Virus record (IMG/VR): IMGVR_UViG_3300025687_000060
Coordinates: 1 to 52,685 of that record
Length of the DNA stretch: 52,685 nt
Source: a virus
Lineage: Duplodnaviria > Caudoviricetes
Direction: 5' to 3' (one strand)
Of this stretch, positions 1 through 52,685 are shown piece after piece. The notes beneath the pieces were generated by a model that saw nothing but the letters and a program-made list of their open reading frames with translations, ran no database searches and was not told where the DNA came from. The position numbers and the translations under genes are program-made. The first letter of the stretch is position 1. The number at the start of each line of letters is the position of its first letter.

Positions 1-6
1 CTTTCG

Positions 7-186
7 ATGGCATCCGACCTTACCACCCGCCGCATTGTGTGGGCAGGTCGCAAGACTGATGACGCACCACAGACGATGGGTGACGACCTTCCGATCACTG
101 TAGAGACAGAATGGATCGCAGGGGTTTATGCAACAAAGTATGAACATGAAGCGACCCACGCCAAAGACCTCTGCTGCTTTGACTGA
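7..186 (+). CDS. small hypothetical early protein (59 aa, MASDLTTRRIVWAG...; may extend beyond the window start)
   Basis: Manually translated ATG7-TGA186, below the ORF-track cutoff; ends just before the next promoter cassette. Confidence 0.6.
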   Translation: MASDLTTRRIVWAGRKTDDAPQTMGDDLPITVETEWIAGVYATKYEHEATHAKDLCCFD

Positions 187-191
187 TTCTC

Positions 192-230
192 TGCTACAAT
201 TCTCTCAGTTCAACCAACCCACCCGAACCA
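192..230 (+). promoter_or_regulatory. early sigma70-type promoter (extended -10) with AC-rich leader
   Basis: TGC-TACAAT at 192-200, then TCTCTCAGTTCA; near-identical to 1434-1454. Confidence 0.65.
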
Positions 231-419
231 ATGAAGACCTTCACCGTCACCCTGACCGAATCCGAAGTGGATACGATCCTCGCAGCGATGTCTGAATACA
301 TCCTGCACGACGATCCTGAAATTGATCCTGAAGACCTGATCGGTGGCACTCCTGTTGTGGAGCGAGTGCAAGCGATCGAAGACAAGTTGATTGAAGCAAA
401 ACCCGACTGTGACGATTGA
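231..419 (+). CDS. small acidic hypothetical early protein
   Basis: 62-aa ORF directly downstream of a promoter cassette. Confidence 0.75.
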   Translation: MKTFTVTLTESEVDTILAAMSEYILHDDPEIDPEDLIGGTPVVERVQAIEDKLIEAKPDCDD

Positions 420-429
420 TGAAGATACA

Positions 430-496
430 CAGAGGAGACTCAGACCAGTCTCCTCTGATCTTTATACTGACTGAAGTTCACCCACCACCTGAACCG
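430..496 (+). promoter_or_regulatory. stem-loop early promoter cassette
   Basis: Perfect 11-bp stem CAGAGGAGACT/AGTCTCCTCTG (430-457), -10 TATACT at 463-468, AAGTTCA, AC-rich leader. Confidence 0.65.
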
Positions 497-835
497 ATGA
501 CTCTCACACTCCAGCAGCAAGCACAAGAGACCATTGAAACCAATGTGCTCAAGTGGAGTCTGATGCTTTGTGATGCATTGACTCACAATGGTCCTTCTGA
601 TCGTTATTTCTACAGTCTGGAATCTGGTCGGAAGTATCATAAGATCTTCATGCACATTGGTGATCGGCGTGATTCTATTCATGCTTTTGTTGATAAGAAG
701 ACTGGTGAAGTGTACAAACCCGCAAGTGTAAAAGCACCTGCAAAAGGAGTGCGGTTTGATCTACGACTGATTGAGCAGCGTGAGTGGTTGATGGAACATG
801 CAGACTGGGCAGGAGGTTACCTTTACAAGCGTTGA
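497..835 (+). CDS. conserved-type phage hypothetical protein (GRKY..I...HAFVD...G.VYKPAS.KAPAKG.R motif)
   Basis: ORF 416-835; start reassigned to ATG497 because the upstream part is the promoter cassette. Confidence 0.8.
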   Translation: MTLTLQQQAQETIETNVLKWSLMLCDALTHNGPSDRYFYSLESGRKYHKIFMHIGDRRDSIHAFVDKKTGEVYKPASVKAPAKGVRFDLRLIEQREWLMEHADWAGGYLYKR

Positions 836-920
836 TTATGCTAACCACTGGAATCCTAGTCCTAGTTGCTTATTCTTTAGGAGCAGCACAAGTTCTTCTC
901 GTTCAACACATTCTTCGCAA

Positions 921-1133
921 ATGAAACTCTTCATCATCAACGAAGTCCTGTCTGATTATACCTCTGGAATGGTAGTTATCGCTGCTGAGTCTAAAGAACA
1001 GTGCCGTGAGTTCTTTATCAAGGAGTTCACTGAATATCATGCTGATGAGTTTGATAAGTATGCAGAGTTCACTATCATTGAAGGCGTGAACCATCCTGCT
1101 GGTGTTGTAGATTATGTGTACGGGGGTAGTTGA
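921..1133 (+). CDS. small hypothetical early protein (MKLFIINEVLSDYTSG...)
   Basis: ORF 798-1133; start reassigned to ATG921 after candidate -10 TATTCT (871-876) and GTTCA leader. Confidence 0.75.
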   Translation: MKLFIINEVLSDYTSGMVVIAAESKEQCREFFIKEFTEYHADEFDKYAEFTIIEGVNHPAGVVDYVYGGS

Positions 1134-1136
1134 TAC

Positions 1137-1228
1137 AAACCACTTTTCCGCCTGAGGAATTGTCCACTGGGGGGATTGCCAAAGTCCCCCACGCACCCTT
1201 ATAGTGACTTCAGTTCAGACAACCACCG
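1137..1228 (+). promoter_or_regulatory. stem-loop early promoter cassette
   Basis: TTGCCA (1176-1181), 18 nt, TATAGT (1200-1205); the -35 lies in the loop of a GGGGGA/TCCCCC hairpin; CAGTTCA start motif. Confidence 0.7.
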
Positions 1229-1420
1229 ATGACCGACTCCTGCTTCCCCGCTCAGATCGCTGAAATCACCAACCCTGAGAACGGGACCATCTTCTGGATT
1301 GAAGCGGCATACGCTGCCAAACTCCACGGTCTCTGGGATGACTTCCGCACCGACTATGGCACGACCGCTTCATTCGGTGGGGTGGATGCTGGGGAGTTCC
1401 TTGTGTGGTTGGGGTACTGA
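1229..1420 (+). CDS. small hypothetical early protein
   Basis: 63-aa ORF after promoter cassette. Confidence 0.75.
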   Translation: MTDSCFPAQIAEITNPENGTIFWIEAAYAAKLHGLWDDFRTDYGTTASFGGVDAGEFLVWLGY

Positions 1421-1471
1421 TCCCCCCAATCCATGCTATTATTCTCTCAGTTCACAAGCACCCCCAAACCA
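1409..1471 (+). promoter_or_regulatory. early promoter cassette
   Basis: TTGGGG/CCCCAA hairpin 1409-1429, TGC-TATTAT 1434-1442, TCTCTCAGTTCA, AC-rich leader. Confidence 0.65.
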
Positions 1472-1777
1472 ATGGAACTGCTACCTCACGCCGAGACCTG
1501 GATCAGCACTCAGTTCAGACTGAAGGAGACGTTCTACTTCACCGATGGCACCGCAGAATCAACGTACAGGACCGTCACTAGACTGATCGCCAAACCCTCT
1601 CACGTTGACGTTCAGGGACACACACTCACCACCTGGCAGGAGCACAACCCTAACATCACCAAGATCACTCACACCTACACTCCTGTCATTACTGAAGAGA
1701 CTAACATTGAACACTTCAAGTTAGCAAACATCATTCATCTCAACGCTGGTCAACTCTTTCTCTCTCAAGTATCATGA
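1472..1777 (+). CDS. hypothetical early protein (Thr/His-rich)
   Basis: ORF 1433-1777; start reassigned to ATG1472 downstream of the promoter. Confidence 0.7.
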   Translation: MELLPHAETWISTQFRLKETFYFTDGTAESTYRTVTRLIAKPSHVDVQGHTLTTWQEHNPNITKITHTYTPVITEETNIEHFKLANIIHLNAGQLFLSQVS

Positions 1778-1974
1778 ACCCCCAAATGATTGTCATTCCC
1801 AAGTCTAACAAAGCAAAGAATAGACTTGTGAATCTAATGAACAGTGATCCTATTATTACTGTTGAACAGGAAACACCTACCCAATTCTTCTGTGCTTCAT
1901 CTAATCAAAAGAACTTCTTCTGGGTGAATAAGACTAACGATTCACACTGGAACATCATGCCATTAGAACAATGA
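1774..1974 (+). CDS. small hypothetical protein
   Basis: ATGA overlap with upstream ORF (translational coupling). Confidence 0.75.
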   Translation: MNPQMIVIPKSNKAKNRLVNLMNSDPIITVEQETPTQFFCASSNQKNFFWVNKTNDSHWNIMPLEQ

Positions 1975-2138
1975 ATCTCTCTACTATCACTCTCACAGTC
2001 AACAAAGACGAGGTTAATCCACTCTTACTACAGGATGCACTGATCATGTTACTACACACAATGAAGGTTGAAGTAGAAGAGAGCAGCGTATCTAACATTA
2101 CGGAGGAAGAGAATAGAGAGTACACTTCGTCCTTGTAA
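1971..2138 (+). CDS. small hypothetical protein (55 aa, MNLSTITLTVNKDEV...)
   Basis: Manually translated; ATGA overlap with previous ORF; TAA at 2136-2138. Confidence 0.6.
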   Translation: MNLSTITLTVNKDEVNPLLLQDALIMLLHTMKVEVEESSVSNITEEENREYTSSL

Positions 2139-2144
2139 TGGTAG

Positions 2145-2202
2145 AAAAGTAGTTAAAATGGGGTAAAAAGGTATTAAAAACGTTATTAAATGTATTAAAA
2201 AA
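2145..2202. repeat. helically phased A-tracts
   Basis: A-runs start at 2145, 2155, 2165, 2176, 2188, 2197 (about 10.4-bp period). Confidence 0.7.
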
Positions 2203-2306
2203 TATATTAGAGTGTTTTATTCGTCTTGATAATTATTAGTATTATTGTGTGATAATGATATGGATTCGTATCAAATAGTGTACTTATTCGTCCTTGGAAA
2301 CGTTAG

Positions 2307-2377
2307 AAATAGTGTAGAATACCTTATGGAATAGTGTCTATTATCTTATGAAATAGTCTGTATTATCTTATGAAATG
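2307..2377. repeat. 22-bp imperfect tandem repeats (iteron-like)
   Basis: aaatagtgtagaataccttatg / gaatagtgtctattatcttatg / aaatagtctgtattatcttatg plus a partial fourth unit; a further aaatagtgta at 2273. Confidence 0.8.
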
Positions 2378-2693
2378 CTTCGGGGTCTTGTGGTCTTAGC
2401 GTGCGCTCTACCGAAAGTCAACATAAAACTCCCAAACCCTCATAATACTTCACAGACCCAGGCAGTTTTTCACTTTTTCCCTTTTTCAGTTTTTATAATT
2501 TTTCAATTTATTACAAATACATAAAACCACATAAAGTCTCTGAGATTTTATGATAGAATGGCACAGTACAGTAAGGTATAGATACACTCCTAATTTACAC
2601 TGTATAATAACTCAGAGGACTTGTAAATATAATTTAATGAATTGAAATAATTATATTTTGTTTTGTTCAATTCTTTATATCTTATTATTTTAT

Positions 2694-2787
2694 GGCAGGG
2701 GCGGTGGCGACCTTTGGCGTCATCAGTGCTACCCCGCACCTCGTCGGATTGTCAGTCAGGCAAGCAAGGTTCCCTCCCTCGATTGTC
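2694..2787 (-). ncRNA. candidate small structured RNA (strand uncertain)
   Basis: GC-rich island downstream of a minus-strand promoter; hairpin 2694-2740; no credible ORF. Confidence 0.35.
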
Positions 2788-2792
2788 CCCAT

Positions 2793-2844
2793 ATCCTACA
2801 GCATCAGGCGGCAGAGCACAAGGCAAAAGAGTAGCGGATGATAC
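2793..2844 (-). promoter_or_regulatory. sigma70-type promoter with upstream GTA-N8-TAC box
   Basis: Minus strand TTGTGC (2821-2816), 17 nt, TAGGAT (2798-2793); box GTAGCGGATGATAC at 2831-2844. Confidence 0.6.
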
Positions 2845-2897
2845 CAAAAACAGAATCCGATTGATCAGAAGGAGTTATGGGTCGGATCTGGAAAACG

Positions 2898-2949
2898 GTA
2901 TCGCTCGCTACCGTTTGCTCTTGACGGGGTGAGATGGGTGCCGTATTGT
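2898..2949 (+). promoter_or_regulatory. sigma70-type promoter with upstream GTA-N8-TAC box
   Basis: Box GTATCGCTCGCTAC at 2898-2911; TTGACG (2921-2926), 17 nt, TATTGT (2944-2949). Confidence 0.7.
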
Positions 2950-2975
2950 TGTCTCAAGTCAATCAACCGCCTTCA

Positions 2976-3575
2976 ATGACCGCTGAGAACGTCGCCGCCG
3001 TCTTCGCCCTTGCTACTGCTGGGGAGCGCCAGACTCATGCAAGTTGGTACGAAACCGCCAGGGGCGCTGCCATCGCCATCGCTGACGCCACTGGATTGGA
3101 ACTAGAGACCGTTGTTGGCGTGATCGCTGCCCTGTCGCCAACCAACAAGTGGGAGCGTAACTTAGTCGATGCTGAGAATGTCTGCCGTACCTATGTGGCG
3201 GATCCCGAGTCTGCTGCAAGCGTTAAAGTCTGCACATATGGAAATAACCTCAAGAAAGCGATTAAGGTGCTTGAGTGTGAAGAACTGGATGAGATTCCGA
3301 CTATACTCAACGGTCGTAAGATCACTGCGTTCTTCCACTGTATTATGGGTAATCAGGACGCCGTTGTTGTTGACGGTCACGCCTATTCTATCTGGATCGG
3401 TGATCGTCTTACTATGAAACAAGTGCCTAGTATTGGTGTGAAACTGTACAGAATTATCGTTGCTGATTATGTTCAAGCGACCGATATCATCAACGCTCGC
3501 TATAACCTAACTCTGAAACCTTACCAGGTCCAGAGCATTACTTGGAACGCCTGGAAACGCATCCACGGAGTATAA
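2976..3575 (+). CDS. phage protein resembling HhH-GPD DNA-glycosylase-fold proteins (DUF7178-like)
   Basis: Motifs WY...AALSP..W..N, G.KI..F...I, VVDGHA, Q..TW; start reassigned to ATG2976 after the promoter; family call is from memory. Confidence 0.6.
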   Translation: MTAENVAAVFALATAGERQTHASWYETARGAAIAIADATGLELETVVGVIAALSPTNKWERNLVDAENVCRTYVADPESAASVKVCTYGNNLKKAIKVLECEELDEIPTILNGRKITAFFHCIMGNQDAVVVDGHAYSIWIGDRLTMKQVPSIGVKLYRIIVADYVQATDIINARYNLTLKPYQVQSITWNAWKRIHGV

Positions 3576-3584
3576 AGAACCGAA

Positions 3585-3611
3585 GGGAGAGTTACTAACA
3601 CTAACTCTCCC
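3585..3611. terminator. perfect 10-bp hairpin, possible terminator (better U-tail on the minus strand)
   Basis: GGGAGAGTTA-CTAACAC-TAACTCTCCC; minus-strand tail TTCGGTTCTTT. Confidence 0.55.
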
Positions 3612-4175
3612 AACACAAAATATAGAAAACCGTTTTTTCCTTTTTTTACATTTTTGTATCTTTATTCTTTATCCTTAAACCTTGAACTTTCGTCGTTGTT
3701 CTTTATACTTCTACTCGATGTGTTCGTCTTAATTACACCTGAGCGATAGTTAATTGTACCACTATTTTATGCGTCTCAGATGAGATTTAATGGACTCTTT
3801 ATCATTACGTTTTGTCAAAATATACTTGACCTCATGAGACTCACAGTGATAAATGTAAAATAGCAGTGCAACTTCGTGGTCTTAAGTATACCTTTCGTTT
3901 TGTTACAACTGTATCAGGGCGAACAGCAGTTGTCCGTGATCCGTGTTATGGTGCGGGTTTTGCCCTTGCGGTTTAAAAACGCCTAACTACCCTAACCTAC
4001 AACGAACCAAAATCGCTTGAGATATCACAAACCCATAAAAATTTCCCAGGACCCCAGAAGACCCCCCATACCTTAAAGGACCCCCCAATTCCCGCCCAGG
4101 AAAAAAAATTCCCAGGGGTAAAAATGGTCTCAAAAGTTCGCAGATAATATATAAAGAAAAGTGCCTATGAATATT

Positions 4176-4326
4176 ATGAAACTCGAATTAGAAGACCACG
4201 AAAGAGAATTACTTATCGACACTCTAAGAGTATCGGATTGAGAACGACGTTGAGTTGATCAGAGATACAACAACCAAAGAAGATCTCACTTACTTATTGG
4301 AGAAAATAGAAGATGAATACTTATAA
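4176..4326 (+). pseudogene. small ORF apparently split by a +1 frameshift at about 4227
   Basis: MKLELEDHERELLIDTL continues in the +1 frame as EYRIENDVELIRDTTTKEDLTYLLEKIEDEYL*. Confidence 0.45.
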
Positions 4327-4498
4327 TATTTCAGTAAATGGAATCACAGTATTTCAGAGAATACCTGAAAGAAAAGTAAAAGATTACAAAGAACGGTTGA
4401 GAAATTTTATTTTTATGGGTAGTTCAAAGACTCTCAAGGACATTGAGGAAAGAATTGAAGTGTCTCTAAATACTAAAGATGACCATTGCAATAATTGA
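4313..4498 (+). CDS. small hypothetical protein
   Basis: 61-aa ORF in gene-dense + strand context. Confidence 0.65.
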   Translation: MNTYNISVNGITVFQRIPERKVKDYKERLRNFIFMGSSKTLKDIEERIEVSLNTKDDHCNN

Positions 4499-4514
4499 CT
4501 TGTGGTGGTATAAT
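4486..4514 (+). promoter_or_regulatory. sigma70-type promoter
   Basis: TTGCAA (4486-4491), 17 nt, TG-G-TATAAT (4509-4514). Confidence 0.7.
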
Positions 4515-4537
4515 AGATTCGTTACTAATTCATTTTC

Positions 4538-5287
4538 ATGGCTAAAGGATTTACAGTAAAAACCGTAGCGCCTTCAAAATCAAATACAGATGATTTTGAT
4601 TTGGCAGCAGCAAAAGAAATGATTCGAGGTAAGTCAGTTGTATTCTGTCTTCCAGGAAGAGGTTGTTCCTATATTTTCCTGAAGGCATTTGTGCAACTTT
4701 GCTTCGATCTCGTTCAGAATGGAGCAAGCATTCAAATTTCACAAGACTATAGTTCCATGGTGAACTTTGCACGTTGTAAGTGTCTTGGTGCAAATGTTCT
4801 CCGTGGTCCCAAGCAGATTCCTTGGGATGGTAAACTTCAGTATGATTATCAACTGTGGATTGATAATGATATTGTCTTCGATACCGAGAAGTTTTATCGT
4901 CTGGTTGCAATGGACAAAGAGATTGCCGCTGGTTGGTATTGTACCGAAGACGGTCGTACCACGTCCGTTGCACATTGGTTGGAAGAAGGTGATTTCCGTC
5001 AGAATGGTGGCGTGATGAATCATGAAACCATAGAAACCATGAGCAAGCGTCGCAAGCCTTTCACTGTGGACTACACTGGATTCGGATGGGTTCTGATTAA
5101 GCATGGAGTTTTTGAGAGTCTTGAGTATCCTTGGTTCGCTCCGAAGATGCAACAGTTTGAGTCTGGAGAGGTTCAGGATATGTGTGGCGAGGATGTCTCG
5201 TTCTGTCTAGATGCGATTGAGAAAGGATATGAGATCTGGTGCGACCCCCAGATTCGTGTGGGGCATGAGAAGACTCGTATTATTTGA
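4538..5287 (+). CDS. GT-A fold glycosyltransferase-like protein
   Basis: WIDNDIVF (DxD), TGFGWVLIK...FE, GEDVSFC...G..IW.D.....GH motifs typical of GT2-like phage proteins. Confidence 0.75.
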   Translation: MAKGFTVKTVAPSKSNTDDFDLAAAKEMIRGKSVVFCLPGRGCSYIFLKAFVQLCFDLVQNGASIQISQDYSSMVNFARCKCLGANVLRGPKQIPWDGKLQYDYQLWIDNDIVFDTEKFYRLVAMDKEIAAGWYCTEDGRTTSVAHWLEEGDFRQNGGVMNHETIETMSKRRKPFTVDYTGFGWVLIKHGVFESLEYPWFAPKMQQFESGEVQDMCGEDVSFCLDAIEKGYEIWCDPQIRVGHEKTRII

Positions 5288-5398
5288 TGTCTGGTTATGT
5301 TCTGATGTTCTTCCTGGGTTCTTCTGGGGAGCATTGGAAAAAACCGTATTTTAAGCCCCGTCAAAAACCCGTAAACAAAACATTATTGGAGTATTATC

Positions 5399-5548
5399 AT
5401 GGCTAAATCAAAAGTTGGACTGGTGAAGACTAGTTATAGTCCTGGTCCGCCGAAGAAAACCCGCCAAGGAGATGGCGGTGGCACAAAGTACGCTGCATCG
5501 TCCCGCAATGGTGCCCGTAAGAAGTACAGGGGTCAAGGTAAGGGTTAA
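5399..5548 (+). CDS. small basic protein (49 aa, ...SRNGARKKYRGQGKG)
   Basis: Manually translated; GGAG RBS at about 5388; missing from the ORF track. Confidence 0.8.
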   Translation: MAKSKVGLVKTSYSPGPPKKTRQGDGGGTKYAASSRNGARKKYRGQGKG

Positions 5549-5971
5549 ATGCAAAATGAGATTCGGGAATGGATACGAAGAATCACAATTCAAAGACCAG
5601 AATTAAGTGGTTTTGCGATTTGTCCCTTTGCCGAATCTGCTTCATATCAAATTATAGAGCATTCTATTTGCGGCATCTCTCCAATATTAGGAGTTGATGT
5701 CGCAATTGTTATTGTGGAACCATACTTAACTTCAGAAGTTCTTCGTGAATGGAGAATTAAGTACAATCATCTCTACCCAGACTATGAATTTCTAGAGGAT
5801 GGTATGGATGAACCTAGTTTCGTACAAGGAATTCAATCAAATTTTGGTAAAGCAAACCTAATGCTGGTCCAAAATAAAAAACATTTAGAGAAAAACAGAA
5901 AAATCCTACAAAATACCACTTATTATTCACACTGGGACACTGAAACTTTAAATTTGATCCAGAACCCATAA
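5549..5971 (+). CDS. hypothetical protein (ICPFA motif)
   Basis: 140-aa ORF abutting the previous stop. Confidence 0.75.
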   Translation: MQNEIREWIRRITIQRPELSGFAICPFAESASYQIIEHSICGISPILGVDVAIVIVEPYLTSEVLREWRIKYNHLYPDYEFLEDGMDEPSFVQGIQSNFGKANLMLVQNKKHLEKNRKILQNTTYYSHWDTETLNLIQNP

Positions 5972-5972
5972 A

Positions 5973-5979
5973 ATAAATA
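5973..5979 (+). promoter_or_regulatory. T4-type late promoter
   Basis: ATAAATA in an intergenic gap. Confidence 0.65.
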
Positions 5980-6037
5980 CTCATAAGGGATAGCAACCCC
6001 TCTAAAAGTTCTGTTTTTTCATAAAACAGGAGCTAAA

Positions 6038-6283
6038 ATGGGACAATCACCTGTAGATAGAAATCAAAACTACATGAGAGAGATGTGGGGAACCGCAAAA
6101 CTCATCACTGATTATGGTTCAATGCAAAATAATCAGAAAAGGGTGCTGACAGAAGTTATGCACGACAATGCACCACTTCATGATCTGAAAAAACAGTCTG
6201 AATTGCACGAAAAAATCAGAAATGATGAAGATTATGATGACTGGAGTTATGGAACTGAACCCTCATATGGAAAGAAATGGTAG
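6038..6283 (+). CDS. hypothetical protein
   Basis: AGGAG RBS, late promoter upstream. Confidence 0.8.
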   Translation: MGQSPVDRNQNYMREMWGTAKLITDYGSMQNNQKRVLTEVMHDNAPLHDLKKQSELHEKIRNDEDYDDWSYGTEPSYGKKW

Positions 6284-6322
6284 AAAACCATTATAGATAG
6301 TATATTCAGTGTAACAACTTGG

Positions 6323-6724
6323 ATGGCTGTATCAATTTCTCGTGCTTTTAGGGACATTAGTTTGTCTTTTACGAGACATCCTGTCACAAATGATATCACT
6401 ATTCTCAGAAATGAGGATGCAATTAAGAAATCTGTCATTAATTTGGCGAGAACTCGTCTGAATGAGAGATTTTTTAATGATTTGCTTGGTACATCCATTG
6501 AAGATTCAATGTTTGAGTTGAATAATTCAGACATTTCTTCATTTTTAGAAGAGGAAATCACGACTTTACTCAATAATTTTGAACCAAGAATCAAATTGAC
6601 CAATGTTTACATTGATTCTCAACCAGATTCTAACGATTTGTACATCAGAATTGAGTATGATATCACTGGATTACCTTTTCCAACGCAGAATATAGAGTTT
6701 ATCTTACAACCGACTAGGGTATAA
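6323..6724 (+). CDS. gp25: baseplate wedge subunit gp25
   Basis: DISLSF..HP.T.D, AIK.S..N, ERFF, FEPRI motifs; precedes gp6. Confidence 0.92.
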   Translation: MAVSISRAFRDISLSFTRHPVTNDITILRNEDAIKKSVINLARTRLNERFFNDLLGTSIEDSMFELNNSDISSFLEEEITTLLNNFEPRIKLTNVYIDSQPDSNDLYIRIEYDITGLPFPTQNIEFILQPTRV

Positions 6725-8682
6725 TGTCATTCAATCAGTTCACAAATCTAGATTTTAATGATCTAAGGACTCAGATTAAGTCTTATCTGAGGGCCAATAG
6801 CAATTTTACTGATTTTGACTTTGAGGGATCAAACTTTTCGGTCCTGATTGATACTTTAGCGTATAATTCATACATCACCGCCTACAATACTAACATGGCG
6901 GTGAATGAATCTTTCATTGATAGTGCTACTTTACGTGAAAATGTCGTTTCTTTGGCGAGAAACATTGGTTATGTTCCAAGATCGAAGAAGGCATCCGTTG
7001 CAAGAATCAGTTTTTCCGTTGATGTAAGTAATACTTCTGCCAGATCAGTTAAATTAAAGGCAGGACTTGTTGCTTTGGGGTCAGTTGTCAATGGAAATTA
7101 CATCTTTTCGATTCCAGATGATATCACAGTCACTCCAGACACCGATGGAATTGCTTCTTTTAGTGATATTGAGATATACGAAGGTAATTTATTGAGAAAG
7201 TCATTTACAATTGACGATTCTCAACCAGATTCAAAATATATTCTTCCAAATTCAGATATCGACACGTCCACAATTCGTGTTTCTGTGACATCTACAGCAG
7301 TTGAGACTTATTATACATATAAAAATATTTTTGATGTAGATTCATCATCAAGACTTTTCTTGATTCAAGAAATTGATGATGAAAGGTACCAAATTTTGTT
7401 TGGTGACAATATTATGGGCAAGAAACCCAGTAATGGAAGCACTGTAGATGTATCATATATCGTCACCAACGGTGAATCTGCAAATGGAGCATCGAATTTC
7501 AACTTCTCTGGCAATCTTGTTTACTATAGAGGTGGAACTGAGGTACCAATTACGTCTGGGATATCTGTTTTAACGACCCTACAAGCGTCTGAAAATGGCG
7601 ATGACATAGAAACTATAGACAGCATCAAATACCTCGCTCCAAGGGTCTATGCATCGCAGTACAGAGCAGTTACATCGAATGATTATACAAGTCTAATTCC
7701 ATTTTTATATCCAAATATCGATTCTGTGAGTGCATATGGTGGGGAAGAACTTGATCCCCCACAATATGGAAAGGTTTTCATTACAGTTAAACCAAAAAAT
7801 GGAGAACTTCTGTCTGATATAACGAAACAAGCAATCAAAAATGATCTGAAAAAATATACAGTTGCTGGTATTAGACAAGAATTTTTAGATCTGAAGTATC
7901 TTTACGTTGAGTATGATTCAACTGTATCATACGATCCAGGTCGAGTCAATAATTCTCAGGATTTGCATTCTAGAATTTCTGCAGCAATTGAGTCATACTC
8001 TGATTCAGTGGATATTAATTCATTTGGTGGAAGATTTAAATATAGTAAACTTTTATCGCAGATTGATAAAGTTGATTCTGCCATCACATCAAATATCACA
8101 AAAGTTGTAATGAGAAGGAATATGGTTCCTGCATACAACTCTCTTGCAAACTATGAAATTTGCTATGGAAACCAGTTCCATGCAGATCCAGAAGGTTTTA
8201 ATATTAGATCTTCTGCTTTTAGGATTGATGGGGTTGAGGGAGATGTATATCTCACTGATGTACCAAATCTCACAACCACATCACAATCAGTATCCACCGT
8301 TAGTGATGCTGGAAATGTTTTTTCGTCTAGACCGACAAGCATTTCCGCAAAAACTGGATTAATTTCCATAATCAGTGTCGATTCTACTAATACTATTAGA
8401 ACAATTATAAAAAATGCGGGAGCAGTTGATTATGAAAGAGGAGAAATAACATTAACTCCTATTAACATTATTTCTACTTCACTCAATAATCGCATTGAAA
8501 TAGAAGTTACTCCAGAATCAAATGATATTGTCGCAAAAGAGAACCTTTATATTGTCCTAGATACTACAGGAAATAGTATACTAACCCTTAAGCAAGATTT
8601 GATTTCCTCTGGATCTAATAGATCTGGTACTTCATACATACCACCATCAAGTTTCATCAATAACAAAAAATACACAAGATAA
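6724..8682 (+). CDS. gp6: baseplate wedge subunit gp6
   Basis: FTDFDFEGSN, DSATLRENVVSLAR.IGY.P.S, Q.RAVT..DY motifs. Confidence 0.95.
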   Translation: MSFNQFTNLDFNDLRTQIKSYLRANSNFTDFDFEGSNFSVLIDTLAYNSYITAYNTNMAVNESFIDSATLRENVVSLARNIGYVPRSKKASVARISFSVDVSNTSARSVKLKAGLVALGSVVNGNYIFSIPDDITVTPDTDGIASFSDIEIYEGNLLRKSFTIDDSQPDSKYILPNSDIDTSTIRVSVTSTAVETYYTYKNIFDVDSSSRLFLIQEIDDERYQILFGDNIMGKKPSNGSTVDVSYIVTNGESANGASNFNFSGNLVYYRGGTEVPITSGISVLTTLQASENGDDIETIDSIKYLAPRVYASQYRAVTSNDYTSLIPFLYPNIDSVSAYGGEELDPPQYGKVFITVKPKNGELLSDITKQAIKNDLKKYTVAGIRQEFLDLKYLYVEYDSTVSYDPGRVNNSQDLHSRISAAIESYSDSVDINSFGGRFKYSKLLSQIDKVDSAITSNITKVVMRRNMVPAYNSLANYEICYGNQFHADPEGFNIRSSAFRIDGVEGDVYLTDVPNLTTTSQSVSTVSDAGNVFSSRPTSISAKTGLISIISVDSTNTIRTIIKNAGAVDYERGEITLTPINIISTSLNNRIEIEVTPESNDIVAKENLYIVLDTTGNSILTLKQDLISSGSNRSGTSYIPPSSFINNKKYTR

Positions 8683-8685
8683 GAA

Positions 8686-11600
8686 ATGGCAGATAAAAAA
8701 GTAAGTATCTCTAATATTCTGGGCAGTCAGATCCCAGATTTTATTCAGAGCGAAAGTCCTCTGTTCAAAGAATTTTTAGAGCAATACTATGCTTCCGAAG
8801 AGCATGAGTATGGTACAACTTATCTTGCCGATAATCTTGATGATCTGAAAGATATCTCAAAACTATCTGGTGTAATATATGCTGCTGTTCCAGTAGTATT
8901 AACTGAAGATGCCTACCACCTTGATGAAGTTATCAATGTTAATACTACTGAGGGTTTTCCAGATACCTATGGTTTAATTAAAATTGATAATGAAATTATT
9001 ACATACACTGGAAAGACATTAACTTCATTTACTGGTTGTGTTCGTGGTTTTAGTGGTATATCTAAGATTGAAAGTAGCAATAATCCAGAGTTTTTAACCT
9101 TTAGTGATACCGAAATTGATTATCATTATTCTGGAACTTCAGTTGAAAATCTCAGTCTTTTATTTGTAGAGAAATTTTACAATAAATTTAAATATCAGTT
9201 TTTGCCAGGACTTGAAAATAGAAATTTTGAGAACTTATCTTTTGAAAATATTCTCTCTAGAGCAAAAGATTTTTACAGTTCAAAAGGAACTGATACAGCA
9301 GTAAAAATTCTCTTCAACGTTCTATTTGCAAAAAATGCAACTGTAATTAGACCATTTGATAATACCATTGTATCTTCGGATGCATATTGGTCAAAGTTCC
9401 CATCATTAACAGTAGAAACAATTGAAGGAAATCCAAAAAATTTAGAGTCTACAACTATTTTTCAAGGTTCGACAGAATCACCAACTGCAACTGCGGTAGT
9501 ATCTAGGGTTGAGGAAAAATTTGTAGGAACAAAGAGATATTATAGATTATTCGTTTCACAGGGAACTTTATCGAATAAATTTAATGTATCAAAGAAAACC
9601 AAGGTACTAGGTACAACTAATTCTACATCTGTAGTTACTGTCGATTCTACTGTAGGATTCCCAGATTCAGGTATTTTTTATTATCAAACTTCTGAGGGAA
9701 ATTATGCCTCTGTAGAATATCAGTCGAAATCATATAATCAATTTTTTGGTTGCTCTGGTTTATCTGATCCATTAGAGGAAAGCACAGAAATCATTGATGA
9801 TAATTTCATATATGGAAATGAAAATTTTGATTTGACCCAAATTTGTCAAATGAGAATTATTGGATCAATTCAAGGTCTTTCCGAAAATAGCAAAAATTCT
9901 CAGTATTTCAAAAAAGGAGATTTAATAAGTTTAAAATATTTTGGAGAAAAACCTTCACTAGAGAATAAAAAATACAATAGTTGGTTTTATAACAATGTTT
10001 ATGAACTTGACATAGAAAATTTAGATATATCCACAAGTACTGTCACAACAAGCGCAAAACATTTCTTACATGTTGGTGATGTCGTAGATATTTTAATTAA
10101 AGATACAAAACAAGTTGCTGCTAGTGACCTAGAAGTTACTAGCATACTTAGCAAAAATGCATTTAAAATTCAATCTGGATCTTTCCAATCTGGAGTAAAG
10201 TATATTGCTAAGAAGAAATTATTATATTCTAATTCAAACTTAATAGATACACCGCTCTTAGCAAATATTCAAAATTCTTTTTCGGATTTAGAAGAAAATA
10301 TATACGTATCTTTTTCTGGTCTACCTTCATATAGTAGCATAGAAACGTCTGATAGATCCAAGACTTTTAGGTTCAGTGATGTTGATACTAGCACTGGAAT
10401 AGTTACAATTAATCAACATCAATTTTTAAATGGAGATAGAGTTTATTTCGAAGTAACTTCTGGGTCCAATTATGTTACTGATGGATTCTATTACATAAAA
10501 AAAATTACAGTAAACACTTTTAAATTATCTTCAAGTTTACCTTCAATTTATAGTAACTTTAGTGTAGATTTTAGTGGAATTTCAAGTGTAGATGAATTTA
10601 AAATAACTCCATTTTCATTATATCAAAAAGTTTTACAAAATCAAAATCATTTAAAGAGAATACTAAAGAATCCAAGAGCAAAAAAAGAAGATAGAATTAT
10701 TTCCGATGAAATTGGAACTTTGCTAAATGGCATAGAGTTAAAATCTCCAGTTTCATCAGATTCCTATTTCTATGGTCAAATTGAAAGTATAAACATTATA
10801 GACGATGGAAATGATTTTGATGTTTTAAATCCTCCAGATATTCAAATCATAGATGATTCTGGATCTGGGGCAAATGCCCATTTAAATCTAGATGGAGAAC
10901 TTGTAGATGTTGTTTTGACATCTGGTGGATTCAATTATGCAGAAAATCCAGTTGTAAAAGTTATTGGAGGTAACGGATCTGGAGCAGTTTGCGAATCTAA
11001 ACTGAGAGGTTATTATCATCAAGAATCATTTACAGATTTTCAAGTTAATCTCGTTACAAATATAATTGAGTTACCAGAACCTCATAAGTTTTTAGACGGG
11101 GAAGAGGTCGTATATTTAAATACTGGAAATTCTATTGGAATTGGAAGTACTAATGTTGGATTTAGTACAGATAGACTTTCCAAAAATAGTTTGTATTACA
11201 TTGCAAAACAAAGTGACACTTCATTCTCTTTGGCAGCAACAAAAGACAGAGCATTATCGAAAACAAAATTAATAGACTTGAATGCATATGGAAATGGAGA
11301 CCATACATTAAAATCAAGAGAACTCAGAAAAATAATTGATAGAATTTCTGTAATAAATCCTGGAGAAGGATACAAAAATACTAAAATAGAAGTAGATTCC
11401 CAGTCATATCCACAATCTAATAGAAAAAATCTTTTCACACAGTTTGTTGGTATAAACACTCATGATAATTACATTTATGCGAGAAATCATAATTTTAGAA
11501 GTGGCGATCAGGTAGTTTATTCTATTTCTTCTGGTGGTTCAGCAATCTCTGGATTATCTACTTCAAATTACTACATTGTGACTGTAATAGATGACCATAA

Positions 11601-14600
11601 GTTCAAATTAAGTGAAGCAGGAACTGCCTCCAGTATAACTAGTGTCAACTATGATAGAAAAATATATTCTGAAATAAATGATATTGGTTCTGGAAGTCAT
11701 ACTTTTAAGTATCCAGAAATTCAAGTTTCAATTGATGGATTAGTGTCCCTTGGATCTACTACAGTAATTCCATCTTATTATCAAGCAAGCGCATATCCAG
11801 TTGTAAGAGGAAGCATAGATAGCGTTTTCATTAAATCTGGAGGAATTGGTTACGGAGTTACTGATATTATCAATTATTCAAGAACACCCGCAATAAAAAT
11901 TCTCACAGGTAAAGAAGCAGATTTAAGAGCAGTTGTTGATTCTACTGGAAAATTAAGCAGCATTTATATATCAAATGGTGGATCAGAGTACACTACTCCA
12001 CCAACCCTTGTTGTAGAAGGATCTGGTATTTCTGCTTCTCTTAGAGCAAATATATCAAATGGAGTTATTACATCTGTTGATATTTTAGATGCAGGTAAAA
12101 AATATAAACAAAATGACACAAAGATCAGAGTAATTCCAACTGGATCTAATGGAAGATTGGGAGCAGAATTACATGAGTGGAAAATTAATGATGTAAAAAG
12201 ATATCAAAATATATTATCCGATCTGAATGTTCATACTATCCAGAAAAAAGCACCTATTCCTTCTTTGGGATCAAAATTAGTTTCATTTTATCCTGCAAGA
12301 TTTTATCGTTCATTACTAAATGACAATGTTGTAGATACCCAAAGTGGATATATTGAAGCAACTAGCAATTTGAATCATTCTCCTATAATTGGGTGGGCGT
12401 ATGACGGAAATCCAATTTATGGACCATATGGAAATGGTAAAGCAATTCCAGATGCTTCGGGAACTGGTGGAATTAAGAAAATTTATTCAAGTTATTCGAT
12501 AGATCAAGTAATTACACCTGGATTAAGACCTCCAGTTCCTGCTGGAGATTTGGTACAGGATTATTTGTATGACTCTAGTGGAGACCTTGATGAATACAAT
12601 GGAAGATATATCGTTAACTCTGATTTTCCAAATGGAACATATGCATATTTCTGCACGTTAGATGTGTCGGATAATTTTGCATATCCATATACTACATTCA
12701 TGCATAGAAATGAGTCTGATGGATTTAATTATGACTTAACAAAAAATCAATTAGATGCAACTATTAATGATGGAAACTACAAGAGAAATGTATCTCATTT
12801 GGGAATAAATGATGTCTTCAGAAATTATCCATTTGTATCGCCTGCCGTAGAATCTAATCCAGAAGTAGAAGTAACTTACTCAAAACCTTCTGGAATTACC
12901 TCTCTTGATATTGTTGATCCTGGTTCTTCCTATAAAGTTGGTGATTTGATTAATTTCAATACACCAGAAATTAGTGCTTCTGTTAAGGAAATCAAAGGAA
13001 AGGGGATATATTCGATTCAGAGCACAGATTATACCTATGAAAATGTAGTATTTTCAATAAATGGAAATAAAGTTACTGGAATAACTACATCTTCTAATAA
13101 TTTTATTGATGGTGATCGTCTGGAAATATCTGGAATTTCTTCTTCATTGTATATAGATTTAGAAGGGATTAAAAAAGTAGGTGTAAGTACAGTTGAAAGC
13201 TTACTATCCGTCTCGCTTGGAACTACATCAATAACTGGTATAAACACACATTTAACTCTTACAGAATCACCAAGAAGTAGAAAGTTCAGGAAAAATGATC
13301 TGATCCAAATTGGATCAGAATTGATTTTGATTACCGATTTAGACCTTGTTAATAATAGGTATAAGGTCCTTAGAGAACAAAATGGTTCAACAAGTTCAAG
13401 TCATACCGAAAATACACAGGTAACAAAAATACAAAAAGAATTTTCATTTGAAATTGATAAAAAACTACAAAATAAAAACGTAGAGACAGGATACATACAG
13501 TATTTTAATTCATTGCAGTCTGTTGGTATTGGAACTTCATACTCTTCTGTAACTGTTGGTTTTGCTGGAAGTACACAAATTGTAAAATCAATTCCACCAA
13601 GAGCAATATATCTAAATGATCACAAATTCGAAACTGGGGATGAACTGAGATATGTATCATATGGTGGATCTATTACTGCTTCAGCAACAAATTCTTTAAG
13701 TGATACATTTAGGTTAGATGAGTTTGATAAGTTATATTGTGTCAAAATTAATGATGAGTATATTGGAGTATCAACACAAAAAGTAGGATTCACAACAAAC
13801 TATGTTTATTTTGATGCTGCAACTGATACTTCTCATAGTTTTGAAGTAATTAAAACTAATTTGACTGGAATAGTCAAAAAGAAATTAATAACAGTAACAT
13901 TAAACGAACAGCATTCACTTAAAAATAATGATGAAATAAGTCTTAGAGTTACCCCTAAGAGAACCCAAAATTATAATTTTATTTTCAATGATTCTGCTAG
14001 GAAGTTAGTAGTAAATTCAGTTTCATTTGCATCAACGTATATTTCTGTTGGTTCTACAGATTCATCAATTTTCATAGAAAATCATGGACTCGAAACTGGA
14101 GATTTAGTGGTATATACTAATAATATTGGTATTGCGACTCCATTGCAGAACAATGAAACATATTATGTTATAAAAATTTCTGATAGTAGAATAAAGTTAG
14201 CAAAAAATTCATATGATTATAAAAAATACCCATACTCTTATATCGGCATCACGACCTTTGGATCTGGTTTACATGAAATTTCAAAAGTCAATCCAAAATT
14301 AGAATTCTATAAGGGAAATACAGTATCAATTGGAGTTTCCGATGTCAGTTTAATAGACTATGATGTAAACTTCTATTTGGATGATAAATTCAAAGCAAGA
14401 TATAATTCTAGTTTGATTACAAAAACTGGAGTGTTTGGTGACTTAAATCCAAATACTAAAATTAATATTAATGTTACTGATGATCTACCAAAAACTTTAT
14501 TTTACAGATTGGAAGGAAAAAATAATAATTACACCAATACTTTCCCATCTTCAATTAACGCAGAAGTAAATGAAAATTCAACTATAAAAGTTTTAGATTC

Positions 14601-17600
14601 AAAATATAATAATTCTCATATTATTTCTGGAATTGGTAGTACAACATTTGATTTTAATTTTGTTGGATTTGCAGAAACTACATCTTATACATCTTCCAAT
14701 GTTAATGATGTATTTTACTATACAAAATCAACAAATGATAGTGGTCCAATTTATTCGACAAAAATTATCGAATACGGAAGAAATGTTGCTGAATTCCCAT
14801 TTGTAACTTCGATTGGTTCTACTAGTGGTTCTGATGCGAGTATTTCTGCAAATAGTTTTGATATTGGAAGAATAGTTGACACTAAAGTCAATAATCAAGG
14901 ATATGAATTTGTAGAGGATAAAACATTAACACCAAAAGCAAACTCAAATACAGTTCTTTTCCTGAAAAATGCTTTAACCTTATCTGGAGTAAATGTAACA
15001 GATGGTGGAAGTAATTATACATCTCCACCAAATATAACTGCAGTTGGAAATGATTCGATACTTGCCATTTCAAAACTTCAAGGCAACTCTGTATTATCTG
15101 CTGAGGTTATTTTTGGTGATAGTAATTTGTCTCCAGATTTGAGACTATTCCCAACAAATAACTCCAATGGGGTAACCGTTATTGGTTCTTCATCTGCTTT
15201 TGGAGAAAATACTTTAACTCTTAGAGCACCAATTTTGGGATTCACTGTATTCCCATTTGAAGAAGGTGATGAAATTTTTGTAGAAAACGTCAAAATTATT
15301 GACGGTTCTGGAAGTGGATATAATTCTGCTGATTATGACTATCAAAAATTAGTTGTAACGGGAATTAACACGATTAGTGGATCAGAGAGTGTAACTTATG
15401 CAATACCTGGAGTTGGTGCTACGACTGGAGGTTCCTATGATTCATCTAATACTTTTGGAAGAGTGGTAAAATATGACAATTTATGCGAACTTAGTCCCAT
15501 CTTAGATAAAGTTTTATACTTAGAGGGGGAGAAAGTACAATCTACCAATGGCGATGCATATGGATTTGTAGCGAAAAATGGTTGGAATCCAGACAATCAA
15601 ACTTTAAAACTTATTAACGTTTCTGGGCAATTTGATCAAAATGATATAATATCTGGAAATATTAATGGTTACAAATCTACTGTTTCTAGTACAGTAGAGT
15701 ATGATTTTGATTTAAAAGTTGGAAGTGTAGTAGAGACAGAAGGACAATGGCAAACTGATACTGGAAAACTAAATTTAGATACTCAAAGATTGCATGACAG
15801 TGACTATTATCAGAGATTTTCATATTCAATAAAAGGTGAAGTTCCATATGAAACCTGGTCAGAACCAGTTGATAGTTTGTGTCACACTTCTGGTTTCAAA
15901 AAGTTTTCAAATTTAGAAATTAATAATGGAATAGGAAATTCAGTAAGAACATCAATCAATGATACTACAATCAATTTAGATATTCTGGTTGATAGTTCTG
16001 CATCCGTACATTCTATTACTCATTATGATTTGGTTTCGGAAGATACAGATGATCCAGGTCTATCTAAACTTGTAAAGTTAGATTCTAAAATTATTACAGA
16101 TTATATTGAATCCAGAACGAATAAAGTTTTAATGATCGATGATCTTAGTTCAGATTTTACTGGATACACAACTTCTATCGGCGGACAAATTGTAGGACTA
16201 ACAACATTTGCAATTTATAGTGATGAAATTAGTTTATTGTATCATACTTTCGATCCAGATGATACATTAAATTCAATTATCACTATTAATTCTCACAATT
16301 TTATCACTGGAGAGGAACTGAAATATTCACCAACAAATAACGATTTGAATAGTGGAACAGCAATAGGAATTGCTACTACAAGTTCCCTTGGTATTGGGGT
16401 AGGATCGACAGATTTGCTTCCAGAAACAGTATATGCTATCAAACTATCAGAAAGTCAAATCAAACTTGCTATAGGGTCATCAGAAGCGTTAGCAGGAACT
16501 GCTATATCATTTACTAGCGTCACTGGTATTGGATCTACTCATAGTTTAGAAGTTAGTAGCGATTTAGCAAACACTAGAAGTTTGATAACAATTGATAATG
16601 TTATCCAAAGTCCAGTTTCCAGAAAAGATATTCAGGTTTCCCTTTCCGATGCCGTGGGAATTGGTTCTACAATTGTATATTTGAATGATATATCTAAGAT
16701 AACAGGAAACTCTTTGTTAAAAATTGAAGATGAAATCATAAAGGTCACCTTTGTTGGTATTGGATCAACAAACTCTTTGAATATTATTAGAGGTCAAATG
16801 GGAACTGTTGCTGCTGCACACACCATAGGTGCTGGAGTAACGGTCCTTTCTGGAGATTATAATATTGCACATGGAAATTTATATTTCAAAGATGCTCCTT
16901 ATGGAAATAGTGATAACAGATCAACTTTCTCGGGAAGAATATTCTATAAACTAAATTATGATACCAATTTAATTATTGATGACATTTCAGAGTCATTTGA
17001 TGGTGCAACTGATAAATTCGATTTGACTTCAAACTCACAACAAATCAGTGGAATTCAAACTAGTTTTGGAGTTATTCTGATCAATAACATATTCCAAAAA
17101 CCATTCTATGGTGATGTTGGTTCTATTTTAAATTCTGATTATCAAATTGTTGGAACAGGACAAACCATAGATTTCACTGGAACGACAGTTGAGGATCTCC
17201 CAAGAGGTGGAATTATTAATGAATTTGATGTTGGTATCGGAAGTGGGTATCAAGTACCAAGAAGAGCACTAGCAACAGCAGTTATTTCTGCTAGTGGTAC
17301 AATTCAATCAATTGGTCTTTCTACTGGTGGTTCTGGTTATATTGATGCTCCTAGAGTTTCAATAGCAGATACACTTGGTGTTGGGATTGGTGCTTCAATT
17401 ATTGCATCTGTAACTGCTGGACTAGTCACTTCATTTACAATTGCAGCTGCTGGAAGCGGTTATACAAGTACAAACCCACCTCTAGTTGTAATTGATGAAC
17501 CAAATCCATACAAAGACATTCCACTTTCTGGTGGACAAGGATCTGGAGCAAAAATGGATGTTGTTGTTGGAACTGGAGGGAGTATAATAACATTTGATAT

Positions 17601-18966
17601 TTCTAATCGTGGAATTGGTTATGAAATTGGTGATATTTTAACTTTAGCAGAACTTCCATTCCAAGTTGGAATCGGTACAAGCAACTTCGAAATAACTGTT
17701 AGAAATAGATATCAAAACAAGTTTGCTGGATGGACTTTTGGTCAATTATTAGAATTAGATAGTTTTGATAATCTATTCAATGGTGTGAGGAGATCATTCC
17801 TTTTAACCAGAACAATCACATCAAAGGAATATTATAGTATTGTTGCTCAAGAAGGTTCTGGCATCGAATTGCAAAATAATCTGTTGATATTCTTAAACGA
17901 TACGTTGCAAATACCAGGAAAAGACTATACATTCAATGGTGGTACTCGTTTGCAGTTTACTGAAGCACCAAGAGCGGGAAGCAAAATTAAATTATACTTC
18001 TATAATGCGTCATCTTCTGATGCAGTTGAGGTAGATATCGATGAAACAATTAAACGTGGAGATATACTAACCTTACAGACACAAGGAACGGTTCCACAAC
18101 AAGATGACAGAGTAATCTATGAGGTAATTGCTGCAGATACTGTAGAAACACAAACATATAGTGGAGTTGGAATCATAACAGATACATCTTTCACTAGACC
18201 AACAATATGGACAAAACAAACGTCAGATACAATTATTGATGGTGAATATATTTCCAAAGAAAGAGATTATTTGGAACCAAAGATTTTCCCATCCACAAAT
18301 ATTATTGCATCAGTTGCATCTACAGATGGAAAAATTTATGTCAAAGACACATATCTTTTCAGTAAAGTAGATAACTTAGGTAACACTCTCAATGATGTTT
18401 TCATAGTTGGACTTGGAACTGAAGTAGTCACCGAAAAACTCTCATCGGTACAATATGCTGGTGATTATGGACTGATTGTTGGTGTTGGTGCAAGTTCAAC
18501 AGGAATTAATACAACATCACCAATGCTTGAAATTGATTTGATACCACATCCAGACATTTATAGCAATACCCCAGGACCAGGAGAAGTCTCTAGACCAGGA
18601 ATATCAACTGGAGATTATTTTGTAATCGAAAACACTATACTTGGAGATGGAGTTACTTCAATAGACAATAATTTCTCTATTGTCTCTGTAGGAAATAGTT
18701 TTATAGACAATGTTTACTATGCAAATAATGTTACTTCTATAGGGTCATCAGGAGTTCGTGTTTCCGTAAATGTCCAATCCATATCTGGAATTGATACTAC
18801 ATCATTACCAACTTTGCAAAATTATGGAACTTTCAGTTGGGGATACATGACAGCGCCAAGATCAGCAAATTCACAATCATTTGATTTCTATAATCAAAAT
18901 GGATTATTGGGAATAGAAACATCTGCTCATGTGGGTAGACTTTTGCAATTAAGATTGACCTACTAA
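8686..18966 (+). CDS. gp7: giant baseplate wedge initiator (gp7-like), 3426 aa
   Basis: Position between gp6 and gp8; FY.SKGT motif, HSPIIGWAYDGNPIYGPYG, DSDYYQRFSYSIK; many internal repeats. Confidence 0.8.
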   Translation: MADKKVSISNILGSQIPDFIQSESPLFKEFLEQYYASEEHEYGTTYLADNLDDLKDISKLSGVIYAAVPVVLTEDAYHLDEVINVNTTEGFPDTYGLIKIDNEIITYTGKTLTSFTGCVRGFSGISKIESSNNPEFLTFSDTEIDYHYSGTSVENLSLLFVEKFYNKFKYQFLPGLENRNFENLSFENILSRAKDFYSSKGTDTAVKILFNVLFAKNATVIRPFDNTIVSSDAYWSKFPSLTVETIEGNPKNLESTTIFQGSTESPTATAVVSRVEEKFVGTKRYYRLFVSQGTLSNKFNVSKKTKVLGTTNSTSVVTVDSTVGFPDSGIFYYQTSEGNYASVEYQSKSYNQFFGCSGLSDPLEESTEIIDDNFIYGNENFDLTQICQMRIIGSIQGLSENSKNSQYFKKGDLISLKYFGEKPSLENKKYNSWFYNNVYELDIENLDISTSTVTTSAKHFLHVGDVVDILIKDTKQVAASDLEVTSILSKNAFKIQSGSFQSGVKYIAKKKLLYSNSNLIDTPLLANIQNSFSDLEENIYVSFSGLPSYSSIETSDRSKTFRFSDVDTSTGIVTINQHQFLNGDRVYFEVTSGSNYVTDGFYYIKKITVNTFKLSSSLPSIYSNFSVDFSGISSVDEFKITPFSLYQKVLQNQNHLKRILKNPRAKKEDRIISDEIGTLLNGIELKSPVSSDSYFYGQIESINIIDDGNDFDVLNPPDIQIIDDSGSGANAHLNLDGELVDVVLTSGGFNYAENPVVKVIGGNGSGAVCESKLRGYYHQESFTDFQVNLVTNIIELPEPHKFLDGEEVVYLNTGNSIGIGSTNVGFSTDRLSKNSLYYIAKQSDTSFSLAATKDRALSKTKLIDLNAYGNGDHTLKSRELRKIIDRISVINPGEGYKNTKIEVDSQSYPQSNRKNLFTQFVGINTHDNYIYARNHNFRSGDQVVYSISSGGSAISGLSTSNYYIVTVIDDHKFKLSEAGTASSITSVNYDRKIYSEINDIGSGSHTFKYPEIQVSIDGLVSLGSTTVIPSYYQASAYPVVRGSIDSVFIKSGGIGYGVTDIINYSRTPAIKILTGKEADLRAVVDSTGKLSSIYISNGGSEYTTPPTLVVEGSGISASLRANISNGVITSVDILDAGKKYKQNDTKIRVIPTGSNGRLGAELHEWKINDVKRYQNILSDLNVHTIQKKAPIPSLGSKLVSFYPARFYRSLLNDNVVDTQSGYIEATSNLNHSPIIGWAYDGNPIYGPYGNGKAIPDASGTGGIKKIYSSYSIDQVITPGLRPPVPAGDLVQDYLYDSSGDLDEYNGRYIVNSDFPNGTYAYFCTLDVSDNFAYPYTTFMHRNESDGFNYDLTKNQLDATINDGNYKRNVSHLGINDVFRNYPFVSPAVESNPEVEVTYSKPSGITSLDIVDPGSSYKVGDLINFNTPEISASVKEIKGKGIYSIQSTDYTYENVVFSINGNKVTGITTSSNNFIDGDRLEISGISSSLYIDLEGIKKVGVSTVESLLSVSLGTTSITGINTHLTLTESPRSRKFRKNDLIQIGSELILITDLDLVNNRYKVLREQNGSTSSSHTENTQVTKIQKEFSFEIDKKLQNKNVETGYIQYFNSLQSVGIGTSYSSVTVGFAGSTQIVKSIPPRAIYLNDHKFETGDELRYVSYGGSITASATNSLSDTFRLDEFDKLYCVKINDEYIGVSTQKVGFTTNYVYFDAATDTSHSFEVIKTNLTGIVKKKLITVTLNEQHSLKNNDEISLRVTPKRTQNYNFIFNDSARKLVVNSVSFASTYISVGSTDSSIFIENHGLETGDLVVYTNNIGIATPLQNNETYYVIKISDSRIKLAKNSYDYKKYPYSYIGITTFGSGLHEISKVNPKLEFYKGNTVSIGVSDVSLIDYDVNFYLDDKFKARYNSSLITKTGVFGDLNPNTKININVTDDLPKTLFYRLEGKNNNYTNTFPSSINAEVNENSTIKVLDSKYNNSHIISGIGSTTFDFNFVGFAETTSYTSSNVNDVFYYTKSTNDSGPIYSTKIIEYGRNVAEFPFVTSIGSTSGSDASISANSFDIGRIVDTKVNNQGYEFVEDKTLTPKANSNTVLFLKNALTLSGVNVTDGGSNYTSPPNITAVGNDSILAISKLQGNSVLSAEVIFGDSNLSPDLRLFPTNNSNGVTVIGSSSAFGENTLTLRAPILGFTVFPFEEGDEIFVENVKIIDGSGSGYNSADYDYQKLVVTGINTISGSESVTYAIPGVGATTGGSYDSSNTFGRVVKYDNLCELSPILDKVLYLEGEKVQSTNGDAYGFVAKNGWNPDNQTLKLINVSGQFDQNDIISGNINGYKSTVSSTVEYDFDLKVGSVVETEGQWQTDTGKLNLDTQRLHDSDYYQRFSYSIKGEVPYETWSEPVDSLCHTSGFKKFSNLEINNGIGNSVRTSINDTTINLDILVDSSASVHSITHYDLVSEDTDDPGLSKLVKLDSKIITDYIESRTNKVLMIDDLSSDFTGYTTSIGGQIVGLTTFAIYSDEISLLYHTFDPDDTLNSIITINSHNFITGEELKYSPTNNDLNSGTAIGIATTSSLGIGVGSTDLLPETVYAIKLSESQIKLAIGSSEALAGTAISFTSVTGIGSTHSLEVSSDLANTRSLITIDNVIQSPVSRKDIQVSLSDAVGIGSTIVYLNDISKITGNSLLKIEDEIIKVTFVGIGSTNSLNIIRGQMGTVAAAHTIGAGVTVLSGDYNIAHGNLYFKDAPYGNSDNRSTFSGRIFYKLNYDTNLIIDDISESFDGATDKFDLTSNSQQISGIQTSFGVILINNIFQKPFYGDVGSILNSDYQIVGTGQTIDFTGTTVEDLPRGGIINEFDVGIGSGYQVPRRALATAVISASGTIQSIGLSTGGSGYIDAPRVSIADTLGVGIGASIIASVTAGLVTSFTIAAAGSGYTSTNPPLVVIDEPNPYKDIPLSGGQGSGAKMDVVVGTGGSIITFDISNRGIGYEIGDILTLAELPFQVGIGTSNFEITVRNRYQNKFAGWTFGQLLELDSFDNLFNGVRRSFLLTRTITSKEYYSIVAQEGSGIELQNNLLIFLNDTLQIPGKDYTFNGGTRLQFTEAPRAGSKIKLYFYNASSSDAVEVDIDETIKRGDILTLQTQGTVPQQDDRVIYEVIAADTVETQTYSGVGIITDTSFTRPTIWTKQTSDTIIDGEYISKERDYLEPKIFPSTNIIASVASTDGKIYVKDTYLFSKVDNLGNTLNDVFIVGLGTEVVTEKLSSVQYAGDYGLIVGVGASSTGINTTSPMLEIDLIPHPDIYSNTPGPGEVSRPGISTGDYFVIENTILGDGVTSIDNNFSIVSVGNSFIDNVYYANNVTSIGSSGVRVSVNVQSISGIDTTSLPTLQNYGTFSWGYMTAPRSANSQSFDFYNQNGLLGIETSAHVGRLLQLRLTY

Positions 18967-18972
18967 TTTAAG

Positions 18973-18980
18973 TATAAATA
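18973..18980 (+). promoter_or_regulatory. T4-type late promoter
   Basis: TATAAATA 20 nt upstream of gp8. Confidence 0.85.
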
Positions 18981-19000
18981 ATCAAAAAACTAGTCTGAAA

Positions 19001-20566
19001 ATGCCAGCAATAATCACAGACCAATTTAGAATATTGAATGCTGAGACATTTGTAAAAAGTCTTAGTGGTATTGGTACTACAACAAATTCTTATTATACTT
19101 TCTTGGGTCACCCCAATCCTACCAATAATAGTATTGAAAACTATGGTTCATCCGATTGGTCAACTAATCCTCCAGATCCTAGGGATTCATTTGAACAAGA
19201 GAGTTCCTATCATGATAGTATGCTTTTCCTGAAAAAAGTCAATACTTCTGATGTTGCAAGAGTAATACCACGATATACTTGGCAGTCTGGTATCACATAT
19301 GACATGTATAAAAATGATTATGATATTACCAATTCTGCTCCACAAACTGATGCTAAATCTTTGTATAATTCTAGATATTACGTTGTAAATTCAGAGTTTA
19401 AAGTCTATGTCTGCATTAATAATGGTTCAAATCCAGACTATCCAAATGGACAGAGATCACTAGAAGAACCAAATTTTGTAGATACTGCACCTCAAGTTGC
19501 TGGTGTAGGTGCTGATGGATATCTCTGGAAATATCTTTATTCATTAACACCAACAGAAATTATTAGATTTTCAACAGAAGCGTATGTTCCAGTCCCAAAT
19601 AATTGGGGAACAGGTTCCTCAGAGTCTGTAAAAAATGCTGCTGTTGATGGAAAAATTGAAACAATTGTTATTAAAAATAGAGGATCTGGATATACACTCA
19701 CTGGAGGTCTTTCAAGTGGAACAGTATCAAATGTTCCTATCCTCGGAGACGGTGAAGGTGGTTTTGCGTCAGTAACTATCACTGGTGGTGAGGTAACAAA
19801 TGTTCAGGTCACTAATGGCGGTTCAGGTTATACCAGAGCAATTTTACTTTTTAATACGACATCATCTGGATCCCTCTCTGTAGTGAGCGGACTTGGATGT
19901 GAATTTGAAGTTATTATACCACCAAGGGGTGGACATGGGTATGATGTTTATAGAGAATTAGGATCACATAGAGTAATGGTTTACTCTCAATTTGATTCTG
20001 CTTCTGATTATATTATCGGGAATAATTTTTCTCGTATCGGTATTGTCAAAAATCCTACTACTTATGGAAGTGAAACAGAGATACTAAATAGTTCAACTGC
20101 AACTAGTCTTTCGTCTCTGAAACTAAAACCAATTGGCGTTGGTAATACTTCGGATACACTATATCCAGTGAATTCTCTTATTAGTCAAACAGTTGGTGTT
20201 GGATCTACAGCAGTTGGTTATGTAGCATCCTGGGACACATCCACAGGAGTCTTGAGATACTACCAACCAGTTGGTTTAAGCACATTGTCAAATTATAATT
20301 ACAAACTCCATGATTTTGTATCAAACGGAGAAGTGGTAAATTGCTCAGGTATTGTTGGGCAAGCATTAGTACCAGATTCACTATTCAATACAAATACTGT
20401 CACAGTTGGAGGAAGAATAATTAATCTGGGACAAACTTTTACCGATGGAAAATCAAATCCAGAAGTTAAAAGATATTCAGGTGAGATAATTTATATTGAT
20501 AACAGAGCACCAATCACGAGATCAACATCTCAAAAAGAAGAAGTAAAAATTGTAGTAGAGTTCTAA
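19001..20566 (+). CDS. gp8: baseplate wedge subunit gp8
   Basis: VYVCINNG, DGYLWKYLY, SGEIIYIDNR.PI.R...Q.EE.KIVVEF. Confidence 0.92.
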   Translation: MPAIITDQFRILNAETFVKSLSGIGTTTNSYYTFLGHPNPTNNSIENYGSSDWSTNPPDPRDSFEQESSYHDSMLFLKKVNTSDVARVIPRYTWQSGITYDMYKNDYDITNSAPQTDAKSLYNSRYYVVNSEFKVYVCINNGSNPDYPNGQRSLEEPNFVDTAPQVAGVGADGYLWKYLYSLTPTEIIRFSTEAYVPVPNNWGTGSSESVKNAAVDGKIETIVIKNRGSGYTLTGGLSSGTVSNVPILGDGEGGFASVTITGGEVTNVQVTNGGSGYTRAILLFNTTSSGSLSVVSGLGCEFEVIIPPRGGHGYDVYRELGSHRVMVYSQFDSASDYIIGNNFSRIGIVKNPTTYGSETEILNSSTATSLSSLKLKPIGVGNTSDTLYPVNSLISQTVGVGSTAVGYVASWDTSTGVLRYYQPVGLSTLSNYNYKLHDFVSNGEVVNCSGIVGQALVPDSLFNTNTVTVGGRIINLGQTFTDGKSNPEVKRYSGEIIYIDNRAPITRSTSQKEEVKIVVEF

Positions 20567-20570
20567 GAAC

Positions 20571-23500
20571 ATGACCCAGAACACTAATTTAAATGTTTCT
20601 CCATATTTTGATGACTTCAATGATGAAAAGAACTACAACAAAGTTCTTTTTAAACCTGGATTCCCAGTTCAATCCAGAGAACTAACAACGCTACAATCAA
20701 TTTTACAAAATCAAATTGAAAAGTTTGGACAACATTTTTTCAAAGAAGGTTCTGTTGTTATTCCTGGTGGTACTTTTTATGACGATAGTTACTTCGCTGT
20801 AAGAGTAGATCCCAATTTCTTAGGTGTTCCTGTTTCTACATATTTAGATGTTTTAGTCAACAATAGAATAGAAATACAGGGAGAAATATCTGGAGTAAAA
20901 GCTACGGTTGTAAATAAAGTATCTTATCTAGAGTCTGAAGATGGTTATGATACGCTTTATGTAAAATATAATAGTTCTGGTTCAGATGGGTCAACCAGAG
21001 TATTCCAAAATGGAGAAAATTTAATAACTTTATCTGATATCACATATGCATCGACTTCTATTGATGCTAATAATACTTTTGCTAGATGTATTGTTTCAGA
21101 TTCAACAAAAACTGGATCTTCGGCATCGATAAGTGAAGGGGTATTTTTCATTAGAGGTTATTTTGTAAAAGTAAACTCTTCTACAGTAATTCTAGATCAA
21201 TACTCAAATACACCTAGTTATAGAATTGGTCTTCTCATTAGTGAAGAAATAGTTACTGCATCTTCATTAAATCAAGATCTTTATGATAATTCTCAAGGAT
21301 TTTCAAATGAGTCTGCCCCTGGTGCAGATAGATTTAGAGTCACTGCAACTCTTCACAAAAAACTGTTAACTGATACCAGTGACGAAAACTTTGTAGAGTT
21401 GATGCGTGTAGATAATGGATCTATAGAAAGATTTGTCAACAAAACAGACTACAATATTTTTAAAGATGAATTAGCAAGAAGAACTTATGATGAGTCTGGA
21501 GACTACTATGTAAGGCAATTTGCGTTAGATGTTAGAGAATCACTGAACGATAGAATAGGAAATAATGGAATTTATTTAAATACACAGACAACACAAAATG
21601 GAAATACTCCATCTGATGATATTTTCACAATTCAAGTTTCTCCAGGAAAAGCATATGTAAGAGGATATGAGATTGATAAAATCTCTACAACTTCTATTGA
21701 TGTATTAAAACCAAGAACAATAAAGAGTAAAGAGAATGTTAGTTTACCAGTTAATGTAAAAAATATTATGGAGGTAGAGAACGTTTATGGTTCTCCCAAA
21801 ATTGGATTCTCTACAACATACACTATAGAGTTACATGATAGAAGACTTGCTTCAAATGGACTTCTTGACGGAAGTTCTGTCCAAATCGGAAAAGCAAAGG
21901 TATATGACTACAATCAAAGTGTCTCTGGAATTACTACAACAAAATACGAACTGAGACTTCTTGATATTCAAACTTTTACAAACATTACTGTAGGATTTGC
22001 ACTAACAGCATCTGCAGGTTCTTACGTTAAAGGAAAATATAGTGGTTCCAGTGGAATTTCTGTAAGTGCTGTTACTGGTGGAACAACTATTTCTTTACAA
22101 GATGTAAGAGGAGATTTCCAAATAAATGAACCATTAGAAATTAATGGAGTAGATGTAGGGAGAAATATCACAACGATAAGAGATTACGATACAACCGACA
22201 CAAAAGCAGTTGGAGCAACTGTTGGTCTCTCGACATTTGCTGCTAACGTTACATTATCTAGGCAGAAAAAATCATTTACTGAAGCAAGTCAGTTTACAAT
22301 AAATTCGAATGGAACAGTTACTTCTTCTTCCATTTGGGATTTTAGAGACTATGTGAAAGTTGGAGACATCATAAGATATTCCGAACCAGCTTCAACTTTA
22401 CCAACATTTAATAGAGTAAATGCTGTTAACCAATCCAACTTTGTAGTCGAGGATATACCCTCAGTCACTAATGTCTGTGATGGTGGAGTTACAGGATCAA
22501 CATTTACCACAACAGATGTTGATATTTTAATTCCATCATTAAATTTAAATGCTGATCCAGGATACAGAATAAAGTTAAAAGACGAGTATATTTCTTCAAT
22601 TAATCTTTTAGATAGTTCGTATATTGTTAGAAAACAATTCAATGAGAATGTAACTGGAAGCACTTTCACATTCCAATTGAGTAGTTTAGGTGATAATGAT
22701 TTATATTTCGAACCATTCACCCAAGATAATTATATTTTAACTTGGGAGACTGGTCAGAAAGAGGTTATTCTTTCAACCCAAGTCACATTTGACTCAAACT
22801 TTAGAGAGTTAACAATTAATTCATTATCTAGAACTGGTAATGCAACTTTAACTGCAACTTGCAGAAGAACTAAATTATCATCAAAGAACAAATCAATCAA
22901 AAGATGCTCTAATCTTATTGTAAGTAGATCAAAGCATCAAGGATCTGGAATTGGATCTACAACTTTTGGTGATGGACTTTCATATAGTGAAGTATATGGA
23001 ACAAGAGTACAAGATGATCAAATATCATTGAACGTTGCTGACGTTTCTAGAATTCTTGCAATATTTGAATCAAATGATTCTAGTAATCCATCTTTACCTT
23101 CAATTGTAGTTTCATCACAAAGTGATACCTTTACGAATAATGTTATTGTAGGTGAACAATTTATAGGAGCAACTTCTGGAGCAGTTGCTCGTGTCGTTGA
23201 TATTTTAAGTGGAACACAATTGAATTTTGTGTATGAGAATGATAGACTTTTTGAGGTTGGAGAATCATTTACACTAAAAACCTCTGGCATTGTTGCTCAG
23301 ATTAGTAGTTTATCTGTCGGAAGTAGAAATATCTCCAAAAACTATGTTTTAGATGATGGACAAAGATCGGAGTTTTGTGACTTTGGAAGAATAGTTAGAA
23401 AGAGAAATATACCAGAACCAACTAAAAAAATAAGAATTGTTTTTGATTATTTTTCCAATAATGAAAGCAGTGGAACAGTTGAATCCATAAACAGTTATTC

Positions 23501-26500
23501 GTCTGTTAATTATTCAAATGATATTCCCTTTGCACTTGATAGAAGAGCAACAGATTTTATTGACCTTAGACCAAGAGTCAATTCATATTCTACATCATCT
23601 AGTGATTCACCATTCTCATTTAACAGTAGAAGTTTCTCTTCTTCATCATCAGAAACAGTAGTATCAAATAAAACCATTGTAGTGGATTATTCCTACTACC
23701 TTGGTAGAATTGATAGGTTGTATTTGACTAAAGATGGAAAATTTGAAGTCAAAAAAGGAGAACCATCAGAATATCCAAAGGCACCAGTTTCAAATACTGA
23801 GGCATTTGAGGTTGCTGTCATATCCATGACTCCATATGTCTTCAATGCAACAATTGACTCAAATGTGAAACTTATTCCACATAAGAGATTCACAATGAGT
23901 GATATTGGTGGACTTGAAAATAGAATTAAAACCCTTGAAGAGTACACGACTTTATCTCTTCTAGAAACTGACACAAAAAATCTTTCAATTAAAGACCCAA
24001 ATACAGGTTTAGATAAATTCAAATCTGGATTCTTCGTTGATAACTTTAGAAATCACAGATCACATAATTTATCTGGAGATTCATTCTTTGACATTGATGT
24101 CGAAAGAGGAGAGTGCAGACCAAGATCCACAGAAAGAAATATACCCCTTACATTTGAGACTAAATCTTCACTGTCCGACCCAGTAAATGCAGACTATAGG
24201 TGGATTGAAGATTTTGAAGACTCGAATGTCACCAGAAAGGGTAATGCATTAACTTTGTCATTCACTGAAGTAGATTTTATAGATCAACCTTTAGCGACCA
24301 GAACAGAGAATTTAAACCCATTCCATATTGCACTATATGCAGGATCCATCTCACTCAATCCTGCATCAGACTTCTGGATGGAAGAAGTCATTTTACCAAC
24401 ACCAGATGTAGTCAAGATCGATTCTCCATTTGATGGAATGGCATCTCTTCTTGGTGTTGAAGATCGTGAAAATGGTGGAATGGCCGCAAGTTATTGGAAT
24501 TCTCACGAGCAAACTTGGACAGGAAGAGAACAAATCAAAGAAGAAGTTCTTAGTGACGTAGAGGTTGGCAGACAAAGAACTTCCAATAGATTGCTAAGAG
24601 GTAATGGAATCAGAAGAATTACAACCGATGCTGTAACTAGACAAAGAGAATTACTTAATACATTTAATGAAACAGGTATCGATAGAGAATTTGGTTTCGA
24701 ACTTACCGCTGGCGAAGAAGTTGTAAGTCTTGGAAGTAGAGTCATTGGAGTAGATGTTCTCTTCAATTGCAGATCAAGGAATGTTGAAGTTGTTGGCAAG
24801 AGATTAAAACCAAATACCAGATACTACGTTTTTATGGAAAACGTAGACATGACAGATTATTGCGTTCCAAAACTTCTTCCAATTACTATGGTTAGAGGTT
24901 CTTTTGCAACTGGTGATATTGTTGATACTGTTACTCCTCCTGGATCGTCAACAGCAAGTATTAGAATGAGATTGGCACAACCAAACCATTTGTTTGGACC
25001 ATTCAATGCTCCAACAGATACTGTTGATTCAAGTATTAATGGAACTACTTTATACTCTGGAAGCAGTGAATATTTAAATATCGACACTGCTGGACTTGCA
25101 TTTCAAACAAGACCAGACCATCTTGGATGGGTAAAGTCTGGAAGCAAATTAGTTAATATTTCTGGAACAGCAGAAGCAACTGTTGATAATATTGAATTGG
25201 TATCGGATAGTACTGGAACTATCATATTCTCCTTACATATCCCAGATCCAAAAGTTTCAAGTAATCCTAAGTTTACGACTGGAAGCAATACAATCAGATT
25301 GACAACGAGTTCAGTAAACTCAAATCAATTGGATAAGAGTGAAAGTTCTGCGGAAGCAGTGTTTGTTGCCACTGGATATGCTCAAAATGTCCAAGAGCAA
25401 ACTTTATCGATCAAAACTGCAGAAGTAGAAAGAAAACAGATCGGCAGTGATCAACCAATTAGTAGGATTACACAAGAACTTGAAGAAGAAACAATCGTAG
25501 TCCAGGAAACTAGAGACACTGGTTGGTATGATCCACTTGCTCAGTCTTTCTTGGTTGATAGAAACCAAAGTCAAGATGGAGTCTTTATTACTGGTGGTGA
25601 AGTTTACTTTAAAGAAAAAGATCCAAATGTTGCGGTGACGGTTCAAATTAGAACCATGAGAGATGGAACTCCAACTACTACTATTGTTCCATATGGTGAA
25701 GTTACACTAAATCCATCAAGTGTAAACACTTCAACTGATGGTAGCGTTGCAACAAGATTTACCTTCAATACACCAGTTTACTTGCAAAGTGGTTATGAGT
25801 ATGCTCTGGTACTGGTAGCACCAACAGAAAAGTATCTTGCATTTGTAACAAGAATGGGAGAGGAAGATTTAATCCTCCAAACAGTTTATAATAGACAACC
25901 ATATCTTGGTTCTCTGTTCAAATCACAAAATAGTTCAACTTGGACTCCAAGTCAACTTGAAGACTTGAAATTTAAGTTGTTCAAAGCAAAATTTGTAACA
26001 AATACTCCATCATTTATTACTTTCTATAATAAAGAACTTCCATTAGTGAAGGTCAGAAAAAATAATCCAGTAGTAGCATACTCTAAGAGACAATATGTAT
26101 CTATAGCAAGTACAAATACTGCATTTGCCCAAGGAAATACCATTACACAGGGTTCCAATTCTGGAGATATTTTTGCCACTGGAGGTCCAGTTGATCTTGG
26201 TGGATCGGCATTAACTGTTTCATATTCTGGTATTGGATTGACTGATGGAACTTTTACTGGAATAGGATTTACATCTCTAACTGGATTTGGAAATTCTTGT
26301 CTTGCTACTGTTACAGTTTCAAGTGGAGCTATCAGTAATATTAGTGTAACTGATTCTGGTTCTGGATATGCAGTTGGAGATCTTTTACTTGCAAATCAAA
26401 TTGGAGAGACTGGATCTGGAGTAAGAGTAACAGTTGGATCTGTCAGTCAAACAAACTTAATTGTCCTTGATAATATTGATACAAATATTACCACTGGAAT

Positions 26501-27821
26501 AGCGTTGACGTATTACAATTCTGTTGGTTCTTCTTCGACTATTTCTGCTCCTACTTCTGTAAATGATGATCCAATTAGAGATGGTTATACCTTACTGTTT
26601 GATCACCACAATCATGGTATGCATTCCAGCACTAATAAGGTGAAGGTTGTAGATTTTGCAACTGATATTGCACCAACCAATTTGATTAGTGCAATAGATG
26701 ACGATACGACTGTAATCACCGTTGGTGATGGAAGCAACTTTGTTAATTTTGAAGGATCTCCAGTTGGTGCAGCAAATACAGGGTACATTAAAATAAACAA
26801 AGAAATCATTTCTTACAATACTATTTCTGGAAATGATATTACAATTACTTCTAGAGTGATTGATTCTAGTTTAAAATCAAATCACTCACAAAATGATGCA
26901 GTTTATAAGTATGAATTCAACTCTGTATCTCTCTTAAAGATAAACAAAGAACATAACATAGATCCAAGAGATAAAACATTTAATTCGTATTATCTGAAGT
27001 TAAGCGATACTTCTAAAACCTTTGGATCAACTAAATCTGGTGGAGGAAGTGCATTACAAATTTCACAAAATATTCCATTCGAATATATTGATCCACAATT
27101 TAATATGATTACTCCAACTGGAACAAATGTCACTGCTTCAATTAAAACTACATCTGGAACAAGTTTAAGTGGTTCTGAATCTTCTTTCTTAGATTTAGGA
27201 TATGAAGGAGTGTCGTTGAACAAACTAAATCGTTTAGATAGTTCCAGAATAATAGCATCTGATGTAAATGAATACAATTTACTTGGAGGTTCTAAGTCAT
27301 TTGCTATTACCTTAGCATTATCAACATCTAAAGAAGATGTTTCACCAATTATTGACTTAGACAGAGCAAACGTAATTGCAATAAGCAATCTTGTAGACTC
27401 GAATGTTTCTGATTTCGAAACAGATAGTAGAGTTAGGATTTCTGGTTCTGATCCAAATTCTGCTATTTATGAAACAAGAAAAATATCTCTTGAATTCCCA
27501 TCAAATTCACTCTATGTTCAGTTTGATGGACATAGAGAGGCAGAAGGACAATTTAAGGTATTCTACAAATTATTCAGAAGTGATTCTGCAGATTCACAAC
27601 AAGTTTACATACCATTTAATTCAGATGGTTCATCAGATAAGGTTGTAAATCCAAATTCACTAGAAAATAGTTTTAGCGAGTACAAGTTTACTGCTGATAA
27701 TATGGCACAGTTTAGTGGATTTATGATTAAGGTTGTAATGACATCAACAAACCAAGCAAAACCACCAAGATTGAAGAACTTTAGAGCAATTGCATTGAGA
27801 TCATTTAGCGTAGATGGATAA
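20571..27821 (+). CDS. large virion structural protein (VrlC-like/DUF4815-type), 2416 aa
   Basis: N-terminal LNVSPYFDDF...VLFKPG.PVQ.RELT.LQS, APGADR, GFFVDNF, DPLAQSF motifs. Confidence 0.85.
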   Translation: MTQNTNLNVSPYFDDFNDEKNYNKVLFKPGFPVQSRELTTLQSILQNQIEKFGQHFFKEGSVVIPGGTFYDDSYFAVRVDPNFLGVPVSTYLDVLVNNRIEIQGEISGVKATVVNKVSYLESEDGYDTLYVKYNSSGSDGSTRVFQNGENLITLSDITYASTSIDANNTFARCIVSDSTKTGSSASISEGVFFIRGYFVKVNSSTVILDQYSNTPSYRIGLLISEEIVTASSLNQDLYDNSQGFSNESAPGADRFRVTATLHKKLLTDTSDENFVELMRVDNGSIERFVNKTDYNIFKDELARRTYDESGDYYVRQFALDVRESLNDRIGNNGIYLNTQTTQNGNTPSDDIFTIQVSPGKAYVRGYEIDKISTTSIDVLKPRTIKSKENVSLPVNVKNIMEVENVYGSPKIGFSTTYTIELHDRRLASNGLLDGSSVQIGKAKVYDYNQSVSGITTTKYELRLLDIQTFTNITVGFALTASAGSYVKGKYSGSSGISVSAVTGGTTISLQDVRGDFQINEPLEINGVDVGRNITTIRDYDTTDTKAVGATVGLSTFAANVTLSRQKKSFTEASQFTINSNGTVTSSSIWDFRDYVKVGDIIRYSEPASTLPTFNRVNAVNQSNFVVEDIPSVTNVCDGGVTGSTFTTTDVDILIPSLNLNADPGYRIKLKDEYISSINLLDSSYIVRKQFNENVTGSTFTFQLSSLGDNDLYFEPFTQDNYILTWETGQKEVILSTQVTFDSNFRELTINSLSRTGNATLTATCRRTKLSSKNKSIKRCSNLIVSRSKHQGSGIGSTTFGDGLSYSEVYGTRVQDDQISLNVADVSRILAIFESNDSSNPSLPSIVVSSQSDTFTNNVIVGEQFIGATSGAVARVVDILSGTQLNFVYENDRLFEVGESFTLKTSGIVAQISSLSVGSRNISKNYVLDDGQRSEFCDFGRIVRKRNIPEPTKKIRIVFDYFSNNESSGTVESINSYSSVNYSNDIPFALDRRATDFIDLRPRVNSYSTSSSDSPFSFNSRSFSSSSSETVVSNKTIVVDYSYYLGRIDRLYLTKDGKFEVKKGEPSEYPKAPVSNTEAFEVAVISMTPYVFNATIDSNVKLIPHKRFTMSDIGGLENRIKTLEEYTTLSLLETDTKNLSIKDPNTGLDKFKSGFFVDNFRNHRSHNLSGDSFFDIDVERGECRPRSTERNIPLTFETKSSLSDPVNADYRWIEDFEDSNVTRKGNALTLSFTEVDFIDQPLATRTENLNPFHIALYAGSISLNPASDFWMEEVILPTPDVVKIDSPFDGMASLLGVEDRENGGMAASYWNSHEQTWTGREQIKEEVLSDVEVGRQRTSNRLLRGNGIRRITTDAVTRQRELLNTFNETGIDREFGFELTAGEEVVSLGSRVIGVDVLFNCRSRNVEVVGKRLKPNTRYYVFMENVDMTDYCVPKLLPITMVRGSFATGDIVDTVTPPGSSTASIRMRLAQPNHLFGPFNAPTDTVDSSINGTTLYSGSSEYLNIDTAGLAFQTRPDHLGWVKSGSKLVNISGTAEATVDNIELVSDSTGTIIFSLHIPDPKVSSNPKFTTGSNTIRLTTSSVNSNQLDKSESSAEAVFVATGYAQNVQEQTLSIKTAEVERKQIGSDQPISRITQELEEETIVVQETRDTGWYDPLAQSFLVDRNQSQDGVFITGGEVYFKEKDPNVAVTVQIRTMRDGTPTTTIVPYGEVTLNPSSVNTSTDGSVATRFTFNTPVYLQSGYEYALVLVAPTEKYLAFVTRMGEEDLILQTVYNRQPYLGSLFKSQNSSTWTPSQLEDLKFKLFKAKFVTNTPSFITFYNKELPLVKVRKNNPVVAYSKRQYVSIASTNTAFAQGNTITQGSNSGDIFATGGPVDLGGSALTVSYSGIGLTDGTFTGIGFTSLTGFGNSCLATVTVSSGAISNISVTDSGSGYAVGDLLLANQIGETGSGVRVTVGSVSQTNLIVLDNIDTNITTGIALTYYNSVGSSSTISAPTSVNDDPIRDGYTLLFDHHNHGMHSSTNKVKVVDFATDIAPTNLISAIDDDTTVITVGDGSNFVNFEGSPVGAANTGYIKINKEIISYNTISGNDITITSRVIDSSLKSNHSQNDAVYKYEFNSVSLLKINKEHNIDPRDKTFNSYYLKLSDTSKTFGSTKSGGGSALQISQNIPFEYIDPQFNMITPTGTNVTASIKTTSGTSLSGSESSFLDLGYEGVSLNKLNRLDSSRIIASDVNEYNLLGGSKSFAITLALSTSKEDVSPIIDLDRANVIAISNLVDSNVSDFETDSRVRISGSDPNSAIYETRKISLEFPSNSLYVQFDGHREAEGQFKVFYKLFRSDSADSQQVYIPFNSDGSSDKVVNPNSLENSFSEYKFTADNMAQFSGFMIKVVMTSTNQAKPPRLKNFRAIALRSFSVDG

Positions 27822-28038
27822 TTATATTAAAGTAAAATCAGATTCTTCTCTTGTGCGAAACAAGGAGTCGAATGCAATAATAAACAATAATGAAAATGAA
27901 TTTGAAAAATTCATTCGACTCTCAGAAACAAAATATAAGGAAAAGATGGAATTGAGAATTTTAAAGGATGAAGTCCAGCAAATTAAAACGGATATTAATG
28001 AAATAAAATTCTTATTAAAATCAATTGTGAATGGTTAA
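27814..28038 (+). CDS. small coiled-coil hypothetical protein
   Basis: LVR...SNAIIN motif and heptad C-terminus; overlaps the upstream stop. Confidence 0.8.
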   Translation: MDNYIKVKSDSSLVRNKESNAIINNNENEFEKFIRLSETKYKEKMELRILKDEVQQIKTDINEIKFLLKSIVNG

Positions 28039-28040
28039 CT

Positions 28041-28048
28041 TATAAATA
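28041..28048 (+). promoter_or_regulatory. T4-type late promoter
   Basis: TATAAATA. Confidence 0.85.
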
Positions 28049-28075
28049 CCTAAAGGATATCCTGACTTTATACTA

Positions 28076-28414
28076 ATGGCAGCATATGTTAGTAATATTG
28101 TAATAGATGTTGGGGCTGATTTTTATCAGTTATTCAACTTAGAGGATAATAGTGGAAACTATTTAAATTTGAGTGGTTATAGTGGATCTTCCGTGATGAA
28201 AAAACATCCATCATCTTTAAATGCAAGTGCTACATTTTCAGTTACATTTCCAAACGTGTCTTTGGGTAAGTTGCAAATAGGATTAGCATCATCTATAACA
28301 TCAACACTCAAACCAGGAAGATACGTATACGATATTCTCATAGATGATGGATCTACAAAAACTAGAGTTGTAGAAGGAAGTGCTATAGTTACTGCTGGAG
28401 TTACGGTAGGGTAA
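28076..28414 (+). CDS. probable virion structural protein (beta-sandwich)
   Basis: L.PGRYVYDI....TRVVEG.A.V..GVT motif; late promoter upstream. Confidence 0.8.
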   Translation: MAAYVSNIVIDVGADFYQLFNLEDNSGNYLNLSGYSGSSVMKKHPSSLNASATFSVTFPNVSLGKLQIGLASSITSTLKPGRYVYDILIDDGSTKTRVVEGSAIVTAGVTVG

Positions 28415-28416
28415 AA

Positions 28417-28614
28417 ATGGCAGACATTAGAGTAAGAGTAGGAACACAAGAGTCTATAAAAATAAGATCAGCCATTACTGGAAATGTTAGTTTTGGATTG
28501 GGTGAACTTGTTGATGTAAATACGGAATCACTTTCTGATGGAATGGTGCTAATTTACAATGGCACAGAAGGAAAGTGGAAATCTAGTGCGGAATTAGATG
28601 GCGGAAGTTATTGA
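28417..28614 (+). CDS. small probable virion/fibre-associated protein
   Basis: L..L.DV....DG.VL.Y....KW and terminal DGGSY, motifs seen in fibre proteins. Confidence 0.75.
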   Translation: MADIRVRVGTQESIKIRSAITGNVSFGLGELVDVNTESLSDGMVLIYNGTEGKWKSSAELDGGSY

Positions 28615-28647
28615 TCCAAATAAATATCAAAAAACAGGTATCGAAGA

Positions 28648-29463
28648 ATGAGTCAACCAACAAGTAGACAAGGTTTAATTGATTATTGTCTAAGAAGACT
28701 TGGATATCCTGTTTTGGAAATTAATGTCGATGATGATCAAATTGACGATTTAGTTGACGATGCAATTCAACATTTTCAAGAATATCATTTTGATGGTATC
28801 GAAAGAGTTTTTCTGAAGCATCAGATTTCGGAGTCTGAGAAGGAAACACTAAAAACTGGTATAACAACAACCACTGCAACATCAACGGTTGGTGTATCTT
28901 CTGTTGACTGGAAAGAAAGTACAAACTTTTTACAATTACCAGATCATGTGCTTGGGGTCAATAAAGTCTTCAAGATGGATAATAGTACAATCTCCAGTGG
29001 ACTGTTTAATATAAAATATCAGTTATTCTTAAACGATCTATATTACTATGGGGCACTTGATCTATTAAATTATGCGATGACAAAAACATATCTGGAAGAT
29101 CTTAGCAGATTGATCACTCCAGATATTCAATTACGTTTTAATAAAAAGAGACATAGACTATATCTTGATATTGATTATGCAAGTTTTAGTTCTGATACAT
29201 ATATTGTTCTCGATTGCTATAGACTTGTCGATCCAGCAGATGCAGAATCAATCTATAATGACTGGTGGTTAAAAAAGTATCTTACGTCACTGATCAAGAG
29301 GCAATGGGGACAAAATTTAATTAAATTCCAAGGAGTCATGCTTCCTGGTGGAGTTCAATTAAATGGAAGACAATTATATGATGATGCAGTTCGTGAAATA
29401 GAAGAAATAGAAAGAGAACTAAGAGACACATACGAAATGCCACCATTAGATATGATAGGTTAA
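28648..29463 (+). CDS. gp13: neck protein gp13
   Basis: YCLRRLG.PV.EINV.DDQ, K.QWGQNL.KF, LPGG..LNG; late promoter ATAAATA at 28620. Confidence 0.93.
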   Translation: MSQPTSRQGLIDYCLRRLGYPVLEINVDDDQIDDLVDDAIQHFQEYHFDGIERVFLKHQISESEKETLKTGITTTTATSTVGVSSVDWKESTNFLQLPDHVLGVNKVFKMDNSTISSGLFNIKYQLFLNDLYYYGALDLLNYAMTKTYLEDLSRLITPDIQLRFNKKRHRLYLDIDYASFSSDTYIVLDCYRLVDPADAESIYNDWWLKKYLTSLIKRQWGQNLIKFQGVMLPGGVQLNGRQLYDDAVREIEEIERELRDTYEMPPLDMIG

Positions 29464-29467
29464 TATT

Positions 29468-30937
29468 ATGCCATTAAACTCATACTTTCTACAAGGATCA
29501 GCAAGTGAGCAAAGATTAGTTCAGGATCTAATTAATGAACAATTAAAAATTTATGGGCAAGATGTTTCATATTTGCCCAGAAAAATTATAAACAGAGATG
29601 CAATTTTTAGAGATGTAGTTGCTTCTAATTTTGATGCTTCATTCAAAATAGAAGCATATATCATGAACTACCAAGGCTTTGAGGGTAGTGGTGACATACT
29701 TTCAAAATTTGGTGTGCAAACAACTGATTCCATCACATTTATAGTATCAAAGGAAAGATATGAGGACTTTATAAGTCCCTTTTTATCAGAATCTACTGGA
29801 GATGATTTGCTCTTGTTATCAAGACCAAGAGAAGGAGATTTAATATATCTTCCACTAGATAATACTATGTTTGAAATAAAATATGTTGAGGGGAAAAAAC
29901 CTTTCTATCAATTAAACAATCTGTATGTATATCAATTGAGTTGTGAAGTTATAGACTACGCTCTCGATGATAATATATTTACATCCGATGATGAGGCAGA
30001 TCAATCTGTAGTTGGTTTTGATGTTGAAGAAACCATACTGGAAATGATCAACGATTTAGCAGAAACTGCAACTGGATCTATAGAAACATATCAACAGTAT
30101 TATGTCAATAGAGAATTAGCAGTTCCTGTGGAATTAAATAATTCATATTCTGTATTTAATATTGACTTAATTAATGATGGGACTGGTTATACCGAAGCAC
30201 CAGTCGTTTCAATTTCAACTTCTCCCACAGGAAATATTTTGCATAATGCTACTGCCGTGGCAATAATGACTAGTAAGACTGGACAAGTTGGAAAATCTAT
30301 TGATGAAATTTTAATTTCAAACCCTGGTTATGGATATACTTTACCACCTTCAGTATCAATAATTAGTCAGAGTGGTTCTGGTGCTATAGCAACTGCTATA
30401 GTTAATAGAGGAGCATTGATGCCACCGATAATAACTTCTGCAGGAAGTCAATATTCAGTTGCACCAACAGTTGGTATAACAAGTATTGGCGGAGCAATTC
30501 CACCAGTTGCTATTGCAAACATAAATTCAAGTGGAATAGTAACATCAGTATACTATAGATACTCTGGAAAAGATTACCATATAAATCAAGAAGACCAAAC
30601 TATAACATTCTCCGATCCAGATGCATCAAGTTCTTCTTCTGGCAATTATGTGTTTAAAGAAATAGTTAAAGGCGTATCAACTGGAACAACTGCATATGTT
30701 CAAGAGTGGGATGGTCAAGATAAGATACTAAAAGTTTCTACAATTTCTGGATCATTCTCACTGGGAGAACAAGTTGTTGGAATCGGAACTACTTTAAATG
30801 GATCAGACTCAAGTTATACAATTAAAAATATTGTAAAACTCGGATTAACAGATTTGAACTCTCAAAATAAAGTGATAGAAACTGAGGCTGATGAAATATT
30901 AGATTTCAGCGAATCCAACCCATTTGGTGAGTTCTAA
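29468..30937 (+). CDS. gp14: neck protein gp14 with insertion domain
   Basis: EQ.L..DL..E, LSKFG, RP.EGDLIY.P, C-terminal DFSESNPFG. Confidence 0.92.
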   Translation: MPLNSYFLQGSASEQRLVQDLINEQLKIYGQDVSYLPRKIINRDAIFRDVVASNFDASFKIEAYIMNYQGFEGSGDILSKFGVQTTDSITFIVSKERYEDFISPFLSESTGDDLLLLSRPREGDLIYLPLDNTMFEIKYVEGKKPFYQLNNLYVYQLSCEVIDYALDDNIFTSDDEADQSVVGFDVEETILEMINDLAETATGSIETYQQYYVNRELAVPVELNNSYSVFNIDLINDGTGYTEAPVVSISTSPTGNILHNATAVAIMTSKTGQVGKSIDEILISNPGYGYTLPPSVSIISQSGSGAIATAIVNRGALMPPIITSAGSQYSVAPTVGITSIGGAIPPVAIANINSSGIVTSVYYRYSGKDYHINQEDQTITFSDPDASSSSSGNYVFKEIVKGVSTGTTAYVQEWDGQDKILKVSTISGSFSLGEQVVGIGTTLNGSDSSYTIKNIVKLGLTDLNSQNKVIETEADEILDFSESNPFGEF

Positions 30938-30965
30938 ATAGTTAGTATACGTACATTATAAGATA

Positions 30966-32018
30966 ATGCTTGGTACATACGATTATCACGAAATTATTAG
31001 AAAAACCATTATTGCATTTGGTACACTTTTTAATAATATAGAGATTAGACACAAAAAACAAGATGGCAGCAGTTATAGTGTCATCAAAGTTCCTATTGCG
31101 TATGGACCAGCAGAAAAGTTTTTAGCAAGAATTGAACAAAAGCAAGACTTGAGGAAAAGAGTCTCTATTGTCTTGCCACGACTCGCATTTGAAATAACAA
31201 ATATACAATATGATGCGAAAAGAAAAGTTTCAACAATGCAAACTTTCAAAACCGTATCCACAGATGGATCAAAAATAGCGAAGAAAGTTTATATGCCAGT
31301 TCCATATAATGTTGGATTTAGATTATCTTTGCTTGCACAATATAATGAAGATGCTTTGCAAGTAGTTGAGCAAATTCTTCCATTTTTCCAACCATCATTT
31401 AATTTGACAGTTGATTTAGTGAGTTCAATTGGAGAAAAAAGAGATATTCCCATAATTTTAGATTCTATAAATTTTGAAGACAATTATGATCAGGGTTATG
31501 AAGAGAAAAGAGTTATAGTTTATAATTTAGATTTTACTGCTAAGACATTTCTCTTTGGTCCCATTGCTAATTCCACTGAAGGACTCATTAAAAAGGTACA
31601 AGTTGATTATCATACTACCATTGACAAAAATACAGCAAGAAGGGAATTAAGATATACAGCAGAAGCAAGAGCAACTAAAGATTATAATAATGATGGAACA
31701 TCTGTTATTCTTGAAGACATAGATGAAAAAATAACCTCCTTTAGGGTCGCAAATGTAGGTTCTTTGTCTGTTGAGTCTTACATTTATATAAATCAAGAAG
31801 AAATGCTAATCAAAAAAATTGATGGTGATAATATAACCGTTGTTAGAGGTATGGATACTTCAATAGCATCATCACATAAAAGTGGAGATGCTATTGACAT
31901 TATTAATTCAATTGATGATGATTTAATTGATATTGGAGATGACTTTGGTTTCAGTGAGTCTAGATTTGATTTTGGTGATGGAAGAGTTTATAGTCCAACT
32001 AAAGGAGTAGATGTATGA
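30966..32018 (+). CDS. gp15: tail sheath stabilizer/terminator gp15
   Basis: FGTLFN, VPIAYGP, PVPYN, QVVEQILPFFQP; CTAAATA at 30934. Confidence 0.93.
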   Translation: MLGTYDYHEIIRKTIIAFGTLFNNIEIRHKKQDGSSYSVIKVPIAYGPAEKFLARIEQKQDLRKRVSIVLPRLAFEITNIQYDAKRKVSTMQTFKTVSTDGSKIAKKVYMPVPYNVGFRLSLLAQYNEDALQVVEQILPFFQPSFNLTVDLVSSIGEKRDIPIILDSINFEDNYDQGYEEKRVIVYNLDFTAKTFLFGPIANSTEGLIKKVQVDYHTTIDKNTARRELRYTAEARATKDYNNDGTSVILEDIDEKITSFRVANVGSLSVESYIYINQEEMLIKKIDGDNITVVRGMDTSIASSHKSGDAIDIINSIDDDLIDIGDDFGFSESRFDFGDGRVYSPTKGVDV

Positions 32019-32428
32019 GTGAAACATTTGATAAAATAAATCAATCCTTAGATGTAGAAGTCACTGCTAATGAAGTAGTGAAAGAAACTAAAAAGCAGTT
32101 AGCAGAGATCCAAAAGAAGAGTGATTCGGTTACTGACTATGAGTATACACGAGGAAATCTTTATTCTTTGATCGAAAAGGGTCAAGAAGCAATTAATGGT
32201 ATTCTTGAACTGGCAGAAGAAGGGCAACAACCAAGATCATATGAAGTTGTTGGACAATTGATCAAAAGTGTCGGTGATGTAACAGATAAGTTAATAGATC
32301 TTCAGCAGAAGATGAAAGATCTAAATAAAGAAGAGAAGAACACTCCAACTACTGTTAATAATGCATTGTTTGTTGGATCAACCGCAGAACTACAAAAACT
32401 CCTAAAGCAAGGATTTAGCAAAGAATGA
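32015..32428 (+). CDS. gp16: terminase small subunit gp16
   Basis: DYEY.R.NL, PR.YEV, NNALFVGST.ELQ. Confidence 0.93.
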   Translation: MSETFDKINQSLDVEVTANEVVKETKKQLAEIQKKSDSVTDYEYTRGNLYSLIEKGQEAINGILELAEEGQQPRSYEVVGQLIKSVGDVTDKLIDLQQKMKDLNKEEKNTPTTVNNALFVGSTAELQKLLKQGFSKE

Positions 32429-33384
32429 AAACTTTCAAAAACTTTATGGAGGCGTCAACTTGCCTTCACACAAAAGAAGGGGAGAAGTGTCCAGTTCATG
32501 GCACGAAAGAATGCCCAGAAGTTATTGAAACACCAAGAAAGAAAAGTAAAAATTATCTTTTGAATAATAAAACAATTGGTGAAGCAAAAGAGAAAGACCA
32601 TGAATATTCAATGGCACGGTCTGAACTAAAGACTGTAACTAATGCAGCAAAACGTCTTCAGAAGAAGATGGGCAAAAAAGGTGAAGGAAATCTTCAGGCA
32701 TGGGTACAATCAAAAATTACTAAGGCAGCAGATTACATTGATACGGCAGCAGATTATGTCACTAATGAAGAAACCATTGTAGAAAAACTGGATGGAAAAA
32801 CACCAAGAGATCCTGGTTATTCGTTGAAGGACTGGTTTAAGGGTTGGGTTCAAACTGGTGGAAAATATGATGGAAAACCTTGTGCTAAGCAACCAGGTCA
32901 GACCACTAAACCTTATTGTAGAGATGCGGATGTTCGTGCATCAATGGATCCTGAAGAGAGAGAAAGAAGAGTAAAGAAAAAACGTAGAGAAGACCCAAAT
33001 CCAAACCGTAAAGGTAAAGCAAAAAATGTTTCAATGGAAGCAGTTGATGCAACAAAGTATGGTGGTCCAGATAAACTCCTTCAGAGATTGGTTCCAAAAG
33101 GAGAAAAGGTTATTCCATCAACTCCCAAAAAAACTGCTAATGTAAAAGAGTCGTATTTAAGAATACAGGAAAGAGGAAAAACATATAGTATTATTTTAAA
33201 TTGGAGGGGTAAATCAATTACAACTCAAATGTTTTTCCCTAAGTTTGGAAGACCGTCCAAATCTGAAGTTTTAGGAGAAATCGTAAAGGTTTATCCTGGT
33301 GCAAAGGTTCTGTACTATAATCCAGTCATGAGGGATCCAACCCAACCTTTACTTTTTGCAGGTACACAAAATGAACCCAGATGA
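32425..33384 (+). CDS. multi-segment hypothetical protein, putative internal head protein
   Basis: N-terminal MKTFKNFME resembles the T4 capsid-targeting sequence; basic, with Cys clusters. Confidence 0.7.
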   Translation: MKTFKNFMEASTCLHTKEGEKCPVHGTKECPEVIETPRKKSKNYLLNNKTIGEAKEKDHEYSMARSELKTVTNAAKRLQKKMGKKGEGNLQAWVQSKITKAADYIDTAADYVTNEETIVEKLDGKTPRDPGYSLKDWFKGWVQTGGKYDGKPCAKQPGQTTKPYCRDADVRASMDPEERERRVKKKRREDPNPNRKGKAKNVSMEAVDATKYGGPDKLLQRLVPKGEKVIPSTPKKTANVKESYLRIQERGKTYSIILNWRGKSITTQMFFPKFGRPSKSEVLGEIVKVYPGAKVLYYNPVMRDPTQPLLFAGTQNEPR

Positions 33385-33544
33385 AATCAAACTAGATAAT
33401 GTAAGCAAAAACTTTGAGTATGCTAAAATTTCAAGAGAAATTGATGCATGTGATGACTTAGAGTATTTAAAAAATCTTTCAAAGTCTTACGTAAAACTTT
33501 ATTTCAAAACACAGGAAACGTTTGCAGATCTTATCAAAATGTAA
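33371..33544 (+). CDS. NblA-like phycobilisome degradation adaptor (putative, 57 aa)
   Basis: SKNFEYAKISREIDACDDLEYLKNLSK...TFADLIK fits the helix-loop-helix pattern I recall for picocyanobacterial NblA. Confidence 0.55.
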   Translation: MNPDEIKLDNVSKNFEYAKISREIDACDDLEYLKNLSKSYVKLYFKTQETFADLIKM

Positions 33545-33547
33545 GTT

Positions 33548-35194
33548 ATGAGTGATAATGTATATCTTGGCAATCCTAATCTAAAAAAGGCAAATACGCC
33601 TATTGAATTTACACAGGATCAAGTTTTAGAATTCATCAGGTGTAAAGATGATCCTGTGTATTTTGCAAACAATTATGTAAAGATTGTTTCTCTGGACGAA
33701 GGTCTTGTACCATTTAGTCCATATCACTTCCAAGAGAAGTTAATTAACAATTTTCATAAAAATAGATTCAACATCTGTAAGATGCCACGTCAGACTGGTA
33801 AGTCTACTACTGTGGTCTCGTATCTTCTTCATTATCTTATCTTCAACGATAGCGTAAACATTGGCATTCTTGCTAACAAAGCAGCAACCGCAAGAGAATT
33901 GTTAGGAAGGTTAGCAACTGCTTATGAAAACTTGCCAAAATGGATGCAACAAGGTATCATAGCATGGAACAAAGGAAACATAGAACTGGAAAATGGCAGT
34001 AAGATATTGGCAGCTTCTACATCTGCGAGTGCTGTCCGAGGCATGTCGTTCAATATCCTCTTTCTCGACGAATTCGCCTTCGTCCCTAATCACATCGCTG
34101 ACTCCTTCTTTGCATCTGTTTATCCTACTATTACTTCTGGTAAAAGCACAAAAGTCATCATCGTCTCAACGCCGCATGGCATGAATCACTTCTACCGCAT
34201 GTGGCACGATGCGGAGAGAGGAAAGAACGAATATATTCCAACTGATGTTCACTGGTCTGAAGTTCCAGGACGTGATGATGAGTGGAAAAAACAGACGATT
34301 GCAAACACATCAGAACAGCAATTCAAAATTGAGTTTGAGTGTGAATTTTTAGGATCGGTTGATACTCTCATTGCACCAAGTAAACTTAGAAATTTAGTAT
34401 ACGATAATCCAAAAACTAAGAGTGCTGGTTTAGATGTATATTTGGATGTACAAGATGAGCATGATTATGTTGTAACTGTAGACGTTGCAAGGGGAGTCAG
34501 TGAAGACTATTCTGCATTCGTTGTGGTAGACATTACAGAGTTTCCGCATAAAGTAGTAGCAAAATATAGAAATAACGAAATCAAACCAATGCTATTCCCC
34601 AATATAATTTGGGAAGTAGCAAAGAATTATAATAACGCATTTATCCTTTGCGAAGTAAATGATATTGGAGACCAGGTAGCAAGTATTCTCCAATATGATT
34701 TGGAATACCAGAATCTGCTGATGTGTTCTATGAGAGGTAGAGCAGGTCAGATTGTTGGTCAGGGTTTCTCTGGAAAGAAAACTCAACTTGGTGTAAAGAT
34801 GAGTAAAACTGTCAAGAAGGTTGGATCACTTAACCTTAAGGCAATGATTGAAGAAGATAAACTCATATTTAATGACTATGAGATCATCTCAGAATTGACT
34901 ACTTTCGTTTCAAAGCACAATTCATTTGAAGCAGAAGAAGGTTGCAATGATGACCTTGCAATGTGTTTGGTCATTTATGCTTGGTTAGTTGCACAAGACT
35001 ACTTCAAAGAACTAACAGATCAGGACGTTAGAAAAAGATTATACGAAGAACAAAAGAATCAGATTGAGCAAGATATGTCTCCATTTGGATTCATTAGTGA
35101 TGGATTAGATGATAGTTCTTTTGTAGATGATAGTGGAGATAGGTGGTATACGGATGAATATGGTGATCGTTCATACATGTGGGAGTACATGTAA
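33548..35194 (+). CDS. gp17: terminase large subunit gp17
   Basis: PRQTGKST Walker A, LFLDEFAF Walker B, VSTP.G, DDL.M nuclease motif. Confidence 0.97.
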   Translation: MSDNVYLGNPNLKKANTPIEFTQDQVLEFIRCKDDPVYFANNYVKIVSLDEGLVPFSPYHFQEKLINNFHKNRFNICKMPRQTGKSTTVVSYLLHYLIFNDSVNIGILANKAATARELLGRLATAYENLPKWMQQGIIAWNKGNIELENGSKILAASTSASAVRGMSFNILFLDEFAFVPNHIADSFFASVYPTITSGKSTKVIIVSTPHGMNHFYRMWHDAERGKNEYIPTDVHWSEVPGRDDEWKKQTIANTSEQQFKIEFECEFLGSVDTLIAPSKLRNLVYDNPKTKSAGLDVYLDVQDEHDYVVTVDVARGVSEDYSAFVVVDITEFPHKVVAKYRNNEIKPMLFPNIIWEVAKNYNNAFILCEVNDIGDQVASILQYDLEYQNLLMCSMRGRAGQIVGQGFSGKKTQLGVKMSKTVKKVGSLNLKAMIEEDKLIFNDYEIISELTTFVSKHNSFEAEEGCNDDLAMCLVIYAWLVAQDYFKELTDQDVRKRLYEEQKNQIEQDMSPFGFISDGLDDSSFVDDSGDRWYTDEYGDRSYMWEYM

Positions 35195-35421
35195 TGGATT
35201 TTGAAGAACAGTTTGGACTAGAGCACTTACTGTTCAAAGAAAGAAAATGCAGGACTTGTGGTGAAATAAAAGATTTAATTGATGGTTTTTATCTGACAAG
35301 AAAAAATAGAGGAATGTATCCATCATCATATTCATATGAGTGTAAGGAATGCACCAAAAAACGAGTACTCAATGCGAGAAAAGCGGAATTGGTTCTAAGG
35401 TGGGAATATCCTGACTGGTAG
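35194..35421 (+). CDS. small zinc-ribbon protein
   Basis: CRTC...YECKEC; TAATG overlap with the gp17 stop. Confidence 0.8.
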   Translation: MDFEEQFGLEHLLFKERKCRTCGEIKDLIDGFYLTRKNRGMYPSSYSYECKECTKKRVLNARKAELVLRWEYPDW

Positions 35422-35462
35422 TATGTTCATGCACTGTTTCCCCAATGTAAAAGTAGCAAATA

Positions 35463-35469
35463 ATAAATA
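35463..35469 (+). promoter_or_regulatory. T4-type late promoter
   Basis: ATAAATA upstream of gp18. Confidence 0.75.
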
Positions 35470-35506
35470 GTTTTAGAAAAAATGAATCTTCTTACGAGGA
35501 ATAAAA

Positions 35507-37903
35507 ATGTCGCTTAACTTAGTATCACCTGGCGTCAAGGTAAGAGAAGTTGATTTGACTATTGGTAGAGTAGATGCTGCTAACGATCAAGTTGGCGCTA
35601 TTGCAGGACCATTTGCAAAGGGTCCAGTAGATGTACCTATTCTAATTGAAACGGAACAGGATCTTCTCAGAACTTTTGGTAAGCCAATTTCTACAGACGC
35701 ACAGTATGATTACTGGTTAAGTGCGTCGTCATATCTCTCATACGGCGGAATCCTAAGAGTTCTCAGATCTGATGGTTCCACTCTCAATAACGCAAACGCT
35801 GGCGTAAGTGCAGACTCAGTGACTTTAAAGGTCAAGTCATACGAAGACTACGTAAATGACTATAGTACTGCAACTACCTGGTCATATGCCGCTAAGAACC
35901 CAGGAAGATGGGCAAATAACTTAAAAGTCTGCACTATTGATGGATTTGCAGATCAGACTATATCTGGAATTGATACATCTGCAATTTCTGTTGGATTTGC
36001 GGTAACTCAATCTATTGAAGGGAGAATTTCCGCTGGTGCTGGATCAACTAGCACTTATAGTGGTTACATTAGATCTATTGTTACTGGAATTGGTCAAAGT
36101 GAAATCTACGTAAAAGTAACGGATAGAGTTTCAGGTAATGATTCTGTTGCTGCAGAGTATTCTCAAGGAGGATCATTATCAATTCTGGCTCCAACAACAA
36201 CAACAGTTACCACTACAGTTGGTGTAGCAACAACCGCTGGTGTAATTGATGCTGCATTTGACGTTTCAATTAGTGGAATTACTACAACTGGAATTCAAGT
36301 AGGTGACGCAGTTGCCAGCACTGGTGGCAACTCAACTGTTCCAGCAGGAACTACTGTTGCTGCAGTTGGAGTTGGTACAATTTTTGTAGATAGAACTATT
36401 ACTGGAATTAGTACCGCTGGCGATGGTGCTGTATTTACATTTACAAGATCATCTACTACTTCCACTCAAGCAAATACAATCTCTGTAAGTGATAACACTG
36501 GAACAGGTGCCACATCGTTTACATCTGCAACAGTAAATGATTGGTATGATCAACAAACTCTCGGATTAACCAATTCAACCGTATACTGGAAGAGCATTGC
36601 CGAGAAACCAGGAACCTCACAGTACGCTTCCGAAAGAAGTGCAGCAAACGACGAAATTCACGTTGTCGTCGTTGATGATACTGGCGCAGTCACTGGTTCA
36701 GCAGGAAACATTGTAGAGAAGTTTACCTATCTCACTAAGTCCTCAGACGGATTAACTTCACCAACTGAGTCAGTATACTACAAAGATTATCTGGCAAGAA
36801 TCTCTGAATATGTTTATGCTGGTGCTGCTCCTGCTGGAATTGCTGGTGGATTAACTGCTGGTAATTCTAACTCTTTCAATGTATCGGGAATTGGTAACTG
36901 GGGTACTGCTGCACAAGGAACTAAGTTCGCAGTTGCAGGAGCAAAAACTTACAACCTCGTTGGTGGTGAAAACTACACTGCAAGCGGTGGTTTCGCTGCA
37001 ACTCTTGATAATATCGTTTCTTCTTATGAGGTTCTTAAGAATCCAGCAGAGTATAATGTAAACTTCCTGATCAACGGACCTTCTGGTGGCGACACAATTT
37101 ATGAGTCACAAGCAAAAGCAAATAAACTGATTGAAATTGCAAACCTGAGAAAGGATTGTATCGCTTGCATCTCACCACATAGAGCAGGAGTTGTTAACGT
37201 AGCAAACTCCGATACACAAACCAATAATATTATTGCCTTCTTTGATGGACTGACCTCCTCATCTTATGCAGTATTTGACTCTGGTTATAAGTATATGTTT
37301 GACAGATTTAACAATCAGTTCAGATACATTCCTTGCAATGCTGACGTTGCAGGTCTTATGGCAAGAACCTCAATCAACCAGTATTCTTGGTTCTCACCTG
37401 CAGGTTCGTCAAGAGGAGCAATCAACGGTGCGGTCAAACTCGCATACAACCCATCACAAGCACAGAGAGATCTGATCTATCCTAAGAGAATCAATCCAGT
37501 TATTGCTTCTCCTGGTTCTGGAATTATTCTCTTTGGTGACAAGACTGGTCTTTCATATGCTTCTGCATTTGACAGAATTAACGTTCGTCGTTTGTTCCTT
37601 ACTATTGAAAGTTCGATCGAAAGAGCGGCAAGAGACCAACTCTTTGAGTTTAATGATGTTATCACAAGATCTAATTTTGTAAACATTGTCGAACCATATC
37701 TTCGTGATGTTAAGGCGAAGAGGGGAATTAATGATTTCATCGTAATCTGCGATGAGACAAATAACACTCCTGACGTTATTGACTCTAACCAGTTTAGAGC
37801 AGACATCTTTGTCAAACCCGCAAGATCCATTAACTTCATCGGTCTTACCTTCGTTGCTACCCGCACGGGCGTAAGTTTTGAAGAAGTCGTTGGTAACGTT
37901 TAA
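35507..37903 (+). CDS. gp18: tail sheath protein gp18
   Basis: SPGV.VRE.DL, WFSPAG..RG, FDRINVRRLF, KPARSINFI.L.F. Confidence 0.97.
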   Translation: MSLNLVSPGVKVREVDLTIGRVDAANDQVGAIAGPFAKGPVDVPILIETEQDLLRTFGKPISTDAQYDYWLSASSYLSYGGILRVLRSDGSTLNNANAGVSADSVTLKVKSYEDYVNDYSTATTWSYAAKNPGRWANNLKVCTIDGFADQTISGIDTSAISVGFAVTQSIEGRISAGAGSTSTYSGYIRSIVTGIGQSEIYVKVTDRVSGNDSVAAEYSQGGSLSILAPTTTTVTTTVGVATTAGVIDAAFDVSISGITTTGIQVGDAVASTGGNSTVPAGTTVAAVGVGTIFVDRTITGISTAGDGAVFTFTRSSTTSTQANTISVSDNTGTGATSFTSATVNDWYDQQTLGLTNSTVYWKSIAEKPGTSQYASERSAANDEIHVVVVDDTGAVTGSAGNIVEKFTYLTKSSDGLTSPTESVYYKDYLARISEYVYAGAAPAGIAGGLTAGNSNSFNVSGIGNWGTAAQGTKFAVAGAKTYNLVGGENYTASGGFAATLDNIVSSYEVLKNPAEYNVNFLINGPSGGDTIYESQAKANKLIEIANLRKDCIACISPHRAGVVNVANSDTQTNNIIAFFDGLTSSSYAVFDSGYKYMFDRFNNQFRYIPCNADVAGLMARTSINQYSWFSPAGSSRGAINGAVKLAYNPSQAQRDLIYPKRINPVIASPGSGIILFGDKTGLSYASAFDRINVRRLFLTIESSIERAARDQLFEFNDVITRSNFVNIVEPYLRDVKAKRGINDFIVICDETNNTPDVIDSNQFRADIFVKPARSINFIGLTFVATRTGVSFEEVVGNV

Positions 37904-37923
37904 TTCACTAGAGGAAACGATTA

Positions 37924-38559
37924 ATGGCTAACTTAAACATTCCAAACACGAAGGATAGAACCCTTGATGCATTCAAGGGTAGAATGATTGGGGGTGGTGC
38001 GAGACCTAATTTATTTGAGTGTGAATTATACTTCCCCGATGATGCTATTCCCGATTCAACCACAAGAGATGCACTGACTGATAGAAGTAGATTCTTAGTC
38101 AAGGCAGCAAACCTGCCAGCGTCAAACATCGCACCTATCAATATTCCTTTCAGAGGAAGAAACCTGAAGGTTGCTGGTGACAGAACATTTGATCCATGGA
38201 CCGTCACTATCATCAACGATGTAGATTTCACAATTAGAACTGCATTCGAGAGATGGATGAACCTCATCAACAAGCATGAGGACAATGCTGGAATTACTGA
38301 TCCTACTGCATATCAGAAGGATGTATTCGTAAGACAACTCGGTAGATCACCAGTTAATGGTACTCTTCCTTCTTCTTCCGCTCAAGTTCCTGTACTGAAG
38401 CAGTACAGATTCTATGGTGTATTCCCAACCAATGTTTCTGACATCGCACTTTCATACGATAGTTCAGATACCATTGAAGAGTTCACAGTAGAACTGCAAG
38501 TTCAGTGGTTTGATGCTCTTGATCCATCTGGTTCAACCCAGTTGGGAACAGGTTCATAA
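37924..38559 (+). CDS. gp19: tail tube protein gp19
   Basis: GGARPNLF, KAA.LP.S, AGDRTF..W, IEEF.V. Confidence 0.96.
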   Translation: MANLNIPNTKDRTLDAFKGRMIGGGARPNLFECELYFPDDAIPDSTTRDALTDRSRFLVKAANLPASNIAPINIPFRGRNLKVAGDRTFDPWTVTIINDVDFTIRTAFERWMNLINKHEDNAGITDPTAYQKDVFVRQLGRSPVNGTLPSSSAQVPVLKQYRFYGVFPTNVSDIALSYDSSDTIEEFTVELQVQWFDALDPSGSTQLGTGS

Positions 38560-38588
38560 ATAGTAGATAATAGTTCAAACTTTGATTA

Positions 38589-40280
38589 ATGGCTAAATTA
38601 TTTGGTTTCAAACTACCAGATCCTGGGGAAGGCAAGGTTTCTAAAAGCATTGTCTCCCCAGTTCCTCCTAGTGAGGAAGATAAATCAGACTTTTATCTCT
38701 CTAGCGGTTTCTACGGACAATACGTAGATATTGAGGGAGTATATAAAAGTGAACAGGATCTGGTACGTAGATACCGTGAAATGTGTCTGCACCCAGAGTG
38801 CGATAGTGCAATTGAAGATATTGTAAATGAGGCGATCGTATCTGACTCAAACGATTCGCCTCTAGAAATTGAATTGTCGAATTTACCCGCTTCTGATAAA
38901 CTGAAAGAAATCATCAGAAATGAGTTTAAGACTATTAAAAGTCTGATGAACTTTGATAAAAAGTGTCATGAGATTTTCAGGAATTGGTACATTGATGGAA
39001 GAATCTTTTATCACAAGGTAATTGATCTTAAGGATCCTTCCGCTGGAATTCAAGAAATTAGATATATTGATCCATTAAAAATTAGATTAATCCGTAAGGC
39101 AGAGAAAGACGGACAAAATAATCAATCACCTTTTTATGTTGCAAGAAACGGAAAGGATCCAATGAATCCTGAAAGTTATGCAGCACCAGAAATTGAAGAA
39201 TACTATCTCTATGATCCAAATTCTGCATCAAAGAGTAGTGGTATTATACCGAGCAGACATAATAAAGGTTCAGTAAAAATTGCAAAAGATGCAATTACAT
39301 ACGTAACATCTGGTCTAGTAGATAGAAATAAGCAAACTGTTTTATCATATTTACATAAAGCGATCAAGGCACTCAATCAACTTCGAATGATTGAGGATTC
39401 TCTTGTTATCTACAGATTATCCCGAGCTCCAGAGCGTAGAATTTTCTATATTGATGTTGGCAATCTTCCCAAGATCAAAGCGGAACAATATCTCCGTGAT
39501 GTGATGAATCGTTATCGTAATAAGTTGGTTTACAACGCCGATACTGGAGAAATTCGTGATGATCGCAAATACATGGCGATGCTTGAGGATTTCTGGTTAC
39601 CAAGAAGAGAAGGTGGAAGAGGAACTGAAATCTCTACACTTCCTGGTGGACAAAATCTTGGTGAACTTGCTGATATTGAGTACTTCCAAGCCAAACTTTA
39701 CAAATCACTGAATGTTCCTTCCAGCAGACTTGATAGTGCTGGTGGATTTAATCTTGGTCGTTCTTCCGAAATTCTGAGAGATGAACTTAAGTTTACTAAG
39801 TTTGTAGGAAGACTCCGTAAGAGATTCTCTGGTATTTTCAACGATATGTTGAAAACTCAATTGATTCTCAAAAATATTATCACTCCAGAAGATTGGGATT
39901 TACTTGAAGAGCATATTCAATATGACTTCTTGTATGACAACCACTTCTCAGATCTCAAGAAAAATGAACTTCTGACTGAGCAACTTGGAGTAGTTGCTGC
40001 TATGGAACCATACATGGGCAAATACTTCTCTGCATATTACGTCAGAACCAAAGTTCTCAAGCAAACAGAAACTGAGATCATTGAGATTGATAAGCAGATT
40101 GATAAAGAAATCAAAGATGGAATTCTTCCCGATCCAAATGCACCAATTGATCCAAATACTGGATTGCCAATTGAACCTGGTGCAGCAGGAATGGATTTAG
40201 GTGCTCCAATCAATGAACCAAACATAGATAAGCAAGGTGCTGCAACAGAAGTAAAACCTCCAAAAGGAGGAGAGATATAA
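38589..40280 (+). CDS. gp20: portal protein gp20
   Basis: YRLSRAPERRIFYIDVGNLP, EDFWLPRREGGRGTEI; late promoter at 38556-38562. Confidence 0.98.
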   Translation: MAKLFGFKLPDPGEGKVSKSIVSPVPPSEEDKSDFYLSSGFYGQYVDIEGVYKSEQDLVRRYREMCLHPECDSAIEDIVNEAIVSDSNDSPLEIELSNLPASDKLKEIIRNEFKTIKSLMNFDKKCHEIFRNWYIDGRIFYHKVIDLKDPSAGIQEIRYIDPLKIRLIRKAEKDGQNNQSPFYVARNGKDPMNPESYAAPEIEEYYLYDPNSASKSSGIIPSRHNKGSVKIAKDAITYVTSGLVDRNKQTVLSYLHKAIKALNQLRMIEDSLVIYRLSRAPERRIFYIDVGNLPKIKAEQYLRDVMNRYRNKLVYNADTGEIRDDRKYMAMLEDFWLPRREGGRGTEISTLPGGQNLGELADIEYFQAKLYKSLNVPSSRLDSAGGFNLGRSSEILRDELKFTKFVGRLRKRFSGIFNDMLKTQLILKNIITPEDWDLLEEHIQYDFLYDNHFSDLKKNELLTEQLGVVAAMEPYMGKYFSAYYVRTKVLKQTETEIIEIDKQIDKEIKDGILPDPNAPIDPNTGLPIEPGAAGMDLGAPINEPNIDKQGAATEVKPPKGGEI

Positions 40281-40283
40281 ATA
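40276..40283 (+). promoter_or_regulatory. T4-type late promoter
   Basis: TATAAATA overlapping the gp20 stop. Confidence 0.8.
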
Positions 40284-40313
40284 CATTATAGTTTATAATA
40301 TTTTGATTAAAAA

Positions 40314-40520
40314 ATGGACGATTTAATGGACATGATCATTTCTGGTGAATCTTCTCCATCTGAAGTTAGCGATAAAATCAAAGAGATTTTATATACTAAG
40401 TCAGCAGAAAAGATTGATGCAGCAAGACCATATGTTGCCTCTACTCTTTTTGGAGAAGATGAAGTTTCCGACGAAATTGATTCTGAAGAAGATGAGGATC
40501 AACCTGGAGAAGAAGAATGA
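40314..40520 (+). CDS. small acidic protein, positional equivalent of prohead core gp67
   Basis: Between gp20 and gp21, acidic tail. Confidence 0.7.
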   Translation: MDDLMDMIISGESSPSEVSDKIKEILYTKSAEKIDAARPYVASTLFGEDEVSDEIDSEEDEDQPGEEE

Positions 40521-40786
40521 TTATTAGACCAGTATCTGCTTCTGAGGATATTCAAGCAGCAGCAAGTGTAGATGCAACTATTCTTTCGAATACGTTAATT
40601 TATATTGTAAATACAAATAACGCAGCTGCTGGAATCCTAGTTGCAGGATCTACGCCCAGAACCATTTACGTTTCAGCAAACAGTAGCATTGTTATTGAAA
40701 AAGAACATGGTGCTGCATTAGATTCTACTGGACAAGCTGGAATAAGTACACATGTTTGGGCTCAAGCAGTAGCATACACAAATTAA
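40517..40786 (+). CDS. hypothetical protein (possible head-associated)
   Basis: ATGA overlap; C-terminal VAYTN. Confidence 0.75.
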   Translation: MIIRPVSASEDIQAAASVDATILSNTLIYIVNTNNAAAGILVAGSTPRTIYVSANSSIVIEKEHGAALDSTGQAGISTHVWAQAVAYTN

Positions 40787-40791
40787 GAAAA

Positions 40792-41442
40792 ATGAAACTT
40801 ATCCGAGAAGAAGTCGAAACCGTAGATTTTATCGTTGAAGAAAAAAACGGTAAAAAGAGCATGTATATTGAGGGAACTTTCCTTCAAGGCGATATCAAGA
40901 ACCGCAACGGTAGAATGTATCCTATTCAAACTCTCTGCAGAGAGGTTAATAGATACAATGAAATGTATACCAACAAAGGTAGAGCACTTGGTGAACTCGG
41001 TCACCCCGATGGACCAACAATCAACCTTGATCGTGTATCACACAAAATCGTAAAACTTGAGCAAAGAGGTTCAAACATTTACGGTAAGGCGAAACTTCTT
41101 GAAACTCCAATGGGCAAAATTGCCAAATCCCTGATTAATGAGGGAGTAAAACTTGGTGTTTCTTCTCGTGGCGTTGGTTCAATCAAAATGAACAACGAGG
41201 GCGTAAATATTGTTGGTGAAGACTTTATGTTGGCAACCGCTGCAGATATCGTCGCTGATCCTTCTGCACCAGATGCATTTGTTGATGGAATCATGGAAGG
41301 AAAAGAATGGGTTTGGGAAGGTGGAATCCTTCGTGAAAGATTTGCATCCCATACCAGAAACAGGATAAATACATTAGTTGATCAACGTGCTCTTGAAGAG
41401 CACAAACTTCAACTGTTTAATGATTTTCTATCAAATTTGTAA
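40792..41442 (+). CDS. gp21: prohead protease gp21
   Basis: MKLIRE, NRNGRMYP, ALGELGHP, GVSSRG.GS, D.VADPSAPDA; start reassigned to ATG40792. Confidence 0.97.
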   Translation: MKLIREEVETVDFIVEEKNGKKSMYIEGTFLQGDIKNRNGRMYPIQTLCREVNRYNEMYTNKGRALGELGHPDGPTINLDRVSHKIVKLEQRGSNIYGKAKLLETPMGKIAKSLINEGVKLGVSSRGVGSIKMNNEGVNIVGEDFMLATAADIVADPSAPDAFVDGIMEGKEWVWEGGILRERFASHTRNRINTLVDQRALEEHKLQLFNDFLSNL

Positions 41443-41444
41443 TT

Positions 41445-41452
41445 TATAAATA
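41445..41452 (+). promoter_or_regulatory. T4-type late promoter
   Basis: TATAAATA upstream of gp22. Confidence 0.85.
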
Positions 41453-41498
41453 AATATAGTTTTAAAAACTACACAAAGGTTAAAATCGGAGAGTTCAA

Positions 41499-42632
41499 AT
41501 GTCCAGTGGAAAAGATTTACAAGAAATGGAAGTAGGCACTGCTCAATCCAAGACAGCCGTTAACGCTAACGCAAAACCTGGCGATCCAATGCCTTCGGGT
41601 AATGCATCTGGTGTAATGGCACCAGGTCAAACTGGATCTTGGGAAGATCTTGGCGGTCCTACCCCAGAGAATTACAAAGCAGACGACGATTCAGCAAAAC
41701 TGAAGACTCCTGGTGCTTCACTGAAGCAAGTAAGAGATGTCGTCAATTCTAAGGCGGTTAAGGCTGAGGAAGTTGAGGTAGAAGACCAAGAATTAGTTGC
41801 CGAAGAAGAAGTGACCGAAGAGGACGCTCTCCGTAGCAAAGTTGAAGAAGCAATTTCCGAATCAGAAGAAGAGGTTGTTGCTGAAGAGACCGAAGAAGAA
41901 GTCGTTGAACTGAACATTGAAGAAGATGTTGAAGCACTTCTTCAAGGTGAAGAACTCTCCGAAGAGTTCCAGGAAAAGGCAAAAGTTATCTTTGAATCTG
42001 CAATCAATGCTAAAGTTGCAGCAATCAGAGAAGAACTGCAGCAGTCCTACGAAAATGCAATCGTAGAACAAGTAGAAGAATTCAAGAGTGAGATCACCGA
42101 AAGAGTTGACTCATATCTTGAGTATGTTGCTGACGAGTGGATCCAAGAAAATGCACTCGCAGTTGAAGAAGGTCTTAAGACCGAGATGACCGAATCATTC
42201 CTCCAAGGAATGAAGGGTCTTTTTGAAGAACATTATGTAACAATCCCTGAAGATAGATATGATGTACTTGAGAGCATGGTAAATAAACTTGATGAAATGG
42301 AAGAAAAACTCAACGAGCAAATCGAAAGAAATGTTGCTCTAAACAAGAGACTGGCAGAGTCTGTTACCGATGGAATCTTAGGTGAAGTTTCTGAGGGACT
42401 TGCAGTTACTCAGAAAGAAAAACTCGCTTCTCTTTCCGAAAGTGTTGAGTTTGAAAGTGAAGAAGACTACCGTGAGAAACTGGTTACCTTGAAGGAAGCA
42501 TACTTCCCATCAAGAGTAGTTAGTGCTCAAAGAGATTCCGCTGAGTTTATTTCAGAAAACAATTCACAGATCTATTCATCTGGATCCATGAGTGGTTATC
42601 TGTCTGCACTCCAGAGAGTTTCTAAAAAGTAA
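41499..42632 (+). CDS. gp22: prohead scaffold protein gp22
   Basis: Acidic coiled coil, LSEEF..KA..IFE.A, YL.YV..EW..EN; position. Confidence 0.93.
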   Translation: MSSGKDLQEMEVGTAQSKTAVNANAKPGDPMPSGNASGVMAPGQTGSWEDLGGPTPENYKADDDSAKLKTPGASLKQVRDVVNSKAVKAEEVEVEDQELVAEEEVTEEDALRSKVEEAISESEEEVVAEETEEEVVELNIEEDVEALLQGEELSEEFQEKAKVIFESAINAKVAAIREELQQSYENAIVEQVEEFKSEITERVDSYLEYVADEWIQENALAVEEGLKTEMTESFLQGMKGLFEEHYVTIPEDRYDVLESMVNKLDEMEEKLNEQIERNVALNKRLAESVTDGILGEVSEGLAVTQKEKLASLSESVEFESEEDYREKLVTLKEAYFPSRVVSAQRDSAEFISENNSQIYSSGSMSGYLSALQRVSKK

Positions 42633-42682
42633 GTTTTACATTATAAACTAAACCACAAACACTTTTAAAGAGGTAAAATCAA

Positions 42683-44107
42683 ATGCAAATGTTCAATTCT
42701 GAGCATCTGCAGGAGAAGTGGGCACCATTACTTGATTATGATGGAGTTGATCCTATTAGGGATTCCCATCGCAGAATGGTAACCGCTGTCCTGCTCGAAA
42801 ACCAAGAAAAATTCATGACCGAGGAGCGTGCGTTCCTCTCCGAATCACCCACCAACGCTGCTAACGCTGCTGGTGCATCTGGTGCATTCGGTGGTAGCTC
42901 TGCCGCTGGTGGTGCTACCGCAGGTTTCGACCCCGTTCTGATCTCGCTGATCAGACGTTCAATGCCCAACCTGGTCGCTTATGACCTCGCAGGCGTTCAA
43001 CCAATGAACGGTCCTACTGGACTGATCTTTGCAATGCGTTCACGCTACACCAACCAGTCTGGTACTGAGGCACTCTTTGACGAGGCACAGTCACAGTTCT
43101 CTGGTCAGGACAGCGGCTACAATCTGGAGCAAGGTCTTTACACCGCTCAAGCATCTGACGGTGTGTCAGTTGGTTTCGGTACTACTAGTTCCACCAACCT
43201 CGGTTCAAATCCTGGTCTTCTCAACTCGTCAATCTCACAAGCTGAGTACGCAGTTGGTCAGGGTATGCACACTGGCGACGCTGAGACTCTTGGCGACGGT
43301 GTTGGTAATGCATTCAACGAGATGGCATTCTCTATTGAGAAAGTCACCGTTACTGCAAAGTCAAGAGCACTGAAGGCCGAGTATTCACTCGAACTCGCTC
43401 AGGACCTCAAGGCAATTCACGGTCTGAACGCAGAAGCTGAGTTGGCAAACATTCTGTCAACTGAGATCCTTGCAGAAATCAACCGTGAAGTCATCAGAAC
43501 CATCTATAAGGTTGCTGAGCCTGGTGCTGCTGCAAACACCGCAACTTCAGGTATCTTTGACCTGGACGTTGACTCCAACGGTCGCTGGAGCGTTGAGAAG
43601 TTCAAGGGTCTGCTGTTCCAAATTGAAAGAGATGCGAACGCTATCGCCCAAAGAACTCGTAGAGGGAAGGGCAACATGATCCTCTGCTCTGCAGACGTTG
43701 CCTCCGCACTCACCATGGCAGGTGTTCTTGATTACACCCCTGCTCTGAACGCCAACCTCAACGTTGACGACACTGGCAACACCTTCGCTGGTGTTCTCCA
43801 AGGTAAGTATCGTGTATACATCGATCCTTATTCTGCAAACGTTTCTGCTAATCAGTACTACGTTGTTGGTTATAAGGGTTCTTCACCTTATGACGCTGGT
43901 CTGTTCTATTGCCCATACGTTCCTCTCCAAATGGTTCGTGCCGTTGGTCAGGACACCTTCCAACCCAAGATCGGATTCAAGACCCGTTACGGAATGGTTT
44001 CTAACCCATTCGCTGAGGGTTCATTTGCTGATGGTCAAGGTCTTGGTCGTATCAAGGCAAACAGCAACCGCTACTACAGAAGAGTACGTGTTGACAACCT
44101 CATGTGA
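42683..44107 (+). CDS. gp23: major capsid protein gp23
   Basis: GVQPM.GPTGLIFAMR, KSRALKAEYS.ELAQDLKA.HG, FQPKIGFKTRYG. Confidence 0.99.
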   Translation: MQMFNSEHLQEKWAPLLDYDGVDPIRDSHRRMVTAVLLENQEKFMTEERAFLSESPTNAANAAGASGAFGGSSAAGGATAGFDPVLISLIRRSMPNLVAYDLAGVQPMNGPTGLIFAMRSRYTNQSGTEALFDEAQSQFSGQDSGYNLEQGLYTAQASDGVSVGFGTTSSTNLGSNPGLLNSSISQAEYAVGQGMHTGDAETLGDGVGNAFNEMAFSIEKVTVTAKSRALKAEYSLELAQDLKAIHGLNAEAELANILSTEILAEINREVIRTIYKVAEPGAAANTATSGIFDLDVDSNGRWSVEKFKGLLFQIERDANAIAQRTRRGKGNMILCSADVASALTMAGVLDYTPALNANLNVDDTGNTFAGVLQGKYRVYIDPYSANVSANQYYVVGYKGSSPYDAGLFYCPYVPLQMVRAVGQDTFQPKIGFKTRYGMVSNPFAEGSFADGQGLGRIKANSNRYYRRVRVDNLM

Positions 44108-44133
44108 TCCATTAGATCCACAAGGTTATACAG

Positions 44134-44158
44134 GAGGGGCGAATGCCCCTCTTTTTTT
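44134..44158 (+). terminator. Rho-independent terminator after gp23
   Basis: GAGGGGC-GAAT-GCCCCTC followed by T7. Confidence 0.92.
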
Positions 44159-44179
44159 ATCTAAATAAATATAAAACTC

Positions 44180-44386
44180 ATGAAATCATATCAAAATTTC
44201 ATCAGTGAAGCATCTAAAAAAAGATGTCCTTCGGGGAAGTATTGGTGTTTTACTGATAAAAAATGTAAGAATATTCCAGCAGGTTTCATGATAGATCGTG
44301 CAGGAATGTTAGCAAAAGAGAATGGTCACACTCAAGATTCCGAATCTGAGGAGAATGGTAATGGTGGAAATGGAGGAGGAGAATGA
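44180..44386 (+). CDS. small Cys-containing protein, putative internal head protein
   Basis: MKSYQNFISE N-terminus; CP.GKYWC.TDKKC; late promoter at 44161-44171. Confidence 0.75.
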   Translation: MKSYQNFISEASKKRCPSGKYWCFTDKKCKNIPAGFMIDRAGMLAKENGHTQDSESEENGNGGNGGGE

Positions 44387-44925
44387 AACCCTGGACTAAT
44401 CAAATTGATAACAGGAACTATCTTTCTCCTGTAGGATTTAAATTTTCAATTACAAGAGTACCCAAAGCAGACTTCTTTTCAAACTCTGCTTCAATTCCAG
44501 GTATCAATCTTGGATTTGCTCTACAACCAACTTATCTGAAGGACATTCCAGTTCCTGGGGATAAGTTAACATATCAAGATTTCACATTAAGATTTTTTGT
44601 TGACGAAAACTTAACCAACTACATGGAAGTTCATAATTGGTTAAGGGGTCTTGGATATCCAGAAAGTGTCCAAGAATTTATTGATATGAAAGCAGAAAAT
44701 ATATATGATCCGAGTATATCATCTAAGGATCCAATGAATGAGTATTCGGATGCAAGTCTCTTTATCTACAACAGTAATTTTAATGAGATTGCAAGAATAG
44801 ATTTCAAAGATGTATTCCCCGTAAGTCTTTCTACAGTTCAGTTTGACGCAACTGCAGAAGACATTGATTATGTCACTGCAGAAGTCACTTTTAAATACTC
44901 GATATATAATATAGTGGTTTTATGA
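44383..44925 (+). CDS. gp3: tail completion/tube terminator gp3
   Basis: N.LSP.GF.F, PGD.L.Y..F.L.F.VDE...NY; position after gp23. Confidence 0.9.
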   Translation: MKPWTNQIDNRNYLSPVGFKFSITRVPKADFFSNSASIPGINLGFALQPTYLKDIPVPGDKLTYQDFTLRFFVDENLTNYMEVHNWLRGLGYPESVQEFIDMKAENIYDPSISSKDPMNEYSDASLFIYNSNFNEIARIDFKDVFPVSLSTVQFDATAEDIDYVTAEVTFKYSIYNIVVL

Positions 44926-44933
44926 TTTGATTT

Positions 44934-45362
44934 ATGAATCTTGATGAAATTCAAACATTATGGGAAGAAGATTCAAAAATAGACGAAGACAATCTACACG
45001 CAGAGTCTACAAAGATTCCTTCTCTTCATGCAAAATATTATAAAATTTTAAATAATATTCTTCTGCTGAAGAAGATTGAAGAAAACAAATTAAAGCAACT
45101 CAAAAAAGATAAATGGCAATATTACACGGGCAAAGCAGACCCAGAAGTGTATATTGATAAACCATTTGATTATAAAGTCTTAAGGCAAGATGTAGACAAG
45201 TACATAGATGCCGATGAAGATCTTATCAAGATTAGTAGTAAGATTGATTATTACCAAATAATGTTAAATTATTTGGATAGTATCCTAAAAACCATCAATA
45301 ATAGAACTTATCAAATTAAGAATTCTATTGAGTGGCAACAGTTTATAAGGGGTTATAGTTGA
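44934..45362 (+). CDS. uvsY: recombination mediator UvsY
   Basis: W..DS.ID, IP.LH.KY, YY.GKA, R.YQIKN.IEW. Confidence 0.92.
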   Translation: MNLDEIQTLWEEDSKIDEDNLHAESTKIPSLHAKYYKILNNILLLKKIEENKLKQLKKDKWQYYTGKADPEVYIDKPFDYKVLRQDVDKYIDADEDLIKISSKIDYYQIMLNYLDSILKTINNRTYQIKNSIEWQQFIRGYS

Positions 45363-46831
45363 TGGCAGATCTCGTTATCCGTAAAAAGAATGAGGTATAT
45401 GTAACAATCAAAGCAGAACCACATATCAACCAAGAACTATCTGACCATTTTACGTTTGATGTTCCTGGTGCAAAGTTCATGCCTCAATACCGTAGTAAGT
45501 ATTGGGATGGAAAGATCAGACTGTATAGTTCTCATACTGGTGAGATCTATGTTGGTCTTCTTGATAAAGTAATGGCATGGGCAAAAAACTCTGGATATAC
45601 AGTAGAGTTTGAGTATAATAAGTTCTATGGTGCTCCATTTGAAGTCAATGAAATGATTTCAAGAGAGGGTGTCAAGGATTATATGACACGGATTGCCAAA
45701 TTTAAACCAAGAGATTATCAAGTTGATGCAGTATATGATGCACTTAGATATAATCGTAAACTGTTAATTTCACCAACTGCTTCTGGTAAATCCTTGATGA
45801 TTTATTCTGTGGTGAGATACTTTTCAGAAAAAAATAAAAAAATTCTTCTTGTTGTTCCAACTACATCTCTCGTAGAGCAGATGTTCAAGGACTTCCAGGA
45901 CTATGGATGGAATGCAGAAGATTATTGCCATAAGATCTATTCGGGTAAAGAAAAGACAAATCAAGCACCTGTCACAATTACAACTTGGCAGTCTATTTAC
46001 AAATTACAAAGATCATTCTTCAAGGACTTTGAAGTTATCATCGGAGACGAAGCACACCTATTTAAGTCTAAGTCTCTAGTGAGCATCATGACCAAGATGG
46101 ACAGTGCCAAATATAGATTTGGTTTCACTGGAACATTAGATGGCACACAGACGCATAAATGGGTGTTAGAAGGATTATTTGGACCATCATACAAAGTCAC
46201 ACAAACAAAAGATCTTATTGATAAGGGACATCTTTCACAGTTACAAATTCACGTTTTGCTGATGAAGCATGATTCACAACAGTTTGAAACTTATGAAGAT
46301 GAGATTCAATATATTATTGGGCACGAAAAAAGAAATAACTTTATCAAAAACTTGGTCTTGGATTTAAAAGGCAATAGTCTTGTATTGTTTAGTAGAGTAG
46401 AATCTCATGGACAACCACTCTACGAATTAATAAATAATTCTGTGAAAGATAATCGTAAAATATTTTATGTACACGGTGGAGTTGACGCAGAACAAAGAGA
46501 ACTAGTTAGAGAGATCACAGAAAAAGAAAACAATGCTGTAATTGTTGCATCTTATGGAACATTTTCAACTGGTATCAACATTAAGAATCTACACAATGTA
46601 ATCTTTGCATCACCATCCAAATCAAGAGTTAGAAACTTACAATCAATCGGAAGAGTTCTAAGAAAAGGAGACAACAAGACTCAAGCAGTTCTTTATGATA
46701 TTGCTGACGATATAACTTTTAAATCAAGAAAAAATTATACATTAAATCATTTGGTTGAAAGAATCAAGATTTATAATCAAGAGAAATTCAATTATGAAAT
46801 CGTACAAGTAAGTTTAAAGAAAAATGTATAA
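45362..46831 (+). CDS. uvsW: SF2 DNA helicase UvsW
   Basis: SPTASGKS, DEAH, GFTGT, QSIGRVLR. Confidence 0.96.
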   Translation: MADLVIRKKNEVYVTIKAEPHINQELSDHFTFDVPGAKFMPQYRSKYWDGKIRLYSSHTGEIYVGLLDKVMAWAKNSGYTVEFEYNKFYGAPFEVNEMISREGVKDYMTRIAKFKPRDYQVDAVYDALRYNRKLLISPTASGKSLMIYSVVRYFSEKNKKILLVVPTTSLVEQMFKDFQDYGWNAEDYCHKIYSGKEKTNQAPVTITTWQSIYKLQRSFFKDFEVIIGDEAHLFKSKSLVSIMTKMDSAKYRFGFTGTLDGTQTHKWVLEGLFGPSYKVTQTKDLIDKGHLSQLQIHVLLMKHDSQQFETYEDEIQYIIGHEKRNNFIKNLVLDLKGNSLVLFSRVESHGQPLYELINNSVKDNRKIFYVHGGVDAEQRELVREITEKENNAVIVASYGTFSTGINIKNLHNVIFASPSKSRVRNLQSIGRVLRKGDNKTQAVLYDIADDITFKSRKNYTLNHLVERIKIYNQEKFNYEIVQVSLKKNV

Positions 46832-47216
46832 AGACGAATTCTATGCAACTATTAAATTAATATCTGGAGAAGAAATATTTGCTAAAGTAACTCCATGTGA
46901 AGAAGAAGAAAAAACCCTATTGCTTTTAGAAGATCCTGTTACATTTGAAATAATCACTATTCGTCAAATGGGAGTGAATGCTATTCAAATAAATCCATGG
47001 ATGTCAATGTCAAGTGATGCAATCTTAGTTATTAATATGGAAAAAATAATAACTATTAGTGAAGTTAATGACGATGAAATTATTTCAGTTTATAATAGAT
47101 ACTTAAGAGATAAAAATAGAGATACAAATCAAACAAGAGTAAATGAAAAAATGGGATTCTTATCATCCATCTCTAATGCTAGAGAGTCTTTAGAAAGACT
47201 TTATAAAAGTAGCTAA
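46824..47216 (+). CDS. conserved-type hypothetical protein (Sm-like pattern)
   Basis: IKL.SGEEIF, PWM motif; lies between uvsW and gp55. Confidence 0.8.
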   Translation: MYKDEFYATIKLISGEEIFAKVTPCEEEEKTLLLLEDPVTFEIITIRQMGVNAIQINPWMSMSSDAILVINMEKIITISEVNDDEIISVYNRYLRDKNRDTNQTRVNEKMGFLSSISNARESLERLYKSS

Positions 47217-47242
47217 AGTAACCCTTTAACCCTGACAGAGTG

Positions 47243-47271
47243 ATTCTACTTAAAATACTTGAACTTGTCAA
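47243..47271 (-). promoter_or_regulatory. antisense sigma70-type promoter
   Basis: Minus strand TTGACA (47271-47266), 17 nt, TAGAAT (47248-47243). Confidence 0.65.
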
Positions 47272-47294
47272 GCCTTTTAGTTTTATGCTATAAT
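47265..47294 (+). promoter_or_regulatory. sigma70-type promoter for gp55
   Basis: TTGTCA, 18 nt, TGC-TATAAT. Confidence 0.8.
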
Positions 47295-47322
47295 ATGAAC
47301 ATACTTAAAAAGAAATCATGAA

Positions 47323-47799
47323 ATGTCCAGAACTAGAAAAAAATCAGAACATTATGTAAACAATAAAGAGTTTTTAGAAGCACTGATTGTTTACAGAAAC
47401 AAAGTTAGAATAGCACACGAGAAAGGAGAACCAACTCCTCGTATCACTAATTATCTTGGAGAATGTTTTCTCAAGATTGCCACTCACCTCTCATACAAAC
47501 CTAATTTTGTGAACTATATGTTTAGGGAGGACATGATCTGCGATGGCATTGAAAACTGTGTCCAATACATTAAGAATTTTGATCCAGAGAAGTCTTCTAA
47601 TCCTTTTGCATACTTCACTCAGATCATTCACTATGCGTTCCTGAGAAGGATTCAAAAGGAAAAACGTCAAATGGATATTCGGACTAAGATCATTGAACGA
47701 TCAGGATTTGATGAAGTGTTTAGTGGAGATGGTGACATTTACAATACTTCCGATTATAATACCATTAAGGAGAACATTCAATCTAAACTTTATTCATGA
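47323..47799 (+). CDS. gp55: late sigma factor gp55
   Basis: HYVNNKEFL, NFVNY..REDMI.DG.ENC, NPFAYFTQI...AFLRRI.KEK. Confidence 0.96.
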   Translation: MSRTRKKSEHYVNNKEFLEALIVYRNKVRIAHEKGEPTPRITNYLGECFLKIATHLSYKPNFVNYMFREDMICDGIENCVQYIKNFDPEKSSNPFAYFTQIIHYAFLRRIQKEKRQMDIRTKIIERSGFDEVFSGDGDIYNTSDYNTIKENIQSKLYS

Positions 47800-48839
47800 A
47801 AATTGCTCTGATAACCGATACTCATTATGGTGCTCGTAAGAGCAGTAAAACATTTCATGATTTCTTTCAAAAGTTCTATGACAATGTTTTTTTCCCAACC
47901 CTAGAGGAAAGAAACATTAAAACGGTTATCCACCTTGGAGATGCCTTTGATAGTCGTAAGACTATTGACTTTTGGGCATTAGATTGGGCAAAGAAGCACG
48001 TCTACAATAAGTTTAGAGATTTAGGAGTTAAGTTATACAACATTGTTGGTAACCATGATGCTTACTACAAAAATACCAATGATGTTAACTCTATCAATTC
48101 CTTGCTTACTGAGTATAAGAATGTAGTTAAAGTTACAGAACCAAAAGAGTATAAGGTTGGGAATACTAATATTCTTTTAGTTCCTTGGATTTGTCAGGAC
48201 AATGAGCAGCAGACTTTTGAAGTTGTAAAGAGTTCTAAGGCAAAAGTTGTCATGGGGCATCTTGAGTTGAATGGATTCCAGTCTCACCGTGGTCATGTTA
48301 TGGATCATGGCATGGATCCATCTTCTTTTGATAAGTTTGATCTTGTATTTTCTGGTCATTATCATACACGATCTAATGATGGAAAGATTTTCTATATTGG
48401 AAATCCCTATCAGATGTTCTGGAACGATGTAGATGATAAACGAGGATTTCATATCTTTGATACAGAAACATATGAAATGGAGTTCATTGAGAACCCATAT
48501 ACAATGTTTGAAAGAATCTACTATGAGGATTCTAATTACAAAACATTCAACTCCTCTTTTCTGAAAGACAAGATCGTTAAGGTTGTTGTCCGTAAAAAAT
48601 CAGATCAACTCCAATTTGAAAAGTTCATTGATAAAATTATAAAAACAGGATGTGTTGATATTAAGATTGTTGAGAACTTTGCGATCAATGATGATGAGGT
48701 CAATTTATCCCAAGATGAGTGCGAAGACACATTAACCATTTTGAATAAATACATTGACGATTCGGACTTTGATCTGGATAAAGATATTGTCAAACAGTTG
48801 ATGAAAGAAGTTTATCAAGAGGCTTGCGAGTTGGAATAA
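47796..48839 (+). CDS. gp47: recombination endonuclease subunit gp47 (Mre11/SbcD-like)
   Basis: DTHYG, HLGD.FD, GNHD, SGHYH metallophosphoesterase motifs. Confidence 0.96.
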   Translation: MKIALITDTHYGARKSSKTFHDFFQKFYDNVFFPTLEERNIKTVIHLGDAFDSRKTIDFWALDWAKKHVYNKFRDLGVKLYNIVGNHDAYYKNTNDVNSINSLLTEYKNVVKVTEPKEYKVGNTNILLVPWICQDNEQQTFEVVKSSKAKVVMGHLELNGFQSHRGHVMDHGMDPSSFDKFDLVFSGHYHTRSNDGKIFYIGNPYQMFWNDVDDKRGFHIFDTETYEMEFIENPYTMFERIYYEDSNYKTFNSSFLKDKIVKVVVRKKSDQLQFEKFIDKIIKTGCVDIKIVENFAINDDEVNLSQDECEDTLTILNKYIDDSDFDLDKDIVKQLMKEVYQEACELE

Positions 48840-49126
48840 TGTTTATACTTACAGTTGCTGGGCAAGAAGAGGAGGGTGCCTATGCAGTTCACGACGAAGA
48901 CGGAGAAAAGGCACTGTACCTTTTTGAAGATGAAGATGATGCAACTAGATATGCAGGACTTTTAGAGGCAGAAGACTATCCAGAAATGTCCGTTGTGGAA
49001 GTTGATCATGAGGTTGCAATAAACACCTGTAACGTGTATAATTACCGATATGTGATTATCACATCTGACGACCTAGTGATCCCACCAAGAGATAATGATT
49101 TTATTCAAACAGATAAGATGGCGTAA
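48839..49126 (+). CDS. small acidic hypothetical protein
   Basis: TAATG overlap; FE.EDDA.RY, D.VIPP motifs. Confidence 0.8.
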   Translation: MFILTVAGQEEEGAYAVHDEDGEKALYLFEDEDDATRYAGLLEAEDYPEMSVVEVDHEVAINTCNVYNYRYVIITSDDLVIPPRDNDFIQTDKMA

Positions 49127-50810
49127 TTTCCTTTCCACTGGGAATCACTTTACTGAGATTGATTTTACTGAAGCACAAACGAATCTGATTGTTGGAACCA
49201 ACGGAGCAGGCAAGAGTACGATTCTGGATGCTCTTACCTTTGTTCTTTTTAACAAACCATTTCGTAAAATCAATAAACCTCAACTAATTAATAGTGTGAA
49301 CGAAAAAGATTGTCTAGTGGAGATTGAGTTTTCCACTGGTGCAATTGATTGGAAAGTTGTTCGTGGGATTAAACCGAACATCTTTGAAATTTATAAGAAC
49401 GGATCACTTCTTGATCGTGAAGCAGCAGCAACCGATCAGCAGAAGTGGTTGGAGGAAAATGTTCTTAAACTGAATTACAAGTCTTTCACTCAGATCGTGA
49501 TCCTTGGCAGTGCATCCTTTGTTCCTTTCATGCAACTGCCCGCTGCCAGTCGTCGTGAAATCATTGAGGATCTCTTGGATATTAGGATCTTCTCTTTTAT
49601 GAGTAATATTCTTCGTGACCGAATTCGTAGCACGAATGAAACTGTTCGTGAACTCACCATCCGTAAGGACTTGGTAGAAGAAAAGATTGATATGCAGAAG
49701 AATTTTATTTCTGATCTGGAAGAAACTGGAAAGAAAAATATTCAAGATAAGAGAGATAAGATCAAGCAAATTGGTACGGATATTGATTCTCATCTCAAGG
49801 AAGTTGATGAGTACAATGGTGAACTGAAGGCAGTTGAAGAGAAGATGCAGGACTTTTCTGGTTCTGATACTAAACTTAAGAAACTTGGAACCCTCCGTGG
49901 CAAACTACAACAAAAAGTTGCAACCATTACCAAAGAACATAAGTTTTTTAGTGAAAATACGGTATGCCCTACCTGTACTCAAAGTATTGAGGAATCATTT
50001 CGCTTAAATAGAATTAATGATGCCGAAACTAAGGCAAAGGAACTCCAACAGGGTTTTGAAGAGTTAGAGGAGGCCATCAGACTTGAAGAGGAAAATGAAA
50101 ACCAATTCAAGGTACTTTCTAGGGAGGCAACTAACTTAACGCATGAGATTTCTAAAGCAAATACTCGGATTTCAGGACTGCACACCAGAACAAGAGATCT
50201 GGAGCAGGAAATTCAAACTATTACCGAACAACTTGAAAACCGAAATTCTGAACGCCATGCATTAGAAAAGTTAATTGAAGAACTGGAGGATCTTCAAAAG
50301 ACACAATCCAAACAAAAAGAAAAAAACGTTTACCACGATTTTGCACATTCTTTAATGAAGGATGGTGGAGTAAAATCCAAAATCATTAAGAGATATCTGC
50401 CTCTTATGAATCAGCAGATCAACAAATATCTTCAATTGATGGACTTCTATATTAACTTCTCTCTGGATGAAGAATTCAAAGAGACGGTGAAGTCCCCAAT
50501 TCATGAAGATTTTAGTTATGAGTCATTCAGCGAAGGGGAGAAGATGAGGATTGACCTTTCTCTCCTCTTCACCTGGAGGGAGATTGCAAAGATGAAAAAT
50601 TCTGCAAGTACTAATCTCTTAATTCTTGATGAGATCTTTGATAGTTCACTTGATGGATTCGGAACAGATTATTTTACAAAGATCATTAAGTATGTTGTAA
50701 CTGATGCGAATGTTTTTGTGATTTCACATAAGACTGATGATCTTATGGATAAGTTTGATAACATCGTTAGATTTGATAAGGTCAAAGGTTTCAGTAAAAA
50801 GGTTTCTTGA
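49095..50810 (+). CDS. gp46: recombination ATPase subunit gp46 (Rad50/SbcC-like)
   Basis: GTNGAGKS, CPTC zinc hook, FSEGEK, LILDE.FDSSLD. Confidence 0.97.
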   Translation: MILFKQIRWRNFLSTGNHFTEIDFTEAQTNLIVGTNGAGKSTILDALTFVLFNKPFRKINKPQLINSVNEKDCLVEIEFSTGAIDWKVVRGIKPNIFEIYKNGSLLDREAAATDQQKWLEENVLKLNYKSFTQIVILGSASFVPFMQLPAASRREIIEDLLDIRIFSFMSNILRDRIRSTNETVRELTIRKDLVEEKIDMQKNFISDLEETGKKNIQDKRDKIKQIGTDIDSHLKEVDEYNGELKAVEEKMQDFSGSDTKLKKLGTLRGKLQQKVATITKEHKFFSENTVCPTCTQSIEESFRLNRINDAETKAKELQQGFEELEEAIRLEEENENQFKVLSREATNLTHEISKANTRISGLHTRTRDLEQEIQTITEQLENRNSERHALEKLIEELEDLQKTQSKQKEKNVYHDFAHSLMKDGGVKSKIIKRYLPLMNQQINKYLQLMDFYINFSLDEEFKETVKSPIHEDFSYESFSEGEKMRIDLSLLFTWREIAKMKNSASTNLLILDEIFDSSLDGFGTDYFTKIIKYVVTDANVFVISHKTDDLMDKFDNIVRFDKVKGFSKKVS

Positions 50811-50833
50811 AATAAATAAAAGTAAAAAGTTCA

Positions 50834-50995
50834 ATGAAGACTTTTAGTAAATTTATTGAAGAGAGTGGTTCTCCATATCAAGAGTATAAAGGAAAACCAC
50901 AACCAAAACCATCTGCTCCCCCTGAAGGTTGGGAAGAGTTCAAAAAGAAGTACCTTCATGGTAAAATGAGTGAGAAGAAAAAACCAGAGCAATGA
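50834..50995 (+). CDS. small putative internal head protein (53 aa, MKTFSKFIEES...)
   Basis: Manually translated; late promoter ATAAATA at 50812-50818. Confidence 0.7.
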   Translation: MKTFSKFIEESGSPYQEYKGKPQPKPSAPPEGWEEFKKKYLHGKMSEKKKPEQ

Positions 50996-51129
50996 ACACT
51001 CCAAACTGGCAACACCACTCCAAGAAGGAGCAGAAGCGGAAACTGAAACCGCAAGCACTCCGACAAGCAAAGGCACGTCGCCAAGCACTCAAGAAGCGTC
51101 TCAATCAACGAGACGCTTCTTTTTTATAA
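50992..51129 (+). CDS. small basic protein (45 aa, MNTPNWQHHSKKEQKRKLKPQALRQAKAR...)
   Basis: Manually translated; ATGA overlap with the previous ORF. Confidence 0.75.
   Translation: MNTPNWQHHSKKEQKRKLKPQALRQAKARRQALKKRLNQRDASFL
51091..51125 (+). terminator. Rho-independent terminator within the 3' end of the small basic ORF
   Basis: AAGAAGCGTCTC-AATCAAC-GAGACGCTTCTT followed by a T-run. Confidence 0.85.
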
Positions 51130-51149
51130 ATACCTAGAAAGTCAAGAAA

Positions 51150-51476
51150 ATGGATTTAAAGAAATTTAGGGGATTTATTGAAGCATATGCTTCAATCTAT
51201 GTACCAATTAGCGAATCCCACTTTAAGGTTGGTGATGAAGTCACCTGCAAAGAAAGTGGAATGGAAGGTGAAGTTGTAAAGGTTGATCCAGAAGGAAAGG
51301 GGAAGTATTATACTGTCAAGCGTGAAGATGGTAAGACAGTAAAGTATGCTCCTGATGAATTGGAAAAGGAAAGCGAAGAAGAGGAAGGAGCAAGTAAAGA
51401 GAAGGAGACTGAGTTTCATTCAAAGTTAGATACGATGGTGCATAAGACCTTCGGCAAGAGAGAAGGGGAGAAGTAA
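51150..51476 (+). CDS. hypothetical late protein with KOW/SH3-like segment
   Basis: FKVGDEV....G..G.V..V...Y.V; TATAAATA at 51125-51132. Confidence 0.75.
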   Translation: MDLKKFRGFIEAYASIYVPISESHFKVGDEVTCKESGMEGEVVKVDPEGKGKYYTVKREDGKTVKYAPDELEKESEEEEGASKEKETEFHSKLDTMVHKTFGKREGEK

Positions 51477-51533
51477 ACCACTTTTCAAACTGGCACACTG
51501 GGGGGGTCTTCGGACCTCCTTTTTTTGTATAAT
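51476..51533 (+). promoter_or_regulatory. terminator hairpin fused to an early promoter
   Basis: GGGGGTC-TTCG-GACCTCC plus T7, immediately followed by TATAAT (51528-51533). Confidence 0.75.
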
Positions 51534-51554
51534 AGGTCCATACGCAACAGAGCA

Positions 51555-52685
51555 ATGACCGTTCGCCACGAAATCAAGTCCCAACTTGCCAAACTCCTTG
51601 CTACTGAGGACCTGGTGGTTGAGCACAAGAAAGTGGAAACTGCTTGTTTCAATGTCCACACTCGTGTGCTGACCCTGCCAATGTGGGAGAAGGCAAGTAA
51701 CACCATGTATGATCTTCTGGTTGGACATGAAGTGGGACATGCTCTCTACACTCCAGATGAGGATTGGTTGGAGACTCATAAGATTCCACCTCAGTTTGTG
51801 AATGTGGTTGAAGATGCTCGTATTGAGAAACTGATGAAGCGTCGTTATGCTGGACTTGCTAAGACGTTCTATAGTGGTTACAAGGAGTTGTCTGAGGAAG
51901 ACTTCTTTCAACTTGAAAATGAAGATATTGATGCCTTCAATCTTGCTGACCGTGCTAACTTGTGGTTTAAGATTGGTAATTTTGTAGATATTCCTATTGA
52001 ACCTGGTGAAGAAACGGAAATTATTAACCTGATTGCTGAGTCTGAAACCTTTGCTGATGTTCTGATTGCTGCAGAGCAACTCTATAAGTTCTGTAAAGCA
52101 AAGCAGCAAGAAGAAACTAAGACCCCGATGGATGATTTGGAGTCTCAGACTTCTGGTTCTAATCAAGGTGCTTCTGATTTCTCTGATCAACCTGAGGGTG
52201 ATACTGAGAATGCCAACGACAATGCCAACGAAGAAGATAATGCCAACGAAGGTGCTCCTGTTGGCAATCAATCCAAACCTCAAGGTGGTGGCGACACTGC
52301 TGGAGATCTTGGTGGCGAAACCAATGAGGAACCTGAAGTCAAAACTATGGAGTCACTTGAGGAAGCACTCAAGAATTTGGTTGATCATAATGGACAGGAG
52401 AATGTCTACCTGGAACTTCCCAAACTTGATTTGAATAAAATTATTGTTCCTAATGCTGAAATTTACGACAAGTGTAAGGAATATTGGGGTTCTTGGATGG
52501 AAGAACATGAATATACCACCGAAGAAATCTTTGGTGAAGTTGATAAGAAGTTCTTAGAATTCAAGCGTTCGGCGCAGAAAGAAGTAAACTATCTGGTCAA
52601 AGAGTTTGAGTGCCGTAAGGCAGCAGACTCATATGCCCGTGCTACTACTGCTCGGACTGGTGTGTTGGACTGCACCAAACTCCAC
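51555..52685 (+). CDS. HEXXH metallopeptidase-like protein (CobT/VWA-associated type), truncated by the window end
   Basis: MTVRHEIKSQLAKLLATEDLVVEH...HEVGHAL...NVVEDARIE; frame open to the end of the window. Confidence 0.88.
   Translation, partial: MTVRHEIKSQLAKLLATEDLVVEHKKVETACFNVHTRVLTLPMWEKASNTMYDLLVGHEVGHALYTPDEDWLETHKIPPQFVNVVEDARIEKLMKRRYAGLAKTFYSGYKELSEEDFFQLENEDIDAFNLADRANLWFKIGNFVDIPIEPGEETEIINLIAESETFADVLIAAEQLYKFCKAKQQEETKTPMDDLESQTSGSNQGASDFSDQPEGDTENANDNANEEDNANEGAPVGNQSKPQGGGDTAGDLGGETNEEPEVKTMESLEEALKNLVDHNGQENVYLELPKLDLNKIIVPNAEIYDKCKEYWGSWMEEHEYTTEEIFGEVDKKFLEFKRSAQKEVNYLVKEFECRKAADSYARATTARTGVLDCTKLH

Follow-up and report, generated by a model that had tools for sequence, protein, structure and literature searches.

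Lambda boxB/nut and the T4 gene 43 operator are hairpins situated in defined mRNA leaders, and the proteins that bind them are known. Integron attC sites function as folded single-strand DNA, as do the ends of IS200/IS605 elements; attC sites keep their structure over their sequence, form long imperfect stems and need an integrase that is encoded nearby. Among the replication origins of phage T4, oriE lies near the baseplate genes 5 and 6. The closest described system to the element reported here is the PeSL (promoter-early stem-loop) of T4-type phages (Arbiol et al. 2010, PMC2839356; Comeau et al. 2014, PMC4122927; also PMC4503421). The available text of the first two papers presents it as a conserved intergenic motif in the hyperplastic regions of T4-like phages, which adjoins a sigma-70-type early promoter and a terminator and heads small genes of unknown function (PMC2839356, PMC4122927), and in these respects the element resembles it.

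The stretch of DNA analysed (the window, 52,685 nucleotides) is the virus's entire IMG/VR record (IMGVR_UViG_3300025687_000060), a fragment of a T4-like cyanomyovirus with a CheckV completeness of 28% in which genes for the baseplate wedge, sheath, portal, major head protein and terminase are present. A first-pass annotation made from the letters alone had singled out positions 2694-2787 as a GC-rich island of roughly 95 nt, possibly a structured non-coding RNA or a replication primer. The AT-rich DNA to the left of it (GC 0.25 over 2501-2700) is as described there, as are the G-rich minus strand, which can be seen in the letters, and the two copies of GATTGTC (2747-2753 and 2781-2787). The left side also has a 22-nt repeat in three copies (2306-2376) and phased T-tracts (2466-2509). 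The island itself did not survive: GC remains between 0.52 and 0.60 from 2701 as far as about 3200, reaching into a DUF7178 gene, and the feature is therefore the left edge of a GC-rich cassette of about 900 nt. Within this edge, positions 2690-2800 hold a rearranged copy of a previously undescribed non-coding element, about 80 nt in length, that occurs in T4-like cyanophages (Table 1). A tRNA/tmRNA scan of the window found none.

Table 1. Features in and around the window copy of the element (position 1 is the first letter of the window; loci bear L numbers).
Feature	Position	Strand	Basis
Top sigma-70-like upstream match, TAGATA / 18 nt / TATAAT	2579..2608	+	10/12 matches
Core of the conserved element	2684..2753		Covariance-model score and alignments; closest to L345 and L344
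Candidate hairpin P1, the inner hairpin of the first-pass annotation (GGTGGCG/CGTCATC)	2704..2725		Without covariation support
Hairpin P2: stem GTGC 2726-2729 / GCAC 2736-2739, loop TACCCC 2730-2735 (GGGGUA on the - strand)	2726..2739	-	Covariation
19-nt filler AGTCAGGCAAGCAAGGTTC	2754..2772		Absent from L345, L344 and L001; no second copy in the window
Second tail copy CCTCCCTCGATTGTC (2773-2787), then CCCATATCCTAC	2773..2800		Alignment and BLAST; closest to L001
Inverted repeat AAACGGTATCG/CGCTACCGTTT, just 5' of the promoter	2893..2916		Relatives have the palindrome GTGCCAGTT..AACTGGCAC there
Putative sigma-70-type promoter of the DUF7178 gene, TTGACG / 17 nt / TATTGT	2921..2949	+	Same arrangement in relatives
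DUF7178 gene, cargo of the GC-rich cassette	2976..3575	+	Pfam PF23802 at 1.5e-45

A covariance model (R1) built from 52 distinct copies finds a single match in the window, at 2690-2768 (63.4 bits, E 1.5e-16), and 81 matches across 100 loci. The core of the element is made up of an AT-rich lead-in (ATTATTTTATG), GCAGG (2695-2699), GTGGCGA (2704-2710), hairpin P2 and a first copy of the tail (CCTCGTCGGATTGTC, 2739-2753), and it is retained upstream of the gene in the four closest DUF7178 loci. The 17-base motif TACCCCNCNCCTCNTCNGATT matched 69 IMG/VR stretches, 67 of which carry the whole or a part of the element, whereas in prokaryote genomes (596 billion bases) it matched 18 stretches, 17 of them unrelated and the remaining one a full-length copy within a Flavobacteriales MAG, on what we take for a mis-binned phage contig; with such counts the element lies far beyond chance. 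Wider patterns matched at least 119 IMG/VR stretches and at least 114 metagenome stretches, and a pattern leaving the hairpin free yielded at least 178 distinct copies in T4-like cyanophage contigs, while an exact search of IMG/VR with 36 nt gave no match. Among named phages only Synechococcus phage DSL-LC03 matches, the element being unannotated there and present as a single copy (OR003938.1, 82,233-82,313) in a genome of 172.8 kb. Approximately 60% of the alignment columns are near-invariant, and the alignments show an element kept nearly base for base between unrelated flanks.

The Rfam search that had been recommended for this region returned no family matching the element in Rfam 15: the window gave nothing at gathering scores, and nothing overlapping the element was obtained from 2300-3100 at E values up to 10 or from 14 loci with canonical copies at E values up to 1. 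Literature searches, whose scope did not extend to motif lists in supplementary files, gave no description of it either. The element is real, conserved and previously undescribed.

An open reading frame of 49 amino acids (2692-2841, starting at the ATG in TTATGGCAGG) does cross the element in the window, and a small protein gene was accordingly considered and rejected, its probability being negligible, as neither a conserved frame nor a conserved start codon is present. The ATG is replaced by AAGG, TTGC or GCGC in many copies, close copies are separated by indels of 1 and 2 nt, conservation has no three-base period, and scanning of the Pfam-A and PHROG libraries gave a single match, to a Pfam family and weak (E 0.04, under the cut-off). 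Given the indels between copies and the loss of the ATG, the element is non-coding.

The claim that the region holds a base-paired non-coding nucleic-acid signal is borne out by hairpin P2, which had been missed in the annotation and whose pairing is preserved by compensating changes. Each of its four pairs changes on both sides among 102 distinct aligned copies, where 96.8% of the cells pair, and among the 178 distinct copies in the matches listed there are 26 stem variants. Stems differ even between copies within one contig (L114, L091, L076 and L057), which argues for base pairing and against a protein reading both arms. The loop (UACCCC as + strand RNA) and the flank CCTCnTCnGATT are near-invariant. 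RNAalifold predicts P2 as the only helix, and mutual information ranks its pairs first, with no other long-range pair found in alignments of 55 and 102 sequences; P2 is the only helix proven by covariation. For the inner hairpin proposed earlier (P1), 84.7% of the cells are paired and non-standard pairs occur at two positions in 29 and 30 of the 102 copies, and it must be considered unproven because no position changes on both sides. The outer helix proposed with it (GGCAGGGG with CCCC...) is not conserved, two of its pairs being broken in 51 and 57 of the 102 copies and the other two, both G-C, being near-invariant (99 and 94 of 102). The idea of a structured RNA in the sense of a stable fold also falls, since neither strand beats dinucleotide shuffles, whether in the window copy (z +0.38 on the + strand and -0.12 on the - strand) or in the 102 family members (mean z -0.09 and -0.17, respectively). 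The element is a sequence-conserved signal with one small hairpin and not a compact folded RNA. A closing helix of the AT-rich 5' edge with the TATAAGATA 3' edge and a pseudoknot of the loop with G-rich spacers were both considered by eye, each holding in one subtype only, and were rejected.

The question of which strand is functional, raised in the same annotation, is a real one. Its lean towards the + strand on account of G-U pairing rests on P1, which has a consensus G.U there and would favour that strand if it were real, whereas the exceptions in P2 point the other way. Of the 712 P2 cells read on the + strand, 20 are non-Watson-Crick, comprising 19 A.C or C.A and one A.G, with no G.U or U.G among them. 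An A.C on the gene strand is a G.U on the opposite one, and these tolerated intermediates would therefore still pair on the - strand; as every wobble-type exception pairs only there, the hairpin is likely to form on the strand opposite the genes, which in turn would mean that the element is read in single-stranded form. The 19 cells are spread over six stem types, and with only about six independent events, for which the probability by chance is roughly p = 0.03, the evidence on the strand is suggestive only.

The element occurs one to five times per genome, in a variable region 5' of the baseplate genes. The two complete genomes (a 231-kb record and DSL-LC03) have one copy each and three partial records have one or two, the maxima for a locus being three copies (L114) and four copies (L147, within about 2 kb and with one of them inverted). 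In the window and seven further loci a phrog_1574 gene, itself followed by a gp25-like and a gp6-like baseplate gene, is found 1.8-5 kb downstream of the element, and the element is co-oriented with the phrog_1574 gene in all 14 loci where that gene is in view. Further relatives with at least 4 kb of sequence upstream of phrog_1574 contain it in 6 of 21 cases and lack it in 15, all seven matches being co-oriented; with a presence in only 6 of 21, it is to be regarded as an accessory feature. An orientation test based on ORF strands (80 co-oriented, 82 mixed and 12 opposite) is too crude to discriminate. The genes that the element precedes are diverse, as the 58 first downstream ORFs fall into 31 clusters, and the association with one gene family and the position in a 5' UTR that would mark a riboswitch or a gene-specific leader were not found. 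The neighbouring small genes (phrog_12516, phrog_1653, phrog_2554, DUF7178 and DUF7717) belong to families without known function. In 9 of 54 loci genes for tRNA-Met and tRNA-Leu occur at a distance of 1.5-5 kb from the element, and none adjoins it.

At a finer scale, the element is shown to head single-gene cassettes, its usual place in the sequences inspected being 3' of the preceding gene's intrinsic terminator. In 116 of 191 copies the 60 nt upstream of the element include a run of at least five Ts, which is the tail of the terminator where sequences were inspected, while the terminator-like hairpin itself varies in sequence and lies outside the conserved block. Downstream there follow a variable spacer of about 26 nt, the palindrome GTGCCAGTT..AACTGGCAC or a GTGGACAG half-site, a promoter of the type TTGnnn-N17-cATnAT, which is a separate unit about 85 nt downstream of the element, and a start codon about 107 nt past it. 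Where a sigma-70 promoter of the next gene is recognisable, it lies downstream, and the element is therefore not that gene's 5' UTR. In the window, the start of the DUF7178 gene is likely to be the ATG at 2976 rather than that at 2934: the PF23802 alignment begins at residue 15, homologues begin at ATGACCGC, and the promoter falls within the longer ORF.

The only promoter-like motifs inside the element are -10-like TAnnnT motifs at both of its ends, with no -35. The 3' end is a near-invariant TAnnnTA (window 2792-2798; alignment columns 75, 79 and 80 have entropies of 0.1, 0.2 and 0.0), and the motif reads TAnnnT on the + strand too. For the - strand TAnnnT neither a -35 nor a TG extension was found. 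The palindrome is recognisable in 113 of 174 copies, and among these the distance from its centre to the - strand TAnnnT is 41-42 nt in 93 and that to the + strand -10 is 40-44 nt in 101, both spacings being kept though the intervening DNA varies in sequence. The arrangement resembles a single operator flanked by two divergent -10 elements. In the window itself this mirror layout fails, because the element is about 68 nt farther than usual from the promoter hairpin, as it also is in L001, and the GTGCCA..TGGCAC palindrome is absent. On the upstream side no consistent + strand sigma-70 promoter was found, the best sites being scattered from -2 to 23 nt, and in 21 of 191 copies the centre of an upstream palindrome falls 48.5-50.5 nt ahead of GCAGG, which places a TATTTY at the usual -10 distance.

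Comparison of the window with its relatives suggests how the rearranged copy came about. Loci L345 and L344 align with the window at 79-88% across 1-2753 (L344 only as far as 2742), and the alignment resumes near 3568. Both have other sequence in between; in L345, which matches 1-2753 and 3568-5542, the segment 2754-3567 is the one replaced. Locus L001 matches the window only from 2686 on (2686-2745 and 2772-3571), through the DUF7178 gene. The window copy is thus, on these alignments, a chimera, in which the 5' part with P1 and P2 is L345-like and the 3' part, past the second GATTGTC, is L001-like together with the DUF7178 cassette. Two copies of the 15-nt tail CCTCnnnnGATTGTC (2739-2753 and 2773-2787) flank the 19-nt filler, and this duplication at the join explains the repeat of GATTGTC recorded earlier, GATTGTC being the end of the tail.

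The same pattern is seen across the family. In a flank test covering 181 loci with 400-nt flanks (16,290 pairs), 14,849 pairs were homologous on neither side, 1,016 on the left only, 237 on the right only and 157 on both, with 31 near-identical. The element is therefore the only sequence in common in 91% of locus pairs, and pairs homologous in one flank outnumber those homologous in both by a factor of 8 (1,253 versus 157). That the element constitutes a seam where cassettes are exchanged is, judging by these flanks, well supported. This role depends on homology between copies and requires no dedicated enzyme.

The explanation that we consider best, and to which we would give about an even chance, is that of a PeSL-like cassette seam carrying a signal that is specific to one strand and single-stranded, and that may be a short antisense transcript. 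Such a transcript would start on the - strand about 7 nt downstream of the near-invariant TAnnnT, which would mirror the -10 of the downstream promoter about the common palindrome, and its 5' region (AAUCnGAnGAGG), followed by the GGGGUA-loop hairpin, would be bound by a putative factor. Taken alone, the antisense-transcript mechanism is a tentative proposal that we think is rather less than probable. No consistent terminator for a - strand RNA was found. Metatranscriptome runs X1-X4 contain contigs over 2183-2780, one of them unbroken over 2498-2780, as well as short contigs over other copies, all of which carry no strand, no ends and no level and may hold DNA.

If the element were instead read on the gene strand, it would form the 5' portion of a leader or small RNA transcribed in the direction of the genes, which would start at the TATTTY just 5' of GGCAGG or at a promoter farther upstream, and the UACCCC hairpin with the CCUCnUCnGAUU stretch would be a protein-binding or anti-Shine-Dalgarno-like site. 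The common orientation of element and genes is consistent with this, as are the consensus G.U of P1, the palindrome and promoter (-10 TAGACT) 25-30 nt upstream in L001-L003, L081, L083 and L101, and the 21 copies in which an upstream palindrome sets TATTTY at -10 distance. In the window, + strand transcripts could run into the element from the 10/12 promoter match at 2579-2608, a region also found in L345 and L344, and a metatranscriptome contig does extend from the AT-rich region through the element. We nevertheless consider a + strand RNA unlikely, given that the 19 wobble-type mismatches of P2 are all A.C or C.A on this strand and none is G.U, that upstream promoter sites are inconsistent, that many copies directly follow a terminator, that no link to one gene family exists and that P1 is unproven. 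The replication-origin primer put forward in the first-pass annotation uses the opposite strand: a G-rich - strand transcript would form a lasting RNA-DNA hybrid running into AT-rich DNA and serve as the primer of DNA synthesis towards the left, in the manner of T4 oriF and oriG, while the strand displaced by it would fold into the hairpin. The - strand is indeed G-rich, carries the hairpin and has a -10-like TAnnnT, copy number is low, and the left side of the window, with its low GC, iteron-like repeats and phased T-tracts, is matched by AT-rich repeats to the left of the DSL-LC03 copy; T4 oriE, too, needs an early promoter and has direct repeats, according to the available text of PMC3016281. 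In the window the - strand TAnnnT faces at least 130 nt of DNA with 25% GC, but in most copies (116 of 191) it meets a T-run within 60 nt, and as this is the tail of the preceding terminator where sequences were inspected, little AT-rich DNA is left for unwinding. The clustering of up to four copies in about 2 kb, with one in inverse orientation (L147), and a presence in only 6 of 21 close relatives likewise speak against an origin, and so, as weak evidence, does the cumulative GC skew, which is monotonic in two complete genomes with a local plateau at the element, to which the skew minimum at 4113 in the window also reduces. T4 origins are moreover described as having no common motif in the available text of PMC3016281, and an origin primer is in our opinion very unlikely.

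A third possibility does away with RNA altogether: the - strand would fold as single-stranded DNA and a strand-specific enzyme would bind, cut or nick it, driving cassette exchange. This would suit a strand-specific hairpin with an invariant loop and flanks, the position at cassette junctions, the chimeric window copy with its short duplication, the spacing to neighbouring DNA signals that is kept while the DNA between them varies, and the lack of any thermodynamic fold past the small hairpin. A stem of 4 bp is, however, short in comparison with known folded-DNA sites, no recombinase, HUH nuclease or integrase was found among 61 neighbouring proteins or among the small neighbours, and homologous recombination between 80-nt repeats already accounts for the mosaics. 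Whether plain phage recombination suffices is left open for PeSLs in the available text of PMC2839356. We regard a DNA-level signal as improbable, and it is similarly a long shot, argued by analogy, that the element might be the folded single-strand recombination or nicking signal of a cyanophage cassette-exchange system, a counterpart of attC; if this were true, cassette turnover 5' of the baseplate genes would be active and targeted and not a by-product of general recombination.

For the favoured explanation, a cassette seam carrying a strand-specific signal, the wider interest is that T4-like cyanophages are among the most abundant aquatic viruses and that their variable regions hold host-adaptation genes. 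A signal that is near-unchanged in more than 100 unrelated contigs and sits at the sites of gene swapping therefore provides a handle on the origin of this variability. Should the antisense strand be the one on which the hairpin is read, an unrecognised small RNA or DNA-level signal would be indicated in these phages. The element can serve as a marker of cassette boundaries, for which a covariance model is at hand, and as the cultured phage DSL-LC03 has a single copy, the question can be tested at the bench.

Among known systems, the families of Rfam 15, including the cyanophage-associated motifs that Weinberg et al. reportedly described in 2010, are similar to the element in being conserved non-coding motifs obtained largely from aquatic metagenomes. 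The lambda boxB/nut sites and the T4 gene 43 operator share with it a short covarying stem, an invariant loop and adjacent invariant single-stranded sequence, but they stand in mRNA leaders with known partners, unlike the element, whose transcript, strand and partner are putative. Like an integron attC site, the element lies at a gene-cassette boundary and one DNA strand would be the one that folds, yet it is near-invariant in sequence, its stem has 4 bp and no integrase is present among the neighbours scanned. The R-loop origins of T4, as presented in the available text of PMC3016281, are comparable in having a promoter-like signal directed into AT-rich DNA, a low copy number and direct repeats, which the window has too. 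They are, however, without a common motif in that text, whereas the element is a strict one, its AT-rich stretch is short in most copies, 15 of 21 relatives do without it and no turning point of the skew is associated with it.

Returning to the PeSLs, the element lacks the many copies and the terminator stem-loop, and probably also the built-in promoter, as only -10-like motifs lie within it. In the available text of the PeSL papers these motifs are dense, with many copies in one genome, whereas the element is found one to five times per genome in many unrelated contigs (one per complete genome, one or two per partial record and at most four per locus). The PeSL stem-loop is there a terminator, often of the form GGGG...CCCC, whereas P2 has 4 bp and no U-run, probably reads on the antisense strand and belongs to an element whose fold is no better than that of shuffles; the terminator and the sigma-70-type promoter, where present, are separate units on either side of the element. 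For PeSLs, mini-circles of excised cassettes, which arise when flanking copies recombine, have also been shown. What the two have in common is their position at the boundaries of insertions or replacements between related phages, where PeSLs give rise to chimeras by recombination between copies (PMC2839356 and PMC4122927, available text), and the same was found here in the comparison of the window with L345, L344 and L001 and in the excess of one-sided over two-sided flank homology.

The gene carried by the GC-rich cassette that the window copy of the conserved non-coding element heads, a DUF7178 ORF, is probably translated from the second of two possible ATG codons, since the Pfam alignment of the longer ORF starts only at residue 15, homologues begin at ATGACCGC, and a promoter falls within the longer ORF. 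The GC content of the cassette is 0.52–0.60, as against approximately 0.36 for the phage, the closest relatives (L345 and L344) have unrelated sequence in its place, and DUF7178 is also found in the cyanopodoviruses S-CBP2 and S-CBP42, all of which points to transfer between phage types.

A palindrome, GTGCCAGTT-N-AACTGGCAC, is absent from the window and recurs in L114, another of the contig loci compared, and in many others, where it precedes many small phage genes, its centre lying approximately 54 nt 5' of the point at which transcription from sigma-70-type promoters starts. Its half-sites are either GTGCCAG or GTGGACAG, which is one base longer, and occur in any combination. The palindrome looks like a candidate operator for a regulator; half-sites that come in two forms are not what a simple hairpin would give. 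L085 and the otherwise near-identical loci L067, L070 and L116 differ solely in the spacer of approximately 22 nt that separates the element from the palindrome. This spacer comes in a G-rich form (..TTATGGGG..) and a C-rich form (..CCCATAAAACC..), and its length is constant.

Further copies of the element include a complete one (92.6 bits) on a 14.9-kb contig of a Flavobacteriales MAG, which is probably a mis-binned cyanophage contig, and four within 2.2 kb at L147, one of them inverted, head to head with a neighbour approximately 88 nt away and diverged in its 3' part. In a subset of loci (L058, L059, L064, L074, L090, L103, L121 and L122) the strand that carries the element also bears genes for tRNA-Met(CAT) and/or tRNA-Leu(TAA), at a distance of 1.5–5 kb.

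Positions of the features discussed
Feature	Locus	Position	Remark
Promoter-like TTGATA ... TGATAAT	window	2226-2272	47 nt
Three 22-nt tandem repeats (GAAATAGTGT...)	window	2261-2376	with earlier pair 34 nt apart
Four T-tract units (TTTTTCAnTTT)	window	2466-2509	8-nt period
DUF7178 cassette	window	2754-3567	
Sequence replacing cassette	L345	6194-7027	
Promoter TTGACG-N17-TATTGT	window	2921-2949	overlaps longer DUF7178 ORF
DUF7178 ORF	window	2934-3575	likely start ATG 2976, not ATG 2934
Giant ORF, 3,426 aa	window	8686-18966	baseplate or virion structural PHROGs
Giant ORF, 2,416 aa	window	20571-27821	baseplate or virion structural PHROGs
Palindrome	L114	2700-4800	- strand
Complete element copy	L135	6086-6165	
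Four element copies	L147	6028-8216	

Both giant ORFs of the window sit within its structural module. To the left of the element, the 47-nt promoter-like stretch recurs among short metatranscriptome contigs: several distinct ones contain it, with flanks that are unlike between contigs and a depth above that of its surroundings, as would be seen for a repeated promoter module. The 22-nt repeats and the T-tracts both lie within an 800-nt stretch without long ORFs and together form an arrangement reminiscent of iterons and of bent DNA.

Follow-up and report, generated by a model that had tools for sequence, protein, structure and literature searches.

A candidate divergent promoter cassette with NtcA-type palindromes in T4-like cyanophages

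A short non-coding region of a cyanophage genome contains two GTA-N8-TAC palindromes of the type associated with the cyanobacterial regulator NtcA, each placed upstream of a promoter-like sequence and the two facing in opposite directions. We asked whether this arrangement represents a genuine pair of operators and promoters, what the two promoters would transcribe, and which protein would be the most likely reader of the boxes.

The DNA analyzed (the window) comprises an entire IMG/VR viral record (52,685 bp), with an estimated completeness of 28%. All its large ORFs are on the plus strand. Genes for T4-type baseplate proteins (gp25-, gp6- and gp8-like) indicate that the record is part of a T4-like cyanomyovirus. 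Two giant ORFs (8686–18966 and 20571–27821; 3,426 and 2,416 residues), one between the gp6- and gp8-like genes and one after them, are presumably baseplate or fibre proteins. Public runs with a matching stretch were labeled as freshwater, aquatic or salt-marsh metagenomes, and no tRNAs or known RNA families were found across the window.

Few ORFs are found around the double-box region, which precedes a DUF7178 gene; positions ≈2700–3200 form a GC-rich island (53–60% GC) with AT-rich flanks on both sides. A coding reading of 2658–2932 was considered and rejected: three frames looked non-coding, the alignments contained 1-nt indels, the related locus L003 lacks the ATG, and the short minus-strand ORFs were not conserved. 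The left flank (2138–2690) is ORF-poor, has 25–36% GC and is common to another locus, L089. Phased T-tracts were seen at 2466–2509, and a tandem repeat of ≈20 nt near 2330–2375.

Boxes, promoters and their natural variants

Direct reading of the sequence confirmed the two perfect GTA-N8-TAC boxes described in the initial annotation, at 2831–2844 (box 1) and 2898–2911 (box 2), and the imperfect inverted repeat drawn across both (2823–2918) was recovered by sequence reading and a repeat search. The geometry was also as described: on opposite strands, each box precedes a −35 by 9 nt and a −10 hexamer by 32 nt, which puts the box centers at ≈−51.5 from the predicted starts. The features of the locus are as follows:

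2695–2750, minus strand: conserved core of the putative leftward non-coding RNA (the "5-prime element"), defined by a family-wide pattern
2725–2740, minus strand: predicted 5-bp hairpin GGUGC-GGGGUA-GCACU of the leftward RNA, from pairing counts and RNAalifold
2751–2784, no strand: 34-nt insertion repeating the start of the conserved element, from alignment with L001 and the family
2793–2798, minus strand: −10 hexamer TAGGAT of the leftward promoter P_L; the TAnnnT position is kept across element copies
2816–2821, minus strand: −35-like hexamer TTGTGC of P_L, invariant in 9/9 double-box variants
2831–2844, no strand: box 1, GTAGCGGATGATAC, an NtcA-type palindrome GTAGC-N4-GATAC, from the sequence and a core search
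2845–2897, no strand: spacer between the boxes, of fixed length (no indel in nine variants) with a variable right part
2893–2916, no strand: box 2 as a 24-bp palindrome, AAACGGTATC-N4-GCTACCGTTT, from the repeat search and scans
2898–2911, no strand: box 2 core, GTATCGCTCGCTAC, GTA-N8-TAC, from the sequence and a core search
2921–2949, plus strand: P_R, a sigma-70-type rightward promoter, TTGACG (2921–2926), 17 nt, TATTGT (2944–2949)
2952–2962, plus strand: conserved initial transcribed motif TCTCAAGTCAA, with related motifs after the −10 in other cassettes
2976–3575, plus strand: DUF7178 gene, 199 aa, Ogg2-like fold (PF23802, 1.5e-45)

Transcription from P_R is predicted to start near 2956. 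In P_L, read on the minus strand, box 1 is followed by 9 nt, TTGTGC (2821–2816), 17 nt and TAGGAT (2798–2793), and the start would be expected near 2784–2786. A generic promoter scan supported only one half of the annotated pair: it listed the rightward promoter (9/12) and did not list the leftward one, which reached 7/12 by hand count and has a weak −35 (TTGTGC, 3/6).

We considered the possibility that the boxes resemble regulatory sites by chance only, in DNA that was recently duplicated or recombined, and have no regulatory function. GTA-N8-TAC by itself is only mildly enriched in the window, by about two-fold (16 occurrences vs. 8.36 ± 3.21 in shuffles, with at least 16 in 3 of 100 shuffles), which favors such a resemblance. 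However, of the composite of box, 9 nt, TTGNNN, 17 nt and TAnnnT the window contains two copies, both of them in this region, whereas 100 shuffles averaged 0.06. When the composite was relaxed, the count was again two, with 0.25 expected and two reached in 3 of 100 shuffles.

Scans with the repeat core identified four viral and six metagenome stretches, which together with the window make up nine distinct variants (the window, L082, L083=L085, L084=L135, L134, L136, L137, L138 and L139). The initial annotation had reasoned that genuine sites should keep their boxes and spacing while the inner bases vary, and this was the pattern observed: both boxes and all spacings were kept in 9/9 variants, with variation in the inner bases. 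The distance from the −10 of P_L to that of P_R was exactly 157 nt in every variant, without a single indel, while 62 of the 157 columns varied and the right part of the inter-box spacer was largely replaced from one variant to the next. None of the 12 GTA/TAC columns varied, and the C/G at 3 bp from each axis was invariant in all four half-sites; variation was found in 11 of the 12 remaining box columns. These column counts do not represent independent events, because the nine variants are close, recombining relatives, and this close relationship is the second point in favor of a chance resemblance. Against it stand the rarity of the composite, the position-specific variation with zero indels over 157 nt, and the recurrence of the module before unrelated genes, and we regard chance as very improbable. 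It is very probable that the divergent promoter pair with its operators is genuine.

The genes downstream of the nine variants encode DUF7178 (four variants), DUF7227 (three) or GP88 (two). Conversely, in a set of 54 homologous viral-contig loci encoding DUF7178 relatives, only L001 aligned through the repeat. Among the four closest of these, L001 has the boxes, and L002–L004, with DUF7178 proteins at 76–79% identity, carry a shorter, different palindrome. L089 has the AT-rich upstream flank of the window, only box 2, and a different downstream gene. Since L002–L004 have another palindrome and L089 only one of the boxes, the link between the boxes and the glycosylase-like gene is not gene-specific.

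The rightward gene and the leftward element

The true start of the DUF7178 gene is the ATG at 2976, rather than that at 2934: the PF23802 match covers the longer ORF from residue 15 onward, ATGACCGC is conserved in five loci, and in L001 a stop codon follows the upstream ATG. The rightward −10 box falls inside the longer ORF. The −35/17/−10 layout and the start-region motif were kept in many loci before different genes, so that the rightward promoter, as annotated, proved to be widely conserved.

Named DUF7178 relatives come almost exclusively from podoviruses. A comparison of DUF7178 with the PDB by sequence gave no match. An AlphaFold model built from 20 sequences (pLDDT 94.4) had as its best PDB matches three Ogg2-type 8-oxoguanine glycosylases (TM 0.53–0.58; Foldseek E 0.013–0.02, probability 1.00). 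Residues K115 and D133 were invariant in the 20 sequences; HhH-GPD/Ogg2-type enzymes have a conserved Lys–Asp pair with a spacing of about 18 residues. The initial annotation had called the gene glycosylase-like, and the term is a fair one for the modeled fold.

To the left, the initial annotation had proposed a non-coding transcript directed at an origin-like region. The pattern of the conserved element matched 27 viral-contig stretches, two of them by chance; 28 distinct copies were aligned and 34 were counted later, with up to three copies in one 10-kb locus. The element is found in unannotated gaps in the freshwater isolates S-SRM01 and DSL-LC03. It had no Rfam match on either strand, nor did its counterparts in five other loci, and we found nothing on it in the literature on cyanophage sRNAs. 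An Rfam-type search of 1800–4600 at E ≤ 10 gave only three chance snoRNA/miRNA matches.

The hairpin of the element was paired in 140 of 140 cells on the minus strand (24 of them G-U), compared to 82.9% on the plus strand. Two of its pairs had changes on both sides, and RNAalifold predicted the hairpin independently. The G-U cells stem from few lineages, so that the minus-strand pairing is moderate evidence. Searches by mutual information and RNAalifold gave no stems in the element beyond this one hairpin. A TAnnnT sequence (10 different hexamers) occurs 6 or 8 nt before the invariant AAUC start in 33 of the 34 copies, with a background of 2.2% per position. The one exception is the window itself, where the hexamer keeps the 8-nt distance to the repeated element start. 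The 34-nt insertion is specific to the window type and partly visible in the L137 fragment. Box 1 and the −35 of P_L (TTGTGC) were present only in the double-box type, the −35 being absent from the single-operator members and L089. Single-operator relatives have two −10 boxes 93–97 nt apart with one palindrome roughly between them, as judged from a noisy scan.

The leftward transcript thus received indirect support from the full pairing, seen on the minus strand only, and from the TAnnnT before its start, and it is probably a conserved phage non-coding RNA. There was no support for the AT-rich region to the left of the cassette as an origin, and an AT-rich tract downstream is lacking from most members of the element family. 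A pairing between the leftward RNA and the leader of the adjacent gene was tested at 19 loci and rejected (mean z = +0.27), as was a host origin of the element: 596 Gb of prokaryote genomes yielded six matches, five of them without the element context. The sixth (L141) is a contig of a Flavobacteriales MAG; it carries the full cyanophage element with its context, and is therefore probably a phage contig mis-binned into the MAG.

Like the cyanophage ncRNAs described in PMC12197685 (CfrI and the glnA, manA, wcaG and abiF motifs), the element is conserved, non-coding and intergenic. Unlike those, it has no Rfam match, differs in sequence and context, is divergent from an early promoter and has one short hairpin only.

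Contigs from RNA libraries, without strand or ends, map on 2183–2780. X19 covers 2183–2620, X20 covers 2498–2780 before continuing into sequence unlike the window, and variant forms (X21) cover 2862–2959. Since the libraries may contain DNA, these contigs give no verdict on either promoter. Within the stretch on which contigs were placed, the highest depth in three RNA libraries was at 3934–4030, which is 73–80% conserved in L001–L003; a fold search of 3905–4045 on both strands gave no stable structure. RNA-library contigs of two runs fuse 4012 directly to 4538, indicating relatives without the 525 nt (4013–4537) that hold a 61-aa ORF (4313–4498).

The inverted repeat, and the module at other loci

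The repeat search aligned arms at 2819–2845 and 2897–2923 (27 nt, 70% complementary), and the local palindrome of box 2 has arms at 2893–2903 and 2906–2916 (91% complementary). The repeat, taken as 111–116 nt, folded at z = −4.7 to −5.4, with none of 150–200 shuffles as good; a wider fold (2690–2935, 246 nt) was rejected, with z of ≈−1 on both strands and no advantage over shuffles. This raised the question of whether the long hairpin, as RNA or as a DNA cruciform, is the selected feature and the GTA-N8-TAC boxes are incidental, in which case the stem-loop might be part of a cassette resembling the PeSLs of T4-like phages and serve as an insulator, processing site or recombination substrate.

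The long hairpin is present in 8/9 variants (z ≤ −3.7), and the sibling cassettes described below, too, have a palindrome or hairpin just upstream of a promoter. PeSLs consist of a stem-loop joined to an early promoter and are found where genes have been shuffled (PMC4122927), and the cassette here precedes three different genes. The exception among the variants, L083=L085 (z = −0.1 to −0.4), points the other way: its box 2 is a direct rather than an inverted copy of box 1, so that the hairpin is lost, yet both palindromes, both promoters and every spacing are kept. Furthermore, differences between the arms are uncompensated, and the complementarity of the box arms is 10 to 15 of 16 positions, of which 10 come free from the symmetry of each box. 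Positions ±4 are often mismatched inside one box (e.g., GTATC...GCTAC or GTAGC...GATAC), showing that the conserved feature is not a local stem-loop. There is no U-run in the repeat, and a terminator scan of 2100–4600 gave no sites. A selected hairpin would also leave unexplained the single boxes found at the same distance from promoters elsewhere. We therefore consider a selected hairpin improbable. Since L083=L085 keeps its boxes without a hairpin, the 105-nt inverted repeat is most likely mainly a by-product of two mirrored box-plus-promoter modules, and the long hairpin, being formed in eight of the nine variants, may have a secondary structural role.

The module is reused. A scan with the 24-bp palindrome gave 37 stretches, and a search for the box over 969 kb of fetched loci gave 19 matches, 16 of them of the form GTAxC-N4-GxTAC. 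A box 9–10 nt upstream of TTGNNN-16/17-TAnnnT was found before other genes in L089, L099, L109, L112 and L097; in L109 and L112 it follows directly after the terminator-like hairpin of the preceding gene. The same box-plus-promoter module occurs in L061 and in the isolate S-SRM01, both of which had been fetched for unrelated reasons.

In S-SRM01 (L086, record positions 90141–91810), the conserved element is at 90141–90225 and an NtcA-like box plus promoter at 91597, with an HNH endonuclease gene (91021–91458) on the opposite strand between them; an insertion seems to have split the cassette. A check of the S-SRM01 paper for promoters, intergenic regions or NtcA was negative.

Comparison with PeSLs showed both shared and divergent properties. 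As in PeSLs (PMC4122927, PMC2839356), a palindrome or stem-loop is combined with a sigma-70-type early promoter (here a palindrome plus TTGNNN-17-TAnnnT) and repeated in plastic regions of T4-like genomes. The cassette also lies at borders of gene insertion or replacement, as seen from the exchange of DUF7178, DUF7227 and GP88, from the different gene in L089, and from assembly graphs of DNA and RNA runs, which break at 2781–2811. The terminator-like GC stem with a U-run is absent. The cassette here differs in being much longer (≈290 nt), in having an operator-like palindrome where PeSLs have a terminator stem with a U-run and no operator, and in including a divergent conserved non-coding element. 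For cyanophage S-PM2, PeSLs have been considered unlikely (PMC4503421), and in the literature consulted we found no report of a PeSL-type cassette like this one for cyanophages. By its sequence context, the region behaves as a PeSL-like shuffling cassette before DUF7178, DUF7227 or GP88 genes.

The likely reader of the boxes and its meaning

Both boxes have the palindromic GTA-N8-TAC core of NtcA sites, in 9/9 variants. In the NtcA–DNA co-crystal, the protein contacts a G 7 bp, a T 6 bp and a G 3 bp from the axis; the G-3 contact is present in about half of NtcA sites, and position 4 is free (PMC11850224). The bases that are invariant in the nine variants are those contacted by NtcA, and position 4 varies freely, so that the conservation pattern is that expected under selection for NtcA binding. 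The high-affinity box in the co-crystal, derived from glnA, has the form GTATC-N4-GATAC (PMC11850224), like the boxes here, and has C/G at the same distance of 3 bp from its axis.

The position of the boxes is non-canonical. In the NtcA-activated (class II) promoters described in PMC3898017, the box is at ≈−41.5, there is no −35, and TAN3T follows 22 nt downstream. The boxes here share with these promoters the GTA-N8-TAC core, a TAnnnT −10 and A/T-rich outer flanks, but are at ≈−51.5, next to a −35 hexamer that in the rightward promoter is a good one; in addition, there are two of them, 67 bp apart, serving opposite promoters in a phage genome. No TAnnnT was found 20–23 nt downstream of the boxes, and a literature search gave no precedent for NtcA at −51.5. 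According to the same description of class II promoters, A/T is preferred at the flanks, including the base adjoining GTA (PMC3898017). In the window this base is G in box 2 and A in box 1, and it is T in L061 and S-SRM01; the outer flanks of the boxes are A- or T-runs.

The same architecture could also be read by another dimeric DNA-binding protein, of host or phage. The outer flanks AAACG/CGTTT, which make box 2 a 24-bp palindrome and recur in unrelated contexts, are more conserved than NtcA would seem to require, and the location at −51.5 with an intact −35, instead of −41.5, points in the same direction. Furthermore, sibling cassettes (L056–L081) carry a quite different palindrome, ≈GTGSMCAGTT-N4-AAYTGKSCAC, at the position of the NtcA-like box, indicating that other regulators act on the same architecture; the contig L061 contains both operator types. 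(Examples of the sibling type are L061:6435–6560 and L065:1473–1600, several being upstream of a small ORF.) On the other hand, the invariant positions match the base contacts of NtcA, position 4 is free as in NtcA boxes, and the flanks do vary (AAATG, CATTT, CTTTT and T-runs) in L136, L138, L084, L061 and S-SRM01. A phage-encoded CRP-type regulator was rejected: a search limited to the CRP-type HTH (PF13545) found it in 0/5 phage records, including the complete S-SRM01 genome, and in 14/14 control genomes. Any CRP/FNR-type reader would therefore have to be host-derived. We consider a reader other than NtcA unlikely, while giving it more weight than a selected hairpin. NtcA is the best single candidate for the protein bound by these boxes, a candidacy for which belief and doubt are about equal.

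A larger regulon was also considered and rejected, since strict boxes are few in the complete genomes: three in S-SRM01 and one in DSL-LC03, below the control count. One of the three in S-SRM01 lies within coding sequence that looks like a photosystem gene. The small number of boxes also counts against NtcA as the reader.

NtcA sites had already been proposed in genomes of marine cyanomyophages by Sullivan et al. in 2010 (PMC3037559). As there, the sites here are intergenic GTA-N8-TAC sequences with a proposed link to host 2-oxoglutarate. The earlier set consists of single motif matches from a scoring model, whereas here there are invariant contact positions, fixed spacing, a −35/−10 composite and a divergent non-coding unit.

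The interpretation offered in the initial annotation is supported in part. The explanation that we favor, which we hold to be about evenly poised as a whole, is a divergent cassette with NtcA-type operators in which both transcripts would be tied to the carbon and nitrogen state of the host. In this view, T4-like cyanophages of freshwater and estuaries share a regulatory cassette that recombines, and the region 2690–2975 would be one copy of it, transcribed divergently. On the right, a promoter of host type (TTGACG-17-TATTGT) would drive the Ogg2-like DUF7178 gene from a start near 2956; leftward, TTGTGC-17-TAGGAT would drive the conserved non-coding RNA from a start near 2784–2786. Nine bases upstream of each −35, centered near −51.5, a CRP/FNR-type palindrome, GTAxC-N4-GxTAC, would be read most likely by the 2-oxoglutarate-activated NtcA dimer of the host, thereby coupling both transcripts to host carbon/nitrogen state.

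NtcA-type operators and PeSL-like cassettes are known kinds of element; here they come in a variant form with an undescribed RNA element attached. Until now, the case for phage use of the host nitrogen sensor had rested on motif counts since 2010. The cassette provides a concrete, testable promoter with comparative evidence at the bases that NtcA touches. Its geometry departs from the canonical one (−51.5 with a −35), and a natural variant without the hairpin allows the protein site to be told apart from the RNA structure. It points to a phage-specific ncRNA family absent from Rfam and to a mechanism of early-gene shuffling in cyanomyoviruses, and since the isolate S-SRM01 carries the parts, tests in culture are possible.

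More generally, and with somewhat more doubt than belief, we propose that freshwater and estuarine cyanomyoviruses carry mobile divergent-promoter cassettes, in which an unannotated, phage-specific sRNA gene is set opposite an early gene with an interchangeable palindromic operator between the two, at ≈−52 from both starts, combining nutrient sensing with recombination joints. If this is true, early gene expression would be linked to host nutrient sensing by way of the cassettes, through an operator of the NtcA type or of another type, and the cassettes would also serve as recombination joints at which early genes are swapped, a cyanophage counterpart of PeSLs with an RNA gene and an operator.
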